A stretch of 63,928 nucleotides of DNA, filler included, from Octopus bimaculoides (taxonomy: Eukaryota), in the NCBI RefSeq assembly GCF_001194135.2. It is 4 parts of 4 records of this genome, joined end to end, with 100 filler letters (N's around TTAATTAATTAA, not from the genome) between each part and the next. Parts side by side here need not be neighbours in the genome. Positions count along the whole stretch, not along the records: positions 1 to 30,358 come from NC_068986.1; 3 more parts are not named here. The stretch is one strand, 5' to 3'. The notes beneath the pieces were generated by a model. The model searched no databases. It was not told the origin of the DNA and saw only the letters and a list, made by a program, of their open reading frames with translations. The translations under genes were made by a program, and so were the position numbers. Every line of letters starts with the position of its first letter. The stretch's first letter is position 1. This document shows positions 1 through 63,928 of this stretch, one piece after another.

Positions 1-54
1 AATGGTGTTCGTGAATTCTTTACAATTACTATTCATTTTATATTGGATTCAAAT

Positions 55-265
55 TTTGGCTCAAGGCCAGAAATTTCCGGCGGGGTGGGGTAGGATGGGG
101 TGTAGGTGCAAGCCGATTAGATCGACTCCAGTGGTCGACTGATATTTAGTTTATCGATCCCACGATGATGAAAGACATTTGAACTCAGAACATGAAGACG
201 GACGAAATGCCGCTAAACATTTTGCCCGGCGTTGCTAACGATTCTCCCAGCTCGTCGCCTTTACT
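55..265 (-). mobile_element. SINE family A copy
   Basis: Reverse complement of the core aaggcggcgagctggcagaatcgttagcacgccgggcgaaatgcttagcgg...gttctgagttcaaattccgccgagg, shared by about 20 copies in the window. Confidence 0.85.
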
Positions 266-905
266 ATTTATTTCATATTGCCATTTGTGAACAACAGCGT
301 CGTAAGTTATAGGCTTCCAGTAGGCCTGTCACTGATTCAGTGCTTTTCCGGCGGTGAATGGGACAAGGGAGTATCCACGGGCCTATCGGTTTATCGATGA
401 TGCTTATATCCATCGCTGATGCAGCCGAAGTACAGCAGCGAAAGATGTAAGTAGCATGCGCGCACGCATAATCACACATAGAATGAGAGACAAATGAACA
501 GATAGATAAACAGACAGACAGACGTCGGGTTTCCACACAATTCCATCGACTGAAATCTACTCTCAAAGTATTGTGTAACTCGAAGTTATCGTATAAGACA
601 CATGCTTCTAGGTGCATCTCAGTGGAATCGAACTCAGAACTACATAGGTACGAAGTGAACTTCTTAACCACACAGCCCTTATAGTTTATTATTTCGGCCC
701 AATATCTCAGTCTTCCGAGATTTTACTAGTGTCAGATCTATGATTTAGGATTAAGTTTGTGAGAGATAAATTTTGATGTCACTTTCTGAAATCGATGGCA
801 GCAGTGGAGCGCGTCTACGTTGTTGAAAATACAGTATGCCAATAAAACTAGTCTGGTGTAGTCTGGGATCTAAATATATATAAAATAATAATAATAATAA
901 TAATA

Positions 906-956
<51 letters not shown>

Positions 957-1189
957 AAGTGGCTGCTTAGAATCCTACCGCTTAAAATCCATGTTATGCA
1001 ATTAAATTCAGGTGACATCATAACGAATGATGAAGCAGGCGTGGTTTACTTCGAAATGAAAACACGCTTTATCATGAAACAAGTTCTCTTTATTTAGTAA
1101 ATTTCTACTGAGACGTGAAAACAATAATTAAATGAAACAGAAATATATTTGATGTTGTAAGTTAAGTATTTAATTTTTGTTACCTTTTT

Positions 1190-1610
1190 AAACAAAGGCA
1201 ATGTTCTTCGAGGTGGAAGAAATAACTTTTAAGAAACAACTAATGATGATGTNNNNNNNNNNNNNNNNNNNNNNNNNNNNNNNNNNNNNNNNNNNNNNNN
1301 NNNNNNNNNNNNNNNNNNNNNNNNNNNNNNNNNNNNNNNNNNNNNNNNNNNNNNNNNNNNNNNNNNNNNNNNNNNNNNNNNNNNNNNNNNNNNNNNNNNN
1401 NNNNNNNNNNNNNNNNNNNNNNNNNNNNNNNNNNNNNNNNNNNNNNNNNNNNNNNNNNNNNNNNNNNNNCATAATGCAAATAAGATGGAAATCATTATTT
1501 TATTTAAATTCTTTGGTTGAAATTCTCTAAGATTTCTTTAGGAAAGGACTATCTTCACTGCAACACAGTTTGTTGTTGATGTATAGCTCCAGGTCAATTC
1601 TGGAAAGCCT
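1190..1610 (-). mobile_element. Possible very old Penelope GIY-YIG remnant
   Basis: Weak motifs (KLCCSE, NFNQRI..SYLH) either side of a gap; resembles 40720-40760. Confidence 0.3.
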
Positions 1611-1681
1611 TTGATGTGTTGCTTCTTACTCCACTGTTACTTTTATTTCTGAAGAAAATCTCTCCCCTTAGGTGAACGCAC

Positions 1682-3063
1682 ACCAAGTCACTATACATGT
1701 TATATTTAAAAAAAAAAAAGATTAAATAAAACCGAGTTAATTGGTAAATACCGCCATGAGATTAAATTTTACTTAGCTATAGAGTACTCAAAATGGATTG
1801 AGAAAACAGACGTAAATCGAAGTCATGCTGGAAGTTATCAACTACAACCTTAGATGTAGCCAACAGGAAATCCGCAACACTATTACTTAGCTTCAACCGA
1901 CCTTATTGGGTTTATTCTAACCAGTTACTCTCGACTAAACATATATTCAAACTTGGACTAAACTAACTCAGTTATCTTCAGTTAAAAAAACCGCATCAGG
2001 ATTATAAATGTTCATACAGTCGATGCCAGCCTTAAAGCCAAACATGCACACAAAAATTAAAATTTAATAACATTCTTTTTATCCTTTTTGTGAACGTATT
2101 TCTAAAGAAATATTATCTGTAGGTTTCGATTTGTTAAATTAATCAAGTATTTGGAAGTATTTACTGAACTATCTTCTCTAGCATTAAGTAAATGTTTGGA
2201 AGAAAACAACAAAGTATTGGTTTTAAATTTTGGCAGAAGATCACCAATTTCGGGTGAGGGGAAAATTCGATTACATCAACCCCAGTACTTAACTGGTACT
2301 TATTTTATCCACCACAAAAGGATGAAAGGCAAAGTCAACCTCGGCGGTATTTGAACTCCGAACGCCAAGACGGACGAAATGCCGCTAAGCATTTTGCCCG
2401 GCCTGCTAATGATTCTGTCAGCTCACCACCTTTAACACAACAAAACATTTTCACATGAAATAGTTACAGAGGGCTTAAATTTCTAGATACTTGAAAATGG
2501 ATAGTTTTGTATCGTAGAAACAAGGGTGGTCTCAGGTAAGTTAGTATCAAAAGGATTAAACAGATGGAGTGTAGAGCTATTGAAGTTTGAATTGCTGGAG
2601 ACGTCACATTAACTTCAGGATAATGAATTTGGAGGAGCATTGGTATGCAATCGAACCCATTCGGATTGTGATTAATCAATTTCCACCATGAAAGTAATTC
2701 ACATCCAATTTCTTAACCATGATCAATTTTAAGTATTTAGCAATATATACATTAATGGCAGCCTTTTTTGTAATCTATGCAACGAAAGAAAGTATCTCGT
2801 CTTGACCAAGTCACTAGACATTTTATATTTAGAAAACAAAAGATTAAATAAAACCGAGTTAATTGGTAAATGCCGCCATGAAAATAAATTTTACTTAGCT
2901 ATAGAGTACTCAAAATGGATTGAGAAAACAGACGTAAATCGACGTCATGCTGGAAGTTATCAATCACAACCTTAGATGTAGCCAACAGGAAATCTATTGC
3001 TTAGCTTCAACCGACCTTATTGGGTTTATTCTAACCAGTTACTCTCGGCTAAACATATATTCA
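1682..3063. repeat. Pair of ~260-bp direct repeats (1682-1949 and 2805-3063)
   Basis: accaagtcact...aaacatatattca occurs twice with a few substitutions and one short indel. Confidence 0.9.
2225..2432 (-). mobile_element. SINE family A copy
   Basis: Matches the family A core (ggatgaaaggcaaagtcaacctcggcggtatttgaactc...). Confidence 0.85.
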
Positions 3064-4849
3064 GACACGAAATTATAATTAATGAAATATAAAGTGAAGT
3101 AGGTAAAACTAAAGCAAATAATAACACACACACACACACACACANNNNNNNNNNNNNNNNNNNNNNNNNNNNNNNNNNNNNNNNNNNNNNNNNNNNNNNN
3201 NNNNNNNNNNNNNNNNNNNNNNNNNNNNNNNNNNNNNNNNNNNNNNNNNNNNNNNNNNNNNNNNNNNNNNNNNNNNNNNNNNNNNNNNNNNNNNNNNNNN
3301 NNNNNNNNNNNNNNNNNNNNNNNNNNNNNNNNNNNNNNNNNNNNNNNNNNNNNNNNNNNNNNNNNNNNNNNNNNNNNNNNNNNNNNNNNNNNNNNNNNNN
3401 NNNNNNNNNNNNNNNNNNNNNNNNNNNNNNNNNNNNNNNNNNNNNNNNNNNNNNNNNNNNNNNNNNNNNNNNNNNNNNNNNNNNNNNNNNNNNNNNNNNN
3501 NNNNNNNNNNNNNNNNNNNNNNNNNNNNNNNNNNNNNNNNNNNNNNNNNNNNNNNNNNNNNNNNNNNNNNNNNNNNNNNNNNNNNNNNNNNNNNNNNNNN
3601 NNNNNNNNNNNNNNNNNNNNNNNNNNNNNNNNNNNNNNNNNNNNNNNNNNNNNNNNNNNNNNNNNNNNNNNNNNNNNNNNNNNNNNNNNNNNNNNNNNNN
3701 NNNNNNNNNNNNNNNNNNNNNNNNNNNNNNNNNNNNNNNNGTAAGAGAACAATCTTGATAATATATATATTGAGGAAAACGGACGAGACACGAGTGCCAT
3801 GAGTCTCAGAAAGAAAGAACTTTAATAAAGACCACTTTAGAGAAGTGTCATCTTAAGGTGTGTGTACTCTGGGAAGTTCCCGGTTTCCTACTGTTATAGG
3901 GAATCTAAGACTAATCTATGTCTATAATAATAAACGCCAAATTCTGTCCATCCGGGACCCCTGTATCTCAGTCTACAATTGCTCTACATAGGCATATTAT
4001 ACCTTTTCGGAATCAGGATGATCCTGGGATTGAAAATCTGCCTTCATTTGGTTCTTGAACATCCAGCATTGGGATCTGATTTAAAAGCATTTGGATTGTT
4101 ATTTCTAGCAGGTAAGGCTTGACAGATTCACGCCATTTTGGTTGGCATTTGTCCGATGACATCAGAGATCAAGCGGGATATAAATGACTTTCGCTTCGTT
4201 AATTTTACGTCGAGATCAGAACTTTGGGAGAAATTGGCGAACAATTGGAATTCAACTTGGGCCTGGAACAATAGAATTATTGCATTACAGAATTAATTCT
4301 CATCCGCCCTTAACCTCTGATGAAGTACCACTGGGACATATAGTCATTATAGACGTATTATAGTCATGCTATTTAACTGTGTTTAGTCTTAGGCCGTAGG
4401 CCCCATTAGCCCTCTGTAGGAGCTAGCTCAAAAGTCCGCACGGAGTACGGCTTTAAAGCTAGTGTGCTATAACTGTGCATGAAGAAACCCCAGCGCATTG
4501 CATTATCCGGAGGATTGCAATGCTGTCAATGCGACCCTACGTTTGCGAGCTATCAACAATAATGAAGAGATTCACCTCAGAGTCTTAGCTAAAGCTCCAA
4601 AATACACAAGTACAATTTTGGATAGTCTAATTTGTGGAAATGATCGTATCGAGCAATGATCAAAGATGTGTACCCTGATGCCCCATCCCATCTTACAAGT
4701 TGATAAATTTTCATTCTTGTGTGTCTAGGTTGGCCTTATTCGTTTTATTTGCATTTATTCGTAAACATCTTAAACACAGCCATACATGAATAAAAGATTG
4801 CTTTAAACGTTTTAAACTCACATACATTTCAATCTGATATTGTTTTCAA

Positions 4850-5290
4850 ATTTTGGCACAAGGCCAGCAATATCGGGGGAGGATATAAGTTGATTGTTGA
4901 TTACATCGACCCCGGAGTTCAATTGGAACTTATTTTATCGACCTCCTAAAGGGTGAAAGGCAAAGCCTACCGCAGCAGAATTTGAACTCAGAACATAAAG
5001 ACAGACGAAATGCCGCTAACGACTCTGCCAGCTCACCGCCTTACTTTTAAATCTAATCTTATGGTTGCTTTTAAGGCAGCGAGCTGAGAGAATCGTTCCC
5101 ACGTCGGACAAAATGCTTAGCAGTATTTCGTCCGTCTTTACGTTCTGAGTTCAATTTCCGCTGAGGTAGACTTTACCTTTCATCCTTTCGGGGGTCGATA
5201 AAATACGTACCTGTTGAGCACTGGGGTCGAACTCACCCGAACTTGCTGGCTTTGTACCAAAATTTGAAACCAATATTATGGCTGCTTTAG
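4850..5290. mobile_element. Head-to-head pair of family A SINEs (- copy 4850-5045, + copy 5073-5290)
   Basis: Two copies in opposite orientation, heads about 30 nt apart. Confidence 0.85.
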
Positions 5291-6117
5291 TTGGCCACTC
5301 CTTTCAGCTTAGTTTTGTTTCTGATTTAGGCACAAGGCCAACAATTTAGAGAGGCGGGATTTAGTATATAACATCGACACCAATGCTTAACTGACAAACG
5401 ATGCTTGATAACACAAAGCTCAGCGAAGGGAAACGCAGAAAAGCAGATACGGAATTATTGGTAAGAACATTGGGCTCTTATGAACTCACGCAACATAAAC
5501 CCGATGGGTTTATTAGTTTCATAGTCAGTCTAGTTTTCACATGTAACTCAGTGCAGTAAATTTACTTTTGGTGAAACTCCAGTGCAGAATATTGTTTCAG
5601 GTTATGCATTTCTATAAGCACAATACTTTGTGAGCATATAAGATAACGAGTTTACCGATAGAATAAAGTGCAAATATCGCCCTGCAGGCTACCTCTTAGA
5701 TAATGCATAGTATCGGGTTTCATTCGTTTGTTATCATATCTGAGTAATAAATTGCTGCACTAAACGTTGGTTAAGTGTTGAATAGCACTTACAATTGGGT
5801 GTGGAATTTGGGCTGATTGTAAATGCTTTGATAACCCACCCATATAGTTGATATATTATGGAAGGAAACTTTAACACGCCGGTCGAAATGCTTAGCGGTA
5901 TTTCGTCTGTCTTAACGTTCTGAATTCAAATTCCGGATATTATTCTGGATATTTCCCCTGCATTTCTTGTATCCCAGTTCCTCTATCCTGCTTTAATAAC
6001 GTCTATAAATCTGCAAGATTTCTCGTACGATTCGTTCTGTAGTCCGCTGATGACTGTATCACGAGGGTGCATTTGTATCGAAATCTGTTTTTCACCAGAA
6101 GCATAATCGTGTCCAAA

Positions 6118-6430
6118 GCAAAATCGACCTCAATAGAATTTGAACTCAGAATGTAAAATCGGAATAAAAGCCGCTAAGCATTTTATCCGGGGTGCTAACG
6201 ATTCTGCCCGCTAGCATTATTAAGGCGGCGAGCTGACAGAATCGTTAAGCACGCCGGGAAAAATGCTTAGCGGCATTTCTCCTGTCGTTATGTTCTGAGT
6301 TCAAATTCCGCCGAGGTCGACTTTGCTTTTCATCTTTTTGGAGTCGATAAACTAAGTACCAGGTGCGTACTGGGGTCGATCTAATTGACTGGCCCCCTCC
6401 CCGAAAATTTCGGACCTTGTGCCTAGAGTA
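6118..6430. mobile_element. Head-to-head pair of family A SINEs (- fragment 6118-6213, + copy 6221-6430)
   Basis: Opposite-orientation copies nearly abutting at their heads. Confidence 0.8.
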
Positions 6431-6531
6431 GAAAAGATATATTATCGAAGGTTTTGTGGTTCTTTATCGTTTCTTCTTCTATCATGCCGACGATTAGTTG
6501 CTATTCTATCTATCTATCTATCTATCTATCT

Positions 6532-6765
6532 TATTTCTTTATTGCCCACAAGGGGCTAAACATAGAAGGGACAAACAAGGACAGACAAAATGATTAAGTC
6601 GATTACATCAACTCCAGTGCGTAACTGGTACTTAATTTATCGACCCCGAAAGGATGAAAGGCAAAATCGGACCTCGGCGGAATTTGAACTCAGAACCCGT
6701 TACGGCAGACGAAATACCGCTAAGCATTTCGCCCGGCGTGCTAACGTTTCTGCCAGCTCGTCGCC

Positions 6766-6767
<2 letters not shown>
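6532..6767 (-). mobile_element. SINE family A copy flanked by (TATC)n
   Basis: Family A core with CpGs intact and the tail variant ttatttctttattgcccacaagggg. Confidence 0.9.
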
Positions 6768-6844
<77 letters not shown>

Positions 6845-7285
6845 CCCATCCATCCAGCCATCATCATCGTCATCGTCATCATCATCATCATGCTCTAGAA
6901 ATTACTGTCTCGAGCCCTGGAACCCATACGGCTCTTACCCGGTTTCCATGGCATATAAGTGACCGAGAGCACAATATTCTCCCTGAACAGGACGCCAATC
7001 CGTCGCGGGACTCATTTACAGCTGAATGGCCTGGGACATGAGTGACGTGAAGTGGAGCGTTTTGCTCAAAAACGTAACGCATCACCCGATCCGTAAATCA
7101 AAGCCACAATCTTACGACCGTGAGCACAACACCCTAACCACATCGCCACGCGCTCCCACTGCCCCATATATCTTTATACTCATAGCTTACTCCCAGATTG
7201 CTCAGGTGCGATAATGCTGTTGGTGGAGCAATGACATTGTTAAAACAAATTGAGACTCCTCGTCCTTATCGTAGACATAAGATTG

Positions 7286-7353
7286 CATATGGCGTAGTGG
7301 TTAAGAGCGCGGGTTACTCACCCCAAGATTCCGAGTTCGATTCCAGGTAGTGA

Positions 7354-7395
<42 letters not shown>

Positions 7396-7566
7396 CAACA
7401 ACAACATCGAAAAGTACTTTAGGAATGAGAACCCAGGTTTGAAATTTCTCCAAGACACCTGATGAAGGCTGGAGGGTATATCAGCCGAAACGTTGTGTTA
7501 ACAACAAACAAGATGAGGACAAATATCCATCAAATGTAAATAATGTAAATAATGTAAATAATGTAA
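7286..7566 (+). mobile_element. Composite element: tRNA-like Pol III head, (AAT)n, hammerhead-like 3' module
   Basis: A box TGGCGTAGTGG (7290-7300), B box GAGTTCGATTCC (7333-7344), (AAT)n/(AAC)n, CTGATGA...GAAAC module, then tandem aatgtaaat repeats running into a gap. Confidence 0.65.
7454..7499 (+). ncRNA. Minimal type I hammerhead ribozyme-like motif
   Basis: Stem I GACAC/GTGTT; core CTGATGA with one extra A; stem II GGCTG/CAGCC with a 10-nt loop; GAAA; loopless palindromic stem III ACGT; cleavage triplet GUU. Confidence 0.6.
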
Positions 7567-8695
7567 NNNNNNNNNNNNNNNNNNNNNNNNNNNNNNNNNN
7601 NNNNNNNNNNNNNNNNNNNNNNNNNNNNNNNNNNNNNNNNNNNNNNNNNNNNNNNNNNNNNNNNNNNNNNNNNNNNNNNNNNNNNNNNNNNNNNNNNNNN
7701 NNNNNNNNNNNNNNNNNNNNNNNNNNNNNNNNNNNNNNNNNNNNNNNNNNNNNNNNNNNNNNNNNNNNNNNNNNNNNNNNNNNNNNNNNNNNNNNNNNNN
7801 NNNNNNNNNNNNNNNNNNNNNNNNNNNNNNNNNNNNNNNNNNNNNNNNNNNNNNNNNNNNNNNNNNNNNNNNNNNNNNNNNNNNNNNNNNNNNNNNNNNN
7901 NNNNNNNNNNNNNNNNNNNNNNNNNNNNNNNNNNNNNNNNTATATATATATATATATATATATATATGACAAAGAAACGGGGAACCAGCCCTGTGCTCTT
8001 TACGGAGTACTGTGGACTAACCTTATTTTAGCTAGGTGTGTAATTTAGCTGTTTTTCGAAGTAAGAAAAGTATGGTCAGTACGCAACTTTTTGGTTACGT
8101 CTGCGTCAATCTTAAGCCATGACTTCCGACATCGTTTCTGTTGGAGGTTACACAAAGCGACACTTCACATTCTGCTATTTCACTTTTGTCTGTTATTTTA
8201 ATTAGACCAAATTACCATAACCTCCGCACATTTTCAATAAGGAACATTGACTACATTTTCTGCGCTCTTACTTCCAACCATTGATCTTCCTCCCTCTGTA
8301 CAAATTTGCTCGGCTCATGGTGCTCGTAGAAGGAAGTTTACTCGGCTCAGCGCATCTAGTGTGTATTTTGAAGCTTTCCGTACTTACATTATCCACAGCA
8401 ATTACTCATGGTCACAGTGTCTGACACACTTGGTTTCTGCACTTCCTTCAAAACACCTACCAAACTACATACGCTAATCACCAGAAATCTTGTTATACAA
8501 TGGATTGAGAAAATACGGTTCCTTCTCAGCACCTAACAATGAAAAATGGCAACCGCACCATATTAAACTCACTTGAGTTTTGAGTTGTCAACACAGCTCG
8601 ATACCGCCTTATATTCAGAATCACTTTAATATGTACTCGCATTCACGTATACAACCGTTCAGATTCTCTTTTCTAAGATGCTTATTACATTCATT

Positions 8696-9066
8696 GTGGA
8701 GGCGCAATGGCCCAGTGGTTACGGCAGCGGACTCGCGGTCATAGCATCGCGGTTTCGATTCCCAGACCGGGCGTTGTGAATGTTTATTGAGCGGAAACAC
8801 CTAAAGCTCCACGAAGCTCCGGCAGGGGTTGGTGGCGAACCCTGCTGTACTCTTCCACCACAACTTTCTCTCACTATTACTTCCTGTTTCTGTTGTGCCT
8901 GTAATTCAAAGGGTCAGCCTTGTCACACTGTGTCACGCTGAATATCCCCGATATCCACGTGTCTGTGGAGTGCTCAGCCACTTGCACGTTAATTTCATGA
9001 GCAGGCTGTTCCGTTGATCGGATCAACTGGAACCCTCGACATCGTAAGCGACGGAGTGCCAACAAC
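8696..9066 (+). mobile_element. tRNA-derived SINE, family B, with TSD
   Basis: Head GGAGGCGCAATGGCCCAGTGG (A box) and GGTTTCGATTCC (B box), (AAC)n tail, TSD attacattcatt at 8684-8695 and 9067-9078. Confidence 0.9.
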
Positions 9067-10523
9067 ATTACATTCATTAAATTCATCTTTGTGTGTATAA
9101 TCAAAACCACATATTCGCTATTTATCTGTCATTTTTCCACATGTCAACATCAGTAGCACAACCTGCTACACTTACATCTTAATTTCGGTCGTTGTCAAGC
9201 AACCAACTCTTTGATGGGTGGTTGAGTAATATAGCATGTCTATGCTTCAGTTTGAACCCAAACTGTTTGTTTTCTAGTTGCGAAAATTTTCATAAATGCA
9301 AACAGGAATTTTCAGATTGAGTAATGATGTCAGCAGACATGAGGTCTATGAAATTATATATAAACATGTCAAGTATTTTCGAGTGATGACACCACCGCTG
9401 TTCTGTCTAGTCAGATTTGTTCAGGAGTTCAATAAAAGAAAGTAGGTTTGGAGAATAGAAAAGACAAGAGTTTGACAGGCAGACGTGAGTAGCTTAGCGT
9501 AACAACCGGCAAATTTTCGCATTTTACAGAATCTCGACAGTTAGGACTGTCAAAATTCAGTGTTAGAAAAAGAACTGTTTGCACTAATTCTACCATATTC
9601 ATCCCTTTCACATACATATTCTTACTCCTCTCTTAACAACCATACTTCTTCAATGAACAAAACTTTCCAACGTTATTTTCTTTTCTTTTCTTTTCTTTTC
9701 CTGGAACCGTCGTGTTCCATGTACACTTTTGGCAAACATTCTACTAAGCTTTTTGTTGTATATCTAGAGGGCCATTGCACCCATAATAAACAAACGCAGT
9801 GGTTCTTTAAAAAAATGCATGAATAAAAAAAAAATAAATAAAGAAGTGAAATAGCATTAGTGTGTGTGTTTATTATTGACATAGTAACCCTTCCGAGGTA
9901 CAACAAAATATGTCCCAGCACACGAGTCCACATCAAGAATCTGGCAAGTTAAATACAAAAATGACTGTTAAACATAATAAATTCATATTTTAATTTTTCA
10001 GCTTTAATTATAAATTTTTGATTAAGCTGATGTAGTTTGGAGCTTCGTGCTTTCAATCTCTTTGTTCTTTTAATTTCTATTTTATATTTTCCTGCTGGGG
10101 TTTGTTTTATTTTATTTATTTATTTATTTATTTATTTTTAGTCCCATCAGGCGGTGTTGACGAAATTTCAACTATCGATACAATCTACACGTTTCTATTT
10201 TATTATTATTTTTTTTTTAGCATTTAACGTCTTCACGAGATAATTTCACAGGCCGAGTACCGCAGTCTACGGCGTTCGTAACAACATGTTCAAATTAAGT
10301 TGGATGTGTAAATTAATATTCGTATTGTCTGTGTTATATTTCGTGGCTTCGAAAATCAGAAAGGTTTCTCTGAAATGATAAAATTTTATTTTCCAATCTA
10401 TGGTTGTGCTCAAGCTTTGGCTGTTTCCTTGTATCTTGAATGCTATGCTTCAGCTCCTTATGTTGGATTAGCATAAATCTCCTGACAGCAGGAGATTTAG
10501 TCTTATGTTATAGAGATTTAAAT

Positions 10524-10526
<3 letters not shown>

Positions 10527-10587
<61 letters not shown>

Positions 10588-10608
10588 GGATGGATGGATG
10601 GATGGATG

Positions 10609-10668
<60 letters not shown>
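10527..10668. repeat. Compound microsatellite (GATA)n(GGAT)n(GATA)n
   Basis: Directly visible. Many other (GT)n, (AT)n, (TATC)n, (AAT)n, (CAT)n and (ATAC)n tracts occur, densest beyond 41 kb. Confidence 0.95.
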
Positions 10669-10669
<1 letters not shown>

Positions 10670-11054
10670 GTCTCTTTGAAACTGGGTCGGCTTTGCTACG
10701 AAATGTGAATAAATAACCAGATGAAGGATGGATTCATATAATCAAATAAAACCCCTGAAGACAGTGACCCAGCACAGATCAGTTATAAAAAGCAGTAAAA
10801 AAAAATTTTAATAAGCAATTTTTTTTTTCTTGCTTCTAACTTACAAAGTGTAATTAAGTTATATCAAAAGTTACATTAATGAATACATATTTCAAACTGA
10901 AAAGATTTTAGATGTATTTTTATTGAAGTATTACAATTGATAAAGAAGTATGACAAGTTACTTCCCTTTCGAAGTAAATTCTTAAAGCAGTTACCTCCCA
11001 TTACATCTGAAATTTTCCGTTACTTTCTCCGTCTTTCATCAATTTTAAATTAGA

Positions 11055-11280
11055 AAGGTGTCGAGCTGGCAGAAATGTTAGCACGCCGAGTGAAATGCTT
11101 AGCGGTATATCGTTTATCATTACGTTCTGAGTTCAATTTCCACTGAGGTCGACTTTGCCTTTCATCCTTCCGGGGTCGATAAATTAAGTACCAGCTACAC
11201 ACTGAGGTCGATGCTGTGCTCCAGCATGGTCGCAGTCAAATGACTGAAACAAGTATTAGAATAAAAGAAAGAATAAATAA
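11055..11280. mobile_element. Family A SINE (+) fused to a reversed fragment of another repeat (gctccagcatggtcgcagtcaaatgactgaaacaag)
   Basis: Family A core 11055-11210. The appended segment recurs in the opposite orientation at 50880-51090 and in the same orientation near 55735. Confidence 0.75.
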
Positions 11281-11765
11281 ATAAAATGGAATTGCTTCTG
11301 TTTTCTGAGTTATTCCCCTTGAGTAAGCCTTTTCTTGATTTGATTTTGGAAGTGTTGCTTGAGTTACCTCCCCTGAAGAGTAGAAGCAACTTTAAATTTA
11401 ATAGGAAGCTTCTACGTTAGAAACAACAGCAAAACTTTCCTCAAATAACACTCTACCGTCTTCAAATAGAAAACAATATGTTTAGGGGAAGAATCACAGT
11501 GGGCCAACGTTCTGGATTGACGGCTAGCACAGGATCCAGGACACAGTATGACAATACGAATGTCAAGAGGGAAAGAGTATTGTAAATCGAGAGTGAATTG
11601 TAGTAAGAGAATAAGAGACAGCTAGAGTGAAGCGGTAATTTAAATTAATTTAAATGAAATTAATTAATAATAAGAAATCATCTTTTGGTAATTCACTGCG
11701 GGAGATTGTATCATGGCATTGCTTTAACAATACACCAATTAACCTAAATAACTTATTGCATCTGG

Positions 11766-11826
<61 letters not shown>

Positions 11827-12249
11827 GTATTATAACAAACGCAAGGAACGGGTTAGGACTTTAGATCTGCGAGTTCCACAAATACTGCTGTCGGTATACA
11901 AAAGACGATTTTGAACTCCACTCGTCATGCCACCTCTGTGTCGGTCACTTTTCTCGGGCTACCGTCCTCAATGATGCAGACAAGCGTGTTTTGGAAGAAG
12001 ACAGTTTTTGGTTGTAGCTGGAATCAGTGGGACTATACCGATACGAGAGAGAGAAAGAAAAAAACGGTATCGTAATCTTCTCATTCCTAGACAGAAATTC
12101 TCTAATCTGACATGCGACCAGTAGCGATACTTTCTACTCTATTAACCTGAAAAAATCGGACACAGACCCCAAAATTGCAAGCTGCCAAAGTACAGGCTGC
12201 TCTTCATTAGACATTGACGACGCGAATGCTACTCTTAAACTGTTGCAGG

Positions 12250-13250
12250 TCAACACCTTCTAGAAAGACATGAGCAGGGTGGAGATTCTAGAAGATCTTC
12301 AGACTGGAAATAGTGCAGGGCGTAGTTGGGAAGGGTTGCGTGTAAGGTGGGTGTTTGGAAGAAGAGAGACGAATGAGTCGGCACTGACTGAGTGGAGGAT
12401 GAGGCGAAACGAGATGATCCTTCGATAATTTGGGCACTCTCTTGTCTCCTTTTTAAAATTGAGATCATTACTTTGGATTGACATTGCTTTGGTATCTTTC
12501 CAAAGATCTAAGCCGTTTGACATACACGAGTCGGTTAGTAAAAAACCTTCTCTACTTAAGGCTTTTAACATTTCAAGTAGAATTCCATCCCCTTCAACGG
12601 CTTTGCCACATTTGAGCGCTTCAATCGCCCCTGTTATTTCAGCTTCCTTAAGGTTAGTCTTCGCCCATAGAAGTACCTTGTGCCCACCAGAAGTGTGATT
12701 GGATTTAGCAAATCAGCAAAATATTCTCTCCATTTCTGACTTTTTAATGGCCGGTTTAGAAGATGATTTCTTATTACGAAGTCAGCGAATGGTCAACCAG
12801 AATAATTCACTGGCCAATCTAAATCCAGTGTTCATTCTAACCCCAATGTCCTCCCATGACATTGCCTTGAACGTTTTAACTCTCTCTGCAGCAACTTTTC
12901 GTGCCTCATTGTCCTGCATCTGCAAACGGTAAGACTTATTTCCAAGCCAAGCTTTGTAAGTCTCCTTCTTTATTCGAATGGCGTGTTTACCTTTCTAGTT
13001 AAACCAGGGTGTTCTTTTACGACTTGTTGCTTTCGTCCACAGCATTATACGGCTGAAGAAGAAACTACCGAACGAAACAATCACCATTCCGTTTCGGCGG
13101 CCTCCGTTTGTTCGAGATGTTCCCTGAATTTGGATGCAATATTTGTCCGCATATTTGTTTCAGATCCCATTATCTGTTGGGGTTTCCTACTTTATCCTGT
13201 AATATTCACTGAACTTTACAGCGTTGTGAGTTTTCCCTGCTGTAGATAGT
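12250..13250 (-). mobile_element. Degenerate RTE-clade LINE fragment (endonuclease-RT linker and start of RT)
   Basis: Minus-strand translation gives EAEITGAIEALKCGKAVEGDGILLEMLKAL and, with frameshifts, K(G)DKRECPNYRRII, typical RTE motifs. Probable 3' remnant continues to about 11830. Confidence 0.75.
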
Positions 13251-13308
13251 CTAAGGTTGCTGACAACTAGGTGGCGATTAGTTGATAGCTTAGTTCCCCT
13301 CTTTAAAC

Positions 13309-13454
13309 TGCACAGCCAGAAAATTTATGAAGTAAGGATTTTATAAGCTTCTTTAGTGTACGTGAATAGCTTGTTTACATTTTGTGTGATAGGCTGTTCA
13401 CATACACTAAAAAAGCTTATAAAATCCTTACTTCATAAATTTTCTGGTTATGCA
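13309..13454. repeat. Foldback inverted repeat, 62-bp arms, 22-nt loop
   Basis: 13309-13370 is the reverse complement of 13393-13454 with 5 mismatches. Confidence 0.9.
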
Positions 13455-13559
13455 ATATACACCCAACATACTTTCAATATACTAAACTAAAATGAGCCAG
13501 TGAGGAACTGTCAATGTAGTCACAAAATTTGTTCATTTCACGTCTGTATTATCCTTAGA

Positions 13560-13939
13560 GGAGGCGCAATGGCCCAGTGGTTAGGGCAGCGGACTCGCGG
13601 TCGTAGAATCGCGGTTTCGATTCCCAGACCGGGCGTTATGAGTGTTTATTGAGCGAAAGCACCTAAAGCTCCACGAGGCTTCGGCAGGGGATGGTGGCGA
13701 ACCCTGCTGTACTCTTTCACCACAACTTTCTTTCACTCTTACTTCTTGTTTCTGTTGTGCCTGTAATTCAAAGGGTCAGCCTTGTCACTGTGTCACGCTG
13801 AATATCCCCGAGAACTACGTTAAGGGTACACGTGTCTGTGGAGTGCTCAGCCACTTGCACGTTAATTTCACGAGCCGGCTGTTCCGTTGTTCGGATCAAC
13901 TGGAACCCTCGACGTCGTAAGCGACGGAGTGCCAACAAA
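13560..13939 (+). mobile_element. tRNA-derived SINE, family B, with TSD
   Basis: Near-identical to the 8696 and 18529 copies. TSD tatccttaga at 13550-13559 and 13940-13949. Confidence 0.9.
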
Positions 13940-15383
13940 TATCCTTAGAATACTGTATACCATCATTTAAGGGGTTTCAGGCCTAAGTTCCACGAAAACG
14001 AATAATCATAGCTAACGCTCTGTCGATGGAGTTAACCCCAAACAACGAGATCGAAATATATTCGGTATTTAAACTTAGATTATATTTTGTACCTCTCTCT
14101 ACCAGCACTTAGTCATACTGTTTCAAGTGCCTATATTGATTTATTTACCAATTTCTGTAACTGAATGAAGATTTTTGTCTTTGCACCAAAATGTTCGGGA
14201 CTTTTGTCACTGAAGATAACAAATCAGTGTCTAACGACCTGCCGACAACATTGTGAACGGGCTCCGTACTTTTGAACACACAATTCTCAATGAGAAGTTT
14301 GTCTGGGACCGTTCTACGTTTGTATATTCATTATAAATGTCATAAACATCTTTGCTTTTCCTTCTGTTTATGGTTTCGTATGGCCGAATGCCATCTATTC
14401 TGGTTCCACACGAATGCAATGTAATTCCTTTTTAACTGTTCTTGAGTATATAGCACATGTAATGGCAGTTTGTTTTAGGATTCAAGCTTCATTCAATAAC
14501 CAGTCTTTTACGTTAGACATCTATATTACACCATTCCTTCATTTATCGATTTCCTGCTGGTTAGTGAAAATTCAAAAGCTGGATTTTAAATCATACAATT
14601 ATAAACAGTGGAAATATAATAGTTGAATATTAATTTGTTCTTATTTTGTTATACCACGTTGCTTTGTGTAATCGTGTTTATTAAAACATTTATTATTATT
14701 GCTAGCCATTAAATGAAATAACTTCTTATTGAAAACCAGGGAAAATGTTTACACTCTTGGATTTATATCATACTTTTATAAATAAACCAATCGATATTTT
14801 TTGCGTGAGAGTACTCGTAAGCAAACATCTAGTGAACATACGTTCTATTGAGAGATATTATTATACTGGAATAATGAGAGTTAAAAATGTGAAGAAACAT
14901 ATGTTCTTAACGGTAATTGATTCACCAGCCAATTGTATAAACTATGAAAATCATGTATCGGTTGGATATAGTGTTGGTTAAAATTAATAGATAAAACATC
15001 TATTGTGTTGCAACAACTGCTACATACACTGTGGGGAGATGTCAAAATGTGTATCATGAAAAAAAAATAAGATGTGTTTGGAAGAAAATTTCCAGCACAA
15101 ACAAAGAAAAAAAAAAGGCATGAATGAAAACAGCATAAAACAATAAACAAATCATAAAATCCTCACACATTTACGAAAACGTGTTGCGTATATGCGTAGT
15201 CTAAATAAGAGTGCGTTAAGTTGTGTATGTATTGCGTGTATGTGTACAAATGGGTTGCTGTGGCTTAGTCGTTAAGATGCATCTCTGTTTGCTAGCTAAA
15301 GTGTCGATCTTTCACACTATATCAGTGGCTTTTTGTTGTGGCTTTGTATACTGTCAATGTATAGATATTATGTCAATGTAGAT

Positions 15384-15815
15384 TAAGGCGGTGAGCTGGC
15401 AGAAGCGTTAGCACGCCGGGCGAAATGCCTAGCGGTATTTCGACTGTTTTTACGTTCTGAGTTCAAATTTCGCCGAAGTCGACTTTGCCTTTCATCCTTT
15501 CGGGGTCGATAAATTAGGTACCAGCTACGCACTGGAGTCGATGTAATCGACTTAATCAGTTTATCTGTCCTTGTTTGTCCCCTCTATGTTTAGCTCCTTG
15601 TGGGCAATAAAGAAATAAGAAACGTTAGCACGGCGGGTGAAATGCTTAGTGGTATTTCGTCTGCCGCTACGTTCTGAGTGCAAATTCCGCCGAGGTCAGC
15701 TTTGCCTTTCATCCTTTCGGGGTCGATAAATTAAGTACCAGTTGCATACTGGGGCCGATATAATCGACTGGCTCCCTCCCCAAAAATTTCGAGCCTAGTG
15801 CCTTGAGTAGAAAAG
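15384..15815 (+). mobile_element. Dimeric family A SINE flanked by one 20-bp TSD
   Basis: Two tandem units with different tails. gatattatgtcaatgtagat occurs at 15364-15383 and 15816-15835. Confidence 0.9.
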
Positions 15816-16302
15816 GATATTATGTCAATGTAGATAAAATGTCGATTCGTTGTTTATTTGAGTAACTCAGGCATACTTCAGACAATATAGGACAATACAG
15901 GGACCAATAGATTTTAAGAAAATAATCTGAACAAAGGTAATGTAGCGGATGCATATAGATTCCGGTCATTCGTGCTGTGTCTTTTTAAAAACTTCGGATA
16001 GAAGTGAGCTCTATCTTTTGCATTGTTATCGTCTGAAGTTTCAATAGATAAAAATCACGAAATAAAAAGTGAGAAAATATAGAGCCAGAATCCGTAAAAA
16101 TTTCTAGAAAATTTTCAGAGGTTACACTTAATTCGGGTAGGGGAATAAGAAATAATGGTCGTGGAATGGTAAGTAAATGTTATGTGGTTATGTGGGCATT
16201 ATCAATTCATATATAGTTTACAAGATCAAAAATTTTGTAGCGACATAATTTAAGACTCACATCTATCCGTATGTACATACATATATACATTCATTCATAC
16301 AT

Positions 16303-16345
<43 letters not shown>

Positions 16346-16376
16346 TACATACATACATACATACATACATACATAC

Positions 16377-16415
<39 letters not shown>

Positions 16416-17534
16416 TGTCTGTCTGTCTGGCTGTCTGTGTCTGTGTCTACAGGATTCCAGGGGTTGATGAGTCTAAAGAAACTACGTCCGGCCGGTCGGA
16501 GTAAAATGCCCAAAGATAATTTTATTCAATACACAGGTGCGCGCACGCGTGTATGTATATGTATACATATACATAAATATTTACGGAAAGATATCTGAAA
16601 GTAAACGGAAAGATATCTGAAATCTGAAAATTGGGTAGAAATATACGAATGGTAAATAGTCTCACATATGCAATATAGTGAACTGAAGCAGCACTTCAAT
16701 CGACTAAGATTATCCAAGTAATTAGTACCCCATAACTACATTAGGATTGTTTAAAATCTAAAAAGAGGTAACTCCAATATGATCAGTTAAGGAAATTTTT
16801 ATACAACATCGATTGAAATGGATCAAGTCTTTCAAGCCTAACTGGTGAAAGCAAAGAACATGTTTCGGTCTTATTAGACCTCATCAGTGAATCATAATAT
16901 TCCATTGTAAAAGTGAATGATTGATATATGTATTACAAAAACAAAAAAGGGTGTACGAACGTCGATTATGAATATTAACAATATGGTTAAGATGGAATAC
17001 TCCAAGGGAGCCTCCTTTGTACCAAGTACAGCTAAATGAAACGCAGTGGATTGAAAAGCCTCGATCAGCAAAGATTATTCAAGCAGTTAGGCAAAACTCC
17101 CTGTCAGATGTTTGAAATATTAAAAATAAATAAATAAATAAATAAATAAAAGACAGCAGAACAACAAACAAGGGTGATAACTCCCAAAAAGGTCAGATGA
17201 TCGAACATTTTGTAAAATATAGTCAATCGAAATTTGAGTGAGTGCAATCCTTAAAACGAACTGAGAAAGGCAAAAAATAAAGATGTTTCCTCTTATTTAG
17301 CTTCCTCAACAAAACGTATACTACGCAGTTGGAAAGACTAAGGTCGATACATTCAGAATATATTGATCTTAGTCTTTCTATCTTCAGTGACATAAGAATC
17401 TAGAGTAAACCGGATAATAAGATAAAGAAGAAGAAACTTTCTTTGTCGCTTTCTATTGTTGAACTAAAAACTGAATTTCGCTTATATACAAATGGTATTG
17501 CAACTTTGTGAATTTAACAATCTGTCTCTTTTTG

Positions 17535-17542
17535 TATATAAG
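17535..17542 (+). promoter_or_regulatory. Candidate TATA box (TATATAAG) of the secreted-protein gene
   Basis: TATATAAG starts 58 nt upstream of the ATG at 17593, which opens a signal-peptide exon. The spacing fits a TSS about 30 nt downstream and a short 5'UTR. Confidence 0.55.
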
Positions 17543-17592
17543 AACGATCCCATTGGAATTGGCTGCCCGAGTGGAAAGATACTTGTACAACC

Positions 17593-17653
17593 ATGCAATT
17601 CACAGGAATCTTCTGTCTTTTCGGCGCATTCGTGTGCCTTCCAACTATCTACG
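17593..17653 (+). CDS. Exon 1 of uncharacterized secreted protein (signal peptide)
   Basis: ccATG context. Encodes MQFTGIFCLFGAFVCLPTIY plus 1 nt, then donor G|GTAGGT. Joining to exon 2 gives ...TIYA/SVLRL, a plausible signal-peptidase site. Confidence 0.8.
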
Positions 17654-18528
17654 GTAGGTATATCATGTATATAAACAGCGTAACATACAACAAATATAAT
17701 TGATAATAGTCTATGTTTTGATATCTTGTAAAAATGCTAATAAGAATGATATCGTTGCCAACACATTAAATACATATCGTTGCTTATGTATTACTCTAAA
17801 CAACTCACTTAAAATGTTTTAGTTTTTTTGTTAATGTTTTAGATATATTTCAGTTTTGTAATTACGTGGAAATGATCAATTTTAATTGAGTATCTATTTA
17901 ATGAATTTTTAAAATTAATTTTACCGACTTAAGGTGATGGTAGTGATATCACATGCACAGTTAAATTCCAAACTAAATGCCTTGCAGTGTTTAGTTTCGG
18001 TTTGAGCTTAAACTCTTTTGAGGCTAACTTTACGTTTAATACCTACAGGGTTGATGAAAATAAGTACCAGTAATGGACTACCATCAGTTCAATCGATTAT
18101 ATATCTACCGTAAAAATCTCAGACTTTACGAGCCAAAACGAGCCTCTACCTGGCCATGAAAGCTGCCAGAAATAACAGGCAAACACTTTTCAAATCAAAT
18201 TGCACTCCATCCCCCGCACATTTCTCTCTCTCTTTTTCTCCCCTCTCTCTCTACGTCTTTTCTCCTCTCTCTCTCAAAAAAGAAAAAATGACATTCAACA
18301 ATATAATCCTCGGACTGTTAGGATGGCTTGATCACTTTTGATCACTGGTCTGTTCGATCAAGGCTATCCTGAGTCTAAATAATAACAATCTATAATATCT
18401 TTGTGTCAAAGACAAAAGTCAATAGTTTCGCACATTTAAGGAATTTAACAACGTATCTCATAGACACCTACATCAGATATTAACATATTGTTACTACATG
18501 AATTTTAATGTCTATGTTAATCGTAGCA

Positions 18529-18920
18529 AAGTGGAGGCGCAATGGCCCAGTGGTTAGGGCAGCGGACTCGCGGTCATAGGATCGCGGTTTCGATTCCCAG
18601 ACCGGGCGTTGTGAGTGTTTATTGAGCGAAAACACCTAAAGCTCCACGAGGCTCCGGCAGCGGATGGTGGCGAACCCTGCTGTACTCTTTCACCACAACT
18701 TTCTCTCACTCTTACTTCCTGTTTCTGTTGTGCCTGTAATTCAAAGGGTCAGCCTTGTCACACTGTGTCACGCTGAATATCCTCGAGAACTACGTTAAGG
18801 GTACACGTGTTTGTGGAGTGCTCAGCCACTTGCACGTTAATTTCACGAGCAGGCTGTTCCGTTGATCGGATCAACTGGAACCCTTGGCGTCGTAAGCAAC
18901 GGAGTGCCAACAACAACAAC
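18529..18920 (+). mobile_element. tRNA-derived SINE, family B, in intron 1 of the secreted gene
   Basis: Full-length copy. TSD taatcgtagca at 18518-18528 and 18921-18931. Confidence 0.9.
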
Positions 18921-19386
18921 TAATCGTAGCAGAATATAACAGGAATCATAAGCAACTGCTTGAGTTCTCTCTTTGTTTCTTTATTATTCTGACTGTTGTT
19001 TGAAGTCAGTAAATTAGGATTTGAATTAAAGTGCAGTTGATTCAACATTTTTATTTATGACTTAATATGTTCTTGTTGTCTTTGTGAAATATGAAAGTAA
19101 ATATATAAACTGGCAGGCAAGATATTCCGAGTCCAACAAACTGAAACTAAAATTAATGGCGTCATTGATTTTATGCGTAGCATTTTTATACGAATGAACA
19201 GCAAAAGATATAGCTACGGTAATTAAGAGCTCAATTACCGTATTTTGCGTTTTATTTCTAAATGTATTAAACAGTTGCCTTGCATCTAATGCGGCCGTAT
19301 TGCGGATGGGAGTCCAAGTGTATGTCAGGAAGCCAGATAAGCATGAGTCCACTAGGCTCAATAATTATCACTAATAATGATATATT

Positions 19387-19574
19387 GGTTTCAAATTTTG
19401 GTACAAGGCCATCAATTTTGAGAGTGGGGGTTAGTCAATTGCATCGATCCCAGATTTCAATTGGTATTTTATCGAAACGATGAATCGAAGAAGTCGACCT
19501 CGGCGGCATTTGAACTCAGAATGTAAAGACGGACGAAATGCCGCTGAGCATTTTTGTCCGGCGCGCCATCGATT
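19387..19574 (-). mobile_element. SINE family A copy with TSD
   Basis: Core match; TSD actaataatRatatatt at 19370-19386 and 19575-19591. Confidence 0.85.
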
Positions 19575-19868
19575 ACTAATAATAATATATTAAAAACAAG
19601 CCAAAATATCACAATCTGTTAGTACAAACTTACGAAAAATTGCTTACGGTACGTTAGCAATTATGTAGTGTTCCACCCTGGTGGTTGATCATTGTTACAT
19701 GAAACATCACAGCCAGAAATACAAGTTTATGCATCCTGTATGGCTATTTTCTCGCCCAAAATATAAACATCTATACAGTTGAAGTGTTAGACAATAAAGT
19801 TTAAATACGGTACTCCTATAACGTAGTTCGTTTACGGTAAATTTATGTTTTCATACTTTATTCCAGTA

Positions 19869-20045
19869 TACTGTATTTACTTGCACAGAACCATAAATTT
19901 TCCTCTAAAAAGTCACTTTAAAATATCTTGCAATAAATGTATTATGAAACATGCTAAATAGTTTGTTCCCCTTCCTCCAAATATCATTGGAAAATAAAGA
20001 TGTGTCTTATGCGAAGATGCGTCTTATAGGCCGGTAAATATTGTA
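19869..20045. mobile_element. Possible pogo/Tigger-type MITE remnant
   Basis: Imperfect terminal inverted repeats tactgtatttac / gtaaatattgta; internal gatgcgtcttataggccggtaaata. Confidence 0.4.
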
Positions 20046-20247
20046 ATAAGACATAGTTAAACTCCGTTGTTATTACGCTGCAGTAGATCATGATGGAAGA
20101 AACCTGCATGCATGTACAGAATAGGCTAAAACGATTGCTGAAAGCAACACATTTAGAATAAATGATTCATTATTTTCTAGCTGTTTTAATAACTCTGAAT
20201 GTAATTGTATAAACTGATTAAACAAAATTTTATTTTACTTGCTTCAG

Positions 20248-20292
20248 CGTCTGTCCTGCGCTTAGATGAGATGATGAAAATCATGTCTGCAG
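20248..20292 (+). CDS. Exon 2 of uncharacterized secreted protein (45 nt, phase 1-1)
   Basis: Acceptor ttttattttacttgcttcag, donor CAG|GTAAGT. Encodes (A)SVLRLDEMMKIMSA in frame with both neighbours. Confidence 0.8.
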
Positions 20293-21063
20293 GTAAGTTT
20301 TTCTACAATACACTTAAGGAGAAAGGTTTCATAATAATACATTCTAACAACAAACTGGTAGAAAAACAATTAGGTTCTAAATGATATACCATGCTTCCGA
20401 TTTGCTAAAAACCAAGTAACACTCTCTAATATGAAGATATTCTTCGCATAAAGTACAGTGTGACAATGCTGGAATACTGTATTTGCCAAGTGCAATGTGG
20501 ATCCAAATGTAATGTGAAATCCCCAAACTTGTGGCAAAATATTTGAAACAAATGATGTGGTTTCACAGAATCTTGTTGTAGACATCAGATAAAAAAAAAG
20601 AAAGAAACTGAAAAAGATGAGGTTTCTCTCAAAATATTCGTTTATTCGTTGACACGAATTTCCGGAGAGCCACGTCTCCACAAAACGCACAACTGGTTAA
20701 CACACATGAAGAAGCTGCAGCAAATTTGATGTTGATGGATAAACGACGAAACTTGCCGTATGTGTGTATATCTGCGATGGCCAAGTCGTATGCGCGACAC
20801 ACGGCACCCGTTGTATTCAACACAAATATTCTGACGCAGTTGGGGTGACAATGGTAATGGGGGTGGGCTTGTGTGAAGGGGATTGTAACGCCTCCCGCGG
20901 GCCACACTTTAGAGAACAAGGAAAGTCACTACATTGAGAATGTCCGGATTAAAGGGTTAGAAAAATATATAAAAGGCTCTTTATGAGCCATAAGTTTCTC
21001 TGATTCTGTAATGTATATATTTCCCCCACTGGACGGGATACCGATCTGTCGCAAGATTACTTA

Positions 21064-21265
21064 TTAGACCTAGGAAGCTGCACCGCTTCCTGTCGGCCTT
21101 GACACATTTCCTGTGTTCTTATTTTTACAAGTTTTCTTGACATGTCTATGTCTCTGGATGCAGGCTTAGCTGGGTGGAGGTGCTTGTCCCCCCCACCCTT
21201 GTAAACATAAGGACACAGGAAATGTGTCAAGGCCGACAGGAAGCAGAGCAGCTTCCTACGTCTAA
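21064..21265. repeat. Foldback inverted repeat / MITE-like, 68-bp arms
   Basis: 21064-21131 is the reverse complement of 21198-21265 with 5 mismatches; 66-nt spacer. Confidence 0.9.
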
Positions 21266-22619
21266 CCAACAGTAGTATTATTCCCTTCAGGGGACTGTCA
21301 CATTAAGTTGACAGCATACAACTACTTCAAGAGAACTTCAGTTCTGTTTTATGGAACGCATCATCGACTGGTCAACGATACTAGTGGACTTGCATGTAAG
21401 ATATCTGCAGCTTAAACTATAATAATATTGATACTAGACCTAGAGGTGAGACGGTATGTCATTCATGAGATCGCAAGCGTCAGAGAAACGATTTTAAAAT
21501 AACCTGACGGGTTGATTCGTTGCTCTTTTAGTTTTAGTTCCTCCGAATGATTAATCAAACTGTCCATTAGTTAATTGGTTAAATGTTAACGAATTGACTG
21601 ATGAAAATAAAAGAATTTAAATAGAACCAGTGCGTGTGTATATATATATATCATTGGCATAATGGCCCTCCCGAAATACAACAAAATCTGTTTCGACACA
21701 CGAGTTCACATGAAGAATATTGTAAACCAAATACAAAAACAAAAAGAAAACAGAAATACAGAAGAGGAACAAGTAAATGGTAAATGGCTGGTAATGGTAT
21801 TAGTCATCATGATAATGAGGAAAATAAATTAAGACTGAAAATAAACGCGCGAATTTATAGTTATCGGTTTGGTAGGATATATTAATAGTAGCAATGATAC
21901 TGGCGATGATGACGTCGCGGTGGTGGTAGNNNNNNNNNNNNNNNNNNNNNNNNNNNNNNNNNNNNNNNNNNNNNNNNNNNNNNNNNNNNNNNNNNNNNNN
22001 NNNNNNNNNNNNNNNNNNNNNNNNNNNNNNNNNNNNNNNNNNNNNNNNNNNNNNNNNNNNNNNNNNNNNNNNNNNNNNNNNNNNNNNNNNNNNNNNNNNN
22101 NNNNNNNNNNNNNNNNNNNNNNNNNNNNNNNNNNNNNNNNNNNNNNNNNNNNNNNNNNNNNNNNNNNNNNNNNNNNNNNNNNNNNNNNNNNNNNNNNNNN
22201 NNNNNNNNNNNNNNNNNNNNNNNNNNNNNNNNNNNNNNNNNNNNNNNNNNNNNNNNNNNNNNNNNNNNNNNNNNNNNNNNNNNNNNNNNNNNNNNNNNNN
22301 NNNNNNNNNNNNNNNNNNNNNNNNNNNNNNNNNNNNNNNNNNNNNNNNNNNNNNNNNNNNNNNNNNNNNNNNNNNNNNNNNNNNNNNNNNNNNNNNNNNN
22401 NNNNNNNNNNNNNNNNNNNNNNNNNNNNNNNNNNNNNNNNNNNNNNNNNNNNNNNNNNNNNNNNNNNNNNNNNNNNNNNNNNNNNNNNNNNNNNNNNNNN
22501 NNNNNNNNNNNNNNNNNNNNNNAAATGGCTTATAAACACCTTCCACGCTGCAATTGTTTTCGTTCCAGCACACGATCTCAGATTAGGTCACTTGCAATGC
22601 AAGTACATCTCCGTATATA

Positions 22620-22673
<54 letters not shown>

Positions 22674-22872
22674 TACATGTGCACGTACATATGTATATAC
22701 ATATGTTTATATATATATATATGTAAGTATGCATATCACACACATACACGTATATGCATTTAACTAATAGTATCCAAGTTCACCACCAAATTTACTTGAA
22801 ACTACACAGTCTCTGTTATCATCTGTTTTTAACAATAATTCTATATGTAATAAAGTTCTTTCTCACCACCAG

Positions 22873-23078
22873 ACGTTGAACCACAAGGCGGTTCTGTTGA
22901 ACCTATCGAAGGACTAAAGACCGTTTCAGAGGTTGTTAGAGATGCTAGAAATTATATGAGAAATACAGATGCAAAGACTTTACTGGCTTCGCAGACAGTT
23001 CCTTTTAACTGTGGTCTAGCCCCAAGTCTTGGTAATCTGACTAGAAAAGTATTTCAAGATATGGATCGCAATGTACAG
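22873..23078 (+). CDS. Exon 3 of uncharacterized secreted protein (206 nt, phase 1-0)
   Basis: Acceptor tctttctcaccaccag, donor CAG|GTAAAC. Open frame (D)VEPQGGSVEPIEGLKTVSEVVRDARNYMRNTDAKTLLASQTVPFNCGLAPSLGNLTRKVFQDMDRNVQ. Confidence 0.85.
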
Positions 23079-24239
23079 GTAAACAATTTCTCTGAATTTC
23101 TATAAACTGCACATTCTCTAACGTTCCCATATCTCCATAAATGCCGAATAATGCGTATTCCTAGTTAACTTTTTACTATTCCTAGTTACTTTTAACTATT
23201 CCTAGTTAACTTTTTACTAGTTAACTTTTTACTAATATATTGTAAATATATTAATGCTAAAGTATATATTGTTTGTTATTTTATGTGGATAATGTGTTTT
23301 TTTAATTAAATAATATATCTATTGTTCTAGATAAGGATAAAAAATCTTTACATTTTATTTTGATTACAAATTATCCATACCTTTTAAAACTTGCTTTTAC
23401 AAGGTTTGCATACTAGAAATGGGTAAGAAACAAAGACATTTATCTGGTTGTATTAATATAAAAATTAATAGTTAAATGATATTCATGGGAAACTCCAGTT
23501 ACTAGTAAGATTGTAGACAAACAGAAGGATAGTGTATGGTGTTGGAAGCAAAGCCAGCGAAATATGGAGATTATTTTCGTTGAGAGTACTTTTAAGAGAG
23601 CTATCATAGTTGCGAGATGGTACGTGGGAAGTGTCCATAGTGTTAAAGATTCTCATAAAAAAGGATCAGAACTTTCTGCTGCAATTTGGAAGGCGAGATT
23701 GCTTGCAGGCTGTACTATGGACAAACTCATCCTTTGTTTCTTCAATAGAAATCATGTAGCAATGCAATATTATGCTTGGTGGATAAAAGCTTTCACGTTG
23801 GAGATGGTGAACGACTTCTTTTTGGGATGATAGATTGTGTTCTTTGGTCACAGGGCGGCAGCGCAACTTAGCATAAATTGTGCAATGGTATTGTATGGTA
23901 GAATGACATAAAGTGTATTGCTCTGGTTAGGCAGTAATTAGACGATCCGATCCGATGAATATAAAGACAGCGATGCCTTAGAAAATGCTATTTGGTTTGT
24001 CAATGTGCCTGTGAAACAATTTGTTGTAAATCTATCGCAGTGAATTAATAGTGAATGAATAATTCAATATCCGTAATTTCATCGCAAGGCAATTTACATC
24101 GTGGGCAGATTTAGTTATCGCCACTGTAGTATTAGAGAAAATGTAAATGTTATAAAACGAAAGGAATGAATAATGAAGTATTATGTCCTTTCGTCATTTT
24201 CAAGCAATCGTAAAAAAGAGTCATTCACTTCCTATGTGC

Positions 24240-24415
24240 ATTTGTTGTTGGCACTCTGTCGCTTACGACGTCGAAGGTTCCAGTTGATCCGATTAACGGA
24301 ACAGCCTACTCGTGAAATTAACGTGCAAGTGGCTGAGCACTCCACAGACACGNNNNNNNNNNTCGTGAAATTAACGTGCAAGTGGCTGAGCACTCCACAG
24401 ACACGTGTACCCTAT
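24240..24415 (-). mobile_element. 3' part of family B SINE (partly duplicated across a 10-N gap)
   Basis: Reverse complement of the family B tail (tgttgttggcactctgtcgcttacgacgtcga...gcactccacagacacg). Confidence 0.85.
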
Positions 24416-24425
24416 GCTGTAATGC

Positions 24426-25035
24426 TCTGATTGGCTTCCAGAAAGCTGTAATGGACAACACCAATTGCAGACTGTCACCATAATCTTTTGATGATGCAAC
24501 TTTGGCTTTGGGAAATGTTTGGGGGACTCATCACGATCAATCCATTGACCTGATCGTTTATGGTTAACATAAAGGATCCATTTTTCGTCATAAGTGACTA
24601 TTCGGTCAAGAAGACGATTATTGATGTTTCGCAGAAAGAGCATCGAGCACACTTCAAAACGCCGAACTTTTAATTTTCATTGATCTCATGCGGTACCCAA
24701 TTATCGAGATTTTTCACCTTACCAATCTTCTACAGATTGCGGGAGACCGTTGCAATACCAACACTAAGTGCCTGAGACATTTCTCTGACACTTAGAGGTG
24801 GGTTTCGTTCAACAATTGCTTTCAGTTGTTCATTGTCAAGATTGTATGACCGTTTTCTACCTTCTTCATATTCAAGGCTCTCATCACCACAACGGAATTT
24901 TTGAAACCACCTTCGTACTGTGTGATCACTTGTGGACTCCTCTCCCTGTGCTCTGTTGATGTTGGGAGGCATTGTACCCAAGTATTGTGCTCATGTAAGA
25001 AAAGTAAGCGAAGGCCCTTTTTTGTCATGTTCATA
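24426..25035 (-). mobile_element. Mariner transposase remnant (N-terminal half) in intron 3
   Basis: HTH region TVRRWFQKFRCGDESLE..EGR, WVPHEI motif, and first catalytic Asp in RIVTYDEKWILY. Several stops; truncated next to a SINE. Confidence 0.9.
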
Positions 25036-25627
25036 ATTTAGGGCGCCTATTCTTCAAGAATGTTTTCTGTCTGAAATAAGTAGAAAATTATTAAAGAACA
25101 TACATCAATTATTAAGTATGTCGAAATTCACCAATATATAATTAAAATACTATGATAAAATTGCGTTTCAGCCTAATATATGATATTAGATTCTATGTGA
25201 GGAGTGGTGAATGCAAATGTTGGTCTTGCTTTGTCGTTAACCATTATTTTGATCATTAAGTAAACTACCTGGAAGTTTGTTTGTGGTCTGCACTAACTCG
25301 GACACCAACGATGAACTGGAGGAAATGAAGATACGATATTTTGAACCCGCTAATAGAGTAATCTCCTTGTTGTTATTCTCGAAGTCTGTCTAGCAATGGG
25401 CCTTTCACGTGCAAACGTTTTTCATCTGTACATTTTGATAAACAGTGACACTACACAAGGAAAGGAGTAATGGAAGGGCTGCATGAAGAAGCCGTGTCCG
25501 GACACTTAACACAACTTGAACTCTAAATGCACACACAGGTCAAATGGTGCTACTAAACTAAGCGATAAAATCAACATCAACAGTTCAGGCAATAGTTATT
25601 TGTAATAACTTTCTTTATATTGATTAG

Positions 25628-25828
25628 GTGTTGATTGGAACTACCAAATCCATAATCGAAAAGTTGATCCGGGAAAAAGGTGCTAATAAGCTAGAGTTTG
25701 GAGATTATTTGAACGCCATGAAACAAAATAAGTTTATCCAGATACCTAGCAATGGTGTTATCAGAAGAAAGAAATCATTGTCGTCTTCGTATAGTGGGAT
25801 TTCTGATGGGCGAACATTGACGAGTACG
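25628..25828 (+). CDS. Exon 4 of uncharacterized secreted protein (201 nt, phase 0-0)
   Basis: Acceptor ttctttatattgattag, donor ACG|GTAAGA. Encodes VLIGTTKSIIEKLIREKGANKLEFGDYLNAMKQNKFIQIPSNGVIRRKKSLSSSYSGISDGRTLTST (ORF track 25628). Confidence 0.85.
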
Positions 25829-26340
25829 GTAAGATTCATTTTTAATAAAACTAGAGCAGGAAAATTGACATTATATAACGGAATCTTCGTTCAAATCTAG
25901 CTAAAGGAAATATGTATTATATGTATGTATAACACTTAAAAAAATCAAACGGCTCATATACTGACTGAAATGTAAATAGAAACACAAAACAAGGTTAACA
26001 GTCCAGAAAAACCATTCAGACATACTGGATTATCATGTCTTCCATCTAAGTGGGACATAAAGTGTTATATAAACTGCCTCTCACCCTCTTTTAGCACACA
26101 CACACACATATAACCAGAATACGGAGTTTAAAATATTTTATTAAAACAAATTATTTATTTCAATGCTAATCTATTATTATTATNNNNNNNNNNNNNNNNN
26201 NNNNNNNNNNNNNNNNNNNNNNNNNNNNNNNNNNNNNNNNNNNNNNNNNNNNNNNNNNNNNNNNNNNNNNNNNNNNNNNNNNNNNNNNNNNNNNNNNNNN
26301 NNNNNNNNNNNNNTATTTTTTTTTTTTTATTTTTTTTTAG

Positions 26341-26562
26341 GCGAAGAGAATTGAATCATGGTTTAAAGGAGACTTACTCAATGACCAAGATGTTTTTGAA
26401 GCAGCTGAAATCAACTTAGAGGATTTTAAAAGGCTTGTTAGTACTACTGGTGCAGCCATCCGGAGTTTTGAAACCTTTTTTTATGTCAACCAATATTTAA
26501 CTCGTGAAGTAGTAAACGTTGGGATTTTGAGATATCCTGAACCAAAAAAACCCTATTTTCAG
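26341..26562 (+). CDS. Exon 5 of uncharacterized secreted protein (222 nt, phase 0-0)
   Basis: Poly-T acceptor ending ag at 26339-26340, donor CAG|GTATTT. Encodes AKRIESWFKGDLLNDQDVFEAAEINLEDFKRLVSTTGAAIRSFETFFYVNQYLTREVVNVGILRYPEPKKPYFQ. Confidence 0.85.
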
Positions 26563-28165
26563 GTATTTTATAAACTTTCTTTCTAAGATATTCAACGCCC
26601 CCACCCCAAATGTTTAAAAAAAAAACAAAAATCTTTTCACTGCTTCATTTTCATCATACTAACACCAATCATCATAGGCGTTTCCAATTTGATATTTCTG
26701 ATAAACATATAGATCTACACGCTGATTCGAACACCAGACCTTTTGATTTTCTATCGGAAAATTCTTTTTAAACAGCAAGCGATATTTTGACAGATTGAGT
26801 AATGACACCAGCAAAAATCTGGCCAATGAAACTATACGTAAACATGTCCCGCATTTTCGAGTGATAACGTCAATAGATCTGTTCAGTCAGGTTTTTTTCT
26901 GAAGTATATAAAAAGAGACAAAATTTGAAGAGAAAAGTCAGAGATTGACTGGAAGAGAGTTTGGATATCAAGAGCTTAGCGATGCCAGTAGTAAAGCGTA
27001 ATGACCGGTAAATTCTTACATTCCGCGGAGACTCCACAGTTACAACTGTTGAAATGCTGTGTAGTGAAAGAACTGCATACACTAACACTAGCACTCTCAC
27101 AACTTTCACGAAAATAATCTTGCTTCTCTTAACGGACATTCTACTACTATAAACAGAATTTTCCTACGTTACTTTCTTTTCTTTTTGTGGGACCGTCGCG
27201 TCTCATTAAAGCTTTCAACAATAAAACAGATAATGAATTGAAAGCGAATGACTACTCTTCTTACTCATTCAGCACTCATCCATCTTAATGTTTAAATACA
27301 TTTTACAGTTATTGTAATCTTAACGCAATCCGGTAGAACAGATTTCTAATTTTAGAAGTCTCATGGTCTGTTGGTCTATGACTGATAATTTTAGAAGACT
27401 CAAGATCAGTAGGCTACAAGCCAAGCAGCTATTGCCACTGGAAATATTACTTTTACGCGAGGAATAATATTATTGTAAACTAAAACGAACCACACTTGTT
27501 GTTTTAAACCTAAAATAACACAGGTTAAGGATATTTTATCACAAAGGCTGTGAATTTAAATTAGTTCTAAATGTATTTTTATTTGAAATGAAATAAAAAA
27601 TTTTGTTGAAGTTAAAGGTACGAGAAAGTGAAATAAAGCATTTTCCCCCTAACATTCCATAGTCGAAGAAATGTGTTATTTTAAGTAACATTTAGAAGTT
27701 ATCTTTAAGTTTAAAATAAGAAGCTACTCATAAAGGGATCCATTAGACTTTGTGTATTTTAGTGCTGATATCATTTAGTTGCTTTTCCCCAAAATCTTCC
27801 ATTTTTATATAAGCTTTTTCCTTCTTGAAACATTATGTTTTATTGAGATGGAATTTAAATTCACCGTTTGCATAGTTAAGTAGAGTCAAACCTCTATAAA
27901 ACTAACCTTGCCAGAACGCCACGGTACTCATTTTCTTGTGGTTTTTAATTGCATATTTCTGCGGCCATGATCGAACACCGATTCAAAGGGTTTTAATCGA
28001 ACAAATCACGCCCCAGGACTTACTTTTTAAAGCCTAGAACTTATTCTNNNNNNNNNNNNNNNNNNNNNNNNNNNNNNNNNNNNNNNNNNNNNNNNNNNNN
28101 NNNNNNNNNNNNNNNNNNNNNNNNNNNNNNNNNNNNNNNNNNNNNNNNNNNNNNNNNNNNNNNNN

Positions 28166-28199
<34 letters not shown>

Positions 28200-28201
<2 letters not shown>

Positions 28202-28365
28202 GACGAGCTTCTTTCAGTTTCCGTCTACCAGATCCACTCACAAGGATTTAGTTGGCCCGAGCCTATAGGAGAAAACACTTGCCCAAGGTGTCATGCAGTA
28301 GAACTGAACCTGGAACCATGTGGTTGGGAAGCAAGCTTCTTACCACACAGCCAAGTCTACGCCTT
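28200..28365 (-). mobile_element. SINE family C (CORE/MIR-like) copy
   Basis: Reverse complement of tggctgtgtggtaagaagcttgcttcccaaccacatggttccaggttcag...ttgggcaagtg. Related copies at 33800-33955 (+), 44410-44540, 49965-50110 and 58350-58480. Confidence 0.75.
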
Positions 28366-29164
28366 GTTAAGTAAATGATTTCCCGAAAATAAAGAAATGA
28401 TTTATAGTAGTAAATGACTTGCCGAAATGATCTCAGTTGACTCACTGTAACAAATCATCAATTCTATGCTATTTCGTTCCTACTTTAAATATAGAAACAC
28501 ACAGACATACCAAGTGTATTGAAGCAATAAATATCCTGAGTAACACATTATGTTGTAATACTTCAAACACATTACACAACGCTCTCTTTAAGTTAAATCG
28601 GCTTTGACGGGAAAGAAAAATGTGTAACAGCAATTCTATTTTACTAAACACTAATATGTAGCTTATTGTTTATCGAATAGCTTATGTACTATTTACGATT
28701 CATCGAAATAAAACTATAGTAGAAGCCTGTAAGTGGTCGCCCCAAAGATTAGCAATAGCAGTCAAATCGCCCTCAGATCATACAATCGTTAAAGAAACAG
28801 CAAGAATACATAATATAAAGTAGTTCTCGATATCATGTGCCTGAAAATATTATACACCATAGCTAGTACATTTTTAACCAGAGAGCTGCTCGATTAGGAA
28901 TAATCTTGGGGATAGATTAACGACAATGTGAAAATATGACAGAACGCATCAATTGTCTGTTGCATTTGGTCGATTTATTCAGATTTTTTTTCATAAATCT
29001 AAATTCTTGTAGAACGTAATAAAATCTTATTTTGCCCTCCTCATATAATACTAGCATGGAAAGAGAACAGTTATTCACCTTTTATCAAATGAGCGTTGTA
29101 GATGTTCTTTTAATTTTATATTTCACTAATTAATTCTCTGTGTATTTTATTGATCTTATTCTAG

Positions 29165-29356
29165 ATGTATCGTATCAAGCTGTCTGCGTACAAACACACT
29201 GAACGTATACTGTTTATCGAAAACACAAGCAGTGGCATTTCTGGAAATTTTGAAATGTATAAATTCGTTCCAAGTAAAGGCGTCATAGAGGCACTTGATC
29301 CCAATTATTTCAATAGGTTTATTGCTTCTGCAATTGGCTCCCTTGGAGAGTTGTAA
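29165..29356 (+). CDS. Exon 6 (terminal) of uncharacterized secreted protein
   Basis: Acceptor ttttattgatcttattctag. Encodes MYRIKLSAYKHTERILFIENTSSGISGNFEMYKFVPSKGVIEALDPNYFNRFIASAIGSLGEL* (ORF track). The six exons sum to 927 nt, i.e. 308 aa plus stop. Confidence 0.85.
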   Translation: MYRIKLSAYKHTERILFIENTSSGISGNFEMYKFVPSKGVIEALDPNYFNRFIASAIGSLGEL

Positions 29357-29374
29357 TAAGTCTATTTATAAAGG

Positions 29375-29600
29375 GCAGCGTGCTGGCAAGGGCGAAATGC
29401 TTAACGGTATTTCGTCTGCCTTTACGTTCTGAGTTCAAATTTTGCCGAGGTCGACTTTGTCTTTCATCCTTTCGGCGTCAATTAAATAAGTACCAGTTAT
29501 GCACTGGGGTCGATGTAATAGATTTAATCCCTTAGCCTATCCTTGATTGTCCGTCCCCTCTATGTTTAGCCCCCTGTGGGCAATAAATAAATAAATAAAT
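29375..29600 (+). mobile_element. SINE family A copy just 3' of the stop codon
   Basis: Family A core with (AATA)n tail at about 29582-29599, which could supply AATAAA poly(A) signals. Confidence 0.85.
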
Positions 29601-29989
29601 TTATCTATAACCGGTTATGCTGAGTTGTTTTTCTTATTATTATCATCATCACCATCATCACCGTTCTTGTCAATTTTGTCCGTGTGTCACGCTTACGCCA
29701 AGGAAGGTAATGACTCTAATGTAGAAATGTATATGTACAGAGAGAGAGAGAGAAAGTCTCTATATTCTACAATAATGAGTTCAAATAGCAGGCATTGTCG
29801 AAATGTTTAGCATAATGAAACAATGTCACGAAGATCCATAAATTAAAAGATATATCGACAGATGTTTAGATTCAAGTGAAATAACCGTAGGTAGCAAAAG
29901 CATATGGAAAAGACCACGGTAACCTTGGCCAATAATATCATGTAGAAAAATACATTACAGTAAGTGACTCTCTTTTTAGCTTTTTTTTT

Positions 29990-30358
29990 TCTGGTTCATA
30001 GGGTCATGCTCAAGGTGGCTCCGTCATCCACACGTGCCATCCTTGCTACATTCACCCATCTTTTCTTGAAGCATTCAGTAGACAGAACTTCCCTCTCTTA
30101 CTTTCCTCTTCAAGGAATGCTTGAAGAAGTTCATGAGAGATTCACCAGAGAGGAAAGTGTTTGTCTCTAGACCTTTCAGACGCGTACACCATACACATTC
30201 ATTCGCCATAGTCACAAGTACAAGGAAAACAGCTCTTCCTTCCCGTTTGAAGGAAGGAGGCACAACAATATTCAAGATAGAGTCGGCTGATAAACTGACT
30301 CGTCCCACACGTAATAGCAGTCGTTCGACATAAGCCCACAGATCGGAAATGCTTGTAC
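29990..30358 (-). mobile_element. 3' end of an L1/Tx1-clade LINE ORF2
   Basis: Minus-strand LWAYVERLLLRVGRVSLSADSILNIVVPPSFKREGRAVFLVLV...NFFKHSLKRKVR, then by frameshift ECFKKRWVNVARMARVDDGATLSMTL*. 5' part lost in a gap. Confidence 0.65.
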
Positions 30359-30489
30359 NNNNNNNNNNNNNNNNNNNNNNNNNNNNNNNNNNNNNNNNNN
30401 NNTTAATTAATTAANNNNNNNNNNNNNNNNNNNNNNNNNNNNNNNNNNNNNNNNNNNNTCGAAGACACTGTCAACAACATTCTTGTATA

Positions 30490-30525
<36 letters not shown>

Positions 30526-30561
30526 GAAAAATACACACATACATATATGCATACACAGTTC

Positions 30562-30593
<32 letters not shown>

Positions 30594-31564
30594 TGTATGT
30601 ATGTATGTATGTATGTATGTATGTATGTATGTATAACTATATGCATACAGACAACATACATACACACATCTGTACACACATTTCAATGCATGTAATTTAT
30701 TCTGTTTATAAGCGGCATACATAGTCTTGATATGAATATTGTTTTGTCTTGAAACAAGATCAAAAATAAATTGATTACGTCTTATATCGAAATGTAAAAG
30801 GAGGAATTTATATCAGCCAATGCTAAATCGTATGTCCGTCCAGTAATTAACGAAGCTTATAAGTTTCTACATTTAATTTAGAGAACACGTTATAATTATT
30901 CCAGATACGAATAGACTCAAAATTGCAATGTATTGTTCCACATGCACTCATTAACTTGGGTTTCAAGCAAAAGCAATCAAAAAGATTGTTTACATGCACG
31001 TAACATATAAATATATCAAAATCGATTTATTCATTCGTGAATATAACATCATTGAAATCTATGTAACGCTATTTTTCACTGTCAGAATAATTAATCCTGC
31101 GAAACTGTTATCGTCTCTTCAATTTATTGCTCCCCTTCTGCGGGCATATGTAGCTGTTTATGATGAATGAGAATAGAACTACCATATATAGTCTTTAGTG
31201 TTGTGAAATTATAAACAATTTGCTCAATAGACACAATTTTCATAATTCTCTTTTGGCAGTCAACGACAGCCATGCATTTGTGTATCAAATATATGGCTGG
31301 CTCATAATTTATTGACCAAAGAGGGATGAAATGCGAAGTCACTTTCAACGCAATTAGAACAAGTCAGTGTTTCTTACTCAAATTCATACATTGTAATGGT
31401 ATGTATAAACGTATCTATCCACAATACATATGCGTTTTGCTATCACCATTTTCAAATTCTGCCGAGGTCGATTTTGTCTTTTCACATCCAAAATGGCTAC
31501 CACACGCAATTATACTCTAATGACACTAAACACAACACAAAATTATGCTACAATGATACCAAAA

Positions 31565-31970
31565 TACAACAAATGATAATCAGATGGAGCTAAATCAGGA
31601 GAATAGAGACGGCTATCAACCAGTTCAAAGCCACAGTCATGCACAGCAGCCATTAAAGCCAATGACTTGTGTGCTGAAGCATTGACCTGATGAAACAAGA
31701 CCTCTTTTGCCAGGTTTCTTGGACATTAGTCTTAATAGCCTTTCGTAATTGTCTCAGCAAGTTGGCACCGTGCTCATGGCCTTCTTTGGAGCAGGTGACG
31801 AGTTGTATTTCCACTGCATGGATTGTCTCTTTGCCTCTAGCTCAAATTGGTGAAGCAAACCTTCATCCCGGGCTAGGAAATGTTCAAGGAAACCAGCTGG
31901 ATCTGCCTGAAACAATGTCAGATTTTCTCATAATGTGATTAGCCTGGTGCGCTTTGATGAGGTGTGAGAA
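31565..31970 (-). mobile_element. Mariner transposase remnant (second family)
   Basis: TPHQ(K)RTRL..ENLTLFQADPAGFLEHFL..EAKRQSMQWK..SSPAPKKA and YSPDLAPSDYHLF motifs, with frameshifts and stops. Confidence 0.85.
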
Positions 31971-33799
31971 GGAAAAACTAAACTCAAAGACGAACGCGCA
32001 GAAGAAAATAATGAAAATAATGAAGTGCAATAACAAAAAGAACAACTGACCCCAGTTTCCAGAATACCACTAACAAAAACTCTGCATAAAAAAGCAACAT
32101 GAAACTTTTCAGAGGCTTATCATCAGGAACTAATTGACAGTCATAGGTTTGGTTTCTTCATTGTGTGCATTAGAATATTTGCAGTTTTGAGAGATTTAGA
32201 GTGCCTAAAAAGTTAAACCCATTAAATTAATAGTTCCTGTTAGGTCGCTAACGCTGAGTTCTATTCTGCACGAACTGAAAGCAATCTCATGCGGATAAGA
32301 ATAAAGAACGAATTGGAAACAGATGTAGTGTGTTGGTTTCACGGACAGAGATTATAAGTTCTCTCGTAAGAATAAAATAGCTTAATATTGTTACTGTTGA
32401 GTAAAGATGAAAAGTTCGGAGAACAAAGCATCTCAGTATAAGTTGTCAAATATTAAATTTGATACACTAGAGACATTGGACATCATGTAGTGTATTTATG
32501 GTGTGCCTGCTTGTTCCAGACAAGTTGTAAACATTCTAGAACACATATACATATACATACATATACGCGCGCTTATGTATGTATATATGTATGTATATAC
32601 ATGTATATACATACATACATACACACACGCACACATATGTATATATATANNNNNNNNNNNNNNNNNNNNNNNNNNNNNNNNNNNNNNNNNNNNNNNNNNN
32701 NNNNNNNNNNNNNNNNNNNNNNNNNNNNNNNNNNNNNNNNNNNNNNNNNNNNNNNNNNNNNNNNNNNNNNNNNNNNNNNNNNNNNNNNNNNNNNNNNNNN
32801 NNNNNNNNNNNNNNNNNNNNNNNNNNNNNNNNNNNNNNNNNNNNNNNNNNNNNNNNNNNNNNNNNNNNNNNNNNNNNNNNNNNNNATATATATACACATA
32901 TATATATTTTATAACTATGTATGTATACACACACATGAACAGTAGTTGAACTGTTTAGCATTTGACTTGACCCAGAAACAGGAGAGAATAACATGAGCAT
33001 CATAGTTCTTAATGCAGCGATGTAAAATTACTTTGACAAAGCTATTTCCAGCATCGGATGTGAGAATAGTGAAAGAGGGAAAGACACACATGCACACACA
33101 AAAATGTATATAGACAAACAGTGAAAGATAGTAAGACAGATAGAGAGGAAAGGAGAGAGGGAGAGAGAAAGAGAGAAAGCCACAGAGAGAAAGAGAAGGA
33201 AAAGATGGTTTAGATAAAAAGAACTTTCACTGAGACAGTATAGTTGTACAATAACTTCTAGTTTTTTTTAATGTTTGAAGGATATTAATTAGCAGCGCGT
33301 CACCTTTCGCCTATGAAGCTGGAAGACAATACCATATCTGTCTTTTCCAGTAGGAAAACTACGAGTAGTTTGTCTGGGACTTGTTTTTCTTTTTTCTTTC
33401 TAGTTATTTGTAAAACAGCATAATTTACTTCGACAAGGGGACAAAACTAGGACGGAACTTTGAAAATATAGAAAGAAAACAGTTCCTCCCAGAGGACTCC
33501 AACCTTGTACTTGTGATAAATTCCGGGTGACCGTATTAGAGAGTATATTACAGAGCAATTCTATGTCTTGTCAAATGAGGTTAAAAATTTATTACACACA
33601 TAACACACGCGGTCACACACGCATGTACGAAGACCATTTAACCATGGTCTTTAAATAAGAAACCCACCTAAAGCATGGAAAAATCCAACTATATGAAACT
33701 GTACAAGGAGAGTAAATTTTGTAGATTGACGAAGCCAACTAATAGGGAAACTTTAAAGAATCATTGTCAATAAGATTATATATTATATATAAGCACTGG

Positions 33800-33955
33800 T
33801 GTGGCTGTCTGATAAGAAGCTCGCTTCCCAACTACATGAGTCCAGGTTCAGTCCCACTACGGAGCACCTTGGGCAAGTGTCTTCTACTTTAACCTCGGGT
33901 CGACCAAAGCCTTGTGAGTAGATGTGGTGGACGGAAACTGAAAGAATCCCGTCGT
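33800..33955 (+). mobile_element. SINE family C copy abutting a Penelope-like element
   Basis: ggtgtggctgtctgataagaagctcgcttccc...gacggaaactgaaagaatcccgtcgta. Confidence 0.8.
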
Positions 33956-33957
33956 AC

Positions 33958-35165
33958 GGTGATTCCACACCACGAAGGACTTCTTTCCCTCAAACACTTC
34001 CTAGACCTTCGACCCAACCCCCAACGTGACACGGCTGCACTTCTTCGTCTGACCGAATTCGTTCTCTCCCTCAACTGCTTCTCGTTCGCAGAGGAGTCTT
34101 ACTAACACTTCTCGGGAGTGGCCATGGGAAAGTGAATGGGCCCCAGCTATGCGAACCTGTTCATTGGCTTATTGAGGCCCAAATATTTTCAGGATTCACT
34201 GGTCCCACTACCGAACTATGCGGTCGTTATATTGATAACCGTATCGGTGCGACCTCGCTCTCTCGCGAACAACGAGACTCCTTCCTCTCTTTTGTCCTAT
34301 GCTTCCATCCTGTCCACGAATTCTCCTGTACCATTTCCAACACTTTCGTTGCCTTTCTCGACATTTCAGTCAACATACACAACTCCACTGTCACTACCTC
34401 CATCCACTACAAACACACCGACTCACATTCATATCTCAACTTCTCCTCCTCTCACCCTACCCACACCAAGCTCTCCATCCCCCTACTCCCAATTCTTCCG
34501 TCTGCGCAGGCTCTGCGCCATCACCCGTCTCCCGTTCCCCTCCCCGCCATTACCCGTCTCCCGTTTCCTCTCCCCGCCATTATCCGTCTCCCGTTTCCTC
34601 TCACCTACTATCCTCCTCACCCTGCCCCTCTAACGCACAATTCTCCGAGCCTTCCGGCAACTCCAGCCCGACCCCTCTACTTAGCACATCTTCCCCAACC
34701 TACCCCTCTCCTCCTTCAAAGGAGCCCACAGTTTCTTCCCTAACCCAATCTCCTACCTTGGCTCGTTCCCCTGCTCCCGCCCACGCTACCACACTTATCC
34801 CTGCCTCTCCAACAGCATCATCCTCACAGGCACCCATCATCGTCCCTGTCATATCACTGACTCCTTTACATGCATGTCTAGCAACGTCATTTACTGCATT
34901 TCTTGTTCCTTCTGTCCTTCTCTGTACATTGGTCAAGCGGGACGCCGCTTGGCTGACCGGTTCACGGAGCATGTCTGAGACATTAGACTCGGCAACGACA
35001 CCCCGGTCTCGCGCCATTTTCGCGCTACCGGTCATTTATTACAACACCTGTCTGTGTGCGGAGTGTTTTTGCACAGGGACCATCCGGACTCCCGCCTTCG
35101 CTGTGAACAGGAATTAATCTTCTCTCTTCACTCCTTTGCGCCACATGGGTTCAACACCCCTCTTC
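33958..35165 (+). mobile_element. Penelope-like element (RT C-terminal half plus GIY-YIG endonuclease), degenerate
   Basis: TEFVLSLNCFSF..GVAMG.*MGPSYANLF; RYIDNRIG; VAFLDISV; HYKHTDSHSYLNFSSSHP; then FTCMSSNVIYCISCSFCP.LYIGQAGRRLADRFTEH and EQELIFSLHSFAPHGFN. Confidence 0.9.
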
Positions 35166-36329
35166 ATCTGACTCCCCTCCCTTCCTCTCCTCTCTTTATC
35201 TCACACCTACCCCTCTCCACTCCTACCCACCTCTCTTCTCCTCTCTTGCCTTGACACCTACTTCCTCTCTTCACTTCTATTCACCTTCTCACTTCATCGA
35301 TACCCCCATCCACACCCTACTACTACACATCTCAACCCCACCACCCCAACCCACCCGTACAATCCTACTCGCACATACCACACCCCTGCCACTACATCCT
35401 CACCCCAAACCCACACCCCACCCTCACNNNNNNNNNNNNNNNNNNNNNNNNNNNNNNNNNNNNNNNNNNNNNNNNNNNNNNNNNNNNNNNNNNNNNNNNN
35501 NNNNNNNNNNNNNNNNNNNNNNNNNNNNNNNNNNNNNNNNNNNNNNNNNNNNNNNNNNNNNNNNNNNNNNNNNNNNNNNNNNNNNNNNNNNNNNNNNNNN
35601 NNNNNNNNNNNNNNNNNNNNNNNNNNNNNNNNNNNNNNNNNNNNNNNNNNNNNNNNNNNNNNNNNNNNNNNNNNNNNNNNNNNNNNNNNNNNNNNNNNNN
35701 NNNNNNNNNNNNNNNNNNNNNNNNNNNNNNNNNNNNNNNNNNNNNNNNNNNNNNNNNNNNNNNNNNNNNNNNNNNNNNNNNNNNNNNNNNNNNNNNNNNN
35801 NNNNNNNNNNNNNNNNNNNNNNNNNNNNNNNNNNNNNNNNNNNNNNNNNNNNNNNNNNNNNNNNNNNNNNNNNNNNNNNNNNNNNNNNNNNNNNNNNNNN
35901 NNNNNNNNNNNNNNNNNNNNNNNNNNNNNNNNNNNNNNNNNNNNNNNNNNNNNNNNNNNNNNNNNNNNNNNNNNNNNNNNNNNNNNNNNNNNNNNNNNNN
36001 NNNNNNNNNNNNNNNNNNNNNNNNNNNNNNNNNNNNNNNNNNNNNNNNNNNNNNNNNNNNNNNNNNNNNNNNNNNNNNNNNNNNNNNNNNNNNNNNNNNN
36101 NNNNNNNNNNNNNNNNNNNNNNNNNNATATATATATATATATAAAATAGGGAAGGCCGGTTTCTGGGATTACCTTAGGGTTCCCGCCCGTAAAGTGTTTA
36201 GCTTTATGGCGTATCGTCAGATACCAAAACCCTGTTAGCCCATACGGAGGAGGAAATGCCTCACAACTCAAAAGTTACATTTAGGGATTATCTCCCTTTG
36301 CTATTGGCCATCGTCTTCCGGCAGTGCTG

Positions 36330-38270
36330 CCATCTTGTGGGCTCCAAAAAGCTAGCAAGAACTTCCTGAAATGTAAACATGGTCCGAAAATCTTTAGGAT
36401 TCTCGCGCATTCAGCTATGCATAACTTGCAACGCTTCGTCCCGTTGATGTAGGAGCCTGAGTTTTGGAGGATTTTCCATGCGATCTAGCATGGAATCCCA
36501 TCGTCTCTTAGTTGCCAGACGTGGCTGGCCAGTGATGTTACGTATCTCCTTTCCGGAACTCTAAAGGAGGACCTGTGGTTGGAGTGACGTTGCTTGAAAG
36601 AGTTCTCGGAAATTCCATTGTATCTCTGTGAGCGTGTGTTGTCGGTGTTGTACCTGCTGGTGTTGCTATCGTTGCTGCCGCCGACATCGTTGTTGTTGAA
36701 GCTGGGACTACTAGCGTCGGCGGCGTTGGAGGTGCTGGTGGCGTCGGTAATGGTATCATCACTGCCGGTTATGGGGAAGGCTCTGTTGTTGTTGTGGTCC
36801 TCGTCATCGGTGGGAGAGTTGCAGTTGCTGCTAGGGGTGTCATTAGCTGTGGTTCCGCTGGTGTTTCTGCTAGGGCCACTGTCGCCGCTGCTGCTGTTGC
36901 TATTGCTGCCATTATTGCCGTTATTGCTGGCGGTCGCACTGGAGACCTGTTGCTGCTGCTACAGGGGTTGTCAGGTTTGCTGCTGTGGACAATAGAGAAG
37001 TTGTTGGTAATACTGCTGCTGGTTCTCGTATCTACGGCTGCTACTGATTCTACTGGTGGTATTGCCAGGGTTTGCTAGTACTTCGGCTTCTTAGACGACC
37101 CCTTTGGTTTCGTAGTGGCCTCCCATCGGGAATCTTTTGCGGTCCATGCATGAATATCCTGCATCTTCCTGTGGCCCAGGGGCGCTAACTAGGATGCTTT
37201 TAATATTGGGGGCACAGCTAAACGAGTCTCTAATGCTGTGCTTGTTGAATATGGGCCCGTACCTATGGAAGCTAATGAAATGCTTATTTATTAATTTAAG
37301 CAATATCCTACCTACGGGCGTTTTTGTGTTAAGAGAGAAGATGAGAGGAGTGGCAAACCGAATAGTATTTCTGCGGCGCTTCCGTCTACGGTTGTTGGAT
37401 TCCGGCATGTAGGAGATGCGGTCCCTAAATCCGCTGGCAGCTCGGGCCTCGTTATAGTACGGGGCCGCTGCATCGAAAATCTCTTAGTTGGAGGAAAGGT
37501 TCGTGATCCTCTTACTAACACCTTTTACCCGGTTTTTGAACACGATGGGTGGGTAGCAGGAGGCTGTGTTGATGTATGTTAGTCTCTCGTTTGGTTTGCG
37601 GTAGGGCCTGTATGTAGCGGAGCCCAAGTCGAGTGTGACGTTTAATATGTCCGCGGTTGTGAGGTTAGTCTGTATGGTTGTTTTCAATCCCATGGAACCA
37701 AGCGTGCTGATTGGAACTTTTCTAAGCCTGTCTAGTGTATGCCCGTTTACCTCGCCCCCTGGAGATGGCCAGAGTTTCATCTCTGTAGAAGCCAAAGAGG
37801 ACAGAGGGGAACTTTTCCCTAAGGATATCGAGGATATACAACCCGATGAGGTCGCATACGTCAGCGCTGTCGAAGGCTCCCATCACTACGTCAAAAGAGT
37901 CCGTGGGGTTGGATTCCTTGACCCATGCTGAACCTTTGTTGAACAGCACTGTCTTGCTGGCATGCATAATGACTTCTATATCTCTATCGCTAAACCCCTA
38001 GCGAAAGAAAGCGCCTTGGCCAGTAGTCTTTTTGATATAGACGAGTAAAAGCCGACTATATCTAATTGGGTGAGCCTTGCTCTGCTCTTCTCTTGTTGGT
38101 GTTAAACCATGTGGTCACTTCGTTAATATTGCACCACAGGGAAAGGTTGGTGGCCTTCCTTATGTTGTTATTAATATTTCTCAATATGTGCTTGCTCGCC
38201 AGACCGATCTCGGATTTGGCCGGATTGATCAGGCGGCATTTAGGGTTTGAGACAAAATTCGGTTTATGAT
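36330..38270 (-). mobile_element. Penelope-like element (second family; RT plus GIY-YIG), degenerate
   Basis: KPNFVSNPKCRLINPAKSEIG; DIVGFYSSIS; FDVVMGAFDSADVCDLIGLYIL..GFYRDE; RFATPLIFSLNTKTPVGRILLKLINKHF; GVV*EAEV; YNGISENSFKQRHSNHRSSF; SLASHVWQLRD; KRCKLCIAE. Confidence 0.9.
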
Positions 38271-38294
38271 CTTTTCTTTCCTACTCTAGATACA

Positions 38295-38484
38295 AGGCTC
38301 GAAATTTTGGAAGAGGGAGCCAGTCGATTAGATCGACTCCAGTACACAACTGGTGCTTAATTTATCTATTCCGAAGGATGAAAGGCAAAGTCGACCTCGG
38401 CGGAATTTGAACTCAGAACGTAAAGACAGATGAAATATCGCTAAGCATCTCGCCCGGCGTGCTATCGTTTCTGCTCGCTGCCTT
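38295..38484 (-). mobile_element. SINE family A copy
   Basis: Core match with most CpGs intact. Sits between the Penelope RT and the duplicated low-complexity segment. Confidence 0.85.
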
Positions 38485-38486
38485 AT

Positions 38487-38870
38487 GTTGTTGCTATTGT
38501 GGTCCTCGTCATTAGTGGGAGAGTTGCAGTTGCTGCTAGGGGTGTCATTAGCTGTGGTTCCGCTGGTGTTTCTGCTAGGGCCACTGTCACTGCTGCTGCT
38601 GTTGCTATTGCTGCTATTATTGCCGTTATTTTTGGCGGTCGCACTGGACCTGTGGCTGCTGCATTAGAGGCTGTCAGGTTTGCTGCTGTGGACGTTAGGG
38701 AAGCTGTTGGTAATGATGCTGCCGATGGCGAAGTTGGTGTTGTTACTGCTGTCTATGCCCTCGGGGGAACTGCCAGTTATGTAGCTGGTGCTGTTATTGT
38801 TATTGCTACTATATCTGTTAACTGCGGCGATGGTGGTGATGTTGCTGGTTCCATTCTACGGTTTAAACTA
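38487..38870 (-). repeat. Second copy of the Asn/Ser/Thr-rich Penelope insert
   Basis: 38487-38723 aligns with 36785-37020 at high identity by eye. Confidence 0.85.
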
Positions 38871-40329
38871 AAGCTTCGATGAGATAAGTATTGCCTTTAT
38901 TTTCAATATTATCGTTAAATATCTTTCTTTTATTTATTGGTAAAATAAGTACTTTTACTTATTGATATAATAAGTATTTTTATATAAATTCATTTGTTAT
39001 TTATTGTTAGTTGATATATATACATTCCTTTTATCATCATTATTATTGTATTTTGACCCGAAGATTAGCTATATTTTTTAATACAATTGATTTTCGATCG
39101 ATTTATTTTAATCGATTTTATTTTATTTTATTTTATTTTCTATTTGAAAATGTGGTTATGAAACACGTGTAGTCATTTTATTATTTTAATAATAATTACT
39201 TTGTATTTTATTGTAGTTCTTTTTAGTGTATTTACTTATTAAATNNNNNNNNNNNNNNNNNNNNNNNNNNNNNNNNNNNNNNNNNNNNTTAATTAATTAA
39301 NNNNNNNNNNNNNNNNNNNNNNNNNNNNNNNNNNNNNNNNNNNNTGCATCCTTGGCACGTGTCTCATTTATAATCGCAATGTCTAGGTTTTTCTTTTGTA
39401 TTCTTGAATAGGTTGGACGCATTCCTTTGAACTTCATCTGATTTATACCGTGGACACATCGACTTTTAAGAAGTTAACTGAAAATGAAGACACAACAGAA
39501 AATGTATCTAGAGCTGTGAGTTACCATGTATTCTCTTTCGCTCCCCCTCTGCGTTTCTTTATCTCTGTCTCTCTTCTCCCTCTCTCTTACTCACGCACAC
39601 ACACACATGTCATATTACATCTACAAGTCATTTTTAAGTTTTATCATCAATGATGATTATATATTCAATGGTGGTTTCTCAAAGTCCATTAGCANNNNNN
39701 NNNNNNNNNNNNNNNNNNNNNNNNNNNNNNNNNNNNNNNNNNNNNNNNNNNNNNNNNNNNNNNNNNNNNNNNNNNNNNNNNNNNNNNNNNNNNNNNNNNN
39801 NNNNNNNNNNNNNNNNNNNNNNNNNNNNNNNNNNNNNNNNNNNNNNNNNNNNNNNNNNNNNNNNNNNNNNNNNNNNNNNNNNNNNNNNNNNNNNNNNNNN
39901 NNNNNNNNNNNNNNNNNNNNNNNNNNNNNNNNNNNNNNNNNNNNNNNNNNNNNNNNNNNNNNNNNNNNNNNNNNNNNNNNNNNNNNNNNNNNNNNNNNNN
40001 NNNNNNNNNNNNNNNNNNNNNNNNNNNNNNNNNNNNNNNNNNNNNNNNNNNNNNNNNNNNNNNNNNNNNNNNNNNNNNNNNNNNNNNNNNNNNNNNNNNN
40101 NNNNNNNNNNNNNNNNNNNNNNNNNNNNNNNNNNNNNNNNNNNNNNNNNNNNNNNNNNNNNNNNNNNNNNNNNNNNNNNNNNNNNNNNNNNNNNNTTGTA
40201 TCCCCTTGTACACTAGACATCAAAAAATTAATTTCATTACTAACATTTTACATATCTATTATGGCGTTTACGACTATTACAATTATTATAATGTTATTTC
40301 ATTAATTGAAGATATAATCTGGCATAAAT

Positions 40330-40776
40330 CTTTAGGAATGGAATAACCAATTCTAAGAAGCCGGGGTTAATAGCATCATAATATCTATTTTCTTTTGTAA
40401 AGTGTTTATAACAGATCTTATGTATGGTTCCAATTAAGTTACCCCGGGTTTGCTTAGCGAATGGATCTATGAACCAAACGATGTTGTTTCTACTAGGAGA
40501 TGNNNNNNNNNNNNNNNNNNNNNNNNNNNNNNNNNNNNNNNNNNNNNNNNNNNNNNNNNNNNNNNNNNNNNNNNNNNNNNNNNNNNNNNNNNNNNNNNNN
40601 NNNNNNNNNNNNNTGGGTTTCATATTTTGTATTTCATTTTTCACTTTTGGACATTTAACTTTACCTGCCCTGCACTTATACCTATTCCAGGCTATTTGCT
40701 TAAAATCATTACCAACATAGGAAACATCTATGTTGTTCGAGGTGCTGAAGCACATATTTGTAGGATAATATAACAA
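40330..40776 (-). mobile_element. Penelope-like fragment (thumb/endonuclease region), gapped
   Basis: SRNNIVWFIDPFAKQTRGNLIGTIHKICYKHF and a degenerate SYVG.NDFKQ motif. Confidence 0.6.
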
Positions 40777-41120
40777 TTTTTGCTTTATTCCAGATTTATT
40801 AAGTNNNNNNNNNNNNNNNNNNNNNNNNNNNNNAATAATATGTCTTGAAGGAAAGTGTCAAATTTGTCTTCAGTGTCAAGATCAGCCAAAAGAATGACTC
40901 TGAGAGACAGTTGCAGAAAGGGAAGCATACCAAGAAACGAATAGACTGTTCACTACAAACGCCAGAGCCCCTCACAGTGATGAACAGAGGTGTGCACCGG
41001 TTACAATATATAGGATCTCCACTGCAGAACGAAGAGCAGTTGCAACAGATTAGAGATTCTATTGGTGCAATGACAANNNNNNNNNNNNNNNNNNNNNNNN
41101 NNNNNNNNNNNNNNNNNNNN

Positions 41121-41132
41121 TTAATTAATTAA
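41121..41132. other. Scaffolding linker TTAATTAATTAA between N-runs (also 30403-30414, 39289-39300)
   Basis: Identical 12-mer embedded in Ns three times; has stop codons in all six frames. Assembly artefact. Confidence 0.9.
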
Positions 41133-42089
41133 NNNNNNNNNNNNNNNNNNNNNNNNNNNNNNNNNNNNNNNNNNNNGGGGGGGGGGTAAGGGGAAGATTG
41201 GTGGAGAAACATCTGGAAAGATTCAGGACAAAATGATATTAGAAGGTTAGCTAAAGTATTTTGCTGTTGCTGTTTAGCCACAGGTCAGCCTTCAGTCAGC
41301 AAACAAACCATGAGTGATGTTCTAACCATGACCACACCACAGAGTCTCTGTACTACATGCATAATATCTAATGTTCTTTCCCTTTCAAGACAGTGGGGTA
41401 TGATTTGTTTGGCTGCTGTTTCTAGCGGACTGTATGAGCATGCAAAAGTTTCTTTGTTGTCTTGTTTCTTGTTGTTGCTGCTTAATTCCAGGTTAGTCCT
41501 AACTGAGCAGACTACTGATCATAGGCATTCCAGCTGCGACCATCCCAACCTTTATTCTGTGGGCAAAGAACTTGGGACCACATTTCTCACAGTAGAGGAC
41601 TGTGATTTGAGGGAGATTTTGTCATTCTTTCTGGCAGGTGGAGCAACAACACTGAACAGTCATGAGAAGACTGTAGCCTGCAACACTTTCTAAATGGTTT
41701 ACTTAAGGAAAATTAACTCGAGTATTTGTTAGTAATGTGGCCCAAGCTGATGAGAGGCCATGTCTGATGCAACCTACTTCTTTGGGAAAGATTGCCCAAG
41801 CCTGACAAGGAGGATCCGACTTGGGATTGTTATGGTGTCCAGGAGGCGTGTGTGTGTTTGTGAGTGTTACAAATGTTATATGTATTTGTAGTTTGGTTTC
41901 ATGTGTATGAGTACATGTATGACGGATGTGGGGTCAGAAATGTTGTGTGTTTGTGGGGAAGCCAGGGCTCCACTGCGTAACCCTTACACTTTTATAACAG
42001 AACACACATCCATGAACACCAGTAGGTATGACAAGTCAACCAGCATCCCACAACACACACACACATGCATGCACACAAATTTTACAGCT

Positions 42090-42315
42090 TTAACCCCTTA
42101 GCATCCAAACTGGCCATACCTGGCCCAATTATTCTCCATTTTATGTTCAAACTAGCCAGATCTGGCCTCTCACACCTACCTGACAATGTCATTCAAATCA
42201 TAAACAATCTCACCATTGAAATCTCACAGCTACAAGATAACGCATGATTAATTCAAAACAATGTGGATAAATAGACATTACATTTGATAGAGAAATCCAA
42301 ATCCTAAAGGGTTAA
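42090..42315. mobile_element. piggyBac-type MITE (TTAA-CCC...GGG-TTAA)
   Basis: Begins ttaaccccttagcat and ends atcctaaagggttaa. Homologous copies at 57901-58128, 48761-48925 (reverse, partial) and 58757-58951 (reverse). Confidence 0.75.
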
Positions 42316-43242
42316 GGAATCATAATGCGGCATTTGTTTCACTGTGTTTCAGGAAATGCGAGACAAACTTACTCCTGGATAGCACTATAGTCTATCCATG
42401 GAGTATCATTATAAATTCTCTGACATCTAAGTGAACAACGTAGAATTTATTAGTAGTAGTAGTAATAATAGCATTAGCAGTAGTAGTAGCAGCAGCAGCA
42501 GCAGTAGCAGTGGTTGTGATGGTAGTTATGGTGATGGTGGTGGAACAGAATGTCTGGAGAAAGATCCTGAACATCCAGCAGTTATGACCTCCACTAAATT
42601 CCAATCTAACACTGGAGATGTAATTGTCTATTTAATTATTAACTTAATATAATTATGGCTAAATTAGTTTATTTTTCTTCCTTTCTTTTTATTTCTATTT
42701 TACAGTCATGACAGAAACTTAATGAGGTGCTCCAGGTAAGAAATCATCTCTGTCTCTCTCTGTATCTGTCTGTGTCTCTCTGGGCTAATTCGAAAAGTCG
42801 GTGGTGGTGGTGGGCAAATGGTTGCCAAGAGAGATAGCATATGACATAGACAAAATAGACAGAAACAGGGAGAGAAACACACAGACAGACAGACAGTTTG
42901 ATGGAGAGATTTATAAACAGAGTGACGTGGACAGAGAGACAGATAGGAAGGTAGGTAAATAAGATACACTTGTATAAACTTACAGGTAGATTTAGACAGA
43001 GAGGTTCACAAATATACATACATATATAGACAGATGGACAAATAGGAAGGTAAACAGAGATAATTGTATGTAATTAGACAGACATACAGACAGACATATA
43101 CGGACAGTCAGACTTATAAATAGACAGATAGACAGGTAAACAGATAAAGATATATAGTCAGACAGACCACTAGTCAGACAGACCACTAGTCAGACAAGTA
43201 GATTGTCAGATTGATATACTTATATATATATATATATATATA

Positions 43243-43278
<36 letters not shown>

Positions 43279-45230
43279 GATAGATAGATGGATAGACATG
43301 GACAAGTAGATAAAGATAGGTAGACAGACATATGGATAGATAGACAGACAGGCCAATGGATAGATAGACAATGACAGACAAACATATGGAGAGAGACAAA
43401 CACAGAGACACAGATATAAAAAGAAAAGAAAAAAACACAGATATAGCGACAGGCAAACAGACAAAGCAAGAGAATAGGTAAGATAACTGAAAATTGGCAA
43501 GATAGAGGGTACGTTCGTTACCAGATGCCTATATTTAACCAATCATTTACAGAATATAATTACCAATTCTTCCAGAAGTATCACCTTTTTTTCCATCCTT
43601 CTTCATTGCATCCATGTAACTTATTTTAAACTTCTAACACTGGCTAATCGGCCCAGACTTTTTGCAATCGTTATCTCCTTAATGAAGGTTCCACATCGAC
43701 ACACAAACACCCACAACTCTTTAAAGATTGTTTGTAACTAAATTACAAGAAAACAACCCTCCCGCCCCCACCTCACTTTCCATGAAAAAAGAGGGGATGT
43801 ATTTTTAGCCTCGAGACAACCTGACGAGGTGAGAACATGGTTGGCAAGAGGAGGGAAGGGAGAGAGAATTTTGTTGTTTTTTTTCCCAGCCAAGAAGAGC
43901 AAGTGTAATTTTGGTATTCAGTAGAACTGGTTTTAGAAACCATTGAAATAATTCCGCCTCACTTAATAACCTCAACAATTATGGAAAGCACTGAGACACA
44001 AAAGTGACGAGGTGAGTGGGAAGATAGTGATGATGATGGTGAGGATTTGGATAGATGGGGGAGGGGATAGTTGTGTTAATCACAGCCTTCACTATCATCA
44101 TCATCATCATCACCACCACCACCAGCCCTTGATTTGGTTTTGCTTTCATCATCCTTGGAGGGGAGCAAAAGCAAAGACGACCTCAGCTGTATTTGAACCA
44201 AGAAGTCAATAAATACAGAAATACTGCAAAGCATTTTAGCCAACAGCCAATCTAACAATGCGCTAACGATGTTAATTAGAATAATGGTTTATGAGATTAA
44301 AACTTTGGTGAGAACACAGTACTATGATGAAACAGACCTCAGTACATTACTGGTATCTATTAAAGTTTAAGTATAAAATTTCTCAAATTCCATTAGGATT
44401 TGAACCAAGATGTGTAGCTAAGAGGTTCACTCTTCTACAACCACAGGCTTCCAAGAGTTAGGTTCTATTGCAGGGTACCTTGGGACAAGTGGCTTCTACC
44501 ATAGACAATGCCTTTAGTGATCGGAATTGTATAGAAGGAATCATTATTTATATGACAACTGAGTGATTTCACACAACAGCTGACGAACATTGACCCATGC
44601 GTTGATTATTGATCAGAAATCAGATAAATTCATATCTGTGGCTTGCTGGGAAACTCCAAGTACTGAATACAATAGTTCCATGTCAGCACAATACACACAC
44701 ATATCTATGAATGTGTGTGCATGTTTTATAGTGGTGAGCCCCTACCTGTTGTCACAGTATCCTTCTAGAAGAATGACACTGATGTAAAACTTGCTGGTCA
44801 GCTCGCTTCAGCTGGTCATTAGGTACTAATCACAGAGTGATACTCGTGTTATATAAACACTGACCACTATAATCCCATGACGTACAGGTGTCTCTTTATG
44901 GGGACCTCTTTTGTCCTTCCATCGACGGACAGCGTTATGGCATTAAAAGAAGGATGGCAAGGATTGCAGATCTGACAAGTGAATGAAAAATGTCTGAAAT
45001 TTCGATTGAGGAATTCCTCATTGCACAAAAATGATCTGATCCAATCCAGTGCAAGTTCCAACTTTTGGCTGTGACCTTTGCTTCGGACCATGCAGATTTG
45101 CAGTGGGATTCAACGGCCATCTGGGTGGTCATAGAGGGAGAGTCAGAAATGCTACTGACAATGAGGAAGCACAAGGAGACAGCAATCATTTGTGAAGATG
45201 GAACAATCACATGTATGTATGTATGTGTAT

Positions 45231-45276
<46 letters not shown>

Positions 45277-46264
45277 NNNNNNNNNNAGAGAAAGAGAGAG
45301 GGAGGGAGGGAGAAAGAGAGAGAAAGGGAGACAGAAAGACAGAGAGATACGTATATGCATGTATGTTGTATATTGGGGAGAACATTGCCAATAAATTGGT
45401 GCTCTGAACAAAAATACCTTGTGTTATTTATTCAGCCCGAGTTTTGAGTCTCACAATCAATTCCTTGTCGTTCTCCCCCCACCCCACCATAACTGGAGTG
45501 TCTGTAATGAAAGAGTGTGTGTGTGCTTGTGTGTGGGAGCGAGCAAGTGTGTGTATAGTATGTACACATGTAACAAGTGTGTGTGTTTGTGGAGAATTTG
45601 ATGAATTGTAAAGACAAGAAGTTAATTGGTGTGGAAGAGTTAAAAATGAAAAAGTGATAAATGGTAAACACCATCATCATCATCATAACTGCCATCATCG
45701 CTTTCATCACTCCACCTGATCGTTATCACCATCAACAACACTCCACCTGTTCATCATCATCATCATCATCTTCACAAACAACAAAAATAACATCAATAAC
45801 AAGAGAAAAGAATGCGAAAAAGGTTTGGTTAGCAGCATTTTGGTGGAGTCGTTGGTGTTGGCGGTGGTGTGTTGGAAATGGTGGTGTTAGTGGTGTGTTG
45901 GTGGGAGAAGAGGGTGATGGTGTGTTGGTGGAGTGTCGGCAGCGGTGTGTGTGTGTGTGAGTGTGGTATGTTGGCAATGGTAATGCATTGGAGGTTAATG
46001 TGTTGGAAGGAATGGTATGTTGGAGGTGATGGTCGTGGTGTGTTGGAAGTGTTAGTGGTGGTGTTTGGGAGGTGATGGTGGCAGTGCCATGCTCAATCGT
46101 GTCTCTATGGGTTTGTGCAGTGAGTGCAGGGGCCGATGGTGGTTGTGTCAAGACAGGGGTGGGGGTGGAGGCGTGACGCTGCGGGCATTGTGATAGCAGA
46201 ATGGAGCGCAGTGGCATTGGGCAGGCGGATAAAATGGGGGTGAAATACATACGTAACACCGTAC

Positions 46265-46431
46265 CGTCATGGGACTTCCTGGGGCCATCCCTGGCATCTG
46301 AGGAGCTAATATCACATTGGTCAGTATGCCATGCTCATCGACGATCTGCTGTACCATATGACCAGGAGCCACTTGCATAGGCATGGGTAACGGTGGACCA
46401 CTATTGGAGACCATCCGTACTGTGGCAGGAC
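46265..46431 (-). CDS. FNDC3: Internal exon of an FNDC3A/B-like gene (N-terminal Pro-rich region)
   Basis: Acceptor tttgttgttatactttcag. Encodes (G)PATVRMVSNSGPPLPMPMQVAPGHMVQQIVDEHGILTNVILAPQMPGMAPGSPMT, resembling the FNDC3A segment GPAQVPMMSPNGSVPPIYVPPGYAPQVIEDNGVRRVVVVPQ (recalled from memory). Donor at 46265 or 46253. No other exon of this gene was recognised. Confidence 0.75.
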
Positions 46432-47714
46432 CTGAAAGTATAACAACAAAACATTAGTAAACAAATTTGAACATTTGGACAATTTAAACAAACCCTTTTT
46501 TACAGCTCCCACCAGGGATTGAGTTGGACACTTTATACTTAACCCTTTACGCCAGTGTGACCTGACCCTTGCCTCCACCATCAGCTGGTATTGAACCCAG
46601 CTCCTATCACTGACTGAGGGTGACTTTTGACCTTAGTGGTAGGGCTCATGACCTTTACAGGCTCCAAGAGACTGGTGATGAGGCCCTTATTTTGTGCCAA
46701 GGTTGGTGAACTTGATGCCTTTAAAAATGTCCGACAACCCTTGTTAAAACATTGCTATTTAAATTAAATCATTGACTGAATTGTCATCAACATCATCATC
46801 ATCATCACCAACAACATAATGTTTCAGTGGATTATCAGAGATCCAGACGTTAGATAAACCAAAGATTAATTCAAAGTTAGACTCTGGTCTTAAATAATCC
46901 ATGAATTATCTCAGAAACAACTTCTCAAGTCGTTAGATAATCTAAGGATTATCTCAAATGACCCAATTATTATTTTAGACTCATAAGTTAGATAATCCAT
47001 GAATTATGACACTTTTGTGTTACAAAATTCCAGGATCATTTAAACCCTGATGTCAGCTAATCCACAGATATCAGGTTGTGATGTCACATAGTCTCAGAAT
47101 CATCTTAGAAGCCTTAGATTAAAATTTCTTGTTCAAAACATCAAATTAATTTTCAAAAAAAAAAAAAAAATTTTAAATTAACAAAATTTCAATTAATTTT
47201 ATTAAATCATTTAGTAATTATTTGAAAATTAATTGAGGCCCGCAGAGACTTTGTATAGCCATTGTTGAAGTTGGGGTCAGAAAAGGAACAGACACTAAGA
47301 TTTCAACCATGACCGTCATTAAGCAAATTAACTTGGAGAAAGTGGTTCTGGATAATTTGTTAATTATTTTTCTATTTTTGGCACTGATGGTGGTAGTGGG
47401 GAGGGGATTTTATATTAAACCAATATGTTAGTATTTTTGTAAAAATGTTGTTGCTTTTAGCGTTATGATGTTGCTGAAGACTGAGTCTTTGAAGATGATT
47501 GTGAGCGCCGTCTTGGCAATGATGTCTGTTAGTTCTCTGATCCAAGAAATTCTTTAAAATGGAGATAATGTCATGTGTGGGAGTAAAGACAGAGATTTGT
47601 CTCTGATGGGATATGAAGAAGAGCAAGTGAGAGGTGCCAAGTGTTAAACGGAAGGGTATATCAGACAATGCAATATATTAGAAACTTTAAGAAGAAAGAA
47701 ATAGGGAGAAAGTG

Positions 47715-47907
47715 CAGGGTGTTCAAAAAGTCTCTCCGCAGTAAGTATTTCAATGCAAAATAAATATTTATTGAAAAGAGGGTATAAGACTACAAAAGAA
47801 TAGATTAGATTTTACAAGACTTGAAAAGCTTCATAAGAGGAGTTGAAAGGCATCTTGGAGTGTCGGGATGAAAAAATTCACTGTGGAGAGACATTTTGAA
47901 CATCCTG
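47715..47907. mobile_element. Tc1/mariner-type MITE (193 bp, 28-bp TIRs)
   Basis: cagggtgttcaaaaagtctctccgcagt / actgtggagagacattttgaacatcctg; TA on the right side, TG on the left. Confidence 0.8.
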
Positions 47908-50900
47908 TAGAAACGTTATGAATTGAAAATGAGGCTGACTAGTCACACACACACACACACACATGTGTGTGTGATAAAACTACAAAATATATAAGTACAC
48001 ACACACACACACACACAGAGTATAGTTAGGCACAGTCCTCCCACACTCGCAGACGAAATACATCCCGACTCAATAAACAGTTGCCAACACTTCCATAAAA
48101 CATTGTCTATGCATACACACACACACACACACACACACGTCTAGTCTGTATCTTGGTTTCCTATTTATCCAAGAACTGTCGTTTGTCTAACAACAGTGGA
48201 ACTTGGTTAAAGATAGTCTTGTACTAATTTCTGGCTACAGAACTAACTACAAGCTTTAAATAAAGTGTGTGTGTGTGTGTGTGAGTGCATAAGTATGTAT
48301 GTATATTCATTTGTTTTATGTTCATTTTTTCATGCTAGTATGGGTCAGATGTCCTTCCTGTTGGGAATCCTTAACTTTTTCTCAAGTAGTGTTAATGAAG
48401 ACATACACACATGTAACAACACTACCCTGTGTATGCGTATGTATGCACACACACACACACAGCACAAACACACATGCACACAGAGTAAGAGGGATAAATT
48501 TGGTAAAATGACAGAGTACCACCAGACCAATCTGAAAATCAGGAGTTCAAGACATTCCTGAACACTGCAAATCAGAGCTGTTAAAATATATACAACTGAC
48601 CAACACTGACTGACCACTGACCCTCAAATATTGCCAGAAATTTAACCACGGCCACAATAACCACATGTCCAAAAATTTCATCTTGATGAAATAATATAAT
48701 TACTGGACTAAATAGGAAATATCCATGGTGTGAAGTAAGAGGAATTGGTTCGGTCCAAAATTAACTCTTTGGCATTCAGATTTTTTTGGCCAATTTATTG
48801 CTTGTTTATCCACATTGTTTAGAAATGACCAGGCATTATCCCGTAGCTTCAGTATTGTGATAATATGATTGTATATTTTTAGAACGGCATTGTAGGGTAG
48901 GTGTGAGAGGTTGGATCTGGTCCGAGGTACAAGAAGATGAATATAAGATAGAAAAGAGGTAGAGAACTGGAAAGTGAGGGAGTGCAAGTTCTCGAGTATG
49001 CAAGGGGAGAGTAACAGATGATGGTTTGAGGTGGGGACAGAGGTAAATGAACAAAATGCTGAACAAGGGTGAAGGCATGGTCTGTCACGTACGTCACTCC
49101 AGGGCCTGGATTATAATGAAGTACTCAATACATGTAACTGGATTTATTAATTTTCGTTTCTTTCATTATGCTGAGATTCCCCAATATAACTACTGAGAGT
49201 CTCCTATTATTTGAAAATGCACGAACTATTTGCACTCACCTCGACCTGCCGCCCCCTCCTCCCGTTCCCCCCTGCTTCTCTTTAATAGGGCCTGCACACC
49301 AGTCCTCAGTTCAGTTCCATTGTGTATCACCCCATAAAACAAATTTNNNNNNNNNNGCAGATGCAGCAGAATAAAGCCAGCTGCATCAAATGAAACAGCA
49401 ACAAAAGGGGAAAAGCCAACAGCAATCTTTGTGTGTGTGTGTGTGTGTGTACGTGTGTGTGTGCAGCATTTATTGTAACAGGTGACAGCGGAGGTGCATA
49501 CTTTTGATGTGAAAGTGCGCAATAAAATGCAACCGACTAGTTGCAAAGAGATATTTATCTCCACATGACAGTTAAAAACGCTCTGCACACAAAAGCAGAT
49601 AGAAAACAGTCCAAAAAACATCTGGTCGTCAACTCGAAACAATAACACACACCACCCACCCAGGGGCCCACCCACTCTCTCTCTCTCTATCACTCCGTCA
49701 CCCCGCCCCCCCACCTGTGTACACTCAGTTGATTAACCCTGTGACATTTGTGACGCATCACAATATTAGTAATAAAGGTCTGTGTATATATATACATATA
49801 TATATATATGTGTAAATGTGTAGTATGTGTGTGTATAGGTAATGTGTTTTTGTGTATTATATGCAAATGTGTGTGTGTAGAGATAATACATAAAGATGTG
49901 TGTGTAAGTACAGATACTATATGTAGGTGTGTGTGTGTGCGTGCATCTGTGTATAAGTTGTGAGTATAGCTGTGTGGTTAAGAAGTTTGTTTCACAACCA
50001 CAAGGTTCAAGGTTTGATCCCACTGAATGATAGCCTGACCAGGAGTCTCCCATTGTGTTTAACTAGCACCTTGCAAGTGGAATGTGGGAGACGGATATTG
50101 CAGGGAAGCCTGCCTTGGGTGTATTATTTCACAAGGCAGTTAGATATGAATCAAGGAAAATCTGACTGTTATTTCTAGGAAGTTGAGTAACCATAGAGAC
50201 TCGTTAATTTGATGGAAGCAGTTTTTAGTGGTGAAGTGCTGTGTGCTAGATGATGACAAGGAAATGGTATGGTGCTGTGAGACCCATCCAATCCATACCA
50301 TTGTGTGTGTCTGTGTGTGTGTGTGTGTGTGAGACAGAAATGAAGGAATGTAAATGGGTGACCATATGTTATAAGACCAACACAGGAGACATGGAAGTAA
50401 AAGGATGACAATGATGATGATGGTGATTGGCAAACAATCTTTAATCTATAAGCTTGTCAAGAATTTCTGCTACCCTCCAGACTTCCTCCCTACTAGCCCC
50501 CTAGCTCTGTAAGGCACTTTTTTGTTTAGAAAAGGAAGATGCCCCTAGTCCAGAGGGTGAGGGGGTAAATTTGGAAGTTATTTGCTGCTGCTGTCACCAA
50601 GTGTCACATGAATTTGATCCCAGACCACTGATGTTATATAATGAGCTGGCAATGGTAAGTGTAAGAAGAGATGTGATTATTAAGATTTCCCCTTCCCAAT
50701 TAAAACGACTAATTATAAACAGGACATTTTATGAGGAATCAAATTCTTGGCAGAAATGGTAAGCAAATGTTGTTATGTTTTATGTGGGGTTCTTGGAGAT
50801 TTTATGTCTTTGCTTTATGGCTTCACTAACACAGACATATATACATACATCTCTCTCTCTCTACACACACATGCATTTGTTTCAGTCATTCGACTGCAGC

Positions 50901-51167
50901 CATGCAGTCCCTTCGGTCATAAATGACCATGGGATTGCACCTAGAAAGTTCCCCTCTGAGGCACAAGTCCGGGCAAGGCTGTTTATGGAAGACCAGCAGC
51001 TGCCCAAGCATACCAACCTCTCATATCTCTTTTATTCTTTTACTTGTTTCAGTCTTTTGACTGTGGCCATGCTGGAGCACCGCCGAACCGCTAAGTTACG
51101 GGGACATAAACACACCAGCATCGGTTGTCAAGCGATGTTGGGGGAACAAACACACACATACAAACAT

Positions 51168-51198
<31 letters not shown>

Positions 51199-52164
51199 NN
51201 NNNNNNNNNNNNNNNNNNNNNNNNNNNNNNNNNNNNNNNNNNNNNNNNNNNNNNNNNNNNNNNNNNNNNNNNNNNNNNNNNNNNNNNNNNNNNNNNNNNN
51301 NNNNNNNNNNNNNNNNNNNNNNNNNNNNNNNNNNNNNNNNNNNNNNNNNNNNNNNNNNNNNNNNNNNNNNNNNNNNNNNNNNNNNNNNNNNNNNNNNNNN
51401 NNNNNNNNNNNNNNNNNNNNNNNNNNNNNNNNNNNNNNNNNNNNNNNNNNNNNNNNNNNNNNNNNNNNNNNNNNNNNNNNNNNNNNNNNNNNNNNNNNNN
51501 NNNNNNNNNNNNNNNNNNNNNNNNNNNNNNNNNNTGTCAGAGATAACAAATGAAAAAAAAAAAATGAATTTCTATTGGACTGTGACATCTCAACCATCAC
51601 AGCACCATCATCATCATCATGAATACAAATAACAGTTCTCTCTCACACACACACACACACACACACCCTTCCACCTCGTAATATCAACATCCTTGTTTAA
51701 CCTGTAATATGATAAACACACACACACACGCACATACTGTTATACCATCGTATCCACTATGTAGGTCAGTGTAGTGCAGATTATGACTAATACATCACAG
51801 TCACCCAAATACACCAAAACAACTTTATACACACACACACACACATCTGCTGCTGTTGTTGTTGTTGAACGCCAGGTCAGTTGTGATCCAGCAGACTTTA
51901 GGATCAAATCCGTTCCACCCAGGACCATATCGTCTTTCTGTATATCGCAGAACATTACAGCCCAATGTCTTACCCCCCTTTTAAAGCCGACAACGTTTGA
52001 CATGAAAGGAGACAGCTAATTAAAAAGTATGTTATTCTGTGGTGGCAGTAGTAGCAGTAGCAGCAGCAGCAGTAGTAATACTAAGATAGGCTTAGTAGAT
52101 ATGGGGTAACTAGCTGGACCTAAATAGCAACAACAGTAATCCTTTCTACTAAATACACAAGGCC

Positions 52165-52845
52165 TCTAATTTTCGTGGGGAGGGTTAGGGACTAGTCAAT
52201 TACATCAACCCCAGTGCATAACTGGTACTTATTTCATCGACCCAGGAAGGATGGGAGACAAAGTCGACCCCGGTGGAATTTGAACTCAGAATATAAAGAC
52301 AGAGGAAACGTTGCAAAGCATTTTGCCTGGCATGCTGAAGGCTCCGCCAGCTCACCATAATGATCATGGTGATAGTAGTAGTGGTGGTGGTGGTGGTGTT
52401 GGTAGTAGTAGTAGTAGNNNNNNNNNNNNNNNNNNNNNNNNNNNNNNNNNNNNNNNNNNNNNNNNNNNNNNNNNNNNNNNNNNNNNNNNNNNNNNNNNNN
52501 NNNNNNNNNNNNNNNNNNNNNNNNNNNNNNNNNNNNNNNNNNNNNNNNNNNNNNNNNNNNNNNNNNNNTGTTGGTAGTAGTAGTAGTAGTAGTGGTGGTG
52601 GTGGTGGTGTTGGTAGTAGTAGTAGTAGCAGCAGTATAATTTCTGTCATAGGCACAATGCCAACAACTTGGAGAGGGTGGGGGTTAAGTTAGTTAAATTG
52701 ATCCCAGTAACTGACTGGTACAGAATTTATTATTCCTGGAGGGATGAATGAAAGGTAAAGTTGACTTCGGTGGGATTTGAACTCGGAACATAAAGATGCA
52801 GAAGGAAGGCTGCTAAGTATTTTGTCTGGCACTGTGACAACTTGT
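52165..52845 (-). mobile_element. Two CpG-decayed family A SINEs (52165-52355, 52650-52845)
   Basis: Family A core with many CpG>TpG/CpA changes; (GTA)n/(GGT)n and a gap between them. Confidence 0.75.
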
Positions 52846-52869
52846 TACCTTAACAACAACATCATCAAC

Positions 52870-52920
<51 letters not shown>

Positions 52921-53831
52921 GATGGTAGTAGTAGTTTTACAAGGTTTAACTTATGGGTTGGAGGATATTGAAAAGACATGAATAATAAATGAAAAGATGT
53001 TGAAATGAATAAAACAGACGAGAAAATGATGAATCGATGTGAAAAATCTATAAACAGATGTGAAAATAATAAAAAGACGTGAAGATGAATAAAGTAGATG
53101 AGAAAATAAAATTAATAGATGTTGAAATAAATAAAAAAAAATAATAAAAACGGTGTGGAAACAGAGAGACAAAGAAACAAACAGATGTGATATTTCAGAT
53201 AAATAACTTATTTATATTTTCCCCCCCCCAACAAAAATAAAAACCATCAGTTGAGGGATTTCATTCCATGAATAAATAAATAATTTTTACATTACATAAG
53301 GGGCAGCACACACACACACACGCATTAATGTGTGTGTGTGTGTGTGTGTATCAGTGATATTAAACAGAAGAATAATCAATGTAAACCACAATTGTTTACA
53401 TACAGAGCCACACATACACACAACATACACACACACACACACCACAACATACAAACACACACACACACACACACCACAACATACAAACACACACACAGAG
53501 TAATATTACAAAAACATGTCCCTCCCATCAAAGGCCTGAAAGGAAACTTGATTTGCTAGAAATAACAGCTAAATGTCCCATAAATCACACACTACTGTTT
53601 TATAAAAAAGAAGGACACCTGCAGAAGAAGATAGGACAATGGTGCTGGAGCCTCTTTTATGGATAGGTCAATTGGATCCGGACTGACCTTGGGCTAAACA
53701 ACAGCCTCTATAGCCATGAACTAACTAGTATACATTATATAATGTAGTCCTAGATACACTGTGTCTTGCCTGGGGAAAAAGATTGGATGGTGACAACAGG
53801 AACATCATTGATCATACGAGGGTATATATAC

Positions 53832-53879
<48 letters not shown>

Positions 53880-53903
53880 NNNNNNNNNNNNNNNNNNNNN
53901 NNN

Positions 53904-53935
<32 letters not shown>

Positions 53936-54246
53936 GGTCGTGATCGTGTGCCTGGTGATTTCTAAGACCAATAAGTGGAACCCAAAAAGCAATGACCACC
54001 ACCACCACTGCCCTAAGACAATGTAGCAGCAACAGTAGTAGTAGTAGTAGCAATAGCTTGCAGGACAATTTAGATGAATAATCACCATGGAAACACGCAA
54101 GTAACTAAGCAACACAACTACTGCTGTTGTTGCTGAAGATGTCAGTGCTGATGTAGTTGATGATGATGCTGTTTGGCCGTGGTGAGTGTGTGTGTGTTTG
54201 TATATGTAAGAGTTTGTATGCATATGTTAATGTGTTCATATACATA

Positions 54247-54290
<44 letters not shown>

Positions 54291-54390
54291 CATTTGTATG
54301 CAAGTGTATAGGTATGTGTTTATATGCCTGTATGTGTACATGTGTGAACATCACATACCAACATATACAGGTTTGCAAGCATGTCTCTCT

Positions 54391-54424
<34 letters not shown>

Positions 54425-55172
54425 GAGAAACGGAATAGGACAGCAGTGTGACAGTGCTATGTCACGTCCTGGCAGCCGGGTGTGTAACAACACCATGTCA
54501 TACCCAGCCAATATGTGACATACAGCAGATGTAGTGGGGAAAGCATAATAAAAGATGGTAGATTAGAGGGGACACTCTCCCCCCCCCCCCNNNNNNNNNN
54601 NNNNNNNNNNNNNNNNNNNNNNNNNNNNNNNNNNNNNNNNNNNNNNNNNNNNNNNNNNNNNNNNNNNNNNNNNNNNNNNNNNNNNNNNNNNNNNNNNNNN
54701 NNNNNNNNNNNNNNNNNNNNNNNNNNNNNNNNNNNNNNNNNNNNNNNNNNNNNNNNNCAGTCAGTTGGTCAGTGTTTGCAGGAATGTGATATAACGAGGA
54801 AAGATAGAGTTAACATGTGTGTGTGTGTGTGTGTGTGTGTATGGATGTGAGTGCAATATATGTGTGCATGTGTATGCATGTATGTGTATATATAAGTGCC
54901 TGTATACATGTATATAAGTATGTATGCATGGGTATATGTGCGTGTATGTGTGTTCTCTGATAAGGTGTCTGTAGATGGTTGAATCAATCACAGCATTGTC
55001 CATGACTAATGAATGACCAGTCTCCACCCCTAGGAATCAATACAGAGCACAACCAAAGTATTCACCATTTCTAGCATGGCCACTGTTATCAATGGGGTAC
55101 CATTCCATTCCGACTTGTGGTACCTGCCTACACCCCGTGGGACTGGGCCATTGAAACATCAGAAAGTCACAG

Positions 55173-55235
<63 letters not shown>

Positions 55236-55500
55236 AAAAAACATGTCTGAACTCCAGAGAAACATTAATTGCTAAGAATCTAGTGTCGGTTGGCAACAGG
55301 AAGGACAAATACACATTAAAATGACGATGTAACATCACTTAACAAATGAGCATTTGTTTACATCCTCACAACTTAGTGGTTTGGCAATTAGAGATTGATA
55401 GAATACGTACTAGACTTTAAAAAACAAAAAAAGAAGTAAATTAGAAAATTACTATCTTTAAATCTCACAACGAGAGATATTCAGCAACAGTACTTTGGAG

Positions 55501-55688
55501 TAAAGATTGTTTGCTAACATAACATGGCAGTCCTGGTTTAGGATGAATGTTGCTGTAATTTAGCCCCAAGAGACGTCGTATCCAGATTGTGTCATGTAGC
55601 CAGCTGGAGACGATGTCTCCTGGGGCTAAATTACAGCAACATTCGTCCTAAACCAGGACTGCCATGTTATGTTGGCAAACAATCTTTA
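55501..55688. repeat. Foldback inverted repeat, 79-bp arms, 30-nt loop
   Basis: 55501-55579 is the reverse complement of 55610-55688 with 4 mismatches, all transitions. Confidence 0.92.
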
Positions 55689-56534
55689 ATCCCCAAAAGA
55701 AGTACCATGGCTGATTTGATTGGTTGTATGTCCCAGCATGGCCATGGTCTCTATGACTGAAAACCAGTAAAAGTGTAAATGAGTGTCCATAATTCACACA
55801 ACCAACAAAGATGCTCCTGAAATTCAGAGCAGAAGAAGTAGAGCAAATCTGTAGAAATAATGATGACACACTACTTCTGTATTGAGTACTTTTTCTGGCT
55901 TCTTAGGAAAAGAAAAGCAGAGATAAAGACATGTTTGGGCATGTAAGTATACACAAACATTTTATATTGACATTTATATATATATATATATATTCGCACA
56001 CACATGTGGGTGCGTATTCGTGTGTGTGTGTATCTGCAAAAGACAAAATATACTGCCACCACCACCACCGCCACCACTGCCACTTCTATCAATAGTACTT
56101 CCCCCACCACTTAACTGAAACTGTTGTTGAAGTGACTTGCTATGTCTGGAGTGGTCGTTAAATCATCCACACTGCAACAACAGCATCAACATGAAACAGG
56201 TGGGTTAACACAAGACTCTTCAAGCTGGGTCAGAAACACAGGTTATCTGTCTGCTTGGTTGGGGGGGTGAGGGGGTGAGAGGGCGGCGGCGGTGTTGAAG
56301 TTGGCGGTGGGGGTTATAACTGACATTGTTGATGATGATGGCGGTGGTGGTGGTGGTAATTGTTGTTGATGGTGCAGGTGGAGGTTGTGCAGGCAGTAGT
56401 GGTGGTCATGGGGGTTGATCACTCTGATTGGCAGAGTAGTAGAGATGGTCATGTGAACAGTGGTAATGGTGATGGTGTGAGTGAGGTACCATATTTGGTA
56501 AATAATAATAATAATAATAATAATCCTTTCTAAT

Positions 56535-56737
56535 ATAGGCACAAGGCCTGAAATTTTTGGGGAAGGGTTAAGTCGATTGCATAGACCCCCAGTACTCAAC
56601 TGGTACTTAATTTCTCGACCCCGAAAGGATGAAAGATAAAATCGACCTTGGCAGAATTTGAACTCAGAACATAAAGACAGACGAAATGCCGCTAAGCATT
56701 TCGCCCAGTGAGCTGATGATTCTGCCAGTTTGCCACC

Positions 56738-56771
<34 letters not shown>

Positions 56772-57599
56772 TGATGATGACGACGATGATGATGATTTCT
56801 AATCTTAATTCAAGGCCAAACAATATCTGAGGCCTTGTGCTTCCAGTAGAAAGGATTATTATTATTATTATTATTATTTATTTATTCATTTTGTTCATCA
56901 TGTACAAGTAAGTGTGTATTCATCGTTATTTTATTTATTTTATTCAATTAAAAAAAAAAACTGAAGCATGTCTTTGACAATCCCGGAGTTTATTGAACTT
57001 ATTTTGTGTGTGACTTTTGGCCCACCCTGTACGTTTCCTAATGATATTCAATTATTAAGACGGAGTAAGATATCTTTCTATATCCCTCAAATGGCTATGG
57101 AGGTGGTCCAGCAGAGTAAAATAGGAACCAAAAGGGCTCCAAAGGCAAAAAAATGGTTGAGAAGCACAGACAGAGAAGCTACCTGATTGTTTTGAGCTCA
57201 ACGTGTAATTCTAACTACTTCCTTCTCACCAATGAATCACATGTCAAAGAGATACTAAAAGAGAACAAAGCCTGAGCTGATTACAGAATAATAATAGGAG
57301 GAAGAAGAAGAACAATGGTTTTACATTTTGATGCAAGGCCAGCAATTCTGGTGGGTGGGTGGGGGTTAGTCGATAACATTAAGTCCAGTATTTCACTGAT
57401 ACTTCATTCATCATATCAGCCCAGGAAGGATGAAAGGTAGAATCAACCATGTGGGCAAGATATGAACTCAGCACATAAACAGATGGAAGAAATTCCACTA
57501 AGCATTTTTCCTGGCACTCTACTGATTCAGTTGAACTTGGTGGAATTTGAATGTAAAGAGACAATTCACTGTGCTAACGATTCTGGCAGCTTGCCATCT

Positions 57600-57638
<39 letters not shown>

Positions 57639-57785
57639 GTTTCAAAATCTGCCACAAGGGCAGCCATTTTGGGAGAGGGGATGAGTTGATTACATCAACA
57701 CCAGTGTGTCACTCGTACTTAATTTACTGACCCCAAAAGGATGACAAGCAAAGTCAACCTTGGTGGAATTTGAACTCGGAACATG
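56535..57785 (-). mobile_element. Cluster of family A SINEs (56535-56740, 57330-57600, 57640-57785)
   Basis: Core matches, partly to strongly CpG-depleted, with (AAT)n flanks. Confidence 0.75.
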
Positions 57786-57900
57786 CTCCAAGTTCAAATT
57801 CGGGTATGGTTACAATGGCCAAAGCTAAATCAACTGACCACAAAAGTCCCTTGACCAACAGGCAATTGGTCAGCTGAGTACTCCATGGACATGCATACCC

Positions 57901-58128
57901 TTAACTCTTTAGTATTCAAACCTGCCATATCCAGCCCAAAATATTCTACCTGCTTTATGTTCAAACTGGCCAGATCTGGCCTCTCACACTTACCCTGCAA
58001 TGTCATTCTAAAAAATACAACCACGTCATCAAAATACCAAAACCACAAGATAAGACACTACTAATGGAAAACAATGAGAATAAACAAAAATTACATTTGA
58101 CAAAATAATCCGAAGGCTAAAGGGTTAA
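57901..58128. mobile_element. piggyBac-type MITE, same family as 42090
   Basis: ttaactctttagtattc...ggctaaagggttaa; internal ggccagatctggcctctcacac shared. Confidence 0.75.
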
Positions 58129-60380
58129 TGTAGTTCTGAAGGAGATTCCGCATGACACAGAACCATTTCAAAAGGAGGGGCATGGCTGGTCCACTTAATC
58201 TTCATGTGGTTTAACACCAACGCATGCTGGCAGCATCTTGGATGTCTTCAGTGGAAGACTCTGTTCTGTTTGAAGCATTCTGGTTAGGTCTATGGTTTGA
58301 GGACATCTTTCTCCCTCCCAAGTGAAGATATATGACCTAATAGTTAGACTGTTCAGCTCAGAATTCTAAGTTTGTCGGTTCAATTCCTGAACCAGGCAGC
58401 ACATTGTGTCCTCGAGCAAGATGCTTCATTTCACATTGCCTTGCTCCAGTCTATTTGGTTGTAAAATGGGTACCAGTTGAATGCTGGTACAGCTCCCTCT
58501 CTCTCCATCCAGTTACCACATTTCTGCTGTTCCAATGGGTTAAAGGATGGAAGAGCCAGGAGGATGTCCAGGACTGCTTGTGATTACACAGGCACCTAAA
58601 ACATTTTGTGAAAGTAGGGCTCATGTTAGTAAGCCATACTGGTGATGTGATAACTGAAGATACTACCTCTCCCCCTCCTAGTATTCTCGGAATTCCTGTG
58701 AAGTGTAATGGGTACCACCTCTTCTCCTGACAAAAAGGGCCCAGGTTGGTCCCATGCCTTTAGCATTCAGATGATTCTGTCAGGTGCACAGCTTATTTAC
58801 CCTCGTTGTTTCGGTTTAATCATACATTATCTCAGAGCTTTGAGATTTTGATGTTGTGAATGTTGATTTTCCGAATGACATCATAGGGTGGTTGTGAGAG
58901 GCCAGATCTGACCAGTGACAGAAAATGGCCTGTTTAGATGCTAGAAAGTTAAAGCAGGTTTGTATCAGAAAAACTAATCAACTTTAACGTGACAGGTGGC
59001 AACAGCAAAGAAAGGTGTGGAGGTAAGATAAAGGATCACAAAATCCATTCATAACAACAACAACATTATTTATAAAGACTTCAGGATTTAGGATTGAGCA
59101 CAGCTCATGATTTCATTTCTTTGCTGCCAGGGTGAAGTCTCCTCAGCCTTAGATCATTTTTGTGAATTTAAAACTGTTTAACTCTTATCACGTTACATAC
59201 AATGGGGGTGAACCCACCCTCATTTATTCGCCTGCTATATTTAGTTGGAGCTATTCACGTTTCTATTGTGGTAATAGCATAATAAATGTGCTCCAGCTGC
59301 ACCCAGCCAGCTTAGTAGCAATTTGCCTGATCCAATGAAGCTTTTTTCTTTCAAGCAAGGGTGTGGTTTTGTCATTCTCTACAAAACAACAAAAAAACAC
59401 TGACACGCTCGCTCGTCATACTGTTGTTGTTGCTGTTGAACTCTTTTTCGATGGAGACAAACCCCACATTTTGTGTTGTATTTCGTCCTTCGATATTGTC
59501 CTCAACGTGTTGGGCCCTTGTGGCCAATATAAGAAATCCTTATTACAGTTATTTATATCCAAGTCAGTCCTCAACCAACATATCAAAGACGTTCCAGCCA
59601 TGACCAAACTGTCTTTTCTTTAGAGACAGTGTATCTTGGACTGCATTATTGAATATGTCTTCTTTTTCACATGTTACTGTGTGATATGAAGGATAGTTAC
59701 ACGTTATTTCTAGCACGTCAAATGACCACATAGAGGTTCCTTATTTGATTTTTTTTTTTTTTAATCCTAGGCCAGAGCTGATCCAGTCGAAGGGTTTTTC
59801 ATCAGACACATCCTTTCTTGGGGAAATATATATTTTTTGTATACGAAGGACTACATGGTTGAATGTGTCCCTTCTTTTTTATAATGACAGATTGTGTTTT
59901 GAGGGAGTTTTGGCTACTATTGACATTCTTGCTTTTAACCTTCTTATTGTTAGGGTTGTGGTGGTGGTGGTAGACAATTAATCTGAGACCTTACCATTTT
60001 CTTCAGCCCCTAACAATTGATACAAGGTGACCCCCCCTTTGTGAGAGGCAGATGAACAGTCACTCCCAGTCACTTGACAGCTCCTCAATTCAATCAACCC
60101 CAGAAAGACAAAACCCAGAGATGAAGCCAGTGGGATTTGAACTCAGGAAGAGGATTGGTCTGCAAGAGTCTTGTGCTGGTGCCACATAAAAGCACCCAGT
60201 GCACTCTGTAAAGTGGTTGGCATTAGGAAAGGCATCCAGCTGCAGAAACCATGCCAAAACAGAGATAATTGGAGCCAGGTGCTATTCTGTGACTTGCCAT
60301 CTCATGTCAAACCATCCAACTCATGCTAGCATGGAAAACCTGATATTAAATCATGATGATGTTGATGATGATGATGATGA

Positions 60381-60421
<41 letters not shown>

Positions 60422-60829
60422 CATATACACACCCACACACATCCTACTAACAAGTATGTAATGTTTTTTGAAGTGATATGTATTTTTTTATTTATTTGTT
60501 TTCTTATGATTTATTTATTTATCATTTTATTATTTCCTTTTTGTTTGATGTTATGTTTTATTTCCGGTGGGGGGAGGGGAGAGAGACCCCCCCCCGTGTT
60601 TGTGTGTGTGTGTGGTTTTGTGTTCCACTGTCCCCTAGTTTTTACGACATTGACTCTTTCTGAGGTTTTAATTGTGGGTGAAAGTGGGGGTATTTTAACA
60701 GTGACTATTGTAATCTGGTTGGATGGCTGGATGTGTATTGCCATATGTGTTGATGGAAGTGTTGGAAGTATAGGTGGGGTGTATAGATATACATCTATTT
60801 TTATAGCAACACATATATAGACATGTTCA

Positions 60830-61045
60830 TCATCATCATCGTTTAACGTCCGCTTTCCATGCTGGCATGGGTTGGACGGTTTGACTGGGGACTGACAGGC
60901 CAGGAGGCTGTACCAGGCTCCAATCTGATCTGGCAAGGTTTCTACGGCTGGATGCCCTTCCTAATGCCAACCACTCCGAGAGTGTAGTGGGTGCTTTTTG
61001 TACGTGCCACCGGCATGGGAGCCAGTCAGGCGGCACTGGCATCAA
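60830..61045. mobile_element. Repeat family with (CAT)n end, probably an RTE-related SINE or LINE 3' end
   Basis: catcatcatcgtttaacgtccgctttccatgctggcatggg...ggatgcccttcctaa. Homologous copies at 63675-63928 and reversed at 60170-60355. Confidence 0.7.
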
Positions 61046-61743
61046 CCAGGCTTGAGGAAACCAAATACATATACACACACACACACACCTGAGAGAGAGA
61101 GAGTGCGTGTGTGTGTGTGTGAAATTTCACAAATCAACTTCTAAAGTTAACTGTAACACTATTTTCGCTATTTAACACAGATAACTGTTTTCTGTCTCAC
61201 TTGTTCACGCTAAAATGTTTACCCATGCACACACACACACACATGCACGCAAAAGGTAGAGTGCCAAGATGCTTTGGAACTTTTTATTTCTATATTTTAC
61301 GATGACGATGATGATTTTTGTCTTTTTTTTTTTTTAATATGCATGTATCAAGTGTTTGTAGATGGCGTCAGCAGTGGTGGAGAGAGAGAGAGGGGTGGGG
61401 CACACTACCCAGGCATGCCAACTATTCAGGCCAACAAACTAGGTGACAGGGAGGGAGGGAAGGAGGGAGGCAGAGGGCATGTGGAGGATTCAGAGGGTGG
61501 AGTTGGTGGCAAAGGGAAAGGTTGGCTGTGCCTGTCTGTCTGCACTCATGTGTGTGTGTTTGTGTATGTGTGTGTGTGTGATTTTATCTATATATATATA
61601 TAAAGATACACACACACACTTAGAATGAGTTGACTATGTATGTTAGTGATGGTATTGAGGAAGGAGGAAGATAGTACATACATGTATTTTATATATGTAT
61701 ATATATATATATAGAGTTATTAATATTTCTGCTGGTTGCCCTA

Positions 61744-61779
<36 letters not shown>

Positions 61780-62052
61780 CAGCTTATCATCATGGATAAA
61801 TACCATCAACCAGTTATTGTCATTGAGAAACTAATGAGCTCCAAACACCCACACAATATCACTGCATTGGTAAATCTTCTGTTTAATGTAATCAGCTGGT
61901 TATGACTTATCCATTGTTATCTAGAGAGACACTGTCCTTAAGTGATCATAATAAGTGGCTTCCACTGTGTGTGTGTGTGTTTGTATACAGACACACCCAC
62001 ATACTCTCAAGAAGAAAAGAAGTAAAGAGGCAGGCAAATAAGTCAAAAATAG

Positions 62053-62112
<60 letters not shown>

Positions 62113-63928
62113 AAGAGACAGCTATCAAGCTTGACGGTGAGGGTGTGTGTGTGAAAGAGAGAAAGAGACTGTTAGTCACAGGAGATGAGAGAGGGGGAAT
62201 GGAGAGACAGAGATGTTGAGAGAGGGGGATGAAGCATTAGAGAAAGAGAGAGAGAGAGAGACACACACAGATGGAGTCAGCTAAAAACATCTGACAGAGG
62301 TGAAAGACGCTGCTTAATGATTGGAATGTAGGCATTTTTTTTTTTTTGTTTAACAAGGTGGTGGTGGTGGTGGTNNNNNNNNNNNNNNNNNNNNNNNNNN
62401 NNNNNNNNNNNNNNNNNNNNNNNNNNNNNNNNNNNNNNNNNNNNNNNNNNNNNNNNNNNNNNNNNNNNNNNNNNNNNNNNNNNNNNNNNNNNNNNNNNNN
62501 NNNNNNNNNNNNNNNNNNNNNNNNNNNNNNNNNNNNNNNNNNNNNNNNNNNNNNNNNNNNNNNNNNNNNNNNNNNNNNNNNNNNNNNNNNNNNNNNNNNN
62601 NNNNNNNNNNNNNNNNNNNNNNNNNNNNNNNNNNNNNNNNNNNNNNNNNNNNNNNNNNNNNNNNNNNNNNNNNNNNNNNNNNNNNNNNNNNNNNNNNNNN
62701 NNNNNNNNNNNNNNNNNNNNNNNNNNNNNNNNNNNNNNNNNNNNNNNNNNGGGGGGGGGGAAGCGAAAGAGAGAAACATGTGAACGACCTAGATGTATGT
62801 ATGTATGTACGTATATATGCGTGCATGCTTGTGTGAATGTATGTCTATATGTGTGTGTGCATGTATTTGTAAAGTGTGTCTAAATATGCAAGACAGACTT
62901 TAGTAGGTCAAAACTGTAGATATGTGAAGGGGGGGGGTAGAAAGATAGATAGATAACGACTAGAGGGAGACAGACAGATAATTAGACAGATAATGAGAGG
63001 AGGGGATGGTGTGGGTGGTAGAGAGTGCAGCAAGAGATAAACCTGTTTTTCTTTTTTGTTTTCTTTAATATTTTTCTGTTGTTGTCTAACACTCAGCACC
63101 TGTCACCCCTCAGGACAGGTGGAGGAGTCGGGTGGATCTTTTGCTTTTTTTTTAAAACTTTTTCTTTTCACTGGGGAATTTGGTTTGTTGTGGTTCCTGG
63201 TTCATACAGAAGGAGTGAAGCACAGACAGAATGTTTTATATATATATATATATAAATACACATATATATATACATATATACACACACACATATGCGCACA
63301 GAGACACTTATATACACATACACTCAACACAGAGACAGCCAGCTGGATAGAGAGATGAGAGGGTGAAATGGATTATGGTGTTCAAACTGTACATCTTCGT
63401 GAATGAAACCAGTAAATTTGAGAAACTGGACTTAAGGGATGTTGAGATGTTCATTCCATTCTTCATGGGACAATTAGCACCAAATGGATGCAGTTTAGCT
63501 GGGACAATAAAGAAACGTGTGTTGAGGACACTATCATTTGTAAACAAAAACTTTCGCATATGTCTACACACACACACACACACACGACTTGTATGCGTGT
63601 GTATGGCAGTGACAGACATACATCTCCATTCACCATCTTACAGAGGAATTTTCAAACTATTTTCGCAATTTCATCATCATCATCGTCCTCACAGTTTAAC
63701 GTCTGTTCTCCATGCTGGCATGGGTTGGACAGTTCGACTGGGGGTCTGGGAAGCCAGGAAGCTGCAGCTGCACCAGGCTCCAGTCGGATCTGGCAGAGTT
63801 TCTACAGCTGGATGCCCTTCCTAACGCCAACCACTCCGAGAGTGTAGTGGGTGCTTTTTATGTGCCACCAGTACAGGAGCCAGAGGAGGCTGGCACTGAC
63901 CACAATCGGATGGTGCTTTTTACGTGCC

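Follow-up and report, generated by a model that had tools for sequence, protein, structure and literature searches.

Results

The window that we analysed (the whole stretch of 63,928 nt of Octopus bimaculoides DNA, filler included) holds a complete and transcribed gene, LOC106883830, which is spliced exactly as a first-pass annotation of the sequence had proposed. The locus, which corresponds to a position near 25.8 Mb of CM046606.1 in GCA_001194135.2, comprises six exons separated by introns that are all GT..AG, with phases 1,1,0,0,0; the joined exons form a 927-nt CDS without an internal stop, and the spliced product of 308 aa is identical to XP_014790455.1 (LOC106883830; UniProt A0A0L8I6K5; P0001) at 308/308 residues. 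As a gene model this adds nothing new, since RefSeq holds an annotation with the same six exons and no difference from the gene described here; that entry is labelled ‘uncharacterized’ and carries no function, family, or domain.

All features lie on the + strand. A TATA-like box, GTATATAAG (17534..17542, as read from the sequence), stands 51 nt upstream of the ATG. The coding part of exon 1 (17593..17653; 61 nt) supplies the ATG and the signal-peptide-like MQFTGIFCLFGAFVCLPTIY(A), and ends in phase 1 at the donor ACG/gtaggt; it is followed by a micro-exon of only 45 nt (exon 2, 20248..20292; phase 1/1) that encodes (A)SVLRLDEMMKIMSA(D). Exon 3 (22873..23078; 206 nt; phase 1 to 0) carries C82, a LAPSLG motif, and the sequon at N90, while exon 4 (25628..25828; 201 nt; phase 0/0) carries RRKK (aa 150-153). 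The part that is most conserved in the family described below, with W178, D186, D188, and the G-I-L-R-Y-P-E...P-Y-F motif, falls in exon 5 (26341..26562; 222 nt; phase 0/0), and the sequon at N265 in the coding part of exon 6 (29165..29356; 192 nt including the TAA stop). As assembled, the five introns (17654..29164) measure 2594, 2580, 2549, 512, and 2602 nt, with one assembly gap in each of introns 2–5 (21930-22522, 24353-24362, 26184-26313, and 28048-28165, respectively); the same four gaps are present in the chromosome-level assembly GCA_001194135.2.

All five proposed junctions are backed by RNA contigs from four runs (X1–X4). The joint of exons 4 and 5 (25828/26341; GT..AG) was seen in all four runs, that of exons 5 and 6 (26562/29165; GT..AG) in X1, X3, and X4, and at the junction of exons 3 and 4 the contig loose end TGGATCGCAATGTAC before 25626 matches the end of exon 3. 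For the two junctions of the micro-exon, contig loose ends flank the 45 nt and extend behind 17653: contigs from X1–X4 cover exon 2 exactly, with exon 1 sequence before it and exon 3 sequence behind it, and the contigs at exon 1 stop at 17653 and go on with exon 2 sequence. One X1 contig of 1125 nt is accounted for entirely by the six exons (196+45+206+201+222+255 nt); therefore, no coding exon is hidden in a gap, and the frame of the mRNA is continuous. An alternative of five exons that skips the micro-exon (293 aa) is ruled out by the RefSeq protein and the RNA contigs, and the RNA evidence likewise rules out an artefact or a pseudogene.

At the 3′ end, the contigs take the UTR to at least 29419, where a high-copy repeat starts. 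At the 5′ end, the first-pass annotation had described the gene as TATA-driven; an X3 contig whose first base is 17565, 23 nt past the TATA-like box, fits it, but an X1 contig runs back to 17458, upstream of the box, so that a TATA-driven transcription start is plausible and not proven. An Rfam search of the window found nothing. Expression was strikingly uneven: contig depth reached ~10^4 (~10,000-fold) in run X2, one 2015 library, against 10–48 in X1, X3, and X4, and was zero on exons 4–5 in the four other libraries compared on those exons (X16 and X18–X20), in keeping with strong, tissue-restricted expression.

The protein begins with a hydrophobic N-terminus (maximum 10-residue Kyte–Doolittle mean of 2.73 within the first 25 residues, then ...TIYA/S), which by this crude hydropathy test is signal-peptide-like, as had been claimed. 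Full-length octopus paralogues all have such an N-terminus, whereas fungal members of the family do not (crude hydropathy). Once it is removed, the predicted mature chain has 287 aa (~32 kDa), is basic (pI 9.2), and has one Cys, C82 being the single Cys beyond residue 21; the description of a Cys-poor chain with two sequons (N90, NLT; N265, NTS) and an RRKK cluster stands.

The first-pass annotation had assigned the protein to no recognisable family, and this was right insofar as no curated family and no solved structure is found by sequence: searches of Pfam, NCBIfam, PADLOC, and PDB sequences returned no match for octopus, fungal, or cyanobacterial members. An exhaustive profile search, however, retrieved 324 representative relatives, none of them characterised, at E≤1e-3 (179 at E≤1e-10 and 40 at E≤1e-30), most of which match profile positions ~80-305. 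The octopus protein belongs, then, to a large, unnamed, and uncharacterised family, which was exposed solely by this exhaustive search; a simpler homology search gave close octopus relatives only, and homology searches with alignments gave just 6 and 3 matches. That the gene is real and a member of this family we regard as very nearly certain. The literature, searched by locus, by accession, and by topic, yielded nothing on the gene or the family and no activity data for any member, and the accessible part of the supplements of PMC7656900 contains no match for the gene.

Relatives occur in cephalopods, basidiomycete fungi, a green alga (Acetabularia), a fern, marine plankton, and a cyanobacterium; among the animal sequences that could be labelled, the family is in cephalopods only. 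The family core reads LAPS-G-L...MD..LK...W...D-D...TGA...D-x-G-[IV]-L-R-[YF]-P-[DE]...P-[YF]-F-K-x-Y-R-I, and the octopus protein has D100, W178, R235, P237, and P242, of which P237 never varies among 75 members and each of the other four shows conservation of at least 90%. Fungal proteins align to exons 3, 5, and 6 (tblastn), with 39-43% identity at exon 5. The median Cys count is one in the ~221-aa core, a hydrophobic N-terminus is missing from most members outside the cephalopods (crude hydropathy), and individual members are fused to other domains (P0092 to RicinB_lectin_2, P0034 to LDLa). The cyanobacterial member is an intronless copy that adjoins a bacterial ABC exporter. The cephalopod members form a clade with deep paralogues; their genes contain introns, encode signal-peptide-like N-termini, and are accompanied by tandem paralogues, one of which lies 9.6 kb downstream of LOC106883830. 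Intron positions are common to LOC106883830 and an O. sinensis paralogue gene (in L002), and the 45-nt exon is kept in O. sinensis P0002 and in the paralogue P0003.

An AlphaFold model of the octopus protein (pLDDT 83.4, pTM 0.78; a model made from 5 sequences only reached pLDDT 36.7 and was not used) places a helix hairpin, a strand, helices, a strand, helices, three antiparallel strands of 17-19 residues, and C-terminal helices in this order. Its top seven Foldseek matches in the PDB are all Cyt1Aa or Cyt2 (E 1.9e-4 to 2e-3, probability 0.82-0.97, 221-260 columns), and no non-Cyt match exceeds probability 0.3. The Cyt matches superpose weakly (TM 0.22-0.33, rmsd 10-12 Å), which counts against a Cyt reading, and volvatoxin A2 was absent from the top 50 fold matches. 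Sequence comparisons with Cyt were negative throughout: hhalign of the family profile (75 sequences) against an alignment of Cyt1Aa, Cyt2Aa, Cyt2Ba, and the Cyt-like protein 2mlw, whose sequences were checked against the PDB, gave probability 0.12 and E 0.46, and PF01338 (Bac_thur_toxin) did not match the octopus protein at E≤10 or any of 10 diverse members at E≤1, nor did it appear at E≤10 among the best-matched 25 of the 43 families listed for 75 members.

Two viral proteins in BFVD also match the fold of the octopus model strongly, namely UniProt M1I283 (367 aa; E 1.1e-20, TM 0.71 relative to the query, 22% identity over 318 columns) and M1HBT0 (371 aa; E 2.9e-9, TM 0.52). Both are probably true family members; unlike the octopus protein they are viral, and they too are unnamed and uncharacterised. 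Their accession series suggests that they may come from chloroviruses. When IMG/VR was scanned with two peptide motifs of the family, no viral relatives appeared.

Discussion

What is new here is the context of the gene: a protein filed as ‘uncharacterized’ that had passed for an octopus orphan sits in a family of several hundred proteins that spans at least two domains of life, has no entry in Pfam, NCBIfam, or the PDB and no literature that we could find, and has a predicted fold that points weakly to the Cyt cytolysins.

We tentatively propose that LOC106883830 encodes an effector that binds membranes or lipids, probably so as to lyse cells or perturb membranes, and that one secretory tissue exports in bulk, a reading that we hold to be quite possible though short of an even chance. 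The signal-peptide-bearing protein would be released in quantity from a single tissue, for which venom or saliva glands, the male reproductive tract, and the integument are candidates, and the mature protein would then bind membrane or lipid, probably lysing or perturbing membranes. This guess draws on the Cyt-like order of elements in the model, the lectin and LDLa fusions, the scarcity of Cys, and the fact that most non-cephalopod members are without a signal peptide. Lectin fusions are, however, found in many non-toxin proteins, which counts against a toxin.

Two other roles would also suit a secreted protein, and each strikes us as rather unlikely. It may be a non-lytic carrier or binder that transports or sequesters a lipid or small hydrophobic ligand in a helix-grip-like cavity of the SRPBCC type (Bet v 1, START, PYR/PYL, CoxG): the model, like these proteins, has helices that pack on a curved antiparallel sheet, nearly all Foldseek PDB matches below Cyt are SRPBCC proteins, and strongly conserved polar residues (D100, W178, D186, D188, R235, and D238) are candidates for the lining of a binding site. 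Nevertheless, these matches are not significant (probability 0.03-0.28; TM 0.07-0.14 relative to the query), and the order of elements in the model appears unlike that of the helix grip, which runs beta-alpha-alpha-beta6-alpha. The protein could otherwise be a structural or reproductive secretion without membrane activity that one tissue produces in large amounts, for instance as part of an egg coat, a spermatophore, mucus, or the sucker lining. Extreme contig depth in one library and none in others would fit such a product, as would a basic chain with two sequons, and genes of octopod age are reported to be expressed highest in male reproductive tissue (PMC7656900). Against it stand a compact globular domain that is confidently folded in the model, the sharing of that domain with cytoplasmic fungal and cyanobacterial proteins, and a sequence free of repeats and of low-complexity stretches, with no richness in Gly, Pro, or Ser.

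We give very little credence to the further idea of the first-pass annotation that the protein is a pro-protein cut at RRKK (residues 150-153) into two products. The tetrabasic run does exist, and Cyt toxins are activated by proteolysis, though at their termini. But the run lies within a predicted beta strand (148-160), where the 10-residue blocks that span it have mean pLDDT of 98 and 92 (AlphaFold), and it is not conserved: the sequences of O. sinensis and O. vulgaris have RRSK at this position, the paralogue P0003 has YRNK, and fungal members, which lack a signal peptide (crude hydropathy), have R-x-D-K. Cleavage there is therefore unsupported, and a cut would split what is a single domain.

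Returning to a membrane- or lipid-binding effector, a bolder extension, which we would not bet on, is that coleoid cephalopods harbour the animal branch of an undescribed, Cyt-toxin-like, membrane-active family, acquired by horizontal transfer or retained as the lone animal survival, which then gained introns, a signal peptide, and tandem copies and may now act as a very abundant secreted toxin or lysin in venom, defence, or gamete interaction. On that reading the family is otherwise at home in cyanobacteria, fungi, algae, ferns, and plankton, and perhaps in algal giant viruses. Were the family membrane-active, toxins or defence proteins would gain a new class, and cephalopod venom, reproductive, or skin biology would gain a dominant, testable component; the family could also be a clear case in which an animal has domesticated an effector of microbial type. 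Should the resemblance to Cyt prove spurious, the family would still merit a name and a structure.

Among known systems, Cyt1 and Cyt2 and their fungal relative volvatoxin A2 (PF01338) invite comparison. The differences are these: sequence and profile similarity is lacking, superposition is as weak as reported above, the domain of the unnamed family is ~40-60 residues longer and has extra helices, and the octopus copies have a signal-peptide-like N-terminus. These extra helices occupy residues 168-217 of the octopus model and, to our knowledge, are not part of Cyt structures. Cyt proteins are built from a helix hairpin, a strand, helices, a strand, helices, three long antiparallel strands, and a C-terminal helix, and the order of elements in the octopus model appears to parallel this Cyt delta-endotoxin/volvatoxin type. 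Cyt entries are, moreover, the best and only consistent PDB fold matches to that model; as in Cyt, the model suggests a single alpha/beta domain, Cys is scarce, and the family is patchily distributed, with bacteria and basidiomycetes among its hosts.

Gene structure and transcript of LOC106883830

We found that LOC106883830 lies on the + strand of a part of the window (positions 1-30358, G+C 37%) that matches Octopus bimaculoides chromosome CM046606.1 (assembly GCA_001194135.2) near 25.8 Mb, with identical assembly gaps in both. The first-pass annotation had proposed a complete six-exon gene, and this was confirmed in full: reading of the sequence gives coding segments at 17593-17653 (exon 1), 20248-20292 (exon 2), 22873-23078 (exon 3), 25628-25828 (exon 4), 26341-26562 (exon 5) and 29165-29356 (exon 6, TAA included), separated by GT..AG introns with good polypyrimidine tracts and phases 1,1,0,0,0. 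The resulting CDS is 927 nt, counting the TAA, and its 308-aa translation is identical to XP_014790455.1/A0A0L8I6K5 (‘uncharacterized protein LOC106883830’); the gene model was thus already known. RNA contigs from X1-X4, four runs on the same organism, back all five junctions. Contigs pass from exon 1 at 17653 into exon 2. This 45-nt exon, which the earlier model rightly included and which both the RefSeq protein and the RNA contain, has in the contigs the last bases of exon 1 (...CCAACTATCTAC) before it and the first bases of exon 3 (ACGTTGAACCACAAGG) after it. Ahead of exon 4, the loose end consists of the closing bases of exon 3 (TGGATCGCAATGTAC plus AG), and the joints 25828|26341 and 26562|29165 are seen as GT..AG. 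Four assembly gaps fall in introns 2, 3, 4 and 5; a 1125-nt X1 contig is the exact sum of the six exon pieces, so no gap conceals an exon and the mRNA frame is unbroken.

Transcription was said to be driven by a TATA box, and a TATA-like element (GTATATAAG, 17534-17542, + strand) can be read there. Its role in setting the start is plausible: an X3 contig begins at 17565, 23 nt downstream of the element, which fits, although an X1 contig extends upstream as far as 17458. The 3′ end lies at or past 29419, where contigs break within a high-copy repeat, and an ATTAAA is located at 29481. This repeat (29391-29450) overlaps the 3′UTR, and all transcript contigs are interrupted by it at 29419. Together with 28140-28400, it reaches RNA-contig depths of 10^4-10^5 in X1-X4, independent of the level of LOC106883830, and both are very high-copy transcribed repeats.

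Intron 3 carries, beside a 10-N gap (24353-24362), a mariner/Mos1-type transposase remnant (24371-24981, - strand) in which one ORF matches HTH_48/HTH_32 and another Transposase_1, their frames broken apart. An interspersed repeat of ~385 bp occurs at 8696-9067, 13557-13938 and 18530-18913 (the last in intron 1), with copies 91-97% alike, a related piece near 24232-24393, more copies in flanking chromosome sequence, and no Rfam or tRNA-type match. Directly after a 593-N gap in intron 2, positions 22578-22760 form an extended (TA)n/(CA)n microsatellite, which probably caused that gap and whose spurious ORFs abound in Y, I, H and T.

Expression is strong and tissue-restricted

Exon contigs of LOC106883830 reach a word depth of ~10,000-13,000 in run X2, from a 2015 study, vs. 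10-48 in X1, X3 and X4. Intron contigs in X2 have a depth of ~40, as expected for the pre-mRNA of a very active gene. In contrast, exons 4 and 5 had zero coverage in X16, a sister run from the same 2015 study, and in three deep 2026 RNA runs (X18-X20; ~12 million reads sampled each). These contrasts mark the gene as strongly tissue-restricted, with a message that ranks among the most abundant wherever it is expressed. Exon 4 also carries a coding polymorphism: a G>T variant at 25671 converts the CGG (Arg) of codon 119 into CTG (Leu) in X2 (~8400 of 13100 depth) and X3, and is absent from X1 and X4.

The protein belongs to a widely scattered family

The product had been described as belonging to no recognisable family. 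This holds for curated collections, as Pfam returned no family match to the octopus protein at E<=10 and the family profile matched no PDB sequence, but the protein is not an orphan. While a word-indexed search recovered octopus relatives only (the O. sinensis orthologue, with 81-86% identity, plus a paralogue with 45%), an exhaustive profile search of 1.84 billion representative proteins returned 324 proteins with E<=1e-3, of which 179 have E<=1e-10 and 40 have E<=1e-30. Labels, obtained for only about 30 of the 324, include several further Octopus paralogues (LOC106883823, LOC106883826, LOC115212730, LOC115213512, LOC115213384 and LOC115210937), other cephalopods (Argonauta hians and Sepia pharaonis), basidiomycetes (Mycena, Trametes, Leucocoprinus, Pilatotrama and Schizopora), the fern Ceratopteris richardii, a Quercus suber record and the green alga Acetabularia; a Logan assembly of run ERR1719433 and a Tara metagenome scaffold are the sources of two members without a label. 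Searches of the literature by locus, accession and topic found nothing on the gene or the family.

The conserved core (octopus numbering) comprises L84-A85..G89.L91, D100, W178, D186, D188, G208 and G232.L234-R235.P237-(D/E)238...P242....Y247-R248-I249, and is Cys-poor (median one Cys). Pfam found no domain common to the 75 members examined. Individual members carry additions: P0092 ends in a ricin-type lectin domain that passes Pfam’s cut-off; P0034 has an LDLa module by Pfam, and the alignment shows another cysteine-rich stretch of similar appearance; and the N-terminus of the Sepia protein resembles the end of a SUEL lectin, at a score below the cut-off. Coupling of a lectin to a membrane-damaging module is a common design among toxins.

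Cephalopod and cyanobacterial members

A rough neighbour-joining tree groups the octopod proteins, Argonauta and the unlabelled P0009 in one clade, with Sepia nearby. The paralogues are only 28-31% identical among themselves, no closer than to fungal proteins, and the introns of LOC106883830 sit at positions shared with the O. sinensis paralogue gene (201- and 222-nt exons at the same protein positions). Every full-length octopus member has a hydrophobic N-terminus, which most other members lack. The family is therefore of long standing in cephalopods, and secretion looks like a trait of its cephalopod members. The paralogue genes stand in tandem: just outside the window, 9.6 kb past the stop codon and on the same + strand, lies the first exon of a paralogue (MCTEMQFTGIFLLFGTFMCLPTLYA..., protein P0062; flanking locus L001 31348-31422), which encodes a signal peptide nearly identical to that of LOC106883830. 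That cephalopods are the only animals with the family is an impression drawn from the labelled relatives.

A scan of prokaryotic genomes revealed a member of 284 aa without introns in Microcoleus sp. BROC3; it shares 50% identity with a fungal protein and matches no NCBIfam or PADLOC model. The neighbouring genes encode a TPR protein and an ABC exporter of the bacterial MsbA/HlyB type, which shows that the contig is genuinely bacterial. On JAUBTQ010000073.1, the family member lies between neighbours at 1216-2427 and 4431-6197, a 403-aa protein unmatched in any library and this ABC exporter; this arrangement may represent a secretion or operon partner, and the exporter neighbourhood hints at how the bacterial form exits the cell.

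Predicted structure and possible function

AlphaFold, supplied with 75 aligned sequences, gave a model with pLDDT 83.4 and pTM 0.78. Residues 1-45, the signal peptide and an N-terminal segment that is probably flexible, are of low confidence; the remainder is one alpha/beta domain with helices at 53-74, 93-136, 168-217 and 283-304, strands at 80-87 and 148-160, and three long antiparallel strands (219-235, 244-260 and 263-281). The best seven Foldseek matches in the PDB were all Bacillus thuringiensis cytolytic (Cyt) toxins (Cyt1Aa 6T14, 6T1A, 6T1C and 3RON; Cyt2Aa 1CBY; Cyt2Ba 2RCI; E 1.9e-4 to 2e-3, probability 0.82-0.97, 221-260 columns, TM only 0.22-0.33), and the remaining ones, nearly all of them SRPBCC proteins, had a probability below 0.3. 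Two viral models, presumably of the chlorovirus accession series, also matched, M1I283 strongly (E 1.1e-20, TM 0.71, 22% identity) and M1HBT0 well (E 2.9e-9, TM 0.52).

The first-pass interpretation is supported in part. The mature octopus protein has two sequons and a basic pI of 9.2, and its RRKK cluster (150-153) had been proposed as a cleavage site; the cluster falls within a confidently predicted strand and lacks conservation, which makes cutting there unlikely, and a precursor processed at RRKK is hardly credible. Our preferred, though tentative, reading is that the product is an effector, secreted in bulk and active on membranes or lipids, from a new and widely scattered family of Cyt-like topology. 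We think it rather doubtful that it is instead a non-lytic ligand carrier, and we hold a structural or reproductive secretion to be similarly improbable. Concerning origins, it is a long shot of about the same order that a microbial-type toxin family was anciently transferred, then domesticated and expanded by cephalopods.

The comparison with the Bt Cyt toxins is itself divided: PF01338 did not appear among the Pfam matches listed for 75 members, and hhalign of the family against a profile of Cyt sequences, confirmed beforehand against the PDB, gave a probability of 0.12. The predicted octopus fold loosely resembles these toxins, but tests for a relationship at the sequence level fail; we therefore retain ‘Cyt-like’ as a lead on mode of action rather than as a statement of membership.
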